Source: Candidatus Marinacidobacterium sp. (GTDB lineage Bacteria > Acidobacteriota > Vicinamibacteria > Marinacidobacterales > Marinacidobacteraceae). From it: 64,000 nt of DNA. The DNA is taken from assembly GCA_965204755.1 (NCBI GenBank), contig OZ242011.1, positions 1,568,001 to 1,632,000 on the forward strand. The letters run 5' to 3'. The position numbers were made by a program, and so were the translations under genes. Of the stretch, positions 1 to 64,000 are shown one piece after another. Position 1 is the stretch's first letter; the number at the start of each line of letters is the position of its first letter. The notes under the pieces were generated by a model, which did not search any database, was not told the origin of the DNA, and was given only the letters and a program-made list of their open reading frames with translations.

Positions 1-1
1 G

Positions 2-361
2 CTGCTGGCCGAAGCCTGCGTCGAAGCGGCCCGCGCCCGCCTCACGATCCTCGCCCCCCGCCGCTCCGGCGAAACCCCACTCGCCCCGGGCGCGCTCGCC
101 GGGATCCCGGGGATCATCGCCGTGGAGGCCGATCCCGCTATCCCCCGCCGCGAAGTCGCCCGCCGCGGCCCCGCGCTCGCCGCCTCCCCCTGGGCCCGCC
201 CCCTGCCGCCCCTCCCGAAGGAGAACAACTTCTCCGGCGTCAGCCTCGCCGTCGCCGCCGTCACCAACTACGCCGCCCGCCTCACGCTGGCCGAAGGAAC
301 GAACCACCCCGGAAGCCTCGACCTTCTCCCCGAAACGCCCGCCTTCCTCCCGAAACCCTGA
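2..361 (+). CDS. Subtilase (S8)-like serine peptidase, C-terminal part (runs off window start)
   Basis: Open frame from base 2: ...LAPGALAGIPGIIAVEAD...PLPPLPKENNFSGVSLAVAAVT. SGVSLAV resembles the subtilase catalytic-Ser motif SGTSxAxxxV. Confidence 0.55.
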   Translation: MLAEACVEAARARLTILAPRRSGETPLAPGALAGIPGIIAVEADPAIPRREVARRGPALAASPWARPLPPLPKENNFSGVSLAVAAVTNYAARLTLAEGTNHPGSLDLLPETPAFLPKP

Positions 362-535
362 GCGCCGGCGCCCCTCCTGCCGGATGAGGGGGAACACGCG
401 GTGGAGATCCCATGACCCGGGCACGAGCGTCGCGCGGTGCTCATCCAGGCGAACCGGCTCCATCCATGTTGAAGGCCCGCATCACCCGAGACTGTCGCGC
501 CACCACCCGCCCCGCGCCCGGCCGCCCGCCCCGGT

Positions 536-2134
536 CTACATCCCCCAGATGGTGATCGGGAAGCCGTCCCGCTCCGCCTCCCGCCGGTAGATCTTCTCCG
601 CCCAAGACCGCTCTTCGCTTCGGTCGAAAATCACCAAGTGGCCCGCCTTCGCGCCGCTCCGGTCCATGTAAGCCGCCGTCTGTTCCAAACCCTCCCGCTC
701 GGTCGTCTCCCGGCCCCGGCGCAGCACCTTGCACTCCACCACGAACCGGTCCCGGCGCCCTTCGCCCCGCGGCCACTCCAGCAGCAGGTCGGCCCGATGC
801 CGTCCCAGCCCGTACTCCCGCTCCACCCGCCCCCCGCCGTTCACGATCCGCTGGCAGAACGCCTGCAGCAGCAGGTGCGGGCCGGCTTCCGCGTAGTCGA
901 AGCGCCCTGCCCAGTGCTCCGAGTTCTGCCGGAAGTAGTCCCGGAACCGCGACAGCAACTCCTCCACATCCAGAGCGCCGTCCTCCGTCACGAACCAGTA
1001 TGTCTCCTGCGTGAGTTTCGACTGCACCTTACGCGTCAACTCGCGCGGAACGACCTCGCGGTAGATGGGATTCGCCATCCGCACCGGGTCGTCGCGGGCG
1101 ATCAGGCCGAGGTCCCGCACATAGTCCGTGTCCTCGGCGGTGGCGTCGTCCACGCTCGCCCCGATGAGCAGCGGCTCGATGACCCGGCGCACGCGGTCCT
1201 CCTGCAACTTCGCGGCGAGTTGGTCGATATGCGTGTCGCGCCGGAGGATCAGCGCTTCGCGGGCCGCGAGGATGCTCTCCGCCGTGATGGGCCGGCTCCG
1301 GTCGCGGCCGGCCTCGTTCTCGAAGCACGCCTCGTTGGCGAGCGCGTTCACCAGCCACGGTTGCCCTTGCGTCTGCTCCCGGACCGTATCCAACGCCCCC
1401 GGCTCGAACTCCTGCCCGGTCTCCTCCGTGTGCTGGGCGTACAGGGCGCGGATCTCCGCATCGCCGAAGTCCCCGAGGCGCAGCGACTTCGCCTTGATGT
1501 TGAACGCGCTTCCCCCGCCGGTCTTCTTCTTGCCGGGGTCGAACTGCATCCGGTAGTCGCGCACATCCCGCACGCCGCACAGGACTACGCTCTGCGGAAA
1601 GGCCCCGCTGCGATTGGAGAAGCCGGAACGGATGGAGTAGCCGGAACGGAGTTGGCGCAACAGCGAAATCAGACTGTCGCCGACGAGCGTGTCCACTTCG
1701 TCCAGGAGCAACACCAGCGGCTTCGGGGACGCCAGCGACCAGCGCGTCAACGCCTCGGCGAAGGCGCTGCCGGGCCCGACTTCGGCCAGGACTTCCGGCC
1801 AGATGCGATGGAACTCGCCGCCGCCTCCGGGCCGCTCCCCGCGAGCCACCGCGACCAGCACGGCGCGGATGGCCCCTTCCAGGTCCTCGCGCATTGCCTC
1901 CGCCTCCTCGAGGTTCGCGTACACGCACCGCAACGGCCCGGCCGCTCCTTCGTTCAACCGGTCGCACAGCGCCAGCAGCGTCGTGGTCTTCCCGGTTTGC
2001 CGCGGTGCGTGGAGGACGAAGTACTTCTTCAGCCGGACGAGCCTCAGAAGGTCATCGAGGTCCACCCGCTCGAGCGGCGGGACGAGGTAGTGCTCCTCGG
2101 GAAACACCGGCCCCGAAGTGTTGAAGTGACGCAT
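536..2134 (-). CDS. AAA+ ATPase with C-terminal PD-(D/E)xK-like domain
   Basis: Walker A HAPRQTGKTT, Walker B LLLDEVD, C-terminal REYGLGRHRADLL...FVVECK. Confidence 0.85.
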   Translation of the reverse strand: MRHFNTSGPVFPEEHYLVPPLERVDLDDLLRLVRLKKYFVLHAPRQTGKTTTLLALCDRLNEGAAGPLRCVYANLEEAEAMREDLEGAIRAVLVAVARGERPGGGGEFHRIWPEVLAEVGPGSAFAEALTRWSLASPKPLVLLLDEVDTLVGDSLISLLRQLRSGYSIRSGFSNRSGAFPQSVVLCGVRDVRDYRMQFDPGKKKTGGGSAFNIKAKSLRLGDFGDAEIRALYAQHTEETGQEFEPGALDTVREQTQGQPWLVNALANEACFENEAGRDRSRPITAESILAAREALILRRDTHIDQLAAKLQEDRVRRVIEPLLIGASVDDATAEDTDYVRDLGLIARDDPVRMANPIYREVVPRELTRKVQSKLTQETYWFVTEDGALDVEELLSRFRDYFRQNSEHWAGRFDYAEAGPHLLLQAFCQRIVNGGGRVEREYGLGRHRADLLLEWPRGEGRRDRFVVECKVLRRGRETTEREGLEQTAAYMDRSGAKAGHLVIFDRSEERSWAEKIYRREAERDGFPITIWGM

Positions 2135-2164
2135 CGCCCGCGATTATCGCGCCCCACTCTGCTC

Positions 2165-2283
2165 CGCGCCCGGCGGCCCGCCCCGGCCGGCATCGCCCCG
2201 ATGATGATCGGGAAGTCGTCCCGCTCCGCCTCCCGCCGGGAGATCCTCTCCTCCCACGATTGTCCCCGCTCCGGTCGAAGATC
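2165..2283 (-). repeat. Diverged direct-repeat copy of the 3' end plus downstream flank of the ATPase gene (matches 513-632)
   Basis: cgcgcccggcggcccgccccggccggcatcgccccgatgatgatcgggaagtcgtcccgctccgcctcccgccgg aligns with cgcgcccggccgcccgccccggtctacatcccccagatggtgatcgggaagccgtcccgctccgcctcccgccgg. Confidence 0.85.
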
Positions 2284-2313
2284 GACAGCGCCCCGACGCC
2301 GCCCCCGACGGTC

Positions 2314-3579
2314 TCACGCCGTCACCCGCGCCGCGGTGGCGCGTTCCCGCTCGCCGTGCTCGAACGCGGAGGCCAGGCGATCCTGCTCCCCGCGGGACAA
2401 GCCGAAACGCACCGCCTCCTCGCGCCAGCCGCCCGCCGCCGACGCGGCCTCGGCCGCGACCTCCCGGGCGCGGCGGGGGCCGAGCCCGTAGTAAGCCGCC
2501 GTCCCGAAGGCGAGTTCCAACGAGGCGCGAGCATCGTCGCCGACGATCGCGGTCGTCAGGAATCGCCCGCCCTCCTCGGCCGGCGTCGGGTTCAGGTCGT
2601 AGGCCGGGGAGAGCCGCCAGCCGCCCGGCGCGCGAAGGAACCCGTGGTTGCGGAGGTGGTCGTCGTGATTCGAGATCAACACCGTGAAGACGATGCGCCG
2701 CCAGAGTTCCGCCAAATCGGCCGCGGGCTCTGCCCCGTACCGGCGGACCGCCTCCGCGATTTCGGTGTACGCCCGCCGGTCGTGCTCGACGGCCCCGAGC
2801 ATGGTCATCGCCGAGAGGAAGGGGATGCGCCGGCCGGAGTCGCGGTCGAACCTGCGGAGGACGAGGACGGCGCGGCCGTCCGCCCGCTCGACGCGGAAGC
2901 GAGTCGCACGGATTCCCGCCCGCTCCGCCAGCGAGAGCGCCACCGCTTCCCACCGCGTGACCTCCCACTCGTCCGCCGCCCGCGGAAACTTGGCCATGGC
3001 GAGGCCGCCGTCCGGTTCCCGAACCGACGCCTTCGGCCGCGCGCCGCCCAACGACGAACCCGGAGCCAGCAGGACCGCCAAGTCGCTCCCGCCGTCGTCG
3101 TCGCCGGACTCCACGCGCTCGGCGGCCCCCAGCAGCCGGGGCAACTCGACGAGCGGCGGGATCCTCGAAGGGCCCGGCGGCGCGAGGAACGGCCCGTCCG
3201 GCCCCTCCGTGAACCGGACGGCGCCCTGCCGCGTCTCGTCGTCGCACCCGAGCAGGTAGTCCGCCTCCGTGAGCCGCCGCGGCGTCCCTCCCGCGAGCGC
3301 GGCCCGAAGCGCTTCCGCTCGCTGCAGCAGTCGCCGACCCCACCGATCCGGGGCGGCGTCGGAGAAGACTCCGAAGACCTCCTGCTCCTGCCCCGTGTGG
3401 AACGCCGCGCGACGCAGATCGAGAGCCGGTTCGATCGCGAATCTCCCGGAATGGGCGAGCCAGTCGGGTTCGTAGAGGAAGGAAGCGCTCTCCCGCCGCC
3501 GTCGGGTGCGAAGCCACAGTTGGCCCACGGCCCCGCGGAAGCCCCCGTAGTCCAAGTGGACGAAGACCCGCCGATCCAT
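2314..3579 (-). CDS. hipA: HipA-family kinase toxin
   Basis: DAAPDRWGR, SSLGGARPKAS, AKFP, ISNHDDHLRNHGFL and LSPAYDLNP motifs. Alternative GTG start at 3594. Confidence 0.92.
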   Translation of the reverse strand: MDRRVFVHLDYGGFRGAVGQLWLRTRRRRESASFLYEPDWLAHSGRFAIEPALDLRRAAFHTGQEQEVFGVFSDAAPDRWGRRLLQRAEALRAALAGGTPRRLTEADYLLGCDDETRQGAVRFTEGPDGPFLAPPGPSRIPPLVELPRLLGAAERVESGDDDGGSDLAVLLAPGSSLGGARPKASVREPDGGLAMAKFPRAADEWEVTRWEAVALSLAERAGIRATRFRVERADGRAVLVLRRFDRDSGRRIPFLSAMTMLGAVEHDRRAYTEIAEAVRRYGAEPAADLAELWRRIVFTVLISNHDDHLRNHGFLRAPGGWRLSPAYDLNPTPAEEGGRFLTTAIVGDDARASLELAFGTAAYYGLGPRRAREVAAEAASAAGGWREEAVRFGLSRGEQDRLASAFEHGERERATAARVTA

Positions 3580-3611
3580 CGGGGCCCCGTCCACTCGAAG
3601 AACCCGACCGG

Positions 3612-3932
3612 TCAGAACAGCCGCTTCGGGGAATGGATGCGCCGGGGAAGACGCTCCGCCTCCAGGTCGAGCCCCACTCCATCGTGCCCCGGGTCGGCCA
3701 GGGCCGAGAGCCCGCGTTCGAGTCCCAGGACGAAGAGGACCCGCGCATAGTTGCCGAGCGAGACGCCCGGATCTCCGCGCTCGATCCGGTAGAGCGTCGT
3801 CCGGCTCAACATCGCCCGCTGGGCCATGAGCGCGGTGGGGATACGCCGCCGACGCCGGGCGTCCCGGAGGTCGGCGCCCAGCGTCCGAAGGATCGAGACG
3901 ACCGGCAGGGGAAGAGTCCCGGTCGAATCCAT
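3612..3932 (-). CDS. XRE/HipB-like HTH antitoxin
   Basis: 106 aa, LGADLRDARRRRRIPTALMAQRAMLSRTTLYRIERGDPGVS; directly upstream of hipA. Confidence 0.88.
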   Translation of the reverse strand: MDSTGTLPLPVVSILRTLGADLRDARRRRRIPTALMAQRAMLSRTTLYRIERGDPGVSLGNYARVLFVLGLERGLSALADPGHDGVGLDLEAERLPRRIHSPKRLF

Positions 3933-3995
3933 TATTGTCCGGAATATACTACTTTCTCTATTATTTCGTTCTATATTCAGAACACTATTTCTTCT
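3933..3995 (-). promoter_or_regulatory. AT-rich hipBA promoter/operator
   Basis: Sharp AT-rich patch in GC-rich DNA; inverted repeat GTTCT-ATATTC-AGAAC; TATATT -10-like hexamer on the minus strand. Confidence 0.5.
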
Positions 3996-4224
3996 TCGCG
4001 ATCGCGAGGATCGCCGCCGGTGGAAGGGCGGCGCCCCGGGCCGAGTCGGTTCCCGCCCCCGCCTCTCACCCCGTTCGCGCCGACGGATCGCGCCGCCGTA
4101 ATCCGCCTCTCTCCCCGCCGAGAAAACAGCGGGTGTCCGGCCCCGACGGCGCGCCTCCTTGGTGCGCCCCACGATTTCCGTGGACAATCTTTTGGGGCGC
4201 GGAGCGCCCGGAAAGGAGCGTGCG

Positions 4225-4551
4225 ATGAGCACCCGGAAACAGGATCGAGGGCGGTTCTCCTCGAAGCGGAAGATGGAGGCGGTGGTCCGGCTTCTGGGCG
4301 GGGAGGACTTGGACCTTCTCTCCCGGGAGTTGGGGGTCACGGCCGGGAAGCTCTCGGAGTGGCGGGACGCCTTCCTGGCGAGCGGGCAGGCCGGGCTGAA
4401 GAGCCGTCCGGGGGACGGCCGGGACGAGGAGATCCGGGCGTTGAAGGCGATGGTGGGCGACCTGACCATGCGGTTGGAGTTGTCGCAGGAGGCGGTTCGG
4501 CGGATGAAGGGGTATGCGCCCCCTTTTGTGCCGAGGAGGCCGACGCGATGA
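4225..4551 (+). CDS. IS3-family transposase OrfA (HTH)
   Basis: RFSSKRKMEAVVRLLGGEDLDLLSRELGVT; SD aaggag upstream; slippery C-CCT-TTT at 4521-4527. Confidence 0.88.
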   Translation: MSTRKQDRGRFSSKRKMEAVVRLLGGEDLDLLSRELGVTAGKLSEWRDAFLASGQAGLKSRPGDGRDEEIRALKAMVGDLTMRLELSQEAVRRMKGYAPPFVPRRPTR

Positions 4552-5441
4552 GCCACGCGTGTTCGGTCTCCACCCGGCGTCCCTACGGCGTGGCTCGGGT
4601 GTGCGGGGAGTGGCAGGTCGCCCGTTCCTCGTTCTACCTGGACCGGCGGCGGAAGTCGTCGGCTCCGGCGGAGCCGCCCCGGCGGCGGGGGCCGAAGACC
4701 CGGTTCACCGACGCGCAGTTGACCGAGCGGATCCGGGAGGAGATCGCCTCGTCGCCGTTCTCGGGGGAGGGGCACCGGAAGGTGTGGGCGCGGCTGCGGG
4801 CGCGGGAGGTGCGGGCCGGCAAGCCCCGGGTGCTGCGCCTGATGCGGGAGGCGGGCCTGCTGGCGCCGCAACGCGGCGGCGGCCCCCGCGGCCCCCGCCA
4901 CCACACCGGAACCATCCGCACCGAGGCGCCGGATGTGATGTGGGGCACCGACGCCACCTCCACCGCCACCCTCCGGGACGGCCAGGTGACGGTCTTCGTC
5001 GCGGTGGACCACTGCACCAGCGAACTGGTCGGGATCCATGCCTCCCGCCGCGCTACCCGCTTCGAGGCCCTGGAACCCATCCTCCAGGGCGTCCGCGCCC
5101 GCTTCGGCGGAGTCCGCGACCGCGCCGCCGCCGGTCTCGCCATCCGCCACGACCACGGCTCCCAGTACATGAGCCGCGACTTCCAGAACGAGATCGCCTT
5201 CCTCGGCGCCGAGTCCAGCCCCTCCTTCGTCCGCGCCCCCGAAGGCAACGGCATCGCCGAGCGCTTCATCCGAACCCTCAAGGAGCAGGTCCTCTGGGTC
5301 CGGGACTTCGACTCCGCCGAAGACCTCCGCCTCGCCCTCCTCGAATGGCGCGACCTCTACAACCGGGAGTGGCTCGTTCAGCGCCACGGCCATCGAACCC
5401 CTTCCCAGGTGCGCCGCGACACCCTCGCCGAGGCCGCCTGA
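4548..5441 (+). CDS. IS3-family transposase OrfB (DDE/rve)
   Basis: WGTDAT, RHDHGSQY, GNGIAERFIRTLKE; lies in the -1 frame relative to OrfA with an ATGA overlap. Confidence 0.92.
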   Translation: MSHACSVSTRRPYGVARVCGEWQVARSSFYLDRRRKSSAPAEPPRRRGPKTRFTDAQLTERIREEIASSPFSGEGHRKVWARLRAREVRAGKPRVLRLMREAGLLAPQRGGGPRGPRHHTGTIRTEAPDVMWGTDATSTATLRDGQVTVFVAVDHCTSELVGIHASRRATRFEALEPILQGVRARFGGVRDRAAAGLAIRHDHGSQYMSRDFQNEIAFLGAESSPSFVRAPEGNGIAERFIRTLKEQVLWVRDFDSAEDLRLALLEWRDLYNREWLVQRHGHRTPSQVRRDTLAEAA

Positions 5442-5695
5442 TTACCCCTTATTCAATGTCCAAGAATCAAGGGGCAGTCCACTCCTTCCCCGGCCCCCGA
5501 CCCATACACTCCCGACCGGCTGACGGCCCTCCCTCGCCGGACGCTCGGTCCGCACCCGTCCTGAAGACGACCACCCGTTCCCCGGTGCGCCACCTCCATC
5601 CACCGCTCCACCACCCCGCCCGACCCTCAGCAGCGGCGCGAGTCGCCGCCGGCGGCCGACGCGCGCTACCCGACTCCGTCCGCCCCAATCCGCGA

Positions 5696-6796
5696 ATGCG
5701 GAACCGCCGGGCCGTTCCCGCTGCCACCGTCCTCCTCGCGCTCGCCGTCCCGGCCGGCGGCTACAAGTTCTATGGCGAGAATGTCTATTCCTTCACCTCG
5801 GGGCCGGCCGCGCGTTGGGCGCCGAACGACCTGCCGCTCCACTTCCGGCTGCTCGAGAACGAGCGCCTGCCCGAGGAACACTTGAGCGCCGCCGAGTGGC
5901 GCGAACTCGTCACCCGGGCCGTCGCCCACTGGACGAACATCCCCACTTCCACCATCGTGGCCATCCTCGACGAGGAACCCCTTGCTGCCGACCTCGCTGA
6001 CGCCGACGACGGCCTGAACACCATCGGCTTCACCGGCGACGAGTACTGGGAAGATTCCTACTACGCCGGGAGCGCTTTCGCCCGCCGGGAAGGCCGCCGG
6101 ATCGTCGGCTGCGATGTCCGGATCAGTCCCTGGATCTTCGACCGGTTCGACGAGCGGGCGATGGACAACCCCCAAAAGGAGATGGAGCGTCTCGGGTGGC
6201 TGGAGATGGTCGTCGCGCACGAAATCGGCCACTGCCTCGGCCTCGCGCACTCCGACTTGAACTCCACTTGGGAGGCGCGCCCGGGAACACCCGCCGCCAA
6301 CCGGGAAGGCTTCTACCCGGAAGGCGCAGCCGCGCTCCACGCCGATCCGATCATGTCCTACGGCGGCTGGCACGGCCTGCTGGGACTGACGCCGGACGAC
6401 ATCACCGGGATCTCCCTGCTGTACCCCACCCGGGAATTCACCGAATCCACTGGCGCCATCGGCGGCCGCTTGGTCTTCGCAGACGGCCGCGGCGTGCCGC
6501 ACGCCTATGTCCAGGTCATCTTCGCCGGATCGTTCGCCGGGCCCCACTTCGGCCCCGGTGTGTTGACCGACGCCTACGGCCAGTTCCTCGTCGAGGGCCT
6601 GCCTCCCGGCCGCCATCTGTTCTGGGCCCATCCTATCGGCGACCTGCTTTCCCAACTCCGCGCCTCCCGATGGGAATCGTCCGACCTGCTGGAAGCGCTC
6701 GAAGTCCGAGACCGCTGGTTCTGGGCGGAAGTCCGTGTCGGCCGGATCGACATCCTGCCGCCGTTGACCGTCTCGACGGGGAGGACTCCGTCGTGA
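5696..6796 (+). CDS. Secreted matrixin (M10-like metzincin) with C-terminal carboxypeptidase-regulatory-like domain
   Basis: Signal peptide, HEIGHCLGLAHS zinc motif, Met-turn PIMSY, then TDAYGQFLVEGLPPG. Confidence 0.85.
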   Translation: MRNRRAVPAATVLLALAVPAGGYKFYGENVYSFTSGPAARWAPNDLPLHFRLLENERLPEEHLSAAEWRELVTRAVAHWTNIPTSTIVAILDEEPLAADLADADDGLNTIGFTGDEYWEDSYYAGSAFARREGRRIVGCDVRISPWIFDRFDERAMDNPQKEMERLGWLEMVVAHEIGHCLGLAHSDLNSTWEARPGTPAANREGFYPEGAAALHADPIMSYGGWHGLLGLTPDDITGISLLYPTREFTESTGAIGGRLVFADGRGVPHAYVQVIFAGSFAGPHFGPGVLTDAYGQFLVEGLPPGRHLFWAHPIGDLLSQLRASRWESSDLLEALEVRDRWFWAEVRVGRIDILPPLTVSTGRTPS

Positions 6797-7731
6797 CTCC
6801 CCGGACCCTCCACGCTCTCGCAGTCCCCGCCGGTACCGTCGCGCTCGCTGCCGCGGTCGGCTGCTCGAGCGCCGGAGGCGGCGCCGTTCCCGCTCCGCCG
6901 ACTCCGATGCCGGCGCCGACGCCATCCGCGCCCCCGGAACCGCCGGAAGAAGATCGACCGCTTCCCTTCGTGTGGGCCGGCGCGTTCTTCCTGCCCAACC
7001 GCACTCTGGAAGTCTCGGAGGGACAGACCGTCGCGCTCGAGATCCAGACCTTCTTCGGAAGGGATTTCACGGGTGGAGGCGAGCGTCCCGGAATCCCGAT
7101 CGGGATCGCCACCGACGCGCCGGAGGACCGGCTGTCCGTGCCCACGCAAGTGCGGGTCGGGGGCTACTACGAACCCGGAGTCGTCGAAATCACGGCGGGG
7201 AGTGCCGGCGGCGAAGTCTCCGACGAGTACCGGATCTGGCTGACCGAATCGACGGAACTGAACCTCGCGCCGGGTTTCGTGCTCGCGCTCGACCCCACTC
7301 CGATCCGCGTCCGGGTGCGGCGGGCGGAGACTCCCCCCGAACCCCGATGCATTCCCCCCGGTGTCGCCGTGGAACCGGACGCCTCACCCAAGGCCGGCGG
7401 CGCCATGGCAACGAGCGTCTTCGGCTACGACGGTCTCTCCTGGTGGTCGGGCGACTGGACCCTCCGTGTCCCGACCGGAGCGGCCGTCACTCTCGCTGCC
7501 CCCTACCGGAAACCTTTCGCCGCCGAACCGGAGGCCGCCCGTCTCGGAGAAGGGCTTCCCCCTCGTCCGGCGCTGCTCGCTTCGGCGTTCGGGATCGAGG
7601 AGACCGCCGCCGGCCTGGTGGAACAGACGATGCGCCTCGGCTGGTTCGCCGACCTCCGCCTCATCGTGGAGAGCCCCGGCTGTGAACCGGTCGAAGCCGC
7701 CTGCGTCGAGGGCCGCTGCTCCGTCCGTTGA
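6793..7731 (+). CDS. Lipoprotein of unknown function with Cys-rich C-terminus
   Basis: GTGA overlap with matrixin stop; lipobox AAAVGC; Pro-rich linker; ends PGCEPVEAACVEGRCSVR. Confidence 0.75.
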   Translation: MTPRTLHALAVPAGTVALAAAVGCSSAGGGAVPAPPTPMPAPTPSAPPEPPEEDRPLPFVWAGAFFLPNRTLEVSEGQTVALEIQTFFGRDFTGGGERPGIPIGIATDAPEDRLSVPTQVRVGGYYEPGVVEITAGSAGGEVSDEYRIWLTESTELNLAPGFVLALDPTPIRVRVRRAETPPEPRCIPPGVAVEPDASPKAGGAMATSVFGYDGLSWWSGDWTLRVPTGAAVTLAAPYRKPFAAEPEAARLGEGLPPRPALLASAFGIEETAAGLVEQTMRLGWFADLRLIVESPGCEPVEAACVEGRCSVR

Positions 7732-7925
7732 CCGCCGGCCGACGACGAACCTGAGCGCCGGGCAGCGTTACCGCGGCAGCGCGGCGCTTCGGCTTCGCGC
7801 CGGACTGTCGAGAGACACCAACTCTTACGCAGTTGGGAGACACCAAGTTTTGCGCACCCGGAGGCGGCCGAAGGCAGGCGGGCCGCGGGCGGAGGAGGGG
7901 AAGGCCGGTCGGGGCGGGGGAGCGA

Positions 7926-8049
7926 CAGGAACGGCGCCTCGCTGCCCGCCGCCTGGGACGGCGTTCGACCGCCACTGCCCCGCTTCCGGCTTCAGCGTAT
8001 GCGCCTCGTCCTGCAGTATCAGCAGCGGCTTGGCCTTCGCGCGGGCCTC
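7926..8049 (-). repeat. Inverted diverged copy of the Walker-B region of the downstream ATPase (8509-8632)
   Basis: Minus strand encodes ARAKAKPLLILQDEAHTLKPEAGQW versus ARAKAKPLLILLDEAHTLKPEVGQW in the gene. Confidence 0.88.
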
Positions 8050-8112
8050 AGTCGCGCTCCTCGCCGGGCCCGACCCCGCGGCGCGGCTCTCCGTCCCTAT
8101 ACTCGGCGGGTC

Positions 8113-9255
8113 ATGTCGGAAGCCGGCGTCCGCAATCCGTTCCGGCCCGGCCACGGGGGGGCGCCCCCGTATCTCGCCGGGCGGGAGCCGGAGCAGGCGC
8201 TGTTCCGCGAGGTATCGGACGACCTGCGGAGCGGCGTTCCTGTTTCCCGTTCGCTCGTCGTCTACGGGCCGCGCGGCAACGGGAAGACTGCCCTGCTCCG
8301 ATGGGTGAAGCGGCAGGCCGCCGTGGACGAGGGGCTGGACGCCCATTGGCTGGTCGGGTCGGACATTCCGGCGCCGGCCGACTTCGTGGCCCGCTTGGGG
8401 CTCGGTTCCTGGCTGCGGAAGATCGCGCCGGAGAGCGTTTCGATTGCCGGGGTGGGGGTTTCGCTGCGGCGGGGCGACGATCGGCCGTTGTTGCTCGCGG
8501 AGGCGCTGGAGGCGCGCGCGAAGGCCAAGCCGCTGCTGATCCTGCTGGACGAGGCGCATACGCTGAAGCCGGAGGTGGGGCAGTGGCTGCTGAACGCCGC
8601 GCAGGCGGCGGGCAGCGAAGCGCCTTTCCTGTTGGTTCTCGCCGGGACGCCCGACCTGCGGGCTCGGCTTTCCGAAATGGAAGCATCTTTCTGGAACCGG
8701 GCCAGGCAACTCCCGCTCGGCCGGTTGGACGAGGCCGCCGCCGGGGAGGCGATTCGCCGGCCGCTGGCCGACGACGGGATCTGCATCGAGGACGAGGCGC
8801 TGGCGCGCATCGTTCGGGAGAGCCACGGGTATCCGTTCTTCGTCCAGTTGTGGGGGCGGGCGGCGTGGGACCGGGTGCGCGGGGCCGGCGGCGGAGCGGG
8901 CCGGGTGACGATGGCCGTCGTGGAGGAAGCCGCCGGCGCGTTCGAGGTCGAACGAAACCGCTACTACCTCGACCGGTTCCGGGAACTGGAGGAGCGGGAC
9001 TTGCTCCCGGCGGCGCGAGCGGTAGCGGCGGCGTTTCCGGAGGAGGGCCTGTTGATCCACGCCGCCTTCCGCCGGGCTGTCGGACGAAGCGCCGGTGACG
9101 GCCCCGGTCGCTCCGAGGCGAAAGCGCTCGAGCACCTCGGTTTCGTCCGGCAGGCGGGAGGGACGCCGAGTTGGGAGCCGGGGATTCCCAGCCTGATGGA
9201 CTACATCCTGGAATACGCGCCGCCGCCGGGCGACGACGAAGCCTTCGGCGGATAG
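8113..9255 (+). CDS. AAA_16/STAND-like ATPase
   Basis: NPFRPGHGGAPPYLAGRE, Walker A YGPRGNGKT, Walker B LLDEAH, SHGYPFFVQLWG; TATACT 9 nt before the ATG. Confidence 0.85.
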   Translation: MSEAGVRNPFRPGHGGAPPYLAGREPEQALFREVSDDLRSGVPVSRSLVVYGPRGNGKTALLRWVKRQAAVDEGLDAHWLVGSDIPAPADFVARLGLGSWLRKIAPESVSIAGVGVSLRRGDDRPLLLAEALEARAKAKPLLILLDEAHTLKPEVGQWLLNAAQAAGSEAPFLLVLAGTPDLRARLSEMEASFWNRARQLPLGRLDEAAAGEAIRRPLADDGICIEDEALARIVRESHGYPFFVQLWGRAAWDRVRGAGGGAGRVTMAVVEEAAGAFEVERNRYYLDRFRELEERDLLPAARAVAAAFPEEGLLIHAAFRRAVGRSAGDGPGRSEAKALEHLGFVRQAGGTPSWEPGIPSLMDYILEYAPPPGDDEAFGG

Positions 9256-9342
9256 CCGCTCCCGCGGACTGCCGTTCGGCGTTTCCATACTTGGCGCGTG
9301 ATATCGGTTCGACCGAACTCACTCGCTCCGGCCCGGGACCGA

Positions 9343-9437
9343 GAAGCCGCCTGCGTCGAGGGCCGCTGCTCCGTCCGCTGACCGCCGGCCGACGACGAAC
9401 CCGAACGCCGTTCGGCGTTACCGGGAGGGCGCGGCGC
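9343..9437 (+). repeat. Direct-repeat copy of the lipoprotein 3' end plus flank (matches 7693-7787)
   Basis: gaagccgcctgcgtcgagggccgctgctccgtccg(c/t)tgaccgccggccgacgacgaacc is near-identical in both places. Confidence 0.9.
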
Positions 9438-9479
9438 AATGTAGGAGATCGAGACGCCGGCTTCGGGCTCCGGGATAGC

Positions 9480-9724
9480 GTCCCGCACCGTGGGACTTCC
9501 CGTTCAGATCGAACGGGTTGCCGGGAGTCGTGTCGCCGGGGGCGAATTCGACGAGGATGCGGTCGTCGTCCGTAACGGAAATCGCGCCCGCCGACCGGAG
9601 GGCATCGGGAGCATCGGCGCCGCCTCCGAGCGCTAACGCCGCAACCAACGACGAGCAGGCGAAAGCCAGTCGCCCGCGGTGACTCGAAAGGCGAGCGGGG
9701 GTGGCGGCAGGAGGGTGGGCACAT
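9480..9724 (-). pseudogene. 5' remnant of a secreted protein gene (frameshifted, truncated)
   Basis: SD aaggag + ATG at 9724; a different frame gives LVAALALGGGADA...ISVTDDDRILVEFAPGDTTPGNPFDLNGKS, then breaks off near the repeat. Confidence 0.45.
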
Positions 9725-9866
9725 CGAGTCTCCTTACGGTTCTCGCCACGGCGGCATATTCACGGCGGAGTCGGACCGCCCGGTCCCCGAGGCGGGCGTC
9801 CCCCTCGTCCGGCGCTGTCGATCGGCTGGAACGGCGCTCCCGCCGTGGCTTGCGACGAATTCGGCC

Positions 9867-11288
9867 TCACCAGGTAGTCGGCAGCCGCCGCGGCAACAGC
9901 ACCGTCGGGCGAGTGGACTCGAAATGGATGATGGCGTCGAACCAGTCCGGCATCGACGCCGGCGCGAAGTAGAAGTCCTCCGCCGGCCGGTCCGTGCCGA
10001 AGCAGCAGCCGATGTGGCGGAACCGGCGCGGTTCGGCCAGCCACTCGCCTCCGGGCTCGTCCGCGGTTCCGCGCAGGTCCAGCAGGAACCGCGGAGCGGA
10101 CGCGCCGCCGAGATACTCCTCGAAGGAGTTCGGAAGCGGCGGATCGAGTTCGAGTTCCCTCAGCCCGGAAAGACCCCGGGTCAGGCTGACCGCGGTGAAA
10201 CGGCCGCGTTCGTGGCTGAACCCGATGACCACCATGTCGTCGCCGAAGACCTCTCGCAGGTAGTGCCCCTGGGCCTCCGGCTGCGTCGAAACATGGAAGT
10301 TGTGCGCCCAGAGCACCATCCGACTCTCCGGCCCGATCCGCTCAGTGAGCCAGATCGTGTTGTCCGCCATGGATTCGTCCCGGAACTGTTCGCCGGTCGT
10401 CTGCCAGTGGTACTGGAGGGCGACGCGCATGCTCTGCCGGGCGATCGCGTAGGTGTCGGCGCCCCCCGCGATTTCGTACCGCTCCCGGTTCGCCTCCAAG
10501 ACTCCGCGCACCCCTTCGAGCGCCGCGCCGCACTCCGCGAGGTAGGCGTCCGTCTGGTTCCGATACCGGTCCGCCGGACGACTCCCGTCGGGTCCCTGGG
10601 CGAAACGATCGAGACAGTCGAGTTCGGCGGTTACGGCGGACAGCCGCGCCGGATCCACGAACCGGATGAACTCGCGCACGATGTGGAGAGGCATTCCCGG
10701 ATGGTTCATGTCCACTCCATGGAACCCGATGTCCCCGCCGGCTTCATTGTGCTCCCGCATCCATTCGATCATTTCGAGAACCGACTCCGTGTTCCAGGTC
10801 CAGTAGTAGAGCCCGGCCAACAGGACTGCGGAGTTGCCCTCCCCGGTGCGCACATAGCGGTCGATCCGCATCGCCTCCGGCCAGGAAGCCTCGATGGCGA
10901 AGGTGTCGAAGCCCATCTCTTCGACCAGGAACCGGAGGATGCGCGCCTTCATCTCGAAGAAATCCCGCGTGCCGTGCGTGTTCTCGCCGAGGGCCACGAT
11001 CCGGGCGTCGCCCACCAGGTCGCGCAGGAACTCGATATCCGTGTGCGGCAGCGACAGATGGGAGCCGTCGAACGGTTGGACATTGGCGTCGAGCCAGGCA
11101 GCCACTTCTTCGGGAACGGCGGCCGGCATCGGTGCTGTCGGTTCCTCCGTAGGCGGCGGGGTTGCCGGGGGCGGCGCCGCCGGGGTCGCCGGCGGCGTCG
11201 AGTCCTCTCCGCAACCCGAACCGAGGACGATGGCCGTGACCAGCGCGGCGGCGGGCCCGAGTCGCCGGGTGAATTGCCATGGCCTCAT
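9867..11288 (-). CDS. Erythromycin esterase family lipoprotein (copy 1)
   Basis: Lipobox LGSGC; ALGENTHGTRDFF, FAIEASW, LWAHNFH, FDAIIHF; SD gaggag. Confidence 0.9.
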   Translation of the reverse strand: MRPWQFTRRLGPAAALVTAIVLGSGCGEDSTPPATPAAPPPATPPPTEEPTAPMPAAVPEEVAAWLDANVQPFDGSHLSLPHTDIEFLRDLVGDARIVALGENTHGTRDFFEMKARILRFLVEEMGFDTFAIEASWPEAMRIDRYVRTGEGNSAVLLAGLYYWTWNTESVLEMIEWMREHNEAGGDIGFHGVDMNHPGMPLHIVREFIRFVDPARLSAVTAELDCLDRFAQGPDGSRPADRYRNQTDAYLAECGAALEGVRGVLEANRERYEIAGGADTYAIARQSMRVALQYHWQTTGEQFRDESMADNTIWLTERIGPESRMVLWAHNFHVSTQPEAQGHYLREVFGDDMVVIGFSHERGRFTAVSLTRGLSGLRELELDPPLPNSFEEYLGGASAPRFLLDLRGTADEPGGEWLAEPRRFRHIGCCFGTDRPAEDFYFAPASMPDWFDAIIHFESTRPTVLLPRRLPTTW

Positions 11289-11308
11289 GAGGTCTCCTCG
11301 ACGAACTG

Positions 11309-12757
11309 TCAGAAGGGAAGGATGACGGTCGGCCGGGTCGTTTCGAAGTGGACGATCACATCGAACCATTCTGCGAGCGGAGTGTCTTCCCAGAAATGAT
11401 CGGGGTGGTCCGGGTCGTAGCAGCAGCCGATGTGGCGGAAGGGGCGGGTCTCCGAGAGCCAGGAAGTCGCTGCGGAGTTCTCGTCGCGATTCCGAAGGTC
11501 GAGCATGAACCGGGGTGCGGACGCCCCTGACAGGTAGTGTTCGATCGAAGACTCGAGGGGAGTGTCGAGGTCGAAGGCAAGCAACTGTCCCGGATCGTGG
11601 AAGTGTTCGGAACCGACGAAGCGCGTGAACCAGCGGATCGCCGAGAATCGGCCCCTCTCGTGTGAGAAGCCGATGATCAACATGGCGTCCCCGAAGGTCT
11701 GGCGCAGGTGGAAACCTTGGGCCCCCGGCTGTGTGGAGATGTGGTAGTTGTGCGCCCAGAGAGCCATGCGGCCTTCCGGCCCGATCCTTCGGCTGATCCA
11801 CTCGACATTCTCGGCCATGAACTCGTCGCGTCTGGCCGATCGCTCATCTGGATCTTCGAAGTTGTCCCTGAGGTGGTACTGGTAGGCGACGCGAAGGCTC
11901 TGGAGCGCCACCTCGAAGGCGTCGGCGCCGCCGGCCGCCTCGTACCGGGTTCGGTTCTGCAAGAGCCAGTCGCGAACGCTGTCGAGGGAGGCGCCGCAGA
12001 GGTCCCGGTATGCCGCCGTCTGGTCTCCGTAATCCAGATTCGGGAAAATGCCGGAGTCGTTGTTCGCGAACACGGAGAGGCAACGGATCTGCTCCGAGAC
12101 GCGATCCGTATTCTCCGGATCCACTCGGCGCATGTAGTCGCGGACATTGCGGAGCGCCAGTCCCGGAAATTGCATATCGAATCCATGGAAGCCGATGTCT
12201 CCGCCGGCCTCGTTGTGGGCCCGCATCCACTCGATCATCTCCAGTACGGATTCCGTGTTCCAAGTCCAAAAATGGAGGTCGGCGAGCAGTCGCGCCGGAT
12301 CGCCTTCACCGGTGCGCACATAGCGGTCGAGCAGCCGGGCCTCCGGCCAGGTGGCTTCGATGGCGAAGGTGTCGAAACCCAACTCCTCGACCAGGAACCG
12401 GAGGATCCGCGCCTTCATTTCGAAGAAGTCGCGTGTGCCATGGGTTCCCTCCCCGAGGGACACGATCCGCGCATCGCCGACCAGTTCAGGCAGGAACTGC
12501 AGGTCGTCCGACGGCAGCGACAGATGCGAGCCATCGAAGGGGTGGACATTGGCGTCGAGCCAAGCCGCCACTTCGTCGGGGACGGGCCCGGGCTCCGGCG
12601 CATCCGGCGACGAGGTGCTCGGGGGCGGGGCGGGTGGACTGACCGGTGCAGCGGGACTTGCCGGCGCGGTCGCGTCCTGTCCGCACCCCGGCATTACGGT
12701 CAGCGCCCCGAACAGCGCGCTTTTCGCGCATACTCGCAACGAAAGAAACATCGCCAT
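11309..12757 (-). CDS. Erythromycin esterase family lipoprotein (copy 2)
   Basis: Lipobox-like VMPGC; SLGEGTHGT, FAIEATW, LWAHNYH; SD caggag. Confidence 0.9.
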   Translation of the reverse strand: MAMFLSLRVCAKSALFGALTVMPGCGQDATAPASPAAPVSPPAPPPSTSSPDAPEPGPVPDEVAAWLDANVHPFDGSHLSLPSDDLQFLPELVGDARIVSLGEGTHGTRDFFEMKARILRFLVEELGFDTFAIEATWPEARLLDRYVRTGEGDPARLLADLHFWTWNTESVLEMIEWMRAHNEAGGDIGFHGFDMQFPGLALRNVRDYMRRVDPENTDRVSEQIRCLSVFANNDSGIFPNLDYGDQTAAYRDLCGASLDSVRDWLLQNRTRYEAAGGADAFEVALQSLRVAYQYHLRDNFEDPDERSARRDEFMAENVEWISRRIGPEGRMALWAHNYHISTQPGAQGFHLRQTFGDAMLIIGFSHERGRFSAIRWFTRFVGSEHFHDPGQLLAFDLDTPLESSIEHYLSGASAPRFMLDLRNRDENSAATSWLSETRPFRHIGCCYDPDHPDHFWEDTPLAEWFDVIVHFETTRPTVILPF

Positions 12758-12929
12758 GCCCTCCTGCGTGCCGGCCGCGCCCCCGCCGGCGTGGCGGGGC
12801 GCGGTCTCGGATGTTGCCAAAGTGGGATGATCTCTTGCAAATGTCCGCCGAGACGGCTTGGGGCGGAGACCGACAGGCCCGGTTCGCCGGGTCGGGGGCC
12901 GGCCGACGGCGTCTACGCGGAGCGCGGGG

Positions 12930-14372
12930 TCAGAACTCGGCGGGCGGAAGCCAAGGCAACGGCACGGTCGGCCTCGTCGAGTCGAAGTGGACGACGGCGT
13001 CGTACTGCCGGGCGAGCGCCGTGCGCGACCAGAAATCTTCCGCCCTCGTCGGATCGAAAGCGTAAAAGATCGCGCGGAACGGGCGGGACTCGAAGAGCCA
13101 GCCGGACCCGGAGGCGTCCGGATCCGAGCCCCGCAGATCGAGGACGAACCGGGGCTCGGTCGCCGACTCGAAGTACGCCTCGAAGGCTCCCTCGACCGGC
13201 GGGTCGAGTTCGAGTTCGCCGTATCTGACATAGGAGGAACCCTCCAGTTCCGATCCCGCGAATCTGCCGCTCGCGTGACTGAACGCGACCGCGACCAACT
13301 CGCTGCCCGACGTGAACGGCCGGGAGAAGACGCTCCCGGCGCCGTGAGCCGAGATGTCCCAGTTGTGCGCCCAGACGACTGCCCGGCTTTCCGGGGCCAT
13401 CCGCTCGACGAGCCAGTCCAGGTTCTCCGCGATGGACTCGTCTCGTGTCTGCTCCCGCACCACCCAGAGGTGGTACTGGAATGCGACGCGATGGCTCCTC
13501 AGAGCGAGGGCGAACGCGTCCTCCCCGGCAGCGGCTTCGTACTCTTGCCGTTTCGAGACCAAGAGGGATCCTGCCTCTTCGAGCGATTCTCCGCAGTCGC
13601 TCCGGTAGATGTCCGTCTGGTCGCCGTAGTCCTCCTCCGGAAACCGTCCTCGGGGGTCGTTGGCGAAGCGCGAGAGACACTCCAGCCGCTCCGCCACGGC
13701 CGGCAGGTCGTCCGGGGCCGCCTCGCGGATGTACTCCCGCAGATCGTGGAGCGCCATTCCCGGATGCGCCATGTCTAGGCCGTGGAATCCGACGCGCCCG
13801 CCGTTCTCGTGGCGTCCGCGCATCCATTCGATCATTTCGAAGAACGCGTTCGTGCCTGGATTCCCGAGATACAGGCCGGAGAGAAGCCTCACCGGGTCGC
13901 GTTCTCCGGTTCGCAGATAGTGGTCGAGGCGGCGCGCCGCCGACCAGTGCGCATCCGTGACGAAGGTGTCGAAGCCCATCTCCTCGACCAGGAAGCGAAC
14001 TATTCGCGCCTTCATCTCGACGAACTCCTGGGTGCCGTAGGTGTTCTCGCCGAGGGCCACGAACCGGGCTTCGCCCACCAAGTCTCGGAGAAAGGCCAAG
14101 TCGTCGTTGGGTCGCGAGAGGTCGGTCGCGCCAATGGCGGTGACATTCGCATCGAGCCAGGCGCGTACTCCCGCCGGAACGGAAGGCGGCGCCGGCGAAG
14201 GACTCGACGGCGAGAGGGCCGGCGAGGCGGGCCCGGTCGCGTCCTGCCCGCAGTGCACGGCGAGGAGGCATACCGCGGCCGCGCCGGCGGCTCTTCGCCG
14301 CAGGGCGCGGGTCACCGCGTCACGCTTACGCCTGCCTTCCGGCAGGGGAGACATGTGCGGGACAGCGCTCAT
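12930..14372 (-). CDS. Erythromycin esterase family lipoprotein (copy 3, catalytic motif altered)
   Basis: LAVHC; ALGENTYGT (H>Y), FVTDAHW (E>D), VWAHNWD. Confidence 0.85.
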   Translation of the reverse strand: MSAVPHMSPLPEGRRKRDAVTRALRRRAAGAAAVCLLAVHCGQDATGPASPALSPSSPSPAPPSVPAGVRAWLDANVTAIGATDLSRPNDDLAFLRDLVGEARFVALGENTYGTQEFVEMKARIVRFLVEEMGFDTFVTDAHWSAARRLDHYLRTGERDPVRLLSGLYLGNPGTNAFFEMIEWMRGRHENGGRVGFHGLDMAHPGMALHDLREYIREAAPDDLPAVAERLECLSRFANDPRGRFPEEDYGDQTDIYRSDCGESLEEAGSLLVSKRQEYEAAAGEDAFALALRSHRVAFQYHLWVVREQTRDESIAENLDWLVERMAPESRAVVWAHNWDISAHGAGSVFSRPFTSGSELVAVAFSHASGRFAGSELEGSSYVRYGELELDPPVEGAFEAYFESATEPRFVLDLRGSDPDASGSGWLFESRPFRAIFYAFDPTRAEDFWSRTALARQYDAVVHFDSTRPTVPLPWLPPAEF

Positions 14373-14376
14373 CGGA

Positions 14377-15834
14377 TCACCAAGTGGTCGGGAGCCTCGT
14401 CGGGATCAGGGTCGTGGCCCGGGTGGACTCGAAGTGGATGATGGCGTCGTACCACTTCGTGAGCGGGATCCGGTCCCAGTACCGTTCCGGCGCCTCTTCG
14501 GAGTAGCAGGCTCCGCTATGTCGGAACAGGCGATTCTCGAACAGCCAGTCACTTCCAGGCTCACCCGCCGGCCGACGCAGGTCGAGCGCGAATCGAGGGG
14601 CGGCGGCTTCCTCGAAATAGAGTTCGTAGGAGTCCGGCACCGGCTGGTCGAGAGTGAACACTTGGAGTTCACCGCATCTCGGCCGGTCGCGTTCATGGAT
14701 TCGGGCAGTGAGTTGCCCGCCCCCGTGGCTGAAGCCGATCACGACCATATCGTCGCCGAACGCCAACCGCTGGTAGTAACCCTGGTCTCCCGGCCGTGTC
14801 GAGATATGGAAGTTGTGCGCCCAGAGCACCATCTTCCCCTCTGACCCGATCCGCTCGCTGAGCCAGATCGTGTTCTCCGCCATGGATGCATCGCGCGATT
14901 GTTCCCGGGTGGCGCGCAAGTGGTACTGGTAGGCGACTCGAAGAGCGTGAAGAGCAGTATCGAAAGCCTCTACTCCTCCGGCGGACTCGTATCGCTCCCG
15001 GTTCCCCTCCAAGTGCTCCCGCACCGACTCGAGCGAGGCGCCGCACTCGGCCAGGGCGGCCGCCGGCTGTGAATCGTAGCGGGGAGCCGGAGTCCGTCCG
15101 TCCGGCCCGTTCGCAAAGCGCGAGAGACAGTCGAGGTCTTCCGTCACCATCGCCAGGTGCGCCAGGTCCGCAAACCGCACGAACTCCCGCACCAGGTGGA
15201 GCGGCATTCCCGCGTGCTGCATGTCCACGCCGTGGAACCCGACATCCCCGCCGGCCTCGTTGTGTTCGCGCATCCACTCGATCATCTCGAGCACCGACTC
15301 CGTCGCCCAGGTCCAGAAGTAGAGCCCCGACAGCGCCATCGCGGAGTCGCCTTCACCCGTCCGCACATAGTGGTCCAAGCGCCGCGCCTCCGCCCAGGCG
15401 GCCTCGATGGCGAAGGTGTTGAATCCCATCTCCTCGACCAGGAAGCGGAGAATGCGCGCCTTCATCTCGAAGAAGTCCCGCGCGCCGTGTGTGTTCTCGC
15501 CGAGCGCCACGACCCGTGCGTCCCCGACCAGGTCGCGCAGGAACTCCAGGTCGTCGTGCGGCAGCGAGAGGTGGGAGCCGTCGAACGGCTCCACATTCGC
15601 GTCGAGCCAGACGCGCGCCGCCTCGGGAACGGCGCCTTCGCCCGGTGTTTCGGCTGGCGGCGGAACGGCCGGAGACGAGGGCGACGGCGCCACGGGCGAA
15701 GGCGCGTCCTCGCCGCAACCCGGCGCCCAGGTCAGCACCGCGGCGAGCGCCGCGCCGGCTCGGCAGCAGGCGGTCAGGCGTCTCCGGCGTTCGAGGGTCG
15801 GGAAGTCTCCGTCCGGCCCTCCACCTTCGCTCAC
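14377..15834 (-). CDS. Erythromycin esterase family lipoprotein (copy 4)
   Basis: WAPGC; ALGENTHGA, FAIEAAW, LWAHNFH; start codon uncertain (GTG at 15834 chosen). Confidence 0.85.
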   Translation of the reverse strand: MSEGGGPDGDFPTLERRRRLTACCRAGAALAAVLTWAPGCGEDAPSPVAPSPSSPAVPPPAETPGEGAVPEAARVWLDANVEPFDGSHLSLPHDDLEFLRDLVGDARVVALGENTHGARDFFEMKARILRFLVEEMGFNTFAIEAAWAEARRLDHYVRTGEGDSAMALSGLYFWTWATESVLEMIEWMREHNEAGGDVGFHGVDMQHAGMPLHLVREFVRFADLAHLAMVTEDLDCLSRFANGPDGRTPAPRYDSQPAAALAECGASLESVREHLEGNRERYESAGGVEAFDTALHALRVAYQYHLRATREQSRDASMAENTIWLSERIGSEGKMVLWAHNFHISTRPGDQGYYQRLAFGDDMVVIGFSHGGGQLTARIHERDRPRCGELQVFTLDQPVPDSYELYFEEAAAPRFALDLRRPAGEPGSDWLFENRLFRHSGACYSEEAPERYWDRIPLTKWYDAIIHFESTRATTLIPTRLPTTW

Positions 15835-15923
15835 GGCGTCAACCGTTCCATTCGGCGCGTCCGCGGCGCGCGGCTCCGACAACGGGTCGCCGACGGGACG
15901 ACGAGACCGGCGGCCGGTGGTCC

Positions 15924-17318
15924 TCACCAAGTGGTCGGCGGCCGATGCGGCAGGAGGGTGGTGGGCCGGGTGGACTCGAAGTGGATGATCGCGTCGTACC
16001 AGTCCGGGAGCGGCGTGTTCGGAGTGTAGAAGTCCTCCGGCTGCGCCGGATTGAAGCAGCAGCCGATGCTGCGGAACCGGCGCGGCTCCGTCAGCCAAGC
16101 GCTCCCGGACTCGCCCGGAGGCCGGCGCAAATCGAGTACGAAACGGGGCGCGGAGGCGGTGGCGAATATCGCTTCGAAAGAACCTTCAACCGGAGCGGGC
16201 AGTTCGAACTCGTCGCGTCCGGTAAAGCGCACTCCCGGTTGCCCGAAGTTCCCTTCGAATCCGACGGCGGTGAAACTTCCGGTTTCGTGACTGAAGCCGA
16301 TCACGACCATGGCGTCCCCGAACACCTGTCGTTGGTAGTAGCCTTGGGCGCCCGGCTCGGTCGAGACATGGAAGTTGTGCGCCCACAGCACTATCCGGCC
16401 TTCCGGCCCGATCCGCTCGCTGAGCCAGACCGTGTTCTCCGCCATGGATTCGTCCCGCCCCTGTTCCCCGACCACTTGCAGGTGGTACTGGTACGCCACC
16501 CGAAGACTCCGGAGCGCGATTTCGAGGGCGTCGGCTCCTCCCGCGGTTTCGTATCTCTCGCGGTTCGCCGTCAACCGTTCGCGAACACTTTCCAAGGACG
16601 CTCCGCACTCCGCCAGGTAGGCGGCGGTCCGGTCGCGATAGCGAGGCGTCGGGAATCTGCCATTCGGCCCGTTGGCGGAGCGGGTGAGGCAGTCCAGATC
16701 GTCGGTCACGGAATCCGACATCGCCGGGTCGGCGGAGCGGAAGAACTCCCGCACCAGATGGAGCGCCATTCCGGGGAACTGCATGTCCACGCCGTGGAAC
16801 CCGACATCTCCGCCGCCTTCGTTGTGGTCGCGCATCCACTCGATCATCTCCAGCACCGACTCCGTCTTCCAGGTCCAGAAATAGAGACCGGCCAACAGCA
16901 CGGCGGGGTCGCCGACGCCCGTGCGCACATAGGTGTCCAGGCGGCGCGCTTCCGGCCAAGTCGCTTCGATGGCGAAGGTGTCGAAGTCCATCTCCTCGAC
17001 CAGGAAGCGGAGGATCCGCGCCTTCATCTCGAAGAAATCCCGAGTTCCGTGGGTGTTCTCTCCGAGCGCCACGATCCGGGCGTCCCCCACCAGGTCGCGC
17101 AGGAAGTCCAGGTCGTCGTGCGGCAGGGAGAGGTGGGAGCCGTCGAACGGCTCCACATTCGCGTCGAGCCAAGCGCCGTAGGCCGCCGGCGACGGAGGGG
17201 GCGGCGGCAGAGGGGTGGCCGGCGCGCGGGGTGTGGCCGCGTTCTCGCCGCACGCGAACGAGCCCAGCGCCGGAAGGAGAAACCACGCCACGATCATCGG
17301 CCGCATCGGGATTCGCAT
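15924..17318 (-). CDS. Erythromycin esterase family lipoprotein (copy 5)
   Basis: LGSFAC; ALGENTHGT, FAIEATW, LWAHNFH. Confidence 0.9.
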   Translation of the reverse strand: MRIPMRPMIVAWFLLPALGSFACGENAATPRAPATPLPPPPPSPAAYGAWLDANVEPFDGSHLSLPHDDLDFLRDLVGDARIVALGENTHGTRDFFEMKARILRFLVEEMDFDTFAIEATWPEARRLDTYVRTGVGDPAVLLAGLYFWTWKTESVLEMIEWMRDHNEGGGDVGFHGVDMQFPGMALHLVREFFRSADPAMSDSVTDDLDCLTRSANGPNGRFPTPRYRDRTAAYLAECGASLESVRERLTANRERYETAGGADALEIALRSLRVAYQYHLQVVGEQGRDESMAENTVWLSERIGPEGRIVLWAHNFHVSTEPGAQGYYQRQVFGDAMVVIGFSHETGSFTAVGFEGNFGQPGVRFTGRDEFELPAPVEGSFEAIFATASAPRFVLDLRRPPGESGSAWLTEPRRFRSIGCCFNPAQPEDFYTPNTPLPDWYDAIIHFESTRPTTLLPHRPPTTW

Positions 17319-17836
17319 TTGCTCGCGCTCCTCGGATCCCTCGGAGCCCTGCCGCTCGGGTACGGGCTGGATCCGGCTACCGACTGTAACACCCTGTCGT
17401 CGCCACGCGATCTTCGCGACGCGCGGCCGGTCGCCGAGCCCGCTCAACCCGCTCGCACGCCGTCCGCAGACGGCTCGGCGGAGCGCCACCGCCGCCTTCC
17501 GCCCGAGTCGAGACCGGCAGCGTCCGGTTCCTCCGGATGCTGTCCGGCCGACTCCCGCGACTCGCGTGCCGATCCCTTCCCGGTGCATCCCTGATCGCGA
17601 GATCCCGGAAGCCCGCCGCCCCCCATGAGCGGCGCCGTCCTTCTCGCTGCTCGGCGGCCGAGCCCACGAGCCCGGAACCGCGCCTTGGCAGTGACGGCCG
17701 GGTCGTCGTCGACGCCTCCGGCGGAGGTTCATCGTCCCCGACGCCCTGCCCACATAATCCGCCACGAACCGCCGGACGCGTAGAGTTCGAGTCCCTCCGC
17801 TACCAGATCAATCCGCCCGTCCGGCCACACCTGTTC

Positions 17837-19036
17837 ATGCTTTCTCCGGATTGTCCCGTCCGTCCGTTGCCGCAACGCTCCCTCGCTCGGGCGAGGCGGG
17901 CTTCGCATCACTTGCCCGAGTCCGCGCCGCGGGGAACTCGGCTTATCCAGCGTCACTCCTGGCGGGCGGCGTTGTTCGCCGGGGCCGGCCTGCTGTTCGG
18001 CAGTGCCGCCTCCGGCTACCGGTTCTTCCGTGCGTACGACGACGAGTCGCTCATTGTGAAGAGCCGAAACGCCATCCGTTGGGATGCCGCGTACTGGCCC
18101 GCCGGCGCCCTACTGGAGTGGGAATTGACCGACGACCCCGGCTGGACCGAGTCGTGGGTGGACCCCATCGACGGCGAAACGAAGCCGCCGCCCTTCAGTA
18201 GTCACTCCGCCGCCGTTCCCTTCGTTCGGGAGGCGATGGCGGCTTGGAGCCGGATCCCGACCGCCGACATCCGCTGGCGCCTTACCGGCGTCGCTTCCGG
18301 CCCGGGCCTCGAGTATGACGGCCGCAATGTCATCACCGTGGACGAAGACCTCTACTTGGGCGGCTGGGCAAAGAGGTGGTTGCGCCGCGCCGACTTCGGG
18401 CGCCCTTGGGAATTGGTCGAGTGCGACATCGAAATCGGCCCGGCGGCGGCCGCGCGGCTCGGCTCCGACGATCCGCGCAGTCTGGCCGTCACGATCCACG
18501 AGTTCGGCCATTGCCTCGGACTTGCCCACTCAAGCCGCCACCCGACCATCGTCCACACCTTCCGGGACATCGGGATTTGGGGCGAAACCCCGAAGATGTC
18601 CTACGGGCTGGACCTTTCGAACGCCTTAGCCCTCGACGACATCGTCGCCGCCTCGCTGCTGCGCCCCGCCGGCGGCTGGGAGCGACGGACCGGCGCGGTC
18701 ACCGGCCGGGTCACCGCCTCCGGCTCGCCGGCCCGCTTCGCCGCTGTCGGCAGCGTCCGCCTCTTGTCAGGGGGACAGACCGCGCCGGGCCCCGGCGTCT
18801 TCACCGACGAAGACGGCGAGTTCCGACTGGAGGGCCTGGTTCCCGGCGACTACCTGATTCGCGCCGGCCCCATGACTTTCGTGAACGCCCACCGGGATCT
18901 CATCGAGGCCGGCGCCACGCTCGACGCCCTCGATAGCGCCCGGCTGAGTCCGGTCACGGTGCGCGCCGGCCACGAAGCCCGCGGCGTCGGTCTCGCAATG
19001 CCGCTAGGCCGCCGGGGAAGCGACTTCGTCCGGTGA
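17837..19036 (+). CDS. Secreted matrixin (M10-like metzincin), second paralog
   Basis: HEFGHCLGLAHS, PKMSY Met-turn, FTDEDGEFRLEGLVPG; start codon uncertain. Confidence 0.82.
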   Translation: MLSPDCPVRPLPQRSLARARRASHHLPESAPRGTRLIQRHSWRAALFAGAGLLFGSAASGYRFFRAYDDESLIVKSRNAIRWDAAYWPAGALLEWELTDDPGWTESWVDPIDGETKPPPFSSHSAAVPFVREAMAAWSRIPTADIRWRLTGVASGPGLEYDGRNVITVDEDLYLGGWAKRWLRRADFGRPWELVECDIEIGPAAAARLGSDDPRSLAVTIHEFGHCLGLAHSSRHPTIVHTFRDIGIWGETPKMSYGLDLSNALALDDIVAASLLRPAGGWERRTGAVTGRVTASGSPARFAAVGSVRLLSGGQTAPGPGVFTDEDGEFRLEGLVPGDYLIRAGPMTFVNAHRDLIEAGATLDALDSARLSPVTVRAGHEARGVGLAMPLGRRGSDFVR

Positions 19037-20304
19037 ACGGCTTCCGGCTGCGTCGCTTCGCACTCCCGGCCGCCGCGACGGCCTTCGTCAGCTGTGGAGA
19101 TGGCGCCGGAACGAACGCTCCCGCGCCATCGGCGCCGCCCGTCCGGCCGGCCCCGGTCGCCACGCCCCCGGTCACCGCGTCGCCAGACGCCGTGGCGGTC
19201 GCCTTCGTCGCCGCGTCGGCGGAGGTGTACGAGGGAGACACCGCGTCCCTCCCGATCCGCTACGAGGCACGGAGTCTCGCCGCACCCTGGCGGCTTCGCG
19301 TCTCCCCGCTGCCGGGCACCGCGCAGTCGGCCGACTTTTCCCTGCCGGACGCGGTGGTGGAGATCCCGGCGGGACAGGAGGTGACGGGAACGACGACTCT
19401 AGACTTGGTTGCGCTCCCCGACGACGAGTTCGAAGAAGGCACGGAAACACTCTCCCTGCGGTTCGTCCCCGACCCGACTGTGGACGCGGAACTCGGCGGT
19501 GACCTCCAAATCTCCATCCGGGAGGGTGGCGCCTTGGTGTCCTTCGCCGCCGGCGGGCCGGATGCGCCGCTGGAAGTCCCCGAAGGGAGCAGTGCGGCCC
19601 TGCCGATCCGTTACGAAGTGAGGAACCTCGCCGCGTCGCTGGTTCTCCGACTGTCCACGCTCGCGGAGACTGCCAACGCTGAAGAGTTCCGACTGGGGCG
19701 GAGCGCCGTCGTCCTCCCGACCGGGAGGGGGCTCTCTGGAACGACCTCGGTGAGGCTCACGGCTGTGAGGGATACACGCTTCGCCGAGGACCGTGAAACT
19801 GGACGGATCCGCTTCCTTCCCCCCACGGCAGGAGGGGTGGGCGTCCACTTGGGCCCCGACGCCCGCTTCGTCATCCCCGAGGGTGGCGCCTCCCCTTGTC
19901 CCGGCGTCTTGATCCGCGCCCTGCCACCGGTGACCCTAGCCCCGGGCGACGGCACCTTCGACGAAGGCCTGTTGTTCACTACCCTCACCGTGACCCAGGA
20001 CGCGTCCGCCGCTGAGACCGCGCTATTCCAGCGCTCGCCTTACCTCTTCACCGAACACATGGCCGAATGGGCGGTGCCTCCGGTCTCCGTGCTCAACTTC
20101 GCGGGCTGGCGGGTGGAACCGCAGGGCGGCGCGACCCGGCACTCGGTGGACCTCCGCTGGCCCGGCGAACACTCGCTCGTGGAACCGGCCTTGGAATTCG
20201 GCTTCGTGGGCGGCGGTTGTTCCGGCGTCGAGATCGCGGTCTGCTCCGCCGCCGGCTGCGAACTCACCTCCGACGGTTCGGCGGCTTCCGGTGGCGGCGG
20301 CTGA
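19033..20304 (+). CDS. Lipoprotein with two Calx-beta-like repeats and Cys-rich C-terminus
   Basis: GTGA overlap; AFVSC; repeats VYEGDTASLPIRYE...DDEFEEGTETLSLRF and VPEGSSAALPIRYE...DTRFAEDRETGRIRF; ends GGCSGVEIAVCSAAGC. Confidence 0.78.
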   Translation: MNGFRLRRFALPAAATAFVSCGDGAGTNAPAPSAPPVRPAPVATPPVTASPDAVAVAFVAASAEVYEGDTASLPIRYEARSLAAPWRLRVSPLPGTAQSADFSLPDAVVEIPAGQEVTGTTTLDLVALPDDEFEEGTETLSLRFVPDPTVDAELGGDLQISIREGGALVSFAAGGPDAPLEVPEGSSAALPIRYEVRNLAASLVLRLSTLAETANAEEFRLGRSAVVLPTGRGLSGTTSVRLTAVRDTRFAEDRETGRIRFLPPTAGGVGVHLGPDARFVIPEGGASPCPGVLIRALPPVTLAPGDGTFDEGLLFTTLTVTQDASAAETALFQRSPYLFTEHMAEWAVPPVSVLNFAGWRVEPQGGATRHSVDLRWPGEHSLVEPALEFGFVGGGCSGVEIAVCSAAGCELTSDGSAASGGGG

Positions 20305-20501
20305 CCGGAAGCGCCTTGCGGAGAGCGGCGGGCGCCGTACGGGCGAGCGGGTGGTCGGCAGCGACTGATGCACGAACGCTCCGATAGGTCTCGGATTGGT
20401 TGGCCCATTCGTTCCTGATTTTCGAAAGCCCCCCGGTTGTGAACAGCCGGTGGAGGCCGTGTGCGTCGGTGATCTCCGTGCCATCTGCCGATCCCTCCGT
20501 T

Positions 20502-21546
20502 CTTGACTTCGACGGTTTGGCTTTGTAAGTGGTTGACCGTTGGGGATTTGGTTTCGTAGGTACACTACAACCGGGCGGAGTCCGGCGGGGAGTGTCCGGG
20601 ATCAGGCGACTTCGCGGAGTCGCCTCGGGGGTGGAACCGGCGTGGCCCGCCGGGGCAGCCGCAGACCCACCAGCCGGTAGATCCGCTCCGCCTCCGGGGT
20701 GGCCTTCGAGGGCAGGAAGAACCACTCGTTGGCGCCCCGGTCGCAGCCGTGGGAGACCTCCACCCGGAGCAGTTCCCGCAGCAGCCGATCCTCGCTCAGC
20801 GGCGCCTCCGGGTAGGCCCGGGCGTAACGCCAGCGCAGCAACCGGAGCAGCGCGAAGGCGGCGTAGCAGATCGCCAAGTGCGCCCGCACCCGCCGCTCCG
20901 TCCAGTGGAACACCGGACGCACTTCCAGCGTGCCCTTCAGCACCCGGAACCCCTGCTCGATCCGCCACAACCCCCCGTAGTGCGCCCGGATCTCCGCCGG
21001 CGGGTCTGCCAAGCTGGTGAACACCCCGTGGAGCCCGTCGAACCGCGCGTCCCGTTCCACCAGATCCGGGTCGAACCGCACCGCATCCCGCCGCACCCGC
21101 AGGTAGCGCGCGGCCCGCCCCTTCCCCTTCACCCCCGACGCCTCCCGCTTCTTCGCCTGCTTCACCGCCTTCGCCCGGAGCCCCGCGTCCCGCTCCGCCT
21201 TCTTCGGGCAGTAACGCACCACCAGCCGAAGCCCCCGCAGCGCCCCCTCCTCCGCCCGGTGCTCCCGCAGCCGCCGCCCCTCCTCCCCCGAAGCGGCCCA
21301 AGACTCCGGCTCCGCCAGCGCCGCCAGGTCCTTCCCCCGCAACCGGCGGAGCTTCGCCGCCACCACCCACTCGAAACCCGCCGCCGTCAACGCCTCCAGG
21401 TTCTTCGCCTCCGGGACCGCCGCGTCCGCCACCACCACCACCCGACTCATCACAAAACGCCACGGCACACTACAAACCGGATCCAGACTGCCGCCCCTAC
21501 TGCACCAAGGACTTCCGGGCCCAGAACCGGGCCAAATCGAGTCAAG
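20502..21546 (-). mobile_element. IS1634-family element, internally deleted
   Basis: Terminal inverted repeats CTTGACTTCGA (20502) and TCGAGTCAAG (ends 21546); flanking 11-bp direct repeat ATCCCTCCGTT at 20491-20501 and 21547-21557. Confidence 0.8.
20602..21451 (-). pseudogene. IS1634-family DDE transposase, C-terminal half only
   Basis: VVVVADAA, YGGLWRIEQGFRVLKGTLEVRPVFHWTERRVRAHLAIC; the N-terminal part carrying the first catalytic Asp is absent. Confidence 0.8.
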
Positions 21547-21618
21547 ATCCCTCCGTTGAGCGGGTGGGGGTTGCGGCATCCGAGTCAGCGCCCCGCAGAC
21601 GGCCGCCCACAAGCGGGG

Positions 21619-22161
21619 CTACGGAGAGGAGCGTGCGTCGGAGTCGTCTTCGCGGAGGTGGGCGATGAGATACAGCAGCGACACGACCTCCAACCCGACC
21701 CCCGCCGCGAACATTGCCTTGGTCGGCGTGTCCCACGGCCTCCGCTCTCCATCGCTCGTGTAGCACTTGTTGTAGCCGGAGATGGCCACTCCCCCGACTT
21801 CCGAGGGGTCGGCCGCTGTAGCATTTCGACACGGGATCCATCGCCAGAGACCGGCACCCGTGAAGGCGAGCAGGCCACTGATCGCGAACGCGATGGCGCT
21901 CCGTCTCCTGTTGTCTTCGCGAATGGTTCCCGTCGTAACCTTGGCCGTATTCTGGAGGCGGTAGAGGCCGCCGGAGGCAGCCGTGCGCGCTCGCTCCAAG
22001 AGAATCGGGGGCCCCGGGGAGGCGGTCGTTCGTGTTGCCGAAGTCGTCTCCGCAGGCGTTCCCCGCCGGGAGGTCTCAATTTGGAGAGGGAGGGCGAGCA
22101 ACGTCCACACGGTGAGCGTGGCGACGCCTCGATGCAGTGGGATCAACACGCTCGGCAGCAT
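21619..22161 (-). CDS. Hypothetical membrane protein
   Basis: Hydrophobic N-terminus plus two TM segments around a Cys-Cys loop (IPC...NKC); lower GC than its neighbours. Confidence 0.5.
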   Translation of the reverse strand: MLPSVLIPLHRGVATLTVWTLLALPLQIETSRRGTPAETTSATRTTASPGPPILLERARTAASGGLYRLQNTAKVTTGTIREDNRRRSAIAFAISGLLAFTGAGLWRWIPCRNATAADPSEVGGVAISGYNKCYTSDGERRPWDTPTKAMFAAGVGLEVVSLLYLIAHLREDDSDARSSP

Positions 22162-22661
22162 ACCCGATGGCAGGAAATGCCGGGCCCTTGCCGACCGCTA
22201 TGCCGCTCGATGCGCCCTGCCCGGCGGGGCCGGCTGCGGGGTGCTTCGGTTGCTCCTGTCCCTCTGTCCCGGCCGTCGCGCTCACCGCTCGGACGCTCCG
22301 TCAAGGTGCCTCGGACTCCGCCGCTGTCCTCCCCGCCATCCCGGAACCGGAGCCCGAAGTGTCCACTCTTCGTGTCCTATTGACACCGCGAGGGCCAACT
22401 GCGCCGGGCCCCGTACCGGGCGGTTGACACGCGGACCGGAAATTCGGGATACTCCGTCGCTCGCTTCAAGAATCTGAACCGAAGCGCCTCTTGTCGAAGG
22501 GGTTAGCCGCGTTGGATTCTTCTTACAAACCGTTGAAAACAATGACTTTTACGCCACGGCTCAGGCCTGCCTGCCCGATGTGGCCGATGGTCCGGCCGTT
22601 GCTGCCTGTCAGCATCTCACGGTATTTCATGCTCACCGCTCCACAAGGAGGACCTCGCAGC

Positions 22662-25577
22662 GTGAAGAGAACTTTTCTTTTTGCTCTGCTGCTGAGTTGG
22701 CCGGCCACGGCTTTCTCGCAGCAGATCTACGGGCGGCTCGAAGGTGCGGCCAGCGACGCGCAGGGCCTCGTGCTCCCGGGCGTCACCGTCACTCTCGACA
22801 GTGCCGAGTTGGTGAGTGCCCGGACCGCCACGACCGATGTGGACGGTTCCTACCGGTTCGCGCAGTTGACCGGTGGCAGTTACACGGTGACTTTCGAACT
22901 CGGCGGCTTCCAGACGGTGGTGCACGAGGATGTCATCGTCGTCGGTGGTTCCACCTATGCGATCAACGCCGAGATGGCTATCGCCACCGTCGCCGAGACG
23001 ATCACGGTGACCGGCGAGTCTCCGGTCGTGGATGTGAAGACGACCGGCGTTTCCGCCACTTTCGACACCACGCAACTTGAAGATGTGCCTTCCGCGACGG
23101 ACATGTGGGCGGTCCTCCAGCAGAGCCCGGGCGTACGGATGCGTGGTTACGATGTGGGCGGCTCCCACAAGAGCCAGCAGTCCGGCTATGAGACTTTCGG
23201 AGTCCGTGGTCAGAATCGGATCATCAACGATGGAGTGAATACGACCGAAGGTACCGGTGGTGCCGGCGGCTACTACGACTTCTATGCCATCGGTGAGTTC
23301 CAGGTGTCGGCGCAGGGCGCCGATGTCGAATCCGACACGCCGGGCGCGACGGTGAACGCCGTGTGGAAGAGTGGCGGTAACGAGTTTTCCGGGACCGAGC
23401 ACTTCGCGTACGAACCGGCGGGTTGGATCGCGGACAACATTACTTCCGATTTGTCGGGTCGCGGCGGCACTTCCGCGCCGGTGATCGGCTTCTACGAGTA
23501 TCACTTGGACTTGGGTGGGCCGATCATGCGGGACAAGGCATGGTTCTACGCCGCCTACAACCGCTTCTACATCGATCGCGTCATCTCCGGGCAACCCCGG
23601 GAAGTTGCGACGGATGTGGGTGACTTCGACATGTTCACCGTCAAGGCAAATTGGCAGATCACCGATCGCGATCAGTTCATCACTTTCCACCATTGGTCGC
23701 TGAAACAGAAGCCGTTCCGGGGGTTGTCGGCCACTGTGCCCGCCGAATCCATCCGAGCGCAGGATTCGTGGAGTTGGCTCCACAAGGCGGAATGGCAGCG
23801 CGTTTGGAGTGACCGGCTGTATTCGAACATCCAAGTGAATCACTTCGGATTCGGCTGGCCGATGGTGCCCGCAGTGGACCCTGCGACGAACCCTCCTCGT
23901 ATCGATCTCGACACTTCGAATCTCACGGGAGCCGGTTGGGGTGTCTTCACTTTCAACCGTTGGAAGCCGCACACCACCGGTCAGTTCAACTACTACTTGC
24001 CGGTAGGAAGCGGAAGCCACGACTTCAAGTTCGGCTGGGACCTGCAGATCGACGAAAGGCAGTTCGGCTGGAACTCCAATTCCGGAGCCATCCGCTATCG
24101 GGACCGGAGCGGGCAGGATCCCGCGCGTCCTCACCATGTGAGCGAAGTGGACTTCTGGAGCGTGCCGAACTTCAACCAGGACCGCAACACCCACATGGAC
24201 TTCTATGTTCAGGATGTGTGGACGATTTCCGATCGCCTGACGCTCAACGCCGGAGTTCGGGTCGGTAGCCAAAGAATCGGCTACCTCGCTTCCGACAATA
24301 CTCCGGGCGGCACCTGTCCCGCGGTCGTCGGGTGTATTCGGGAAATCGCCGATATCGACGGGAATGTCGCCACGGCCATGCCATTGTTGTTCGGTCCCGG
24401 AGCGGCGATTCCGGCAGCCAGCAACCTCATCAGTTGGTGGAACATTGCGCCTCGCGTCGGGTTTACTCTCGACATTACCGGTGAGGGCCGTTCGGTATTG
24501 AAGGGTTATTGGGGTCGCTATTACCACAACATGAACTCCGGTATGCCTGATTCCAACCCCGGTGGCAACAAGTCGGTGCGTTACGAGTTCTTGGACCAAA
24601 ACGAGAACGGCCTCTTTGACGGCGTGAATGAACTGGGCGAGCGGCGGAGCGGGAGTTCTGCGGCGGGCCTCGCGCGCGATGGGATTGACCACAGCCAAGC
24701 GCCGACGGGCGATCCGATCGATCCGAACCTGTGGCAACCCTATGTGGATGAACTGAGTGTTTCGGTTGAGCATCAGGTCGGAAACGACATCGGGCTTCGG
24801 GCGTCGCTGGTTCATAAGCGTCAGACGGGCTATTGGAACAACCTCAACATCGCACGCATCGGGACACTGACGAACTCCAAACAGGTCGCGTGCCCGGATA
24901 CCTGTCCGGACGGACTCGCCGGCACGATGCTCACGGTGAACGATTTGCCGGATGACGCTCCCGGGAGCGAGAACCTGCACACGAATGCCCCCGATGCCGA
25001 GTCGGCGTTCAACTGGACGACCGTGTCGTTGGGCGTGAACCGGCGGTTCCGCAACAACTTCTTCTGGAACGCGTACTTCGACTACCAGTGGCGCCACGAA
25101 GGTCGGACTCCGGGCCAGTCCACGAGCCCGTTGACGACGGATCCGGTCGGTGTCGGCTGGGCTCCGCAGTACGGTTTCATCCCGCACCTTCAGGATCTGA
25201 CGAACTGGCAGGGGAAGGCTGCGGCCCGTTATGTGATGCCCTATGACATCGGGCTCGCCGGGACGCTGCGCTATGTGAGCGGATTTCCTTGGTCGCCGCT
25301 CCTGACCGTGGGTGTCGGGAATGTGGGGAATCAAACGATTTTCCTGGACAATCTGGATAACCGCCGTTCCAATACAGTGACGATTCTCGACTTCCGGGTC
25401 GACAAGGCAGTCGCCTTGGGCGATTCGGCGGAGATCCAACTCATGGTGGACTTCTTCAACGCCCTGAACAACACTGCGGAGACCAACTTCGTGATGAGAG
25501 CGGGGAGCACTTACCGGAAGCCCATCGAGTGGATTCAGGGACGGACGATCGGTCTCAGTGCGAGGCTGACCTTCTGA
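22662..25577 (+). CDS. TonB-dependent receptor-like outer membrane protein (Oar-like, carboxypeptidase-regulatory N-domain)
   Basis: SD aaggagg + GTG; signal peptide; DAQGLVLPGVTVT...ETITVTGESPVVD; APRVGF; terminal Phe (GLSARLTF). Confidence 0.9.
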   Translation: MKRTFLFALLLSWPATAFSQQIYGRLEGAASDAQGLVLPGVTVTLDSAELVSARTATTDVDGSYRFAQLTGGSYTVTFELGGFQTVVHEDVIVVGGSTYAINAEMAIATVAETITVTGESPVVDVKTTGVSATFDTTQLEDVPSATDMWAVLQQSPGVRMRGYDVGGSHKSQQSGYETFGVRGQNRIINDGVNTTEGTGGAGGYYDFYAIGEFQVSAQGADVESDTPGATVNAVWKSGGNEFSGTEHFAYEPAGWIADNITSDLSGRGGTSAPVIGFYEYHLDLGGPIMRDKAWFYAAYNRFYIDRVISGQPREVATDVGDFDMFTVKANWQITDRDQFITFHHWSLKQKPFRGLSATVPAESIRAQDSWSWLHKAEWQRVWSDRLYSNIQVNHFGFGWPMVPAVDPATNPPRIDLDTSNLTGAGWGVFTFNRWKPHTTGQFNYYLPVGSGSHDFKFGWDLQIDERQFGWNSNSGAIRYRDRSGQDPARPHHVSEVDFWSVPNFNQDRNTHMDFYVQDVWTISDRLTLNAGVRVGSQRIGYLASDNTPGGTCPAVVGCIREIADIDGNVATAMPLLFGPGAAIPAASNLISWWNIAPRVGFTLDITGEGRSVLKGYWGRYYHNMNSGMPDSNPGGNKSVRYEFLDQNENGLFDGVNELGERRSGSSAAGLARDGIDHSQAPTGDPIDPNLWQPYVDELSVSVEHQVGNDIGLRASLVHKRQTGYWNNLNIARIGTLTNSKQVACPDTCPDGLAGTMLTVNDLPDDAPGSENLHTNAPDAESAFNWTTVSLGVNRRFRNNFFWNAYFDYQWRHEGRTPGQSTSPLTTDPVGVGWAPQYGFIPHLQDLTNWQGKAAARYVMPYDIGLAGTLRYVSGFPWSPLLTVGVGNVGNQTIFLDNLDNRRSNTVTILDFRVDKAVALGDSAEIQLMVDFFNALNNTAETNFVMRAGSTYRKPIEWIQGRTIGLSARLTF

Positions 25578-25609
25578 CCACGCCTTTGGGGTGAAACATC
25601 CTTTTTCTC

Positions 25610-25640
25610 GCCCCCCGGCCGCAGAAGATGGCCGGGGGGC
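25610..25640 (+). terminator. GC-rich hairpin between receptor and precursor gene
   Basis: Perfect 11-bp stem gccccccggcc/ggccggggggc; no U-tract follows, so it may be a stabilising stem rather than a terminator. Confidence 0.4.
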
Positions 25641-25671
25641 ACCAACCTGATCTGATCCGAGGAGCACACTC

Positions 25672-25980
25672 TTGAAGATCACCAAACCGGAAACCGTTCA
25701 GACCACCCCCGACGACCACCGCAAGGGGAAGTCGCGGCTTGAACTGCGTCGGCGGCCGATCGCCGATCTCACCCAGACGCAGATGGAGGACGCGGCCGGG
25801 GCCCATCCGCACGACTCGGGGTGCGAGGGCGTCTGCCCGGCGGCGACCGGCGACGGTCCCTCGTGCGCACCCACCTGCGATGGCGCTGCCTGCGGCGCCA
25901 CCGCCGGGGACACCTGCGGGGACTCCTGCGACTTGGGCGGGTGCGAGCCGGCCTCGGCCAGTCCGGAGCGCTGCGCCTAG
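25672..25980 (+). CDS. RiPP (class I lanthipeptide-like) precursor peptide
   Basis: SD gaggag + TTG; leader KSRLELRRRPIADLTQTQMEDAAGA; core with 9 Cys and 9 Ser/Thr including several (S/T)C dyads. Confidence 0.75.
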   Translation: MKITKPETVQTTPDDHRKGKSRLELRRRPIADLTQTQMEDAAGAHPHDSGCEGVCPAATGDGPSCAPTCDGAACGATAGDTCGDSCDLGGCEPASASPERCA

Positions 25981-26312
25981 CGCGGCACTCGGGCCCGTCC
26001 TCTGCGACGGCCAAGGCCCCCGGCAGCGTCGCCCGTTCCGTGGAATGGGGATCGAGGCCGGGGCGCCTGACCTGCGCTTCTCCGGAACGCTGTTTGGCGC
26101 CGGGCGTTGCGTTGCCCATTCTCGGCGCTGCCTGTCGGAAGTTGCGTCGCCCCATGCGCCAGTGATTTCGATCCGTTCCAGTTGCCGGGTCCTCACGATC
26201 ACGCGGAGTCGAACATTCGGCGGGTCGCGAGTGTCAGCAACCTCGGTCGTGGCCTTGGGATGAGGCCAAGGATGGTCTCTCACGATATTGCGGAATTTGC
26301 AGTCGCGGGGGC

Positions 26313-26750
26313 TTGGTCGAAGAGGCGCCCCGCGCTACCGAACCTCTCTGGTGGCTGGGCCGGGGTGGCGGGGGACTGGCTCCGCGAGTTGAAGTCGCGT
26401 TCCGGGAGCGCTACGAGTCCCGCGAAGTCCCGCTGACGGAGGCGCTCGATCCGGAGCGGGGGATCGGACTGCCCGGCGCGGATTTGCGGCCCCGTCTCCC
26501 CGCCTCCCCGCTCCTGGCCGGTCTCGACATCGGTACCGCGCGAGTTGGCGCCCCTGCCGGTGGAGGCGGGTGCGCGCCGCGTTCCGCCTTCGCCGCGCCG
26601 ACGGGATGTGGGAGCGGCTGCAGGCCGGGGCGCTCGAGGCCGGAGGCGCGCTGCCCCCAACGCTGGAACTCGACGACGAGTTGCTGGCCCGGCTCGCGCC
26701 GGAGGCGGTACTGGCGGAGGTGGTCCACACGCCGAAGGGCCGGAACGGGC
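26313..26750 (+). pseudogene. Lantibiotic dehydratase (LanB) remnant
   Basis: FRERYESREVPLTEALDPERGIGLP and, in another frame, EAVLAEVVHTPKGRNG; both are LanB-type motifs, compressed into ~450 bp. Confidence 0.7.
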
Positions 26751-27261
26751 AACGCATGAGGCCGACCCGGCTCCTGCGCTTCACCCGGTTCCGGCACCGG
26801 AGCACCGCCCCCGGCCGCACGCCTCCCGCACCCCAAGCCGACCACGCCTCGACGAACCACGCACGATCCTGCCGACCGCGGGCGTTTTCGAACTCGGGCC
26901 TGTCGCCGACGGTGCGGAAGCCGGCGCGAGGCCTTGCCGGAAAGCCGGGTCGCGCGCCGCCCCGGAGGGAAGACCGGCGGGCACCCGTCCCGCACGGAAC
27001 GCCTCCCTGTCTCCGCCGTCTCCCTCTCCGAGAGAACGGCCGTGTTGCTGTTGTTGTTCGTTCGGCTCGATGGCACCGGGCGTCGCGTTCGCCGTCGAGG
27101 TCGGCATTCTGCCTATACTCCGCCACGGACTGTCCGGCGTGGCGCATGCCGGTTCGCTGGCGGCCGGGAGCCGGCAGTCGGAGGCCCCGCTTCAGTAGGG
27201 GCCGCCCCACGGGGGACCATCGGAGAGGGCGTTCTCCACCGTCCTACAGGAGGTAGGCGAC

Positions 27262-29853
27262 ATGATGCAGATCACAAGGAAGTCGAGTCCGCTGCGCGGG
27301 CTGACTGTCCTTCTCGCCCTGATGCTGGGCGCCGGCCTCGTGCTGTCCGGGTGCGGTGACGACGACTCGACCACCACGACCCCGGCCCCGGCGCCCGCGC
27401 CGCCGGCCCCGGCCCCGACGCCGACCCTCGACGCCCCGGGCGGGCTGACGGTCGCCTCCAGCGGGACCGACTACATCGAGTTCAGTTGGGAGGCCGTGGA
27501 AGGCGCGAGCGGCTACGAGATCCAACTCAGCACGACCGAGGGGGACTTCAGTTCCGTCTCGACGGCGAGCGTGACGGGCACGATGCACCGGTTCTCGGTT
27601 GAGCCGGGCACGACCGCCTACGCGCGGGTCCGGGCGGTGTCGGACGAGGCGAACAACAGCGACTGGACGGAGGCGGTTACGGGGATGAGCAACGCGGCCC
27701 CGCTGGTGCTGGGCGTGCCGACGGTCCGGGTGAAGGCCACGGGCGTGGACTTCGTCGAGTGGGAGTGGGACGCGGTGGAGAACGCGCAGGGCTACCAGTT
27801 GCAGGTCGCGGACTCGGAGGATGGCTTCGAGATGGCGGAATTGGAGACGGTTACCGCGACTTCGCACCGGGTGACGGTGGAGCCGGAGACGACGATGTAC
27901 ATCCGGGTTCGGGCGGGCGTCCTCCTTCCGACGCCGACGGCCGGCGACTGGAGCGAAGCGGTGATGGCGACGAGCGACATGGCGCCGAGCCCGCTGACGG
28001 TGAGCATGAGCACTCCGGATGCGGACGACGACAAGTCGTGCATGGGTCAGGCGTTCTGCCCGGACGACGGCAAGGACGCGGAGACGGCGATGGCTTCGGT
28101 GAACGCCAAGTTGATGGTGAGTTCCTCGCACGCCGCCCGGATCACGCCGATGTTCATGGAGGGCGCCCGGCCGGTGGTGGTGTCCGCCGGCTCCGGGGCG
28201 ACCCCGTTCACATTCGTGGACTGGTCGGCGACGCAGGTGGCGGTGGCGCGTGACGGCGCGGTGTTCATGTTCGAGAAGGTGACGGTGGGCGCCGGTCAGG
28301 AAGCGATGCCGACGGGCGATGTGGCCTACATCACCTGCGGCCCGTTCCGCTGCTCCGACGCCGCCACGGATGCCCCGCCGCGGCCGGCGATCACTCTGGA
28401 GGACTCCGCCGTCTGCCAGGAGTTCGAAGCCAGTCTGGACTTGGTGAAGGGGATCGCGAGTAACGGCGCCGCTCGAGACACCGGCGGCGAACGCATTGCG
28501 ACCACGAACATCGGCCTGGACTTCGGTTTCACCTACACCGCGACGCACGCCGCGACCGTGACCCACGAATTCACCGGTCTGGCTTCCGACGGCGGCGGCG
28601 CCTACCGGGTGAATGGCGGTTCCGTCGCCCCGGCTTCCACCCCGACCGGGCTGCCCCTGGCGCCCCGAGGCGCGGGGAGGACCGCCGTCAACCACTTCGG
28701 CGGCGCCCTGAACCGGGACGACATGCGGGGGACGCAGGACCAGCCGGGCCCGATCCGGAACGGCTACGACAACGGCGACCCGGTGGACTGCTACGACGAA
28801 GAGAACCTCGCTTTGCCGGAGAGCGCCGATCGCGGCTATGAGATCGCCAACAGCAGTCTGGGCCGGGTGATCGGCCGGCTGAAGCGGCCGGAGCACTGCG
28901 CCCGGCTCATCACCGACGGCATCTACGAGGTGGCGCCCGCGGGCAAGGCGAGTCCGAACTGGCGGAACTACCTGGCCGGGTACCGGATCCGCTTCACCCC
29001 GACGGCGGCCGTCGCCTGGGGCGGCAGCGCCGTTGCCTGGAGCAGCCTCGAAGACGACCCCTTCGACGGCCTGGCCTGCCCCGACCGGGCCTTCGAAGTC
29101 ACCGACCTGGTGGATGTCTGCCGGGACTTCGAGGACGAAGTGGACGCCTATTGGGGCGAGGGCATCGGCGCCGGCGGCCCGTTCCAGGTCGAATACGCCG
29201 CCTCGGCCGCCGGCGTCACCGTGGCGACCCACGAACTCACCCACATCGTCATCCGGAACAAGGCGAATTCCGACAACACGCAGATCGGGACCGAATTCGC
29301 TTATCGCCCGCGCGGTTCCCGGCACGCCCATATGTGGCTCGTGGATTCCCGCACGACCGGGATTGCCGCCGGAATCGACGGCACCCGGGAGGACCCCGAT
29401 CTCTACTTCGCGGACGAGAACACGGACGCCCGCCTCGGTACGGGGGGCGGGGATCTCGAGGGCTCCGGCGGCGATGGGGATTGGCGCCCGCTCATGGTCC
29501 TCGACCTGAGGGACCAGGACGGGGATCCGAAGTACGGCGACTTCGGCAAGGTGGACTTCGACGGCAACGGGAAAGCGGACAACATCACCGCCATCGATGA
29601 CGACGCTTCGCGCGCCTGCACTGCGAACGACGGCGGCGCCGGCTGCGACGCCGAGATGACCTTCGACCTGAGCGCCACTTTCACCCGCATTCGCGACACC
29701 GACGCCTGCACCCGCACCATCGAACAGAGCATCACCTGCACCTGGGACGCCGACGGCGACAAGCAGCGCGGCGGCACGAACCGGTTCGATGTCCGGACCG
29801 GCGCGAACGAGTCCCCGGACCGGAACTTCTTCATCCGCTGCGAGCCGTCCTGA
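27262..29853 (+). CDS. Large surface lipoprotein with two fibronectin type III domains
   Basis: SD aggaggt; lipobox LSGC; Pro linker; FSWEAVEGASGYEIQ...YARVRA and WEWDAVENAQGYQLQ...YIRVRA; Cys/Asp-rich C-terminal region. Confidence 0.88.
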   Translation: MMQITRKSSPLRGLTVLLALMLGAGLVLSGCGDDDSTTTTPAPAPAPPAPAPTPTLDAPGGLTVASSGTDYIEFSWEAVEGASGYEIQLSTTEGDFSSVSTASVTGTMHRFSVEPGTTAYARVRAVSDEANNSDWTEAVTGMSNAAPLVLGVPTVRVKATGVDFVEWEWDAVENAQGYQLQVADSEDGFEMAELETVTATSHRVTVEPETTMYIRVRAGVLLPTPTAGDWSEAVMATSDMAPSPLTVSMSTPDADDDKSCMGQAFCPDDGKDAETAMASVNAKLMVSSSHAARITPMFMEGARPVVVSAGSGATPFTFVDWSATQVAVARDGAVFMFEKVTVGAGQEAMPTGDVAYITCGPFRCSDAATDAPPRPAITLEDSAVCQEFEASLDLVKGIASNGAARDTGGERIATTNIGLDFGFTYTATHAATVTHEFTGLASDGGGAYRVNGGSVAPASTPTGLPLAPRGAGRTAVNHFGGALNRDDMRGTQDQPGPIRNGYDNGDPVDCYDEENLALPESADRGYEIANSSLGRVIGRLKRPEHCARLITDGIYEVAPAGKASPNWRNYLAGYRIRFTPTAAVAWGGSAVAWSSLEDDPFDGLACPDRAFEVTDLVDVCRDFEDEVDAYWGEGIGAGGPFQVEYAASAAGVTVATHELTHIVIRNKANSDNTQIGTEFAYRPRGSRHAHMWLVDSRTTGIAAGIDGTREDPDLYFADENTDARLGTGGGDLEGSGGDGDWRPLMVLDLRDQDGDPKYGDFGKVDFDGNGKADNITAIDDDASRACTANDGGAGCDAEMTFDLSATFTRIRDTDACTRTIEQSITCTWDADGDKQRGGTNRFDVRTGANESPDRNFFIRCEPS

Positions 29854-29864
29854 CGGCCTCCTGA

Positions 29865-29897
29865 CCCGGGGAGCGGCGGCGCGCGCCGCCCCCGGGC
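29865..29897. terminator. Hairpin between convergent genes
   Basis: cccgggg-agcggcggcgcgcgccgc-ccccggg imperfect inverted repeat. Confidence 0.35.
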
Positions 29898-29947
29898 GCC
29901 CGGCGAAGCGCCCGCGCCGCGCCCGCCCGCCGCGCGGCGCCCCTGTT

Positions 29948-31411
29948 TCAGTCCGGGAAGGCGGCCAGGATCGCGCCGACGGTCTCGTTCAGGTACTCGT
30001 CGAAACCCCCGGGGCTCGGCCCCAGCCGGACGACCACCGCGTCCTCGGACGGGATCACCATGGTGACCTGTCCCATGAACCCGGCCGCCCAGTACGCGTC
30101 GCGGGGAATGTCCGGGTGCCGCCCGCCGGCGTTCAGCCACCACAGGCCGCCGTACTCGTCGTCCGCCGCTCCCGGCGACGGGGAACTCACGAACTCCGAC
30201 CACCCCTCCGGGAGGATCCGCTCCCCGGCGAAGACGCCGTCCCACAGGTGGAGCAGGCCGAACCGCAACCAGTCGGCGGCGCTCCCGTATTCGTAGCCGC
30301 TCAGGATGAAGTTGCCCCAGGGGTCGGGCTCCAGCACGAAGTCGCGGGAACCGATCTTGTCGAAGAGTTGGCGCTGCGGGTGGGTCAGGTATTCCATGCC
30401 GGCGTTCTCCACGGTTTCGCGGACGATCCGGCCGAGCGAGAGCGGGTCCGAGTTGCGGTAGCGGAACTCGGTTCCCGGGGGAATGCCGTAGGGCTGCCCG
30501 GAGGCGTGCGCGAACACATCCAGCGCGTCGAAATAGACCCGCATGTGCTCGTTGTCGGGCAGCAGCGAACCCGGGCCGGCGAGGCCGTTGTTCGTCATGT
30601 CGAGCCCGCCGGTCATGGTGAGCAGGTGCCGCAACAGGATCGCCCCGCGCGGGTCGCCCTCTGCCCGCCATTCCGCGATCGGCGCCGGGTCGTCGAGCCC
30701 GAAGTGGCCCTTCTCCATCAGCCGCCCGATGAGCGCCGCGGTGAGGCTCTTCCCCTCGGACCAACTGATCTGCGGCGTGTTCCGGGTGAACCCGGGGGCG
30801 TACCGCTCACCGACGATCCGTCCGCCCCGCGCGACGGCGAGCGCGCGGGTGTTCTGCGGGGCCGCCATGGCGGCGCCCAGCGCGGCGTCGAGCATCGCCC
30901 GATCCACGCCGGCCTGGTCGAACTCCTCCGCGCCCCGGTCGCCGAGCGGCCAGTCCTGCTCCGAGGCGTCCGGCAGGTTCCGCGGCACGGTTACCGGGGT
31001 GAACCGCACGGAGTCGGCGCCGTCCTCGAGCAGGGTGCAGCCCTGGTCGCCGTGGTAGCGCGCCTTGCGGGGGTTCACATCGGCGGCCCACACGGTGGCC
31101 GACCGCTCCTCCGGGTCCACCTCCCACTCGAAGTCGTCCTGCCAGGCGAAGGCGGGGAACGGGGCGATGTCCTCGGCGAGCACCGTTTCCGGCGAACGCT
31201 CCGTCACCCGCCCGACGACGAACACGCCGGAGCAGAGGTGGTGCGCGGCGATCCCCGCCGCGTACTTCCGAAACCGGTCGTCGGGCGCGGCCTCGCCGGC
31301 GCCGCCGCCGCTGTCAGGGGCGGCGCCGCCACAGGCAACCACGGCGAGCGCGAGCAGGCCCGCCAACGCGGGCGCTGCGCGGCCCCGGTCGAATTCCGCG
31401 ATCCGGAACAT
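29948..31411 (-). CDS. Serine hydrolase, beta-lactamase class C-like lipoprotein
   Basis: LAVVAC lipobox; SxxK (WSEGKS), FRYRNS, YWAAGFMGQ. Confidence 0.88.
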   Translation of the reverse strand: MFRIAEFDRGRAAPALAGLLALAVVACGGAAPDSGGGAGEAAPDDRFRKYAAGIAAHHLCSGVFVVGRVTERSPETVLAEDIAPFPAFAWQDDFEWEVDPEERSATVWAADVNPRKARYHGDQGCTLLEDGADSVRFTPVTVPRNLPDASEQDWPLGDRGAEEFDQAGVDRAMLDAALGAAMAAPQNTRALAVARGGRIVGERYAPGFTRNTPQISWSEGKSLTAALIGRLMEKGHFGLDDPAPIAEWRAEGDPRGAILLRHLLTMTGGLDMTNNGLAGPGSLLPDNEHMRVYFDALDVFAHASGQPYGIPPGTEFRYRNSDPLSLGRIVRETVENAGMEYLTHPQRQLFDKIGSRDFVLEPDPWGNFILSGYEYGSAADWLRFGLLHLWDGVFAGERILPEGWSEFVSSPSPGAADDEYGGLWWLNAGGRHPDIPRDAYWAAGFMGQVTMVIPSEDAVVVRLGPSPGGFDEYLNETVGAILAAFPD

Positions 31412-31530
31412 GGTGAACTCTCCCTCTCCCAGCCCCTGCCCCGATTCTACGGGCGCCCCGCCGAGGCGGCCGCCGTTCGGGCCCGGGGCGTTCTCCCGCG
31501 CCCGACGAACGCCGCTACCCTGCCGGGGCG

Positions 31531-31842
31531 ATGCCGAAACGACGCCTGTACGTCCGACTCGACGAATCGACCTACGACGCGCTCCGCCGAAGGGCGCGCG
31601 AGCGTCGGACTTCGATGGCCTCGCTGGTCCGCGAAGCCATCGCCGACTCGCTGGAGCCGCCGTCCCGCGACGACCGGCAGCCGGACTACCCGCTCGCGGG
31701 CCTCGTAGGGATCGCTACGGGAGAACCGCTGCCCGACGGGAGGGCCGTGTCGGAGCACCACGACGAGGTGCTCGAGGAGGCGTATTCGGAGGGATGGTTC
31801 CGGAGCGCCGACTCCTCCCTGCCGGCGGACATCGAGCGATAA
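31531..31842 (+). CDS. Ribbon-helix-helix (CopG-like) protein / putative antitoxin
   Basis: KRRLYVRLDESTYDALRRRARERRTSMASLVREAI; C-terminal SEHHDEVL. Confidence 0.75.
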   Translation: MPKRRLYVRLDESTYDALRRRARERRTSMASLVREAIADSLEPPSRDDRQPDYPLAGLVGIATGEPLPDGRAVSEHHDEVLEEAYSEGWFRSADSSLPADIER

Positions 31843-31875
31843 GAAGGCCGGGCCGCCGGGAGACCCCCGCCCCGC

Positions 31876-34653
31876 CTACGCCGCGCTCCCGGCGAAGCGC
31901 GCCATGCGCTCGAGCGCTTCCTCGATGCGCTCCTCGCTCTGGAGCATCGAGATCCGGGCCCACTTCTCCCAACTCGCGCCGAACGCGGTCCCCGGGAAGA
32001 CGAGCACCCGGGCCTCGGTCAGCAACCGGCGGCAGAACCGCTCCGCGGGAAGGCCGAACCGGGAGATGTCCGCCCAGACGAAGAACCCTCCGCCGTGCGC
32101 CGCGGTGGGGATGCCCATCCGTTCCAGCCCGTCCACCAGCATCCGCCGCCTCGGTGCGTAGAGGCGGCGGAGATGCGCCGGGAACTCGCCGGCGCGGTCG
32201 AACGCCGCCGCCGCCGCGCGCTGGGAGAAGAGCGGCGCAGGGCCGGAGAGGGCGGCGCCGATCCGGGCGCAGGCCTCGATGGCGTCCGGCGGGCCGGTGA
32301 GGTAGCCGATCCGGAACCCGGTCATCGCCCAGGTCTTGGACACGCTGCCGAGCGTCAGCGTCCGGGGGCGCATTCCCTCCACCGCCGCGGGCGAACGGAC
32401 GGGGCCCTTGCCGTCGAGGGCCATCTCCGCGTACACCTCGTCGGAGAGCACCCAGAGGTGGCGGCGGTCGGCCAGCCGGCAGAGCGCCTCCACTTCGTCC
32501 GCGCCGGTGCGCGCCCCGGTGGGGTTTTGGAAGTTCACCAGGACGAGGAGCCGCGGCCGGCTGGTGTGTGTGAGCGCCTCCTCGGCGCGGTCGGCGCGCA
32601 TCCCGAAGTCCTCCCTGCCGCCGGCTTCCTCGGCACCGCAGGGCACCGGAACCATCCGGCCCCGCGCCAGGCGGATCGCCGTCTCGTAGGAGGTGTAGCG
32701 GGGATCGCCGAGCAGCACTTCCTCCCCGGGGCCGACCAGCGCCAGCATCGCGACGGCGATGCCTTCCTGGGCGCCGCCGGTAACCAGCACTTCGCGTTCA
32801 GGGTCCCACTCCACCCCGGTGCGTTCCGCTTCGCGGCGGGCGATGGCCTCCCGAAGCCACCGCTGCCCGCGGGGATGGAGGGGCTCGCCGGCGGCCGCCG
32901 TCCGGCAGGCTTCCTCGATGACCTCCGCGGGAGCGTCGGCGTCCGGATCGCCCCGGCCCAGACTCACCACCCCGGGAAGCCGCGCCGCGAGTTCCATCAG
33001 CGAGTAGCGCGAGTCGTCCCCGTCGTCTTCCGGCTTCCGGGCCGCCGGGGCGGCCGTCGGACGGGCCGGGGCCGGCAGCGGCTCGACCCCCAGGACGAGG
33101 GCCGCCGCCCGCTGCGACGGGGCGGCGGTGCAGATCGAGACCGCCTGCTTCAGCCCGCGCAGCCGGTCGAACGCGGCGGGGGGCGCGAAGAAGAAGCCCA
33201 CCCGGAACCCGGCGAGTTCCGGCCACCCGTCCAGCGAGCCGACGAGCACCGCCCCGGGCGGAACCCGGCGCAGCGCGTCCGCGGGAAGCGACGCCAACGA
33301 GTCGCCGAGGTCCACGATCCGGAGCGCGCCCGCCGTTCGTTCGCTCCCGTCGTCGCCCGCTTCCGGCTCGCCGCAGCGCCGCAGATCGGCGACGGCCTCG
33401 CCGCCGGAGGCCGGAAGGAGGTCCAGCGCGCCGCAGGCGTTCGCGACCGCCGGATCGTCCGCCGCCGCCGAGACCACCACCGGCCAACTCGGCGGCTCGC
33501 CCTCGTCCGACCGCTCCCGCGCCGCCTCCCGCGCCCCGGCGAGCGCCACGAACAGCGCCTCCCGCCGCCCGGCGGTAACGACGACTTCCCCGGCGCCGGA
33601 GAGTCCCGCCGCCCGAAGCCGCTCCCCGATCGCCGCCCGCAACTCGGGAAGCCCGGGCCGCGCCGTGTAATGGGTCTCCCCGCCGAGCAGCGCCCGCCGC
33701 AGCCGCTCCACGAGTCCCGGCGCCAGCGCGCGATCCGGCAACGCGGCCGCCGACCCTTCCGTCGCGACCCACGCCCGATCCGCCACCGGGATCGGACAGG
33801 AATGCGTCACTTCGCGGGCTCGTCGCGGCGCTCTGGCGTCGTCGCCGTCCGTTTCACTCAGCCAACTACCTTCCCAAGCCGTTTCCGGGAGCGGGAGGCC
33901 GTGGCGGCGGACGGCGGCGGCCAGTCGGTCGGCGCGGAAGCGGCGGCCGGTGGGGGCGCCCCGGAGCAGGGCCAGCGCGGCGAAGGCCGGGCCGAGGCGG
34001 TCGGCGGAACCCCAGGCCCGTTCCTCCGGGGGGAGCCGTTCCTCTTCCTCGACGGTCATTCCGGTGGGCTTGATCCGGGCGCCGGGGGTGATCGTGTTCA
34101 CGCTCACGCGGCGTGCCTTCAACTCGGCGGCGAACGACTGCGAGAGGCCCTCGATCCCGAACTTGCTGGCGCAGTAGGCGGCCTCGCGCGGGAAGCCCTG
34201 CGTTCCGGCGCGCGAACTGGTGAGGACTGCGGAGCCGCCGTCCCCGGTCTCGAGGGCCTCGGCGAATCCCCGGAGGAGGAAGAAGGCGGCGGTCAGGTTC
34301 ACCGCGAGCGTTCGATCCCACTCCTCGTCGGTGGTCTCGGGGACCGGGTTCGGGTGGAGGACGCCGGCGCAGTGGACGAACGCGGTCAGGTCGCCGCCGA
34401 AGACTTCGCCGGTCGTCTCGACCACCCGCCGGAGGCAGTCCCGGTCGGCGAGGTCCCCGGGGATCGGGTGCGCGGCGTCCGGCCTCCCGTCGGCGATTTC
34501 GCGGGCCAGGCGCTGCAGGTCGTCTTCGAGGACATCCACGAGCACGCACCGGGCGCCGGCGGCGGCCAGCGCCCGCGCGGCCGCCGCGCCGAGCCCCCGG
34601 GCGGCGCCGGTAACGACGATGCGGGCGCCGGCGAGCGGTTCCCCCGGCGTCAT
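31876..34653 (-). CDS. Fusion: SDR oxidoreductase + degenerate class I/II aminotransferase + intact class I/II aminotransferase
   Basis: One frame: TGAARGLG and YCASK (SDR); THYTARPGLPELR...GSLDGWPELAGFRVG (no PLP Lys); LSDEVY...GSVSKTWAMTGFRIG. Confidence 0.75.
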   Translation of the reverse strand: MTPGEPLAGARIVVTGAARGLGAAAARALAAAGARCVLVDVLEDDLQRLAREIADGRPDAAHPIPGDLADRDCLRRVVETTGEVFGGDLTAFVHCAGVLHPNPVPETTDEEWDRTLAVNLTAAFFLLRGFAEALETGDGGSAVLTSSRAGTQGFPREAAYCASKFGIEGLSQSFAAELKARRVSVNTITPGARIKPTGMTVEEEERLPPEERAWGSADRLGPAFAALALLRGAPTGRRFRADRLAAAVRRHGLPLPETAWEGSWLSETDGDDARAPRRAREVTHSCPIPVADRAWVATEGSAAALPDRALAPGLVERLRRALLGGETHYTARPGLPELRAAIGERLRAAGLSGAGEVVVTAGRREALFVALAGAREAARERSDEGEPPSWPVVVSAAADDPAVANACGALDLLPASGGEAVADLRRCGEPEAGDDGSERTAGALRIVDLGDSLASLPADALRRVPPGAVLVGSLDGWPELAGFRVGFFFAPPAAFDRLRGLKQAVSICTAAPSQRAAALVLGVEPLPAPARPTAAPAARKPEDDGDDSRYSLMELAARLPGVVSLGRGDPDADAPAEVIEEACRTAAAGEPLHPRGQRWLREAIARREAERTGVEWDPEREVLVTGGAQEGIAVAMLALVGPGEEVLLGDPRYTSYETAIRLARGRMVPVPCGAEEAGGREDFGMRADRAEEALTHTSRPRLLVLVNFQNPTGARTGADEVEALCRLADRRHLWVLSDEVYAEMALDGKGPVRSPAAVEGMRPRTLTLGSVSKTWAMTGFRIGYLTGPPDAIEACARIGAALSGPAPLFSQRAAAAAFDRAGEFPAHLRRLYAPRRRMLVDGLERMGIPTAAHGGGFFVWADISRFGLPAERFCRRLLTEARVLVFPGTAFGASWEKWARISMLQSEERIEEALERMARFAGSAA

Positions 34654-35819
34654 CCGGCGAGCATTCCGCGCAGGAGCCAGGCGGTGGCGAAGCCCAGGTA
34701 GTTCCCGAATCCGTAGCCGAAGATGCCGACGATCACCGCCGGCGCGATCCGCTCGCGCCAGCGGAGCGCCATGCCCAGCGCCAGCGCCGAACCGGGGCCG
34801 CCGACCGCCGCCTGGCTGGACAGGGTGATCGTGGCCAGGTCGAACCGCGCCAGCCAGCCGACCCCGTAGATCACCGCCGCGTGGACGGCGATGATGGAGA
34901 TCATGTAGAGGAACAGCCACGGGCCGGCCGCCACCACTTCGCGCACATCGGACGCCGAGCCGATCACCAGGAAGAACAGGTGCAGCGCGAAGTAGGAGAG
35001 CATCGCCGAGCCGCGCAGCCGCTGGATCGCCGGGACCTGGCCGAGCGCGAGGGCGATCGTCGTCAGCCACAGCACCTCCGGGACGCCGGGGAGCGCCCGG
35101 GACAGCACGCCGGCGGCGGCGAGGGCGAGCAGCGGCAACGCGGCGAGCACGGCGAGGTGGGTGATGCCGAGTTCCCCTTCGGTCCAGGTTCGCCGGAGCG
35201 CGTCGGCTTCGGCGTCGCCCCCGTCGTCGTTTCCCGCCTCCGACGCCGGCGCCGGGGCCGCCGCGCCGCTCCGGCGGCGGAACACCGTGGCGAGCGCGGA
35301 GGCGAGCGCCACCTGCGCCAGCATCCAGGGCACGGTGGAGAGGTTGTCCACCACGAACGCGCCGGCGAACAGGCTTTCCGTCATCTCCAGCCCCTGGCCG
35401 ACGGCGGCGAAGTTCAGCCCGCCGCCCCAGAACGCGCCGGCGAAGGTGCCGCCCAGTTTCCAGGTCTCCGGCCCCAGGACGCCGGCGAACAGCAGGCTCG
35501 CCCCCAGCGCGCCGCAGAAGGTGGCGAACCCGGCGAGGCCGAAGCCGATGACCATGCGCGGCCCGGCGCGGCGCAGGTCGGCGAGCCGGGTGGAGAGGAC
35601 GAACAGGACGATGGCGTAGGGAATGGCGTATCGCGAGACCGACCCCAGGAACTCGCCGCCCCGGGGAATGACGCCGAGGTTCGCCAGCAGGATCCCGAGG
35701 AGGGTGCAGACGACCGCCGAACTGATCTTGCGGATGGGGGCGTACCGCTCTTCCGCCTCGCGCGCCGCGGCGACGAGCAGGAGGAGGAACGCGAGCAGCA
35801 GCAGCGGTTGGGAGATCAC
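34650..35819 (-). CDS. DUF819-family membrane protein
   Basis: Multiple TM helices; GGGLNFAAV, SQAAVGGPGSA, GYGFGNYLG. Confidence 0.85.
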   Translation of the reverse strand: MISQPLLLLAFLLLLVAAAREAEERYAPIRKISSAVVCTLLGILLANLGVIPRGGEFLGSVSRYAIPYAIVLFVLSTRLADLRRAGPRMVIGFGLAGFATFCGALGASLLFAGVLGPETWKLGGTFAGAFWGGGLNFAAVGQGLEMTESLFAGAFVVDNLSTVPWMLAQVALASALATVFRRRSGAAAPAPASEAGNDDGGDAEADALRRTWTEGELGITHLAVLAALPLLALAAAGVLSRALPGVPEVLWLTTIALALGQVPAIQRLRGSAMLSYFALHLFFLVIGSASDVREVVAAGPWLFLYMISIIAVHAAVIYGVGWLARFDLATITLSSQAAVGGPGSALALGMALRWRERIAPAVIVGIFGYGFGNYLGFATAWLLRGMLAG

Positions 35820-35877
35820 TTCCGGGTTCCCTTCGCGGGGTCGGGGCGCCGGGCGGGGGCGGCGCCGGGCCTCCGGG

Positions 35878-36906
35878 TCACGGGCGGGGCGGCGCGGGGA
35901 CGCCGACGAACTCCGCGTCGCCGCAGAAGAGCGTCCAGTCGCCGGCGGTGGTGCTGGGGTAGGTGCGGAAGCCGAACAGCACGCCGTCGCAGGGAGCGGT
36001 CAGGTCCTCGACCGTCTCGCCGAAGAGGTCGCGGATCTCGAGGAGCGGCTGCCCCTTTCGGATCGGTCGGCGAAGGTGCGCTTCCGCTCCGCCCCCGTCC
36101 GCCGGGGAGAGGATGCCGCTTCGACTCGCCATGACGACTTGCTGGCGCCCTCGCCAGAGTTCGGGGGCGTATTCCGGCCGGCCGCGGAGGATTCCGTAGT
36201 GGAAGCAGACATTCCGCATCGCCCGCTTCAGGGTCTCGACATTCGCGCGGAGCGCCGACGGCATGGTCTCCGCGCTGCCGCCGAGTTCTATCGTGATGGC
36301 GGCCTTGCCGCGGGCGTTCATGTCCGCCATCGGCGAGCCGGCCGGGTGCGGCGTGTCCAGGACGATCGTCCAGTCCGGGCCCATCGCCCGGGCGAGGGCG
36401 AAACCGGCTTCGTCGCCGGAGGCGGTGAAGATGGTCTCCGCGAGGTAGCAGATGTTGCCGCCGGAGTGGATGGTGATCTCCAGGTCCGCCGCCGCGGCGA
36501 CCGTTTCCGCGTGTTTCGCCGCCACGCGGTCGGTGAGGTAACCCCCGGGGCGGCCCGGGTAGATGCGGTTCATGTCGAAGGTGTGCTGGTCGCGGGGGTT
36601 TCCGCGTGACATCGCCTCGAACGCGGCCACATTCATCGCCGGGACGCCGACGACCGCGCCGCGGACCGCCGCCGGATCGAGTTCCCGGAGGAATTCCGCG
36701 ACGGCGAGGATGCCTTCCTGTTCGTCCCCGTGGATGCCGCCGTCGAGGAGCAGCACCGGGCCGGGCTCGGCGCCGTTGACGACCAGCGTCGGGAAACCGA
36801 GCGGGGCGCCGTCCACCCGGGGGAAGACGGGGATGGAACCGCTTGCGCGTTCGCCGGGCGGGCAGGTGAGCGGCCCCAGGGTCAGGGGTTCGTCGGTTCG
36901 GGTCAT
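35878..36906 (-). CDS. Succinylglutamate desuccinylase/aspartoacylase (M14) family
   Basis: GGIHGDEQEG, DMNRIYPG, TIHSGG, TIELGG. Confidence 0.88.
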   Translation of the reverse strand: MTRTDEPLTLGPLTCPPGERASGSIPVFPRVDGAPLGFPTLVVNGAEPGPVLLLDGGIHGDEQEGILAVAEFLRELDPAAVRGAVVGVPAMNVAAFEAMSRGNPRDQHTFDMNRIYPGRPGGYLTDRVAAKHAETVAAAADLEITIHSGGNICYLAETIFTASGDEAGFALARAMGPDWTIVLDTPHPAGSPMADMNARGKAAITIELGGSAETMPSALRANVETLKRAMRNVCFHYGILRGRPEYAPELWRGRQQVVMASRSGILSPADGGGAEAHLRRPIRKGQPLLEIRDLFGETVEDLTAPCDGVLFGFRTYPSTTAGDWTLFCGDAEFVGVPAPPRP

Positions 36907-36953
36907 GGGCGGCAGGTCACTTTCTTCGGCCCGGTCGATCGGGGTCGGCGGGT

Positions 36954-37997
36954 TCAGGAGCGGCGCGGAGGGGCGGAGAACCCTTCGGCGAAGAATTCCC
37001 GGACGGCGTCCGCGGCGCGGGCGAAGAGTTCGCGCTGGCCGCCGGCGCCGGCGCCTCCGGTGTGCGGCGCCAGCACCGTGCGCGGGGCGTCCGCGAGCGG
37101 ATGGCCGGCGGGGAGCGGTTCTTCGCGGAAGACATCGAGACCGGCGCCGGCGAGTCTTCCGTCCCGCAGCCGTTCCGCCAGCGCCGACTCGTCCACCAGC
37201 CCGCCGCGGGCGGTGTTGACGAGGACGGCGCCCGGCTTCATCCGGTCGAGCGCCGCGGCGTCGAGCAGGTTCTCCGTGTCGTCGGTGTGCGGCAGGTGGA
37301 GGCTCACGATGTCGCTCCCGGCGAGCAGCGCGTCGAGCGAAGGGGCCGGCTCGGCGCGGAGCCGCCGGTTCCAGCCGGCGGGAAGCGGGCGCCGCATGAA
37401 GTAGCGGACGCGCATCCCGAACCCGAGCGCCCGGCGGGCGACTTCCTGGCCGATGGCGCCGAAGCCGACCAGCCCCAGCGTCCGGCCGTCGAGGACGAAC
37501 GGTTCCGGGAAAGTCCCGCCGTCGCCCCGCAGCCAGTGGAAGGCGAAGGACCGCTCCGTCGTGGCCTTCGGCTCGAGCGAGAGGCGGCGGTAGTCGCCCG
37601 CGCGGACTCCCCGGTCGCCTTCCACGATCCGGCGGGCCACGGCGAGCAGCAGCGCCAGCGCGTGGTCGGCGACGGCGACGGCGCCGGGGTGCGGGACGGC
37701 GGCGAGGGCCGCGCCGGCGGCGCGGACGGCGCGCTCCCGAACGGCGGTGGGGTTTCGGCCGAGGGAGACGACGAGGCGCGGGCGCCCGGCGAGGCGGAGT
37801 TCCCGCGCTCCCAGCGGGCGCCGGCGGGCGATGAGGGCGTCGGCGCCGGGGAGCGCGGCTTCCACGGCGGCGCGGGAGTCGTCCTCCGGCAGGCGGAGGT
37901 CGAATTCGGCGAGCGCGTCGGCGGCGACCCGGCGGACGGCCTCCGGCGGGAAGTCCGCGAACGCGACCCGCGGCGTCTTCGGTTCGCCGGCGGTCAC
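36954..37997 (-). CDS. D-isomer-specific 2-hydroxyacid dehydrogenase
   Basis: GLVGFGAIG, VSLHLP, LVNTARG, LDVFREEP, APHTGG; GTGA overlap with the upstream gene. Confidence 0.9.
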   Translation of the reverse strand: MTAGEPKTPRVAFADFPPEAVRRVAADALAEFDLRLPEDDSRAAVEAALPGADALIARRRPLGARELRLAGRPRLVVSLGRNPTAVRERAVRAAGAALAAVPHPGAVAVADHALALLLAVARRIVEGDRGVRAGDYRRLSLEPKATTERSFAFHWLRGDGGTFPEPFVLDGRTLGLVGFGAIGQEVARRALGFGMRVRYFMRRPLPAGWNRRLRAEPAPSLDALLAGSDIVSLHLPHTDDTENLLDAAALDRMKPGAVLVNTARGGLVDESALAERLRDGRLAGAGLDVFREEPLPAGHPLADAPRTVLAPHTGGAGAGGQRELFARAADAVREFFAEGFSAPPRRS

Positions 37998-38947
37998 AGG
38001 ACCACGAAACCGGCGTAAGCCGCGTAGGCGGCGACCAGCAGCGCGCCTTCGAGTCGGCGCACCCGCCTCCCGGTGAGCATGAAGAAGCCGGCGAGCAGGG
38101 TGATGGCGAGAACGCCCGGGATCTCGGCGGCGGCGAGCGCCGGGTCCACCGCGACCGGCACGGCGGCCGCGGAGAGCCCGAGCGCGCCGAGCACATTGAA
38201 CAGGTTGCTCCCGATGACATTCCCGGCGGCCATCTGCACCTGCCCGCTGCGCACCGCCGCGATGGAGGCCGCGAGTTCCGGGAGGCTGGTGCCGAGCGCG
38301 ACCAGGGTGAATCCGATGGTGGTCTCGGAGACGCCCAGCCCGCGCGCGATGTCCGAGGCGCCGCGCACCAGCAGGTCCGCACCGACCAGCAGGACGAGCA
38401 GGCCGAGCGAAGTGAGCCCGAGGTGTTTCCCGAGCGGTTCTCCCGAGGCGCCGGTGGCGTCGCCGCCGGCCGGCGCCGCCTCCGGGTTCCCGTCCGTCCG
38501 CCGGCCCCAACGCACGGAGACGAAGTTGAAGCCGGCCAGCCCGACGAGGAACAGCAGACCGGCGGTCCGCGGGATCGAACCGTAGGCGGCGAACGGCCAC
38601 AGGAGCGCGGTCGCAAGCAGCATCAGGGCGAACTCGCGCCGCATCACCCCGCGGCCGACGGTGAACGGCTGCGCGAGCGCGGTGATTCCCAGGATCAACC
38701 CCAGGTTCGCCGCGTTGCTGCCGATCACATTGCCCACCGCGAGCCCCGGACTCTCCCGGAGGACCGCGATCAGGCTGGCCCCGATCTCCGGCGCGGAGGT
38801 CCCGTAGGCCACCACCGTGAGCCCGATCACCAGCGGCGTCACCCGGAACCGCCGCGCGAGCCCCGACGACCCGTCCACCAACCAGTCCGCCCCCTTGGCG
38901 AGGCCGACCAACCCGACGCCGGCGAAGACCCAGGAAACCAGTGACAA
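37994..38947 (-). CDS. Calcium/sodium antiporter (YrbG/CaCA family)
   Basis: Two alpha-repeats GTSAPE...GNVIGSN and GTSLPE...GNVIGSN. Confidence 0.92.
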   Translation of the reverse strand: MSLVSWVFAGVGLVGLAKGADWLVDGSSGLARRFRVTPLVIGLTVVAYGTSAPEIGASLIAVLRESPGLAVGNVIGSNAANLGLILGITALAQPFTVGRGVMRREFALMLLATALLWPFAAYGSIPRTAGLLFLVGLAGFNFVSVRWGRRTDGNPEAAPAGGDATGASGEPLGKHLGLTSLGLLVLLVGADLLVRGASDIARGLGVSETTIGFTLVALGTSLPELAASIAAVRSGQVQMAAGNVIGSNLFNVLGALGLSAAAVPVAVDPALAAAEIPGVLAITLLAGFFMLTGRRVRRLEGALLVAAYAAYAGFVVL

Positions 38948-39017
38948 CGCCGCCCGCCGCCGAAGTGTACGGGCTACGGGATCGGGTCGGAGAACCCGGG
39001 TCGCCGGCGCGGTTCGA

Positions 39018-39434
39018 TCAGCGCCCCGGCGTCGGGTTCGCCCCGCATACCGCTTCCGCGGCCTTCCGCGCGACGGAGAGCAGTCCCTCCACCTCCCGCC
39101 GCGCCCGCGCGCGATCCACCGGGAACGCCTTGACCTCTTCGGCGTCGCAGCGGAATTCGACGGCGTACGGGGTGTACTCGCCCAGGCTCGCGAAGTCGGC
39201 GGCGCGCGGCTCGTGGGCCTTCAAGAGGGCCACGAGGCGCTTGAGATCGCGGGTCGTGGGGTATCGGTGTCCCAGCAGCGCGATCCACGCCTTGAGCGCC
39301 TTCTCGGCCGCCTGCTGGACATGGAACCCGAAGACCTCGTCGGCGAATACCGCGGTGTCCGTCATGCCGCGGAGAGCCGCGAAGTCACGCTCCGCCGCGA
39401 GGAGCAACTTGCTCGCGCACTTGCCGTCGCTCAT
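39018..39434 (-). CDS. HEPN domain protein
   Basis: FGFHVQQAAEKALKAWI...YPTTRDL...YAVEFR. Confidence 0.85.
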   Translation of the reverse strand: MSDGKCASKLLLAAERDFAALRGMTDTAVFADEVFGFHVQQAAEKALKAWIALLGHRYPTTRDLKRLVALLKAHEPRAADFASLGEYTPYAVEFRCDAEEVKAFPVDRARARREVEGLLSVARKAAEAVCGANPTPGR

Positions 39435-39525
39435 GGAGCGCGACCCCCTCCCGAGGGGCGCTGCTCCGGATCCACTTCGTCCACGATGGCCTGCGCCATT
39501 CGGCGCAGCAGCGGATCCTTCAGGA
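39431..39525 (-). pseudogene. Collapsed nucleotidyltransferase (MNT) remnant
   Basis: DPLLRRMAQAIVDEVDPEQ joined directly to a copy of the MNT 3' end; matches 40531-40588 and 40272-40307. Confidence 0.7.
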
Positions 39526-40233
39526 GCGGGCGCGCCGGACATCGCCGTCCACCTTGACGAATACCAGGAAGTAGGAATGGTTTTTCCGCGCGTGAACTTG
39601 TTTCAGCAATCGGCTGACGCCGGGCCGATTCGGCCGGACGACGATGAAGAGGTCCTTGCAGTAGAACCCCATCCGGGCGTACTCGTTGATGATCTCCACA
39701 TGGGTCAGGTTCTGCCGGTTGGCGCTGACTTCGTCCTGGCATTTGACGATGAGCGTTCCCCGCGGCCTCAGCACCCTGCGCGCTTCGCGTCCGCCTTCCA
39801 CATAGAAGTCGAGCACCGCCGCGTGCCAGCGGCGCCCGTTCGGGCGCGGGCTCTCGTCGCCGCTGGAATAGTGGTTTCGAAACGCTCCGTGAGTTCCCGC
39901 GCCGGCCTTGGTCGCGTCGTTGTTGCGGAAGAAACCTTCCATGTAGGGCGGATCGAAGACCACGGCGTCGAAGGACTCGTCTTCGTAGGGAAGATCCCGA
40001 CAGTCCGTGCCGCTCGCCAGATCGGACGGATGGAAGTCGTAGGCGTTCTCGTCCACGCGCTTCCAGAACACGCCCTTGCCGAAGGTGACATCGGCGATCT
40101 TCGCGCCGGCCTCGACATGGAGTTCGAGGAGCCGCGGAAAGACTTGGTCGTTCGTCCCGGTGTATGCCGAAACCACCAAGTCGCTGGACGGGGATCCGGC
40201 GGGAGGCCGCCGTCCCGAGGAAGTCGGTTCCAC
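39520..40233 (-). CDS. DNA amino-methyltransferase (DPPY type)
   Basis: [12 protein letters not shown] (SAM motif) followed by VVFDPPY; [15 protein letters not shown]. Confidence 0.82.
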
Positions 40234-40254
40234 GGCCTCGCGGATCGAATGGGG

Positions 40255-40669
40255 TTATGCGCCGGCCCGGGGTCGCTCGTAGAGCACGACTCCCTCCCGG
40301 AGCGCGCGAGCCAGCACATGGTTGATCGAGTCGCCCCAGTATTCGACTTCGTCCAAGCTGTACACCAAGACATCGCTCGGTACCGGGAACGGCCGGAGAG
40401 CGTTGTCCAACCGGTGCATCTCCGCGCGCCGGCTGCGGCGGGTCCCGAACGGCTCCCGCTCCACGACGATCAGGTCCACATCGGAGTCGGGCCCCGACTC
40501 CCCGCGCGCCCGGGACCCGAAGAGGATCACCTGCTCCGGATCCGCTTCGTCCACGAGAGCCCGCGCCATCGCCCGGATCAGGGCGTCGACGCCCGGCCGG
40601 TCGTTCCTGGCGTCACCCGCCTCGTCCGGCGGTCGCGCAACGGAGGCGAGGTCTCCGACGCCGGCGCAT
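40255..40669 (-). CDS. Minimal nucleotidyltransferase (MNT antitoxin)
   Basis: VILFGSRARGESGPDSDVDL (GSx10DxD); ALREGVVLYE; start uncertain (alternative 40710). Confidence 0.88.
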
Positions 40670-40903
40670 GACGGGGCCGCGGGTCGGCGTCCGCGCCCGT
40701 CGCCCGTCATGGTGTCGTCCCCCGGGCAAGCCTAACGGCGGGCCGGCGGGATAGACTGACCGGCGGAACATCCGGCGGTCGTGGATCGTAGGCGCGGGCG
40801 CGCCGCGTCCTTGTTGAGGGCTTCACCGAGGGCTTCCCGGCCCGGCGACGAGAGGGGCCGGAACCGGCCCCGACGAACGGAAGACACCAGGAGACGACGA
40901 CCG

Positions 40904-42688
40904 ATGGACTACGGCGAAACCGCCGACCGGCCGCCCCGGCCGCGCCCGGCTCGCCCGTCGCGCCCGGCTCGCCCGTCGCGCCCGGCTCGCCCGCCGCGCC
41001 CGGCTCGCCCGCCGGGGCGGGCGCGGGCCGGGGCGGCCGTCTTCGCGTTGCTCGCCGGGGCGGCCTCGACCGCAGCGCCGGCGGCGGCCCAGACCGTCGT
41101 CCCGACCGAATCGGCGGGCCGGGACTTCGACTTCGCGCACCGCCGTTCCGAACTGCCGCCGGACCGCATCCTCGACCAATACCGCGACCTCCTCGAACAG
41201 GAGACCCTGGCGTTCACCATCGCGCAGGCGGTGGAAGTCGCCAGCGTGCTGCACCCGGAGATCCGCCGCCACCGGGAGCGGCTGGCGGAGTACCCGTCGC
41301 TGGTGCGGGCGGCGCGGGCCGACTACCTGCCGCAACTCGACCTCACGCTCCAGATGGCGCAGACGCGCGATCCGGGATTCCGCAACAGCCCGTTCTTCTC
41401 CCGCCTGCTGGACGACCCCGTAGCCGCCGAGGCGGGCGGCTTCGGCGGCGGCGACCCCTCCGCGTTCGCCGGCGCCTTCACCTTCGGCACCTACCTCTGG
41501 AACTTCCAACTGAACCAGACGCTGTGGAGTTTCCGCTTCCGGCCGGCGATGGACGCGGTGGACCTCGGCCGGGCGATCGCCACCTCCGAACTGAACGAGG
41601 CGGAGAACCGCATCGCGCGGGACACCGCCGCGCGGCTCTACGCCTACCTGCTCGGGGAGCGCACCCGCGAGGTGCTGGCCCGCGCGCTGGAAACCAGGGA
41701 ACGCGGCCTCGAACTGGCGCGGGCGCGGCTGGAACTCGGGGCCGGGGCGCGGCTGGATGTGCTCCGGGAGCGCGTGGCCGTCTCCCGGCTCCGCCGCCAG
41801 TTGGCGGACGCCGAAGAAGGGCTGCGGGTGGAGCGCGCCGGCATCAACGCCCTCGTGGGGCGCGCGCAGGACCGGGAGATCGAGGTGCTGGACCGACTCG
41901 CGCTGCCGAACCCGCTCCCGCGGATGCTCCCGCCGGCGGCGCTGATGGAGATCGCCACCCTGCGGCGGCCGCAACTGCGCCGGCACTCGCTCGACCGGGA
42001 GCGGTTGACGACCGAGCGGCGGCTGACCTCGGCGGACTCGCTGCCGGTGGTGCGGGCGAACGCCTCCTACGGCATCAACACCTTCACGCCGGAGAACACC
42101 TACGACTTCTCGCTCCACAACTGGAACGCCGGGGTCACCCTGACCTGGAGCCTCTTCGACGGGCTGGGCACGGGCTCCCGCCTGCGGAGCCTGCGGTCGC
42201 AGGAGACCCAGGCGGAGTGGGAGCAGGTCGAGTTCGAGTCCACCCTGGAAGTCCTGCTCCGCCAGGCGTCCGCCGACTGGAACGGCGCGCTCGCCGCGCT
42301 CGAAGAGGCGGCGCTCGCGCTCGAAGAGGCCGCGGAAGCGGAGCGGGTCGCCGGCGAGGAGCGGGACGCCGGCGCCGCGACCGGCCACTGGGTGATGGAG
42401 GCCGCGCAGGCCCGCCGCGAGGTGGAACTGGAACTGGCGCAGCACACCCACGACGCGCTGGCGGCGCTCGCCGAAGTGAAGTTCCTGGTCGGCTATCCCG
42501 CGCACGCTCCCCACTCGGTGATCGCGGATACCCCGTCCGTCGCCCCGGCCCCGTCCGTCGCACCGGCCCCCGCCGAGTCCACCGAGTCCGGAGCGCCGGC
42601 GCCCGAACCCGCCGTCGGCGGCGGCCGCGCGCCTCCGGGCCCCGGCCCCGCCTCCGACCCCGAGACCCCGACGGAGAACCCGAGTTGA
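40904..42688 (+). CDS. TolC-family outer membrane efflux protein
   Basis: ARADYLPQLDL, GVTLTWSLFDG; first gene of an OMF-MFP-RND operon. Confidence 0.85.
   Translation: MDYGETADRPPRPRPARPSRPARPSRPARPPRPARPPGRARAGAAVFALLAGAASTAAPAAAQTVVPTESAGRDFDFAHRRSELPPDRILDQYRDLLEQETLAFTIAQAVEVASVLHPEIRRHRERLAEYPSLVRAARADYLPQLDLTLQMAQTRDPGFRNSPFFSRLLDDPVAAEAGGFGGGDPSAFAGAFTFGTYLWNFQLNQTLWSFRFRPAMDAVDLGRAIATSELNEAENRIARDTAARLYAYLLGERTREVLARALETRERGLELARARLELGAGARLDVLRERVAVSRLRRQLADAEEGLRVERAGINALVGRAQDREIEVLDRLALPNPLPRMLPPAALMEIATLRRPQLRRHSLDRERLTTERRLTSADSLPVVRANASYGINTFTPENTYDFSLHNWNAGVTLTWSLFDGLGTGSRLRSLRSQETQAEWEQVEFESTLEVLLRQASADWNGALAALEEAALALEEAAEAERVAGEERDAGAATGHWVMEAAQARREVELELAQHTHDALAALAEVKFLVGYPAHAPHSVIADTPSVAPAPSVAPAPAESTESGAPAPEPAVGGGRAPPGPGPASDPETPTENPS
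40943..41014 (+). repeat. 18-bp tandem repeat x4 (RPARPS/P) in the TolC N-terminus
   Basis: cgcccggctcgcccg(t/c)cg four times. Confidence 0.9.
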
Positions 42689-43860
42689 ACACCACCCCAT
42701 ACGAAAACCCGCGGCGCGGCCCCTGTTGGCGCCGGCAACGGCCGGCCGCCCCGTTCGCTTCCGTCTTTCCCGCTTCGCTCGCTGTCGGTTTGGTTGCCGC
42801 CGGTTTGCTCGCCGCCGGCTGCGCCGGGGAGAGCGGCCTCGCCAGCGAGGCGGACGCGCCCGCGGCGGACGAGTTCCGCACCGCGGTCGCCGTCGCCCCG
42901 ATCACTCCCGAGACGCTGACGGATTCGCTGGAGATCTCCGGCCGGCTGGAGCCGCGGGCCGTCGTCCACATCGCCTCCGAACTCGGCGGGCGGGTGGAGG
43001 AAGTGCTCTTCGACAAGGGGGACGCCGTTTCCGCCGGCCAGACCCTGACCCGCGTCGGCTCCGACCTGCTCGGGGCGGCCCTCGCCGAGGCGGAGGCGGA
43101 AGTCGAAGCCGCCCGCATCGAGCGGGACCGCGCCGAGGCGCTGGTGGAGCGCGAAGCCAGCCCCCGGCAGTCCCTCGACGCCGCCGACGCGAACCTGAAC
43201 CGGGCGCTCGCCCGCCTGGAGGCGGCGCGGCTGCGCTTCGAGCGCGCCACCGTCGCTTCCCCGGCGAACGGCGTGGTCGTCGAACGCGCCCTCGAGCCGG
43301 GCGAAGTGCTGGCGCCGGGCAGCCCGGTGGCCACCCTCCACGACACTTCGGTGCTGGTGGCCACCATCGGCATCCCCGAACAGGACATCACCTTCTTCTC
43401 CGAAGGGGCGCCGGCGGAAGTGGTCCTCGACGCCTACGACGGCCGGACGGTCGCCGGGCGGATCAGTTACATCGCGCCGGCCGCCGCGCGCCCGGGGCGG
43501 AACTTCACCGCCGAGATCGAGGTCCCGAATCCGGACGGCGGGCTCCGCTCCGGACTGGTCGTCCGCGCGCGCCTCGAGCGCCGCGTCTTCCGGGACGCGG
43601 TGGTCGTCGGCCGGGACCTGCTGGTGGAGCGCGACGGCGCCCTGCTGGCCTTCGTCTTCCGCCCGGAGAACGGCGCCGCCGCCGGCCGGGCGGAACAGCG
43701 GGAAGTGACCATCGGCCCCGACCAGGAGGACCGCGTGGTCGTTCTTTCCGGCCTCGAAGTCGGCGAGACGCTCATCGTCCGGGGCCACCGCAACCTGCTC
43801 GACGGCCAGCCGGTGCGGCTGACCGGGGACGGCGGCGCCCGCCCGGCGCCGGCGAACTGA
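42685..43860 (+). CDS. RND efflux periplasmic adaptor (MFP)
   Basis: LAAGC lipobox; IASELGGRVEEVLFDKGDAV, VASPANGVV, LRSGLVVR; start uncertain. Confidence 0.88.
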   Translation: MNTTPYENPRRGPCWRRQRPAAPFASVFPASLAVGLVAAGLLAAGCAGESGLASEADAPAADEFRTAVAVAPITPETLTDSLEISGRLEPRAVVHIASELGGRVEEVLFDKGDAVSAGQTLTRVGSDLLGAALAEAEAEVEAARIERDRAEALVEREASPRQSLDAADANLNRALARLEAARLRFERATVASPANGVVVERALEPGEVLAPGSPVATLHDTSVLVATIGIPEQDITFFSEGAPAEVVLDAYDGRTVAGRISYIAPAAARPGRNFTAEIEVPNPDGGLRSGLVVRARLERRVFRDAVVVGRDLLVERDGALLAFVFRPENGAAAGRAEQREVTIGPDQEDRVVVLSGLEVGETLIVRGHRNLLDGQPVRLTGDGGARPAPAN

Positions 43861-43915
43861 CCGCCCCGACCACCCTGACCGGGACGGCAGGCGCGCCCCT
43901 CCGGAACCGAGACCG

Positions 43916-46900
43916 ATGAGAGTCACCCGCTACGCGATCCGGCACCGGCTGTCGGTCTATTTCCTGATCCTGATCTTCTGCCTCGGCGGAGTCGGCGTCT
44001 ATGTCTCGCTGCCGCGCGAGTCGTTCCCCGAAGTCGAGATCCCGCTCGTCGTCGTGTACACGGTCTATCCGGGCGTCAGTCCGACGGACATGGAGACGCT
44101 GGTCACCCGGCCGATCGAAACCGAGTTGAAGGCGATCTCCGGCGTCAAGGAGATCCGCTCGACGACCAGCGAAGGGCTCTCCAGCATCGAAGTCGAGTTC
44201 AACCCGGAACAGGACCTGGAAACGGCGCTGGCCAATGTCCGCGACAAGGTGGACCTGGCGAAACCCGACCTGCCGGTGGAGGCGGAAGACCCGCGGGTGG
44301 TGGATGTGGACTTCTCGCAACTCCCGATCATGCTGGTGACGCTTTCCGGCCCGGTAGGGGTGCAGCAACTCACCGAAGTCGCCGAAGAGATGGAGGAGGA
44401 CTTCGAAGCGATTCCCGGCGTGAACCAGGTGACCGTGGTCGGCGGGCGGGAGCGCGAGGTCCATGTCCAGGTGGATCCGAAGCGCCTCTCGTACTTCGAG
44501 TTGAGCCTCTCCGACCTGGTCTTCGCGGTGGCCCGCGAGAACCGCAATGTCCCCGGCGGGGAAATCGCCGTCGGCGGTCTCGAATACCTGGTGCGCCTCC
44601 CGGCGGAGGTGCGGCGGCCGGAAGAGATCGAGGACTTCGTCGTCAAGGTGCGCGACGGCGAGCCGGTCTTCATCCGCGATGTGGCGGCGGTGGAGTTCGC
44701 CTTCGCCGACGAAGCCAGCCGCTCCCGGGTGGACCGCGAACCGTCGGTCACGCTCACCGTGGAAAAGCGCACCGGCGCGAACCTGGTGGCGGTCGCCGAT
44801 TCGGTGAACGAGGAACTCGACCGCTGGGAGGAGCAACTCCCGCCCGGCATCTCCGCCGCGGTGATCGGCGACATCTCCGTGGAGATCCGCCGGATGGTGA
44901 ACGAGTTGGAGAACAATGTGATCTCCGGCCTGTTGCTGGTGGTCGGCTGCCTGATGGCCTTCGTCGGGCTGCGGAACTCCTTCTTCGTGGGCGTGGCGAT
45001 ACCGCTCTCGATGATGCTCTCGTTCATCGTGCTCGGCTGGATCGGGTATTCCCTGAACATGATGGTGCTGTTCAGCCTGATCCTCATGCTGGGAATGCTG
45101 GTGGACAACGCGATCGTCATCGTGGAGAACATCTACCGGCACCGGGAGCACGGCGACTCCGGGCCTTCCGCCGCCTACCAGGCGACCACCGAAGTGGCGC
45201 GTCCGGTGATCGCTTCCACCATCACCACGCTGTGCGCGTTCTCGCCGCTGCTCATCTGGCCGGGAATCATCGGCGACTTCATGTCCTACCTGCCGGTGAC
45301 GCTCATCATCGGCCTCTCCGCTTCGCTCTTCGTGGCGCTCATCATCAACCCCACGCTGTGCGCCCATCTCATGGCGCCGCCGCGCCGCCGCCGGAAGAAG
45401 ACCGGCGCCGAGGCCGGGGAGCACGCCTTCCGCCGGGGCTACCGCCGCCTGCTCCGCTGGGCCCTCCGCCCCGGCGAGGACGCCGGGAGGCGGGGCTGGT
45501 TCCTCCGGAACTGGGCGCTCCCGGCGGCGTTCGTCGCCTTCCTCGGGGCGGCGGTGGCGTTCGGCCTGGTGGGGATGTTCCTGCAGACGCAGGCGCTCTA
45601 CGCGCCGGCGGCGGCGCTGGGGGCGGTGGGCGTTTTCGCCTTCGCCGCCCAGGGGGTCCTCTGGCTCGGCTGGAGCCTCGGGCGCCGCCTGGTCGGCGCC
45701 GGCCCGTACCTCACCGACCACCGCTCGGGAGTGATCTGGAGCATGTGCGCCATCCTGGTGGGGACCGCGGCGATCTACATGCAGGCGGGCAAGGGCGTCG
45801 AGTTGTTCCCCGAAGTGGAGCCGCGCCAGATCTCGGTGGATGTCTCCGCGCCCGCCGGTTCGAGTTTGGAGGCTTCCGACGCCATCGTCGAGCGGATCGA
45901 ATCCCTCACCACCGGGACGACCGACCTGCGGCACCAGATCGCCAATGTGGGCTCCACCGGGCTCAGCCTGAATCCGGGAGGCGGCGGCGGCGAGGGCGGC
46001 AGCCCCAACCTGAGCCGGGTGACCCTCTACCTGGAAGAGCGCGAGGTGCGAAAACAGCGCAACACCTTCGTCACCATGGAGGGAGTGCGCGAAGCGCTCG
46101 CCGACATCGTGGGGGCGAACATCAAGGTGGACGCCCCGCAGGACGGCCCGCCCACCGGCGCGCCGGTTTCCGTGCGCATCCTGGGAGACGAGTTGGACGA
46201 GATCAGCCGGCTTTCGGCCCAGGTGCAGGACCGCATCCGCTCGATCCCCGGACTGGTCAACCTCGACGACGACCTCGAAGAGGGCAAGCCGGAACTGCGG
46301 GTCGAAGTGGACCGCGAAGAGGCGATGCGCTCCGGGGTGAACACCCAGGTGATCGCGGCCACCGTCCAGACCGGGATCCTCGGCGCGGAGGCGTCCAAGT
46401 ACCGGGTGGGGGAGGACGAGCACGACATCCGCGTCCGGCTCGCCCCCGAAGCCCGGCGTTCGCTCGACGACATCGCCGAGTTGACGGTCCCCGACGAGGA
46501 CGGCGTGCCGATCCCCATCCGCACGGTCGCCGAACTGCGGCACGGGGTGGGCCCGGCGGCGGTGCGCCGGGTGGACCTGAACCGGGTCGCCACCATCTCC
46601 GGCGATGTGGTCCGCGAGTCCGGGCGGACGGAAGCGGGCGTCCGGGAGGAAGTGGCGGGGGTGCTGGACTCGATGGAGTGGCCTCCCGGTTACCGCTGGG
46701 AGTTCTCCGGCGCCAACGCGGAAGAGGAACAGGCCACGGCGTTCCTCTCCCGGGCCTTCGTGATCGCGCTGCTGCTCATCCTGATGGTGCTGGTGACGCA
46801 GTTCGATTCGCTGGTGCTGCCGCTCGCCATCATCACCTCGGTGGCGCTCTCGGTCATCGGGGTCCTCTGGGGGCTGATGATCACCGGCACGGCGTTCGGG

Positions 46901-47347
46901 ATCATCATGACCGGCATCGGGGTGATCTCGCTCGCCGGGATCGTGGTGAACAACGCCATCGTCCTCTGCGACTTCATCCGGCAGTTGCGGGAGAAGGGGC
47001 TCGACCGCCACGAAGCGGTCGTCGAGGCCGGCTCCATCCGGCTCCGGCCGGTGCTCCTGACCGCGGTCACCACGGTGCTCGGGCTGGTGCCGCTGACGCT
47101 GGGCCTGAACATCGACTTCTTCAACCTCTCGGTCTCCACCGGCGGCGAGAGTTCGCAGTTCTGGGCCTCGATGGGGGTGGCGGTGATCTTCGGCCTGACG
47201 GTGGCCACCGTGCTGACCCTGGTGGTCGTCCCGGTGACCTACGACAGCCTCGACGACCTGATGGAGGCGCTGGCCGGCCGGCGCCGGCGGCGGGACGAAG
47301 CCGCGGCCCCCGCCTCCGGCGGCGCCCTCTCCCCGGCGGAGTCCTGA
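43916..47347 (+). CDS. RND efflux permease (AcrB/AcrD/AcrF family)
   Basis: LPRESFPEV, GMLVDNAIVIVENI, GIVVNNAIVL, RLRPVLLT. Confidence 0.95.
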   Translation: MRVTRYAIRHRLSVYFLILIFCLGGVGVYVSLPRESFPEVEIPLVVVYTVYPGVSPTDMETLVTRPIETELKAISGVKEIRSTTSEGLSSIEVEFNPEQDLETALANVRDKVDLAKPDLPVEAEDPRVVDVDFSQLPIMLVTLSGPVGVQQLTEVAEEMEEDFEAIPGVNQVTVVGGREREVHVQVDPKRLSYFELSLSDLVFAVARENRNVPGGEIAVGGLEYLVRLPAEVRRPEEIEDFVVKVRDGEPVFIRDVAAVEFAFADEASRSRVDREPSVTLTVEKRTGANLVAVADSVNEELDRWEEQLPPGISAAVIGDISVEIRRMVNELENNVISGLLLVVGCLMAFVGLRNSFFVGVAIPLSMMLSFIVLGWIGYSLNMMVLFSLILMLGMLVDNAIVIVENIYRHREHGDSGPSAAYQATTEVARPVIASTITTLCAFSPLLIWPGIIGDFMSYLPVTLIIGLSASLFVALIINPTLCAHLMAPPRRRRKKTGAEAGEHAFRRGYRRLLRWALRPGEDAGRRGWFLRNWALPAAFVAFLGAAVAFGLVGMFLQTQALYAPAAALGAVGVFAFAAQGVLWLGWSLGRRLVGAGPYLTDHRSGVIWSMCAILVGTAAIYMQAGKGVELFPEVEPRQISVDVSAPAGSSLEASDAIVERIESLTTGTTDLRHQIANVGSTGLSLNPGGGGGEGGSPNLSRVTLYLEEREVRKQRNTFVTMEGVREALADIVGANIKVDAPQDGPPTGAPVSVRILGDELDEISRLSAQVQDRIRSIPGLVNLDDDLEEGKPELRVEVDREEAMRSGVNTQVIAATVQTGILGAEASKYRVGEDEHDIRVRLAPEARRSLDDIAELTVPDEDGVPIPIRTVAELRHGVGPAAVRRVDLNRVATISGDVVRESGRTEAGVREEVAGVLDSMEWPPGYRWEFSGANAEEEQATAFLSRAFVIALLLILMVLVTQFDSLVLPLAIITSVALSVIGVLWGLMITGTAFGIIMTGIGVISLAGIVVNNAIVLCDFIRQLREKGLDRHEAVVEAGSIRLRPVLLTAVTTVLGLVPLTLGLNIDFFNLSVSTGGESSQFWASMGVAVIFGLTVATVLTLVVVPVTYDSLDDLMEALAGRRRRRDEAAAPASGGALSPAES

Positions 47348-47401
47348 CCGGGCTCCGGGGCGGTCGGAGCGGGTAGGATTCCCCGCTTCCGAACGGGGTC
47401 A

Positions 47402-47491
47402 GGAGGGGTGCAAGAGCGGCTGAATTGGCCAGCCCGGAAAGCTGGTGTGCCGGCAACGGCACCGTGGGTTCGAATCCCACCCCCTCCGCCA
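47402..47491 (+). tRNA. tRNA-Ser(GGA)
   Basis: Acceptor GGAGGGG/CCCCTCC-G-CCA; anticodon stem CCAGC/GCTGG with loop CCGGAAA; long variable arm; T loop GGTTCGAATCC. Confidence 0.93.
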
Positions 47492-47526
47492 TCCGCGCCG
47501 GCCGCTGAACCGGGGCGCGGTCGGCG

Positions 47527-49755
47527 ATGAGCGTCCCCGGGCTCTTCGGGAAGCCGCTCGAGGAGCCGCCGGAGGCGGCGGAACCGGAGGCGCCGCCGGT
47601 CGAGTCCGCCCCCGCAGCCGGGGTGCCCGTCGAGTCTTCGGTCGAGGCCCCGCCCGGGACGGGAGACGCGAAGGACGCCCCCGGAGCGGAAGGGCATCCG
47701 CCGACGGGCGGCTCGGATTCCCCGGTCGCGGATGCCGCCGACGGGGCCTCGCCGCCCCCGCCCGAACCGGGGCCGCTCGAGCCGGGGCCGGAAGGCGTCG
47801 CGCCCGAAGGCGCCGCGAAGGAGTCCCCGGACGCTCCGCCGCCCGACCCGGCGCCGCCGACGCCCCCCTCGGCGACCGAAGGGGACGGCGGTCCCCCCGT
47901 GGAGGCGCCCGCCCCGGCGGACGGCGAGCCCGGGGCCCCGGAAGCCGCCGCTTCCTCCCCGCCGGTGGAACCCGACGAGGACCCGCCTCCGGCGGACGGC
48001 GAGCCCGGGGCCCCGGAAGCCGCCGCTTCCTCCCCGCCGGTGGAACCCGACGAGGACCCGCCTCCGGCGGACGGCGAGCCCGGGGCCCCGGAAGCCGCCG
48101 CTTCCTCCCCGGGCGAACCCGACGAGGACCCGCCTCCGGCGGCCAGCCCCTCCCCGGCGGCGAGCCCCTCGACGGAGGCCGCCGCCCAGCCGCCCGCCAA
48201 ACCGCCCGCCGACCCACCCGCTCCGCCGCCGCCGCCGCGGGAGGCCCCGGCCTCCGAAGAGACCGCCCGCGCCGGCGAATACGAAGTCCTGGCGCTCCGC
48301 TACCGCCCGCAGACCTTCGCCGACCTGGTGGGACAGGAACCGATCGCCCGGACGCTCCGCAACGCGATCCGCCGCGAACGGATCTCCCACGCCTTCCTCT
48401 TCTCCGGCCAGCGCGGCATCGGCAAGACCACCACCGCCCGGATCCTCGCCAAGGCCCTGAACTGCTCCGCCACCCCCGGCCCGAACCCGGACCCCTGCGG
48501 CGAGTGCCCCTCCTGCCGGGAAGTCGCCGGGGGGTTCTCCCGCGATGTCCCGGAGATCGACGGCGCGAGCAACAACAGCGTCCACAAGGCGCGCGAGATC
48601 ATCGAGGCGGCGCACTACACCCCGGTGCGCGACCGCTTCAAGATCTACCTGGTGGACGAAGTCCACATGCTGAGCATCGAGGCGTTCAACGCCCTCCTGA
48701 AGACCCTGGAGGAGCCGCCGAAGCATGTGAAGTTCATCTTCGCCACCACCGAGATCCACAAGATCCCGGACACCATCCTCTCGCGCTGCCAGGAGTTCGA
48801 GTTCCGGGCGGTGACGCCGCAGCGGGTCGAGGAGCGGCTGCGGTTCATCGTCGAGGAACAGGGGTTTTCGGTGAGCGGCGAGGCGCTGGCGCAGATCGCC
48901 CGGTTCGGCCAGGGCAGCATGAGGGACGCGATCTCGGCGCTCGACCAGGTGCTGGCCGCGGTGGAGGGCGAAGTCACCGCGGCGGAGGTCAGCGAACTCC
49001 TCGGCGTCCCGGACGCCTCCATCTGCCGCCGGGCGGCGGCCGCGATCCTCGACGGCGACCGCCGGGCGGTCTTCGAAGTCGTCGCCGAACTGGTCGCCGG
49101 CGGGCGCGACCTCAAGCACTTCGTGAACCTGTTCATGCACTACCTCCGCGATGTGGTGGTGCGCCGCGCGGCGCCGGACCGCCCGGGTCTCCTCGAGTGG
49201 CCCGACGAGCGGGGGGCGCTCACCGAATTCGCCCGGAAGTTCAGCGAAGAGGACCTGCTGCGCAGCCTCGATGTGCTGACGCGCGCCCAGGACGGGTTGC
49301 GCTGGTCGCCGGAGCCCCGGTTCCACCTGGAGATGGCGCTCCTGAAGTTGGTGGAGATGCCCCGCCTGGCGTCGTTCGAGGCCCTGCTGTCCCGGATCGA
49401 AGGCCCCCCCGGCGGCGCCCCGGCGGCGCCGGCCGCCTCCGCCGCCGGCCCCTCCGGCGAGCGGTCGTCGGAGAGCGCCGGGAACGGGGCGCCGCCCGCC
49501 CCGGTCGAACCGCCGCCCGCTTCCTCGCGGCCCGCGCGGCCCCCCGGCGCGCGCGCCCCGGCGCCGGCCGCGGCGAACGGCCGTCAGCCTCCCGGCCCCG
49601 CCGGCCCCCGGGCGTCCGGGGCCCCGGCCCCCGGGGGCGAGGTCGCCCCGGAGGTCTGGCAGGAGTACCTGGAGACCTTCGGCGGCCAGATCGTCCGCGT
49701 CCGCCCGTTCCCGGAGAACCGGCCCGGCGGCGACGCCTCCCCGACCCCCTCCTGA
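47527..49755 (+). CDS. dnaX: DNA polymerase III subunit gamma/tau with long Pro/Ala/Glu-rich N-terminal extension
   Basis: LALRYRPQTFADLVGQ, SGQRGIGKTT, CGECPSC, DEVHML, TILSRCQ. Confidence 0.93.
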   Translation: MSVPGLFGKPLEEPPEAAEPEAPPVESAPAAGVPVESSVEAPPGTGDAKDAPGAEGHPPTGGSDSPVADAADGASPPPPEPGPLEPGPEGVAPEGAAKESPDAPPPDPAPPTPPSATEGDGGPPVEAPAPADGEPGAPEAAASSPPVEPDEDPPPADGEPGAPEAAASSPPVEPDEDPPPADGEPGAPEAAASSPGEPDEDPPPAASPSPAASPSTEAAAQPPAKPPADPPAPPPPPREAPASEETARAGEYEVLALRYRPQTFADLVGQEPIARTLRNAIRRERISHAFLFSGQRGIGKTTTARILAKALNCSATPGPNPDPCGECPSCREVAGGFSRDVPEIDGASNNSVHKAREIIEAAHYTPVRDRFKIYLVDEVHMLSIEAFNALLKTLEEPPKHVKFIFATTEIHKIPDTILSRCQEFEFRAVTPQRVEERLRFIVEEQGFSVSGEALAQIARFGQGSMRDAISALDQVLAAVEGEVTAAEVSELLGVPDASICRRAAAAILDGDRRAVFEVVAELVAGGRDLKHFVNLFMHYLRDVVVRRAAPDRPGLLEWPDERGALTEFARKFSEEDLLRSLDVLTRAQDGLRWSPEPRFHLEMALLKLVEMPRLASFEALLSRIEGPPGGAPAAPAASAAGPSGERSSESAGNGAPPAPVEPPPASSRPARPPGARAPAPAAANGRQPPGPAGPRASGAPAPGGEVAPEVWQEYLETFGGQIVRVRPFPENRPGGDASPTPS
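47914..48142 (+). repeat. 75-bp tandem repeat x3 within the dnaX extension
   Basis: PADGEPGAPEAAASSPPVEPDEDPP units start at 47914, 47989 and 48064; the third is 3 bp shorter. Confidence 0.92.
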
Positions 49756-49833
49756 CCCCCGCGCCGTGACGCCGCCCCCGGCGCGGCGGCGGCGCCCGGC
49801 CGCCCACCAGCCCCCCGCCGGAGGAATCCGACC

Positions 49834-50157
49834 ATGTTGAATCGAGTCCAGCGAATGGCCAAGCAGGTCAAGGAAGTCCGCCGGATCAAGAAGACCCTGG
49901 AAGCCGTGGTGGTGGAGGGCGAGGCCGGCGGCGGCGCGGTGCGCGTCCGGATGAACGGCGTCCGCCGGGTGGTCTCCGTCGAGATCGCCGAAGAGACGGC
50001 GGCGCGCGGCGACGCGGCGCTCCTCGCCGGTCTGGTGAAGGGCGCGGTGAACGACGCCGGCCGCAACCTCGACCGGGAGTTGTCGCAGCGGATGTCCGAG
50101 ATGGACCTCCCGGCGGACTTCGGCCAGGGAGGCGGAGGGCCCGGGGGCGTCGGATGA
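49834..50157 (+). CDS. ybaB: YbaB/EbfC nucleoid-associated protein
   Basis: VEGEAGGGAVRVRMNG...AVNDA; lies between dnaX and recR. Confidence 0.92.
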   Translation: MLNRVQRMAKQVKEVRRIKKTLEAVVVEGEAGGGAVRVRMNGVRRVVSVEIAEETAARGDAALLAGLVKGAVNDAGRNLDRELSQRMSEMDLPADFGQGGGGPGGVG

Positions 50158-50753
50158 GCAGCCTTCCCGAGCCGCTCCTCCGGCTCATCGGCGCGCTGAA
50201 GCAACTGCCGGGCATCGGCGAGAAGTCCGCGACGCGCATCGCCTTCCACCTCCTCGCGGGGGAGCGGGCCCCCGCGGAGACCCTCGGCGCCGCCATCTCC
50301 TCGCTCCACGAGCAGGTGGGCCGCTGCGGGGAGTGCGGCAACTTCGCCGACGGCCGCTCCTGTCATTTCTGCCGCGACCCGGCCCGCCAGGCGACGGTGC
50401 TCTGCGTGGTGGAAGACCCGGCGGACATCTCCGCGGTGGAGCGGGCCCGGGTCTTCCGCGGCAAATACCATGTGTTGATGGGGGTGTTCTCCCCGGTCAG
50501 CGGGAAGTCGGTGGACGAACGGCGCATCGAGCGCCTGCTCGAGCGCATCCGCGCCGAAGCGGTCGAGGAAGTGGTGATCGCGACCAACCCGAACCACGAC
50601 GGCGAGGCGACCGCCGCCTGGTTGGCCGCGCAGTTGAAGCCGGAGGGGGTCCGGGTCTCCCGCATCGGGATCGGCGTCCCCATGGGCAGCGAACTCGTCC
50701 ACGCGGACGAAACGACCATGGCCGAGGCGCTGACCCACCGAAGCGCCCTGTGA
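50154..50753 (+). CDS. recR: Recombination mediator RecR
   Basis: LPGIGEKSATRIA, CGECGN...CHFC zinc finger, EVVIATNPNHDGEATA. Confidence 0.96.
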   Translation: MSSLPEPLLRLIGALKQLPGIGEKSATRIAFHLLAGERAPAETLGAAISSLHEQVGRCGECGNFADGRSCHFCRDPARQATVLCVVEDPADISAVERARVFRGKYHVLMGVFSPVSGKSVDERRIERLLERIRAEAVEEVVIATNPNHDGEATAAWLAAQLKPEGVRVSRIGIGVPMGSELVHADETTMAEALTHRSAL

Positions 50754-50826
50754 CGGCCCGCGGGAAGAGCGCCCCGCCCGCCGGTTGCTATGCTCTCCCG
50801 CCCTTTTTCGGCGCGTCCGGCCGCGA

Positions 50827-50898
<72 letters not shown>

Positions 50899-50927
50899 CC
50901 GGACGCGCGGCCGCGCGGACCCTTTCC

Positions 50928-51899
50928 ATGAGCGAGTCGGACGGGCGGCGGGCGCTCGCCCGGTTGTTCACGGCCCTGTTGTTCGCGGCGCTCCTCTTCC
51001 CCTCGCCGGCGGCGGCGCAGCCGGCGGAGGACGACGAGGAAACGCCGCCGGTGGACATCCACATCCGGCTCCGCAGCCAGCATGTGGATGAAGTCTCCGA
51101 CCTCGGCGACCCGAAGGCCCGGCGGCTCTCGTTCTGGACGGACACCCGGATCGGCGAGCGCCTCCAGGTCCGCGCCACCTACGACGCCGGCGAAGGCCGC
51201 GTCCACGACCTCTGGGCGCAGTTCGCGGTCGGCGGCGGCCTGGCCGTCCGGGTGGGCCGGAGCGCCCCGCTGTGGCTCGGCGAGTTCACCGACGCCCCGG
51301 TCAGCCTCCAGATGGCGAACGCCGCCGTCGGCGCCGCGCTGACCCCGATCCGCGACGACGGCGTGTTCCTGTTCTGGAACCGCGGCGACCACTTCGCCCG
51401 GTTCCATGTGATCCAGGGGACGGCCTGGGAGCCCGACGACAACGACCGGAACGATGTGCTCGGCAGTTACGGGCGCTTCGTCGGCCCCTGGCGGGTCGAA
51501 GCCGGCCACTACGAAGGCCGGGAGGGCCCCGACCTGTCCCCCCGCCGCCAGACCGGCGTCCACCTCGACGGGACCTTTTCCCGCGGACGCTTCCTGCGGG
51601 GCGCGCTCTACCGCCGGGAGCAGGTCGGGCGGAACCACCTGGGCGGCTTCGCCCGGGTCCGCCGCCGCTCCGAACGCGGTTTCTGGACCGCCGCCGAGTT
51701 CGGCTTCGAGACGAACAACGGCCCGCCGGATGATTCGGGCAGCCAGATGTACGCGATCGTCGGCCTCCGCTACGAACTCCCCTGGACGCTCACCCACCTG
51801 ACCGCCGACTTCCGCCGGCGCTTCGGGGTGGTTACGGACAACGAAGTGATCCTGGTGTTCAGTTGGGTGCTGGACTTCAAGAAGCCGTGGAGGAACTGA
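50928..51899 (+). CDS. Putative outer membrane beta-barrel / porin-like protein
   Basis: Signal peptide; amphipathic strands; VHDLWAQF...VRVGR and RDDGV resemble OprO/P-like porins. Confidence 0.55.
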   Translation: MSESDGRRALARLFTALLFAALLFPSPAAAQPAEDDEETPPVDIHIRLRSQHVDEVSDLGDPKARRLSFWTDTRIGERLQVRATYDAGEGRVHDLWAQFAVGGGLAVRVGRSAPLWLGEFTDAPVSLQMANAAVGAALTPIRDDGVFLFWNRGDHFARFHVIQGTAWEPDDNDRNDVLGSYGRFVGPWRVEAGHYEGREGPDLSPRRQTGVHLDGTFSRGRFLRGALYRREQVGRNHLGGFARVRRRSERGFWTAAEFGFETNNGPPDDSGSQMYAIVGLRYELPWTLTHLTADFRRRFGVVTDNEVILVFSWVLDFKKPWRN

Positions 51900-51928
51900 C
51901 CGCCCTCCCGCCAGAAAGGAACGAAACC

Positions 51929-52459
51929 ATGGCCAAGGCCCGCCACTACATCCCCGACCGCGCCCGGGCGGTTACGCCCTACCTCGTCGTCCACGACGGA
52001 CGCGCCGCCCTCGCCTGGTACGAGAAGGTGCTCGGCGCCCGGATCGAGTCCGTCATGGACGGCCCGAACGACGCGGTGATGCATGCCGAACTCCGCGTCG
52101 CCGAAGAAGAGGGCGGGGACTTCGGGTCGCAGATCTACCTCGCCCAGGAGTTCCCCGGGATGCCGGGCGCGGAGAGTTTCGTCTCGCCGAAGACCCTCGG
52201 CGGCGCCAGCGCCACCATCCACCTCTATGTGACCGATGTGGACGCGGTGCACCGGCGGGCGCTCGCCGAAGGCGCGACCGAAATCCAGGCCCCGACCGAC
52301 CAGTTCTGGGGCGACCGCCACTCCAGCATCGTCGATCCGTTCGGACACCGCTGGGGCCTCGCCACCCACATCGAGGACCTCACCCCGGAGGAACTCGAGC
52401 AGCGCGCCCGGGACGCCGCCGCGCAGTTCGCCGAAGGCGCCGGCCCCGCCGAGGGCTGA
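51929..52459 (+). CDS. VOC/PhnB-family (glyoxalase-like) protein
   Basis: VTPYLVV, VMHAELR, DQFWGDR, DPFGHRW; SD aaagga. Confidence 0.92.
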   Translation: MAKARHYIPDRARAVTPYLVVHDGRAALAWYEKVLGARIESVMDGPNDAVMHAELRVAEEEGGDFGSQIYLAQEFPGMPGAESFVSPKTLGGASATIHLYVTDVDAVHRRALAEGATEIQAPTDQFWGDRHSSIVDPFGHRWGLATHIEDLTPEELEQRARDAAAQFAEGAGPAEG

Positions 52460-52515
52460 CCCCGCCGCCGAGGGCTGACCCCCCGCCGAGGGCTGAGCCG
52501 GGGGCTGACCCCCCG
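52444..52515 (+). repeat. Short imperfect tandem repeat of the VOC stop-codon region (gccgagggctga x4)
   Basis: Units at 52448, 52467, 52485 and 52497. Confidence 0.75.
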
Positions 52516-52520
52516 GCGCC

Positions 52521-54338
52521 TCAGAGCGTCTTCAGGAACGCGACCAGCGCCGGGAGGTCCTCGCCGGAGACCTCGACGCCGCCTCCGGGGTGCCGCGCCA
52601 GCACCTCCCGGAGCGACCGGGCGGAGCCGTCGTGGAAGAACCGCCGCCCGAAGCGCAGGCCGCGCAGCGACGGCGGGTTGAACCGGGTCGTCCCGAGTTC
52701 GTCGGCGAGCCCCACATCGTGGACGCCGGGCGAGGTGTAGGTCGGCTCGCGGTGGCAGCGGTTGCAGGCGTAGCGGTCGAACGCCGCGCGGCCGGCGGCC
52801 ACGAACCGCGGCGCCGGCGGCGCCCCGTCGCCGTCGCGGAGGGCCGGGACTTCCAGGGTCCGCAGGTAGGCGGCCAAGTCGGCGACTTCCCCTTCGGTCA
52901 GCGCCCGTCCGCGCAGCGTGGTCTTCACCGACTTGACGATCTGGTCTTCGAGCCGCCGCATCCCGCCGTCCCAGGCGTAGGGGCGGGTGTCCGCCACCCC
53001 GAGCAGCGACAGGACGCGCTTCGGAGCGCCGTAGTTCCCGTCGCCGAGGGTGTCCGAGAGGCCATGGTTCGTGTGGCCGTCGGTGTGGCAACTGGCGCAA
53101 CTCATCCAGCCGCGCAGCGAGAGGGTGGCGTCGTGGAACAGCGCCTCGCCGCGCTCCTCCGCGCTCGGCTCGACCGCCGGGCCGAGCGCGACGCGCGCGA
53201 CCTCCCGGCGCCGGCCGGCCGAGATCACCGAGAGCGAGTCCGACCGGGTGTTCGCCACATAGACCCGCCCGTCCGCCCCGAGGGCGACCGCCGAGGGGCC
53301 CTCCCCGACCGGCAGGTGGCTCGTCCGGCGGGCGTCCGCGGCGCCGAAGGCCACCCGGGAGACGCCGCCGAGGGCGACCACCAATTCCCCGTCGGGGGTG
53401 GCGCGGAGAGCGGCCGGGTCGCCGGAGGGCGTCGACACGCTGCCGAGGTCGAGCACCCGGGAGCGCCGCTCCAGCCGGGGATTCCCCGTGAGCAGGTCCG
53501 CGACCGGGAGGGTGGTGACGCTGTTGGTGATGAAGACCCCCCACCGGATGTCGTCGGTGGTGGTGTGCATCCCGGAGTGGAGTTGCTGGTGGGCGACCGC
53601 GACGCGCTCGCCGCCGGGGAGGAGCGCCAGGCCCCGCAGGTTGTGCGCGGCGAGTTCGCGCGTCCGCAGGACGGCGCCGTCTTCCGCGGAGACGAGCGCC
53701 AGCCCGCCGCCGAACGCGTCCGCGGCGAGCAGCGTCCGCCCGTCGAGGAACACGAGTTCCCGCGGCTCGAAGGGGAGTCGCGCCGAGGCGCGGGGCCTTT
53801 CGAGGCCGTCGTCGGACTCGAGGTCGTAGAGGGCCACGGTTCGGGCCCAGAGACACGAGACCCCGAGCGTCCGCCCGCTCGCCGCCGCCCGGGTCGGACT
53901 CCGGCAGGTCGGATAGGCCGCCGCGACGGCGACCGCCCCTTCGTCGTCCGGGACGAGCCGCAGCAGGACCAGCCGGTCTCCCGCCCGGTCCACCGCGACG
54001 ATCCGTCCGTCCGGCAGGGGCGTCAGCCCGGTGATGTTCCCGCCGACCGGGACTTCGGCCAGGACTCCCGGGCGCTCGGCGGAGAGCGCCTGCAGCGTGC
54101 CGTCGCGGTTGCCGACGAGCACCCGCTCCCCGTCTGGCCCGAGGACCGCCGCGACCGCCTGCGGCCGCTTGGGCGACGGGCGGTCGGGCGCCGGGGTCGG
54201 CGCGGCGAACGCCGAACCGGCGGCCGCCGCGAGAACGAGTCCGGCGGCCGCCCCGACCCGCGCCGGAGCGGGCGGCGCGGCGGAGCGGGCGGCGCGGGCG
54301 GAGCGCCCTCCCGGGAACGAACGGAGCACGGTTCGCAT
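52521..54338 (-). CDS. YVTN-like beta-propeller + diheme cytochrome c (CCP/MauG-like) protein
   Basis: PVGEGPSAVAL...VYVANTRSDSLSVI; heme motifs SCASCH and ACNRCH; FNPPSLRGL...FFHDGSA; start uncertain. Confidence 0.82.
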   Translation of the reverse strand: MRTVLRSFPGGRSARAARSAAPPAPARVGAAAGLVLAAAAGSAFAAPTPAPDRPSPKRPQAVAAVLGPDGERVLVGNRDGTLQALSAERPGVLAEVPVGGNITGLTPLPDGRIVAVDRAGDRLVLLRLVPDDEGAVAVAAAYPTCRSPTRAAASGRTLGVSCLWARTVALYDLESDDGLERPRASARLPFEPRELVFLDGRTLLAADAFGGGLALVSAEDGAVLRTRELAAHNLRGLALLPGGERVAVAHQQLHSGMHTTTDDIRWGVFITNSVTTLPVADLLTGNPRLERRSRVLDLGSVSTPSGDPAALRATPDGELVVALGGVSRVAFGAADARRTSHLPVGEGPSAVALGADGRVYVANTRSDSLSVISAGRRREVARVALGPAVEPSAEERGEALFHDATLSLRGWMSCASCHTDGHTNHGLSDTLGDGNYGAPKRVLSLLGVADTRPYAWDGGMRRLEDQIVKSVKTTLRGRALTEGEVADLAAYLRTLEVPALRDGDGAPPAPRFVAAGRAAFDRYACNRCHREPTYTSPGVHDVGLADELGTTRFNPPSLRGLRFGRRFFHDGSARSLREVLARHPGGGVEVSGEDLPALVAFLKTL

Positions 54339-54612
54339 TCTACGAAACCGGGCGGAACCCGGTGTTCTGTCTAGAATTCCAGTCCCCGGCTCGGCGGACG
54401 GAGGAACCCTTCCCGCCCCGGAGCGGCTTCGCGCCGGGCGGCCCCGCCCGACCGGCCCAAGCCCGGCGGATCCCCCGGTGTATCTCCCGGTCCGCTTCGG
54501 GGACTTCTTCCGGGGCGCCGTCCGGCCCGCCGGAACGGGAGAGCGGCGCCGCCCGGTTCGCCGCCCCATATTCAACCCGAGGAGCCGTCCGGCTCCTCCC
54601 GAGGTACCTCGA

Positions 54613-55419
54613 ATGAATGACCGCATCATGATCGAGGCGCGCGGCCTCAGCAAGTTCTACGGCCCCTTCGTGGCGGTCGAGGCGATGCGCTTCGCGATTC
54701 CCCGCGGGCAGATCGTGGCCTTTCTCGGCCCGAACGGCGCGGGAAAGACCACGACCATGAAGATGCTCACCGGCTTTCTCGCGCCGAGCGCCGGCTCCGC
54801 GGAGATCGCCGGGCTGGATGTGCGCGAACACCGTCTCGAAGCGGTGCGGCGGCTGGGGTACCTGCCGGAGAACGGCCCCCTCTACCCGGACATGACCCCG
54901 GCCGACCTCCTCCGGTTCTTCGGGGAAGCCCGCGAGATCCCCGAAGCGCGGCTGCCGGGCCGGATCGCCGAAGTCGCCGCGCTCTGCGCCCTGGAGCAGG
55001 TGCTGGAGAAACCCATCGGCAAACTCTCCCGCGGGCTCCGGCAGCGGGTGGGGCTCGCGCAGGCGCTCCTCCACGATCCGGAAGTGCTGGTCATGGACGA
55101 GCCCACCGCCGGGCTCGACCCCAACCAGATCCGGGAGTTCCGGCGGAACATCCGCCGGCTGGGGGCGGAGAAGACCGTCCTGATCTCCACCCACATCCTC
55201 CGGGAGGCGGAGGCGGTAGCCGACCGGGTGCTGCTGGTGAACGGCGGCCGGCTGGTGTTCGACGGCGTTCCGGCGGACCTGGAGCGCGACGGCTCGATGG
55301 AGGAGACCTTCTACCGGCTCACCGGCGGCGGCGATGACGGGGCCGCCTCGAACGCGTCCGGCTCGAACGGCAACCCGCCGCCCGCGACCCCGGCGCCCGC
55401 CGCCGAGGAGACCGCCTGA
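54613..55419 (+). CDS. ABC transporter ATP-binding protein (GldA-like)
   Basis: GPNGAGKTT, LSRGLRQR, VMDEPTAGLDP, STH. Confidence 0.93.
   Translation: MNDRIMIEARGLSKFYGPFVAVEAMRFAIPRGQIVAFLGPNGAGKTTTMKMLTGFLAPSAGSAEIAGLDVREHRLEAVRRLGYLPENGPLYPDMTPADLLRFFGEAREIPEARLPGRIAEVAALCALEQVLEKPIGKLSRGLRQRVGLAQALLHDPEVLVMDEPTAGLDPNQIREFRRNIRRLGAEKTVLISTHILREAEAVADRVLLVNGGRLVFDGVPADLERDGSMEETFYRLTGGGDDGAASNASGSNGNPPPATPAPAAEETA

Positions 55420-64000: not shown

Follow-up and report, generated by a model that had tools for sequence, protein, structure and literature searches.

Why would a sponge-associated acidobacterium keep five erythromycin-esterase (Ere)-family genes side by side, and what might their products act on? 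ORF analysis of the window (the whole stretch of 64,000 nt) gave five minus-strand ORFs arranged head-to-tail at 9867-17318, all matching PF05139, which bears out the tandem paralogs described in the first-pass annotation. These are G1 (9867..11288, 473 aa), G2 (11309..12757, 482 aa), G3 (12930..14372, 480 aa), G4 (14377..15834, approximately 485 aa, start uncertain), and G5 (15924..17318, 464 aa). GAGGAG lies upstream of the ATG of G1 and AGGAGG upstream of the G2 start. G4 has no possible ATG start; the candidates are GTG 15834, TTG 15882, and GTG 15927, this last one overlapping the stop codon of G5 in the sequence GTGA. Between copies, identity is 49-71% for protein and 60-84% for DNA, a similarity far beyond chance. 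An assembly artefact was rejected, because contigs of other public runs bridge G1-G2-G3-G4, those in runs X3, X4, and X5 spanning several genes. The runs containing matching DNA carry sponge-metagenome labels. Among named genomes, the nearest relatives of this one are MAGs under the labels Candidatus Marinacidobacterium or Vicinamibacteria. Transposase genes and fragments were seen on the flanks of the array.

The HMM search suggested with the first-pass annotation matched all five copies to PF05139 over its full length (profile positions 1-358, E 1.3e-46 to 2.4e-73). The AF2 model of G1 (pLDDT 92.1) gave target-normalised TM scores of 0.85-0.86 against 3b55/2rad/2qgm and of 0.71-0.74 against EreC (6xcq/6xcs) in Foldseek. 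Residue roles were taken from the EreC work, as described in PMC7979712. By these, the catalytic set is whole in G1 (E102, H105, E133, R303, and H329) and retained in 4/5 copies (G1, G2, G4, and G5; G2 has a 6-aa insert preceding R303). In alignment A2 (65 rows), E102 is found in 63 rows, H105 in 58, and E133 in 62, while R303, H329, and N330 are each present in 65/65. A sixth Ere copy elsewhere in the genome also keeps the Glu-His/Glu/Arg/His set. Since the water-activating residues of EreC are retained in G1, G2, G4, G5, and the sixth copy, we infer that these are metal-independent ester/lactone hydrolases acting outside the cytoplasm. Core columns are nearly invariant over 68 in-group rows, and the five copies and 68/68 of these rows all have C225 and C253 (numbered as in G1). 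Paired cysteines had been noted for most copies; the C225/C253 pair is in all five, and IGCC is found in G1, G2, and G5.

The conserved core claimed for every copy (LGExTHG, FAIEA, and WAHN) does not extend to G3, which reads LGENTYG, FVTDA, and WAHNWD. G3 carries H105Y, E133D, and H332D, has YA in place of CC, matches PF05139 at 160 bits, and forms the longest branch of the tree (0.74). By alignment, the general-base His and one Glu are replaced, and an Ere mechanism was rejected for this copy. The ORF is intact and the intact gene is conserved in related populations: in the orthologues P0001-P0005 (80-96% identity), the Tyr and the Asp332 after WAHN are kept in 5/5, and position E133 is Asp in 4/5 and Asn in 1/5. 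G3 appears to be either catalytically inactive or altered in its chemistry, and could serve as a binding protein.

In each copy, a basic/hydrophobic N-terminus runs up to a Cys, followed by G-[EQ]-[DN] and a linker of 24-38 aa with 8-13 Pro, in agreement with the Pro-rich tether described earlier. The signal peptide ends in LGSGC in G1, where it is followed by a 36-aa Pro-rich linker, and in GSFAC in G5. A lipobox Cys had also been assigned to every copy. The Cys itself is conserved in all five, but the strict lipobox pattern of PROSITE is found only in G1 and G5; position -2 is Pro in G2 (VMPGC) and G4, and position -1 is His in G3. All in-group N-terminal rows show a hydrophobic stretch, a Cys, and acidic residues in that order, and the strict pattern is present in 36/62 and a loose one in 57/62. 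The genome encodes LspA and Lgt, and the invariant C225/C253 pair fits an oxidising compartment. The five copies are probably exported, and lipid anchoring is predicted.

The variable loop strings quoted in the first-pass annotation are all present exactly. On the minus strand, they are VSLTRGLSGLRE in G1 (10155..10190), at the tip of a hairpin with strands 352-368 and 376-380; IRWFTRFVGSEHFHDPGQLLA in G2 (11576..11638); SELEGSSYVRYGE in G3 (13215..13253); IHERDRPRCGELQV in G4 (14659..14700), which has a covarying Cys; and VGFEGNFGQPGVRFTGRDE in G5 (16209..16265). That divergence concentrates in this loop is true of insertions and deletions, the loop being the most length-variable and most indel-rich segment of the catalytic domain. 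It is not true of substitutions, for which the column entropy of the minor-lobe helices and of the post-IGCC segment reaches the level of the loop. By the loop-length measure of the 68-row comparison, 51/68 relatives have a loop of 15 aa, and lengthened loops occur mainly in this genus, G2 having the longest (23 aa) and G5 one of 21 aa. Loops of at least 16 residues occur in nine of the 68 rows, six of them from this genome or a same-genus genome, to which all loops of 20-23 residues belong; the other long-loop rows are L041 (19) and L008/L009 (16). In the Longimicrobiales orthologues, the loop sequence is conserved. A loop that is constant in relatives and longer in the paralogues of this genus fits diversification after duplication. 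The long G2 loop was modelled at pLDDT <50 and may simply be floppy.

A loop Cys covaries perfectly with AC for CC at 428-429, 50 residues off (7/7 rows), and the remaining 61/68 rows have no loop Cys; this pattern needs five changes on the tree. G4 has both states, with RPRCGE in the loop and AC replacing CC. The covariation puts the loop tip beside the 428-429 segment. In the profile alignment, the loop lies opposite QFPSPGSPLGF of EreC, a segment assigned to β7-β8 by our own strand count and this sequence-profile alignment (Foldseek identity to EreC is 19-20%). In EreC, spiramycin clashes with the β7-β8 loop in the substrate pocket, according to PMC7979712. So aligned, the variable loop would correspond to the EreC loop bordering the macrolide pocket. 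The earlier proposal that the loop sets specificity gains from this alignment and from the lengthening seen mainly in this genus.

The copy number in related genomes, suggested earlier as a check, was obtained from the orthologous Ere loci, where a TonB-dependent transporter gene is accompanied by 1, 3 (two frameshifted), or 5 copies. In the tree, G2 sits outside the clade containing the other array copies. The two frameshifted copies of the same-genus array show that copies can decay, and the third copy of L008 is split. Such losses would be expected if the array reflected neutral birth-and-death of redundant copies in a mobile, variable island, the loop and G3 changes being relaxed constraint. 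The transposase genes and fragments beside the array, its GC content (0.66-0.68 vs 0.70-0.72 next to it), the length of the G3 branch, and the low-confidence model of the long G2 loop would all suit this reading. It is nevertheless unlikely. All five ORFs are intact despite DNA divergence of the extent given above, the core columns are near-invariant, and the loop is tightly conserved in single-copy settings. The AC state changed jointly with the loop Cys five times, and five orthologues, the most distant at 80% identity, retain the altered residues of G3, bar the one Asp-to-Asn change.

The neighboring TonB-dependent-transporter-like outer-membrane protein (22491..25577, plus strand; CarboxypepD_reg and OMP_b-brl_4) is encoded at the Ere locus in three genomes, with protein identities of 83% to L027 and 77% to L003; HipA is 68% identical to the L003 HipA. 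In the window, array and transporter gene lie on opposite strands, approximately 5 kb apart, with a protease gene, a lipoprotein gene, and a transposase gene between them, which rules out an operon. Both Ere loci of the genome are approximately 4-5 kb or less from an OMP_b-brl_4 gene, of which we counted 15 in 3.98 Mb. Among Gemmatimonadota-labelled loci, the Ere orthologue follows a SusC-family transporter gene in 20/25, and clustering of 19-20 of these loci also shows, on the upstream side, a small gene and a weak SusD-like gene, with a PepSY_TM gene in convergent orientation downstream. No transporter was found at 19/23 other Acidobacteriota-labelled loci within the DNA fetched around each. 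PepSY_TM is represented by one gene in the whole genome, far from the array.

The transporter gene seen near the Ere locus both in this genus and among Longimicrobiales could also be read as a sign that the proteins are not enzymes at all, being ChaN-like ligand-binding lipoproteins that deliver heme or chelates to the neighboring transporter. ChaN (2g5g) has the major-lobe fold in common, L004 has a heme-oxygenase-like gene approximately 3.3 kb upstream of its Ere gene, and G3-type copies are without the general base. PMC7979712 describes ChaN as a heme transport protein missing the minor lobe, which is present here. In addition, PF04187 was not matched at E <= 0.01 in the profile search of the copies, Foldseek scores the match to 2g5g at a TM of only 0.28 when query-normalised and 0.48 when target-normalised, and the water-activating residues are retained in 58-65/65 rows. 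We regard delivery by ChaN-like proteins as improbable.

The explanation that we favor, and hold to be reasonably probable, is that exported, likely lipid-anchored hydrolases of the BcR135/136-like branch of PF05139 underwent an old tandem expansion specific to this lineage, with the loops altering substrate range and the function being transport-linked. The ancestor would have been a single Ere gene adjoining a TonB-dependent transporter gene, with tandem duplication following. G1, G2, G4, and G5 would carry out water-activated ester/lactone hydrolysis outside the cytoplasm on their Pro-rich tethers. After duplication, the β7-β8 hairpin tip would have been lengthened and rewritten in this genus, with the post-IGCC segment also varying. 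Because the equivalent hairpin of EreC helps to wall the substrate pocket, the copies most likely differ in the ester substrates accepted. Given the descent of the locus from a gene beside a transporter gene, the enzymes probably process compounds imported across the outer membrane, such as nutrients or ester-backbone chelators, and would not protect the ribosome from macrolides. The array is a useful lead to the natural role of Ere-family enzymes, not an antibiotic-resistance locus.

Among known systems, two Bacillus cereus proteins deposited under the name "succinoglycan biosynthesis protein" match best: BcR136 (2qgm; phmmer 2.9e-36, profile 8e-77) and BcR135 (3b55/2rad; phmmer 2.6e-32, profile 4.9e-76). 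The two-lobe fold and the catalytic residues are common to these and the array proteins. The first-pass annotation had described characterised Ere esterases as free of lipid anchors; lipid anchoring is not new to the family, as the 2qgm sequence starts with the lipobox-like LLVTGC. In contrast, Foldseek identity is just 24-25%, the loop after WAHN is 7 residues longer in the Bacillus proteins, and these are without C225/C253, the CC cysteines, and the Pro-rich tether.

EreA, EreB, EreC, and EreD have the Pfam family and fold in common with the array. The EreC set E47/H50/E78/R261/H289 has equivalents in 4/5 copies, and the variable loop aligns with the segment assigned to the pocket-bordering loop. 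As resistance determinants, the Ere genes typically occur singly and are often mobile. The array might likewise encode esterases that inactivate macrolides or other antibiotics, serving in the periplasm as a panel of resistance enzymes against macrolactone natural products of the host community. The family name, given by EreA-D, the common catalytic residues, the alignment with the EreC pocket-wall loop, and the sponge labels of the runs would agree with this, sponge habitats being rich in polyketides. However, macrolides act in the cytoplasm, and the array copies carry a tether and an export signal, the latter not being known from EreA-D. NCBIfam EreB scores of 37.5-87 bits are far below the cut-off of 750, and the EreD and EreA scores, lower still, also fall far short of their cut-offs; only the N-terminal third aligns in a single-sequence search; and at the EreC lid loop (295-303) the array proteins are 9 residues shorter. 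PMC6109786 reports BcR135 and BcR136 as esterases that cleave p-nitrophenyl butyrate and not macrolides, BcR136 being the best solved relative. The macrolactone detoxification panel proposed earlier is unsupported, and we consider a resistance role very improbable.

Fused two-domain Ere-like lipoproteins of uncultured Acidobacteria (L013, L026, L035, L038, L042, and L046) fall in the same clade as the array. In these, a His-type domain bearing the signal and Cys comes first, and the second domain has the His-to-Tyr change of G3. The two domains form one polypeptide, linked by approximately 15 Pro-rich residues, whereas the array has separate genes. A tree grouping G3 with the Tyr-type second domains was not rejected and is 3.35 log-likelihood units better; G3 is only 47-48% identical to these domains, so both common origin and convergence are possible.

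Finally, the XusABC triad of Bacteroides comprises a TonB-dependent transporter, a surface lipoprotein, and a PepSY inner-membrane reductase, and is a xenosiderophore system in PMC13142918. XusB is a DUF4374 binding protein and not an Ere-fold enzyme, and the genome of the window has no nearby PepSY_TM gene, its transporter gene being 5 kb off on the other strand. The array in-group has acidic residues after the lipid-anchor Cys, which resemble the Bacteroidota lipoprotein export signal. At 19-20 Longimicrobiales loci, the Ere orthologue lies between SusC-family transporter and PepSY_TM genes, which matches the XusABC gene triad, though any link to siderophores would be hypothetical.

Profile searches bore out the five-gene tandem array of Ere-family genes described by the first-pass annotation. 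All five copies cover positions 1-358 of PF05139, with scores of 160-248 bits against a gathering cut-off of 26.4. The genes lie on the minus strand: G1 (9867-11288, 473 aa), G2 (11309-12757, 482 aa), G3 (12930-14372, 480 aa), G4 (14377-15834, about 485 aa) and G5 (15924-17318, 464 aa), their start codons having been set by the N-terminal signal. An ATG preceded by GAGGAG or AGGAGG opens G1, G2 and G5. G4 has no ATG, and its start candidates are GTG at 15834, TTG at 15882 and GTG at 15927, the last of which shares a GTGA overlap with the G5 stop. A sigma-70 promoter and terminator scan, with a model that is uninformative for this phylum, returned no promoters and one terminator-like site, both under the shuffle means.

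Protein identity among the five cores is 49-71%, and DNA identity is 60-84% even within the best-conserved 300-nt stretch, with a repeat period of 1450-1600 nt. G1-G5 are thus old duplicates that show no recent gene conversion, and synonymous sites between paralogues are likely saturated at this DNA identity. The genome is a single 3.98-Mb contig (C1), on which a sixth copy, G6, is found at C1:440684-442138. Contigs from other public sequencing runs match the array at 90-100% likeness (window 9348-15246 in run X4, 10980-14884 in X3, and 12538-15260 in X5, the last without differences). Because these contigs bridge several genes, the array is not an assembly artefact. Several of the runs with array-covering contigs are labelled as sponge metagenome, and none of the runs listed with the array is an RNA run. 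Relative to the window, the spacer between G3 and G2 (12902-12905) is longer by a GC-rich insert of 27 nt in contigs of X3, X4 and X8. The GC content of the array (9867-17318) is 0.66-0.68, against 0.70-0.72 on either side, and a second low-GC stretch (0.62) is seen at 22-26 kb, over a transporter gene.

All five proteins begin with basic residues, a hydrophobic stretch, a Cys and G-[EQ]-[DN], followed by a linker of 24-38 aa containing 8-13 Pro, which is a low-confidence region of the AF2 model. A lipobox Cys had been claimed for each copy. The strict PROSITE pattern is fitted by G1 (LGSGC) and G5 (GSFAC); G2 (VMPGC) and G4 (WAPGC), both with Pro at -2, and G3 (LAVHC), with His at -1, fit only a loose pattern. 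Across the family, 36 of 62 N-terminal rows fit the strict pattern and 57 the loose one, and the Cys holds its position in the N-terminal rows listed. The enzymes for lipid attachment are present by profile matches: Lgt (PF01790, C1:725176-725880) and signal peptidase II (PF01252, C1:724600-725025). The lspA and lgt genes adjoin each other (G000:C1:724600-725880). In a profile alignment, the start of the 2qgm sequence (...STALLVTGCAEV) aligns with the signal and Cys of the window's family, so lipid anchoring is not new for the Ere family.

The AF2 models of G1 (pLDDT 92.1, pTM 0.87) and G2 (pLDDT 91.9) have the two-lobe fold, with an alpha/beta major lobe and a helical minor lobe. Foldseek placed the G1 model closest to 3b55, 2rad and 2qgm (target-normalised TM 0.85-0.86), then to EreC (6xcq/6xcs, 0.71-0.74). 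The same proteins came nearest in single-sequence searches (2qgm, 2.9e-36; 2rad/3b55, 2.6e-32), in which only the N-terminal third of EreC 6xcq aligned. A profile built from 65 relatives recovered all of them (2qgm, 8e-77; 2rad/3b55, 4.9e-76; 6xcq, 4.2e-22), and a protein atlas search returned PF05139 clusters only. None of the five copies matched the ChaN family (PF04187) at E <= 0.01, and ChaN 2g5g gave a weak Foldseek TM against the G1 model (0.28 query-normalised, 0.48 target-normalised); the ChaN family consists of the major lobe only, whereas G1 has the minor lobe as well. The Campylobacter enterobactin esterase Cee was considered as a possible Ere-family member and set aside: it aligns with IroE and PfeE, which are GxSxxG alpha/beta hydrolases (PMC11852561).

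In EreC, according to the structural report, H50 is the general base and acts with E47, E78, H289 and R261 (PMC7979712). The equivalent residues (G1 numbering) are well kept in our 65-row alignment: E102 in 63, H105 in 58 and E133 in 62 rows, and R303, H329 and N330 in all 65. The complete water-activating set is present in G1, G2, G4 and G5, and is incomplete in G3 (H105Y, E133D). The same report describes a Gly/Pro-rich active-site lid loop at residues 295-303 (PMC7979712). This type of lid is absent here, the local sequence being STQPGAQG; in the profile alignment the EreC lid is 9 residues longer than that of the window's family, and the lids of the Bacillus cereus proteins BcR135 and BcR136 are 7 longer. 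Scores against the NCBIfam resistance models (NF000208, NF000209 and NF000516, for EreA, EreB and EreD) all fall below cut-off: 37.5-87 bits for EreB (cut-off 750), 30.3-48.5 for EreD (800) and 15-33.4 for EreA (750). The closest solved structures are those of BcR135 (3B55) and BcR136 (2QGM); both proteins are reported to cleave p-nitrophenyl butyrate, and BcR136 to be without macrolide esterase activity (PMC6109786). By the tests available, the array does not appear to be a macrolide-resistance locus.

The five loop strings quoted by the first-pass annotation were all found exactly as given. Its claim that divergence concentrates there holds for indels, in which the loop is richer than any other part of the catalytic domain. 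Column entropy, however, reaches similar values in the minor-lobe helices and in the segment that follows IGCC, which is the second variable part of the major lobe. The loop forms the tip connecting strands 352-368 and 376-380 of the G1 model, and is beta7-beta8 by strand count (the long strand taken as one or two); the Arg303 helix is alpha12 by helix count. In the EreC report, spiramycin cannot be modelled into the enzyme because of a clash with the beta7-beta8 loop, nor tulathromycin because of a clash with alpha12 (PMC7979712). Given the beta7-beta8 clash and a profile alignment that sets the variable loop opposite EreC ...EMQFPSPGSPLGFSV..., we infer by homology that it forms part of the pocket wall.

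The loop is 15 residues long in 51 of 68 family rows, and the main Longimicrobiales clade (21 rows) conserves its sequence as xQRGSxYxGL. Only nine rows have a loop of at least 16 residues. Six of these come from the window's genome or a same-genus genome (G2, 23; G5, 21; L003 and L004, 20 each; G4 and L043, 17 each), the others being L041 (19) and L008/L009 (16). This distribution points to a loop under constraint in single-copy genes and rewritten after duplication. The G2 loop, at 23 aa, has pLDDT <50 in the model and so is likely flexible. Paired Cys had also been noted, and C225 and C253 are indeed invariant in all five copies and in 68/68 in-group rows. A further Cys occurs within the loop in seven rows, including G4, and all seven have 'AC' rather than 'CC' at 428-429; it is absent from all 47 'CC' rows and from the 14 other rows. 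The double state requires five changes on the tree. The simplest reading is a disulfide between the loop Cys and C429, in which case the loop tip would sit against the IGCC segment.

A conserved core had been attributed to every copy, and here G3 is the exception: it reads LGENTYG, FVTDA and WAHNWD. Its substitutions are H105Y, E133D, H332D and CC to YA, with R303, H329 and N330 kept. The same His-to-Tyr change is found in 7/65 alignment rows, namely G3, gene 2 of locus L006 and the second domain of five fused proteins, as well as in a sixth fused protein (L046) excluded from the alignment. The free tree needs two origins of this change. A tree uniting the eight Tyr-type rows was 3.35 log-likelihood units better (p-AU 0.586), for a group named post hoc in which G3 is a long branch and shares no more than 47-48% identity with the remaining Tyr-type rows.

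Decay of G3 would be one explanation for these substitutions. However, five full-length database proteins (P0001-P0005) are 80-96% identical to G3, and all of them keep the Tyr, Asp332 and the unusual His that precedes the Cys; at the E133 position four have Asp and one has Asn. A 55%-identical relative also has the Tyr and Asp, with WAEN. G3 thus clearly does not look like a decaying gene, and we read it as a conserved paralogue that is probably non-catalytic or chemically altered. The fused relatives (L013, L026, L035, L038, L042 and L046; 893-1305 aa stop-to-stop) carry two Ere domains in a single frame, joined by about 15 Pro-rich residues. In these proteins (for example L013:7083-10589) the first domain has the signal and Cys and is His-type (general base kept), and the second is Tyr-type. 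A complex prediction for the G2 and G3 cores, following the Rosetta-stone idea from these fusions, gave ipSAE 0.00/0.00 and, run without controls, is no evidence either way.

PF05139 genes are present in 17/41 related genomes, with 16/24 in the window's family and 0/16 in two sister families. Named loci at 54-70% identity come from MAGs labelled Candidatus Marinacidobacterium, Vicinamibacteria, Acidobacteria, Longimicrobiales or Gemmatimonadota, and in a 76-domain tree the Acidobacteriota clade (44 rows) is nested in Gemmatimonadota diversity. G1, G4, G5 and G6 (and G3 on the free tree) cluster with same-genus copies, while G2 is placed elsewhere with weak support. Arrays of two to three copies are common among related loci, and five is the largest number seen.

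By synteny, an orthologous locus is common to three genomes. A transporter-like protein with CarboxypepD_reg and OMP_b-brl_4 domains (22491-25577) is encoded 5.2 kb from the array on the opposite strand; its identity is 83% with the L027 protein and 77% with the protein of L003, a same-genus locus. The HipA-like kinase (2314-3948, minus strand; HipA_C and Couple_hipA domains) is 68% identical to the L003 protein, whose gene adjoins the same-genus Ere array. The number of Ere copies at this locus is one in L027 (adjacent to and co-oriented with the transporter gene), three in L003 (two frameshifted) and five in the window. Protease, lipoprotein and transposase genes fill the interval between array and transporter in the window. 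The first two (17537-20304, plus strand) encode a CarboxypepD_reg protein with a HEFGHxxGLxH matrixin-like motif and a 423-aa putative lipoprotein (FVSCGDG) without a Pfam match; no counterparts of either gene were found in related loci. The DDE transposase gene (20602-21612, minus strand) has high depth in other runs, and fragments 84-93% identical to it are also found between G6 and the transporter gene near that copy (L060:2936-4740). On the other side of the array is a STAND/AAA_16 ATPase gene (7999-9255, plus strand). Its words occur in other runs at 5- to 20-fold the depth of the array, pointing to a multi-copy family, and L043 contains six matches to this gene in tandem. An ankyrin-repeat protein gene, matched by six Ank-type Pfam families, is at 61791-63560 (minus strand).

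G6 likewise has an OMP_b-brl_4 gene 3.9 kb away, in a genome with 15 such genes counted from the places listed. In 20/25 Gemmatimonadota-labelled loci a single Ere orthologue directly follows a co-oriented SusC/RagA-family transporter gene (417 bits for TIGR04056, whose cut-off is 368). When 19-20 of these loci were clustered, three more genes came up: a 170-aa gene without a known family, a convergent downstream PepSY_TM gene and a 466-aa gene that is weakly SusD-like (E = 4.6e-4, below cut-off). The conserved cluster of L005, L010 and 18 other Longimicrobiales loci (for example, L010:2257-10438) thus comprises SusC/RagA transporter, SusD-like protein, 170-aa gene, Ere lipoprotein and PepSY_TM, with SusC-like proteins 84-95% identical across the loci. 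Its transporter, lipoprotein and PepSY_TM genes resemble Bacteroides XusABC, which combines a transporter, a surface lipoprotein and a PepSY reductase; one species has a periplasmic esterase gene within that operon (PMC13142918). The pattern does not seem to be general. Among the 23 other Acidobacteriota-labelled loci, some of them short, no transporter gene was found in the fetched DNA of 19, and the Ere genes of two Bacteroidota outgroup loci have peptidase and alpha/beta-hydrolase genes as neighbours. In the window's genome no PepSY_TM link was seen, the sole copy (C1:611650) being far from both Ere loci.

Taken together, the array is a genuine and old set of five genes for predicted exported hydrolases of the Ere family, with a diversified, presumably pocket-wall, loop and one conserved, probably catalytically disabled member, at a locus with an apparent historical link to a TonB-dependent transporter gene. 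The earlier proposal that the loop sets specificity is plausible, with indirect support; detoxification found no support. Among the papers listed by our literature searches, none dealt with this clade, Ere arrays or Ere-family lipoproteins. Resistome surveys should not count the array as a resistance determinant. The locus is a natural experiment: four of the paralogues look active and differ mainly in the presumed pocket-wall loop, a conserved fifth has no general base, and the gene occurs in 1, 3 or 5 copies beside a TonB-dependent transporter gene across the orthologous loci. Such a set could reveal what determines substrate range in the Ere fold and how macrolide esterases originated. It also points to a candidate function in Acidobacteriota and Gemmatimonadota associated with sponges, both of which fall within the clade.

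A more specific reading, which we consider improbable, is a piracy toolkit of outer-membrane-tethered lactone or ester hydrolases with distinct loops, which would open ester-backbone chelators or macrolactones of the sponge microbiome with the help of a non-catalytic capture subunit of the G3 type. Opening would accompany or follow uptake by the neighbouring TonB-dependent transporter, and each beta7-beta8 variant would open a different compound made by other members. The capture subunit would have been derived from the enzyme itself by the His-to-Tyr change, and would be fused to the active domain in relatives. On this reading, the Ere fold would natively serve to scavenge nutrients or iron, a role from which the clinical macrolide esterases would have been recruited.
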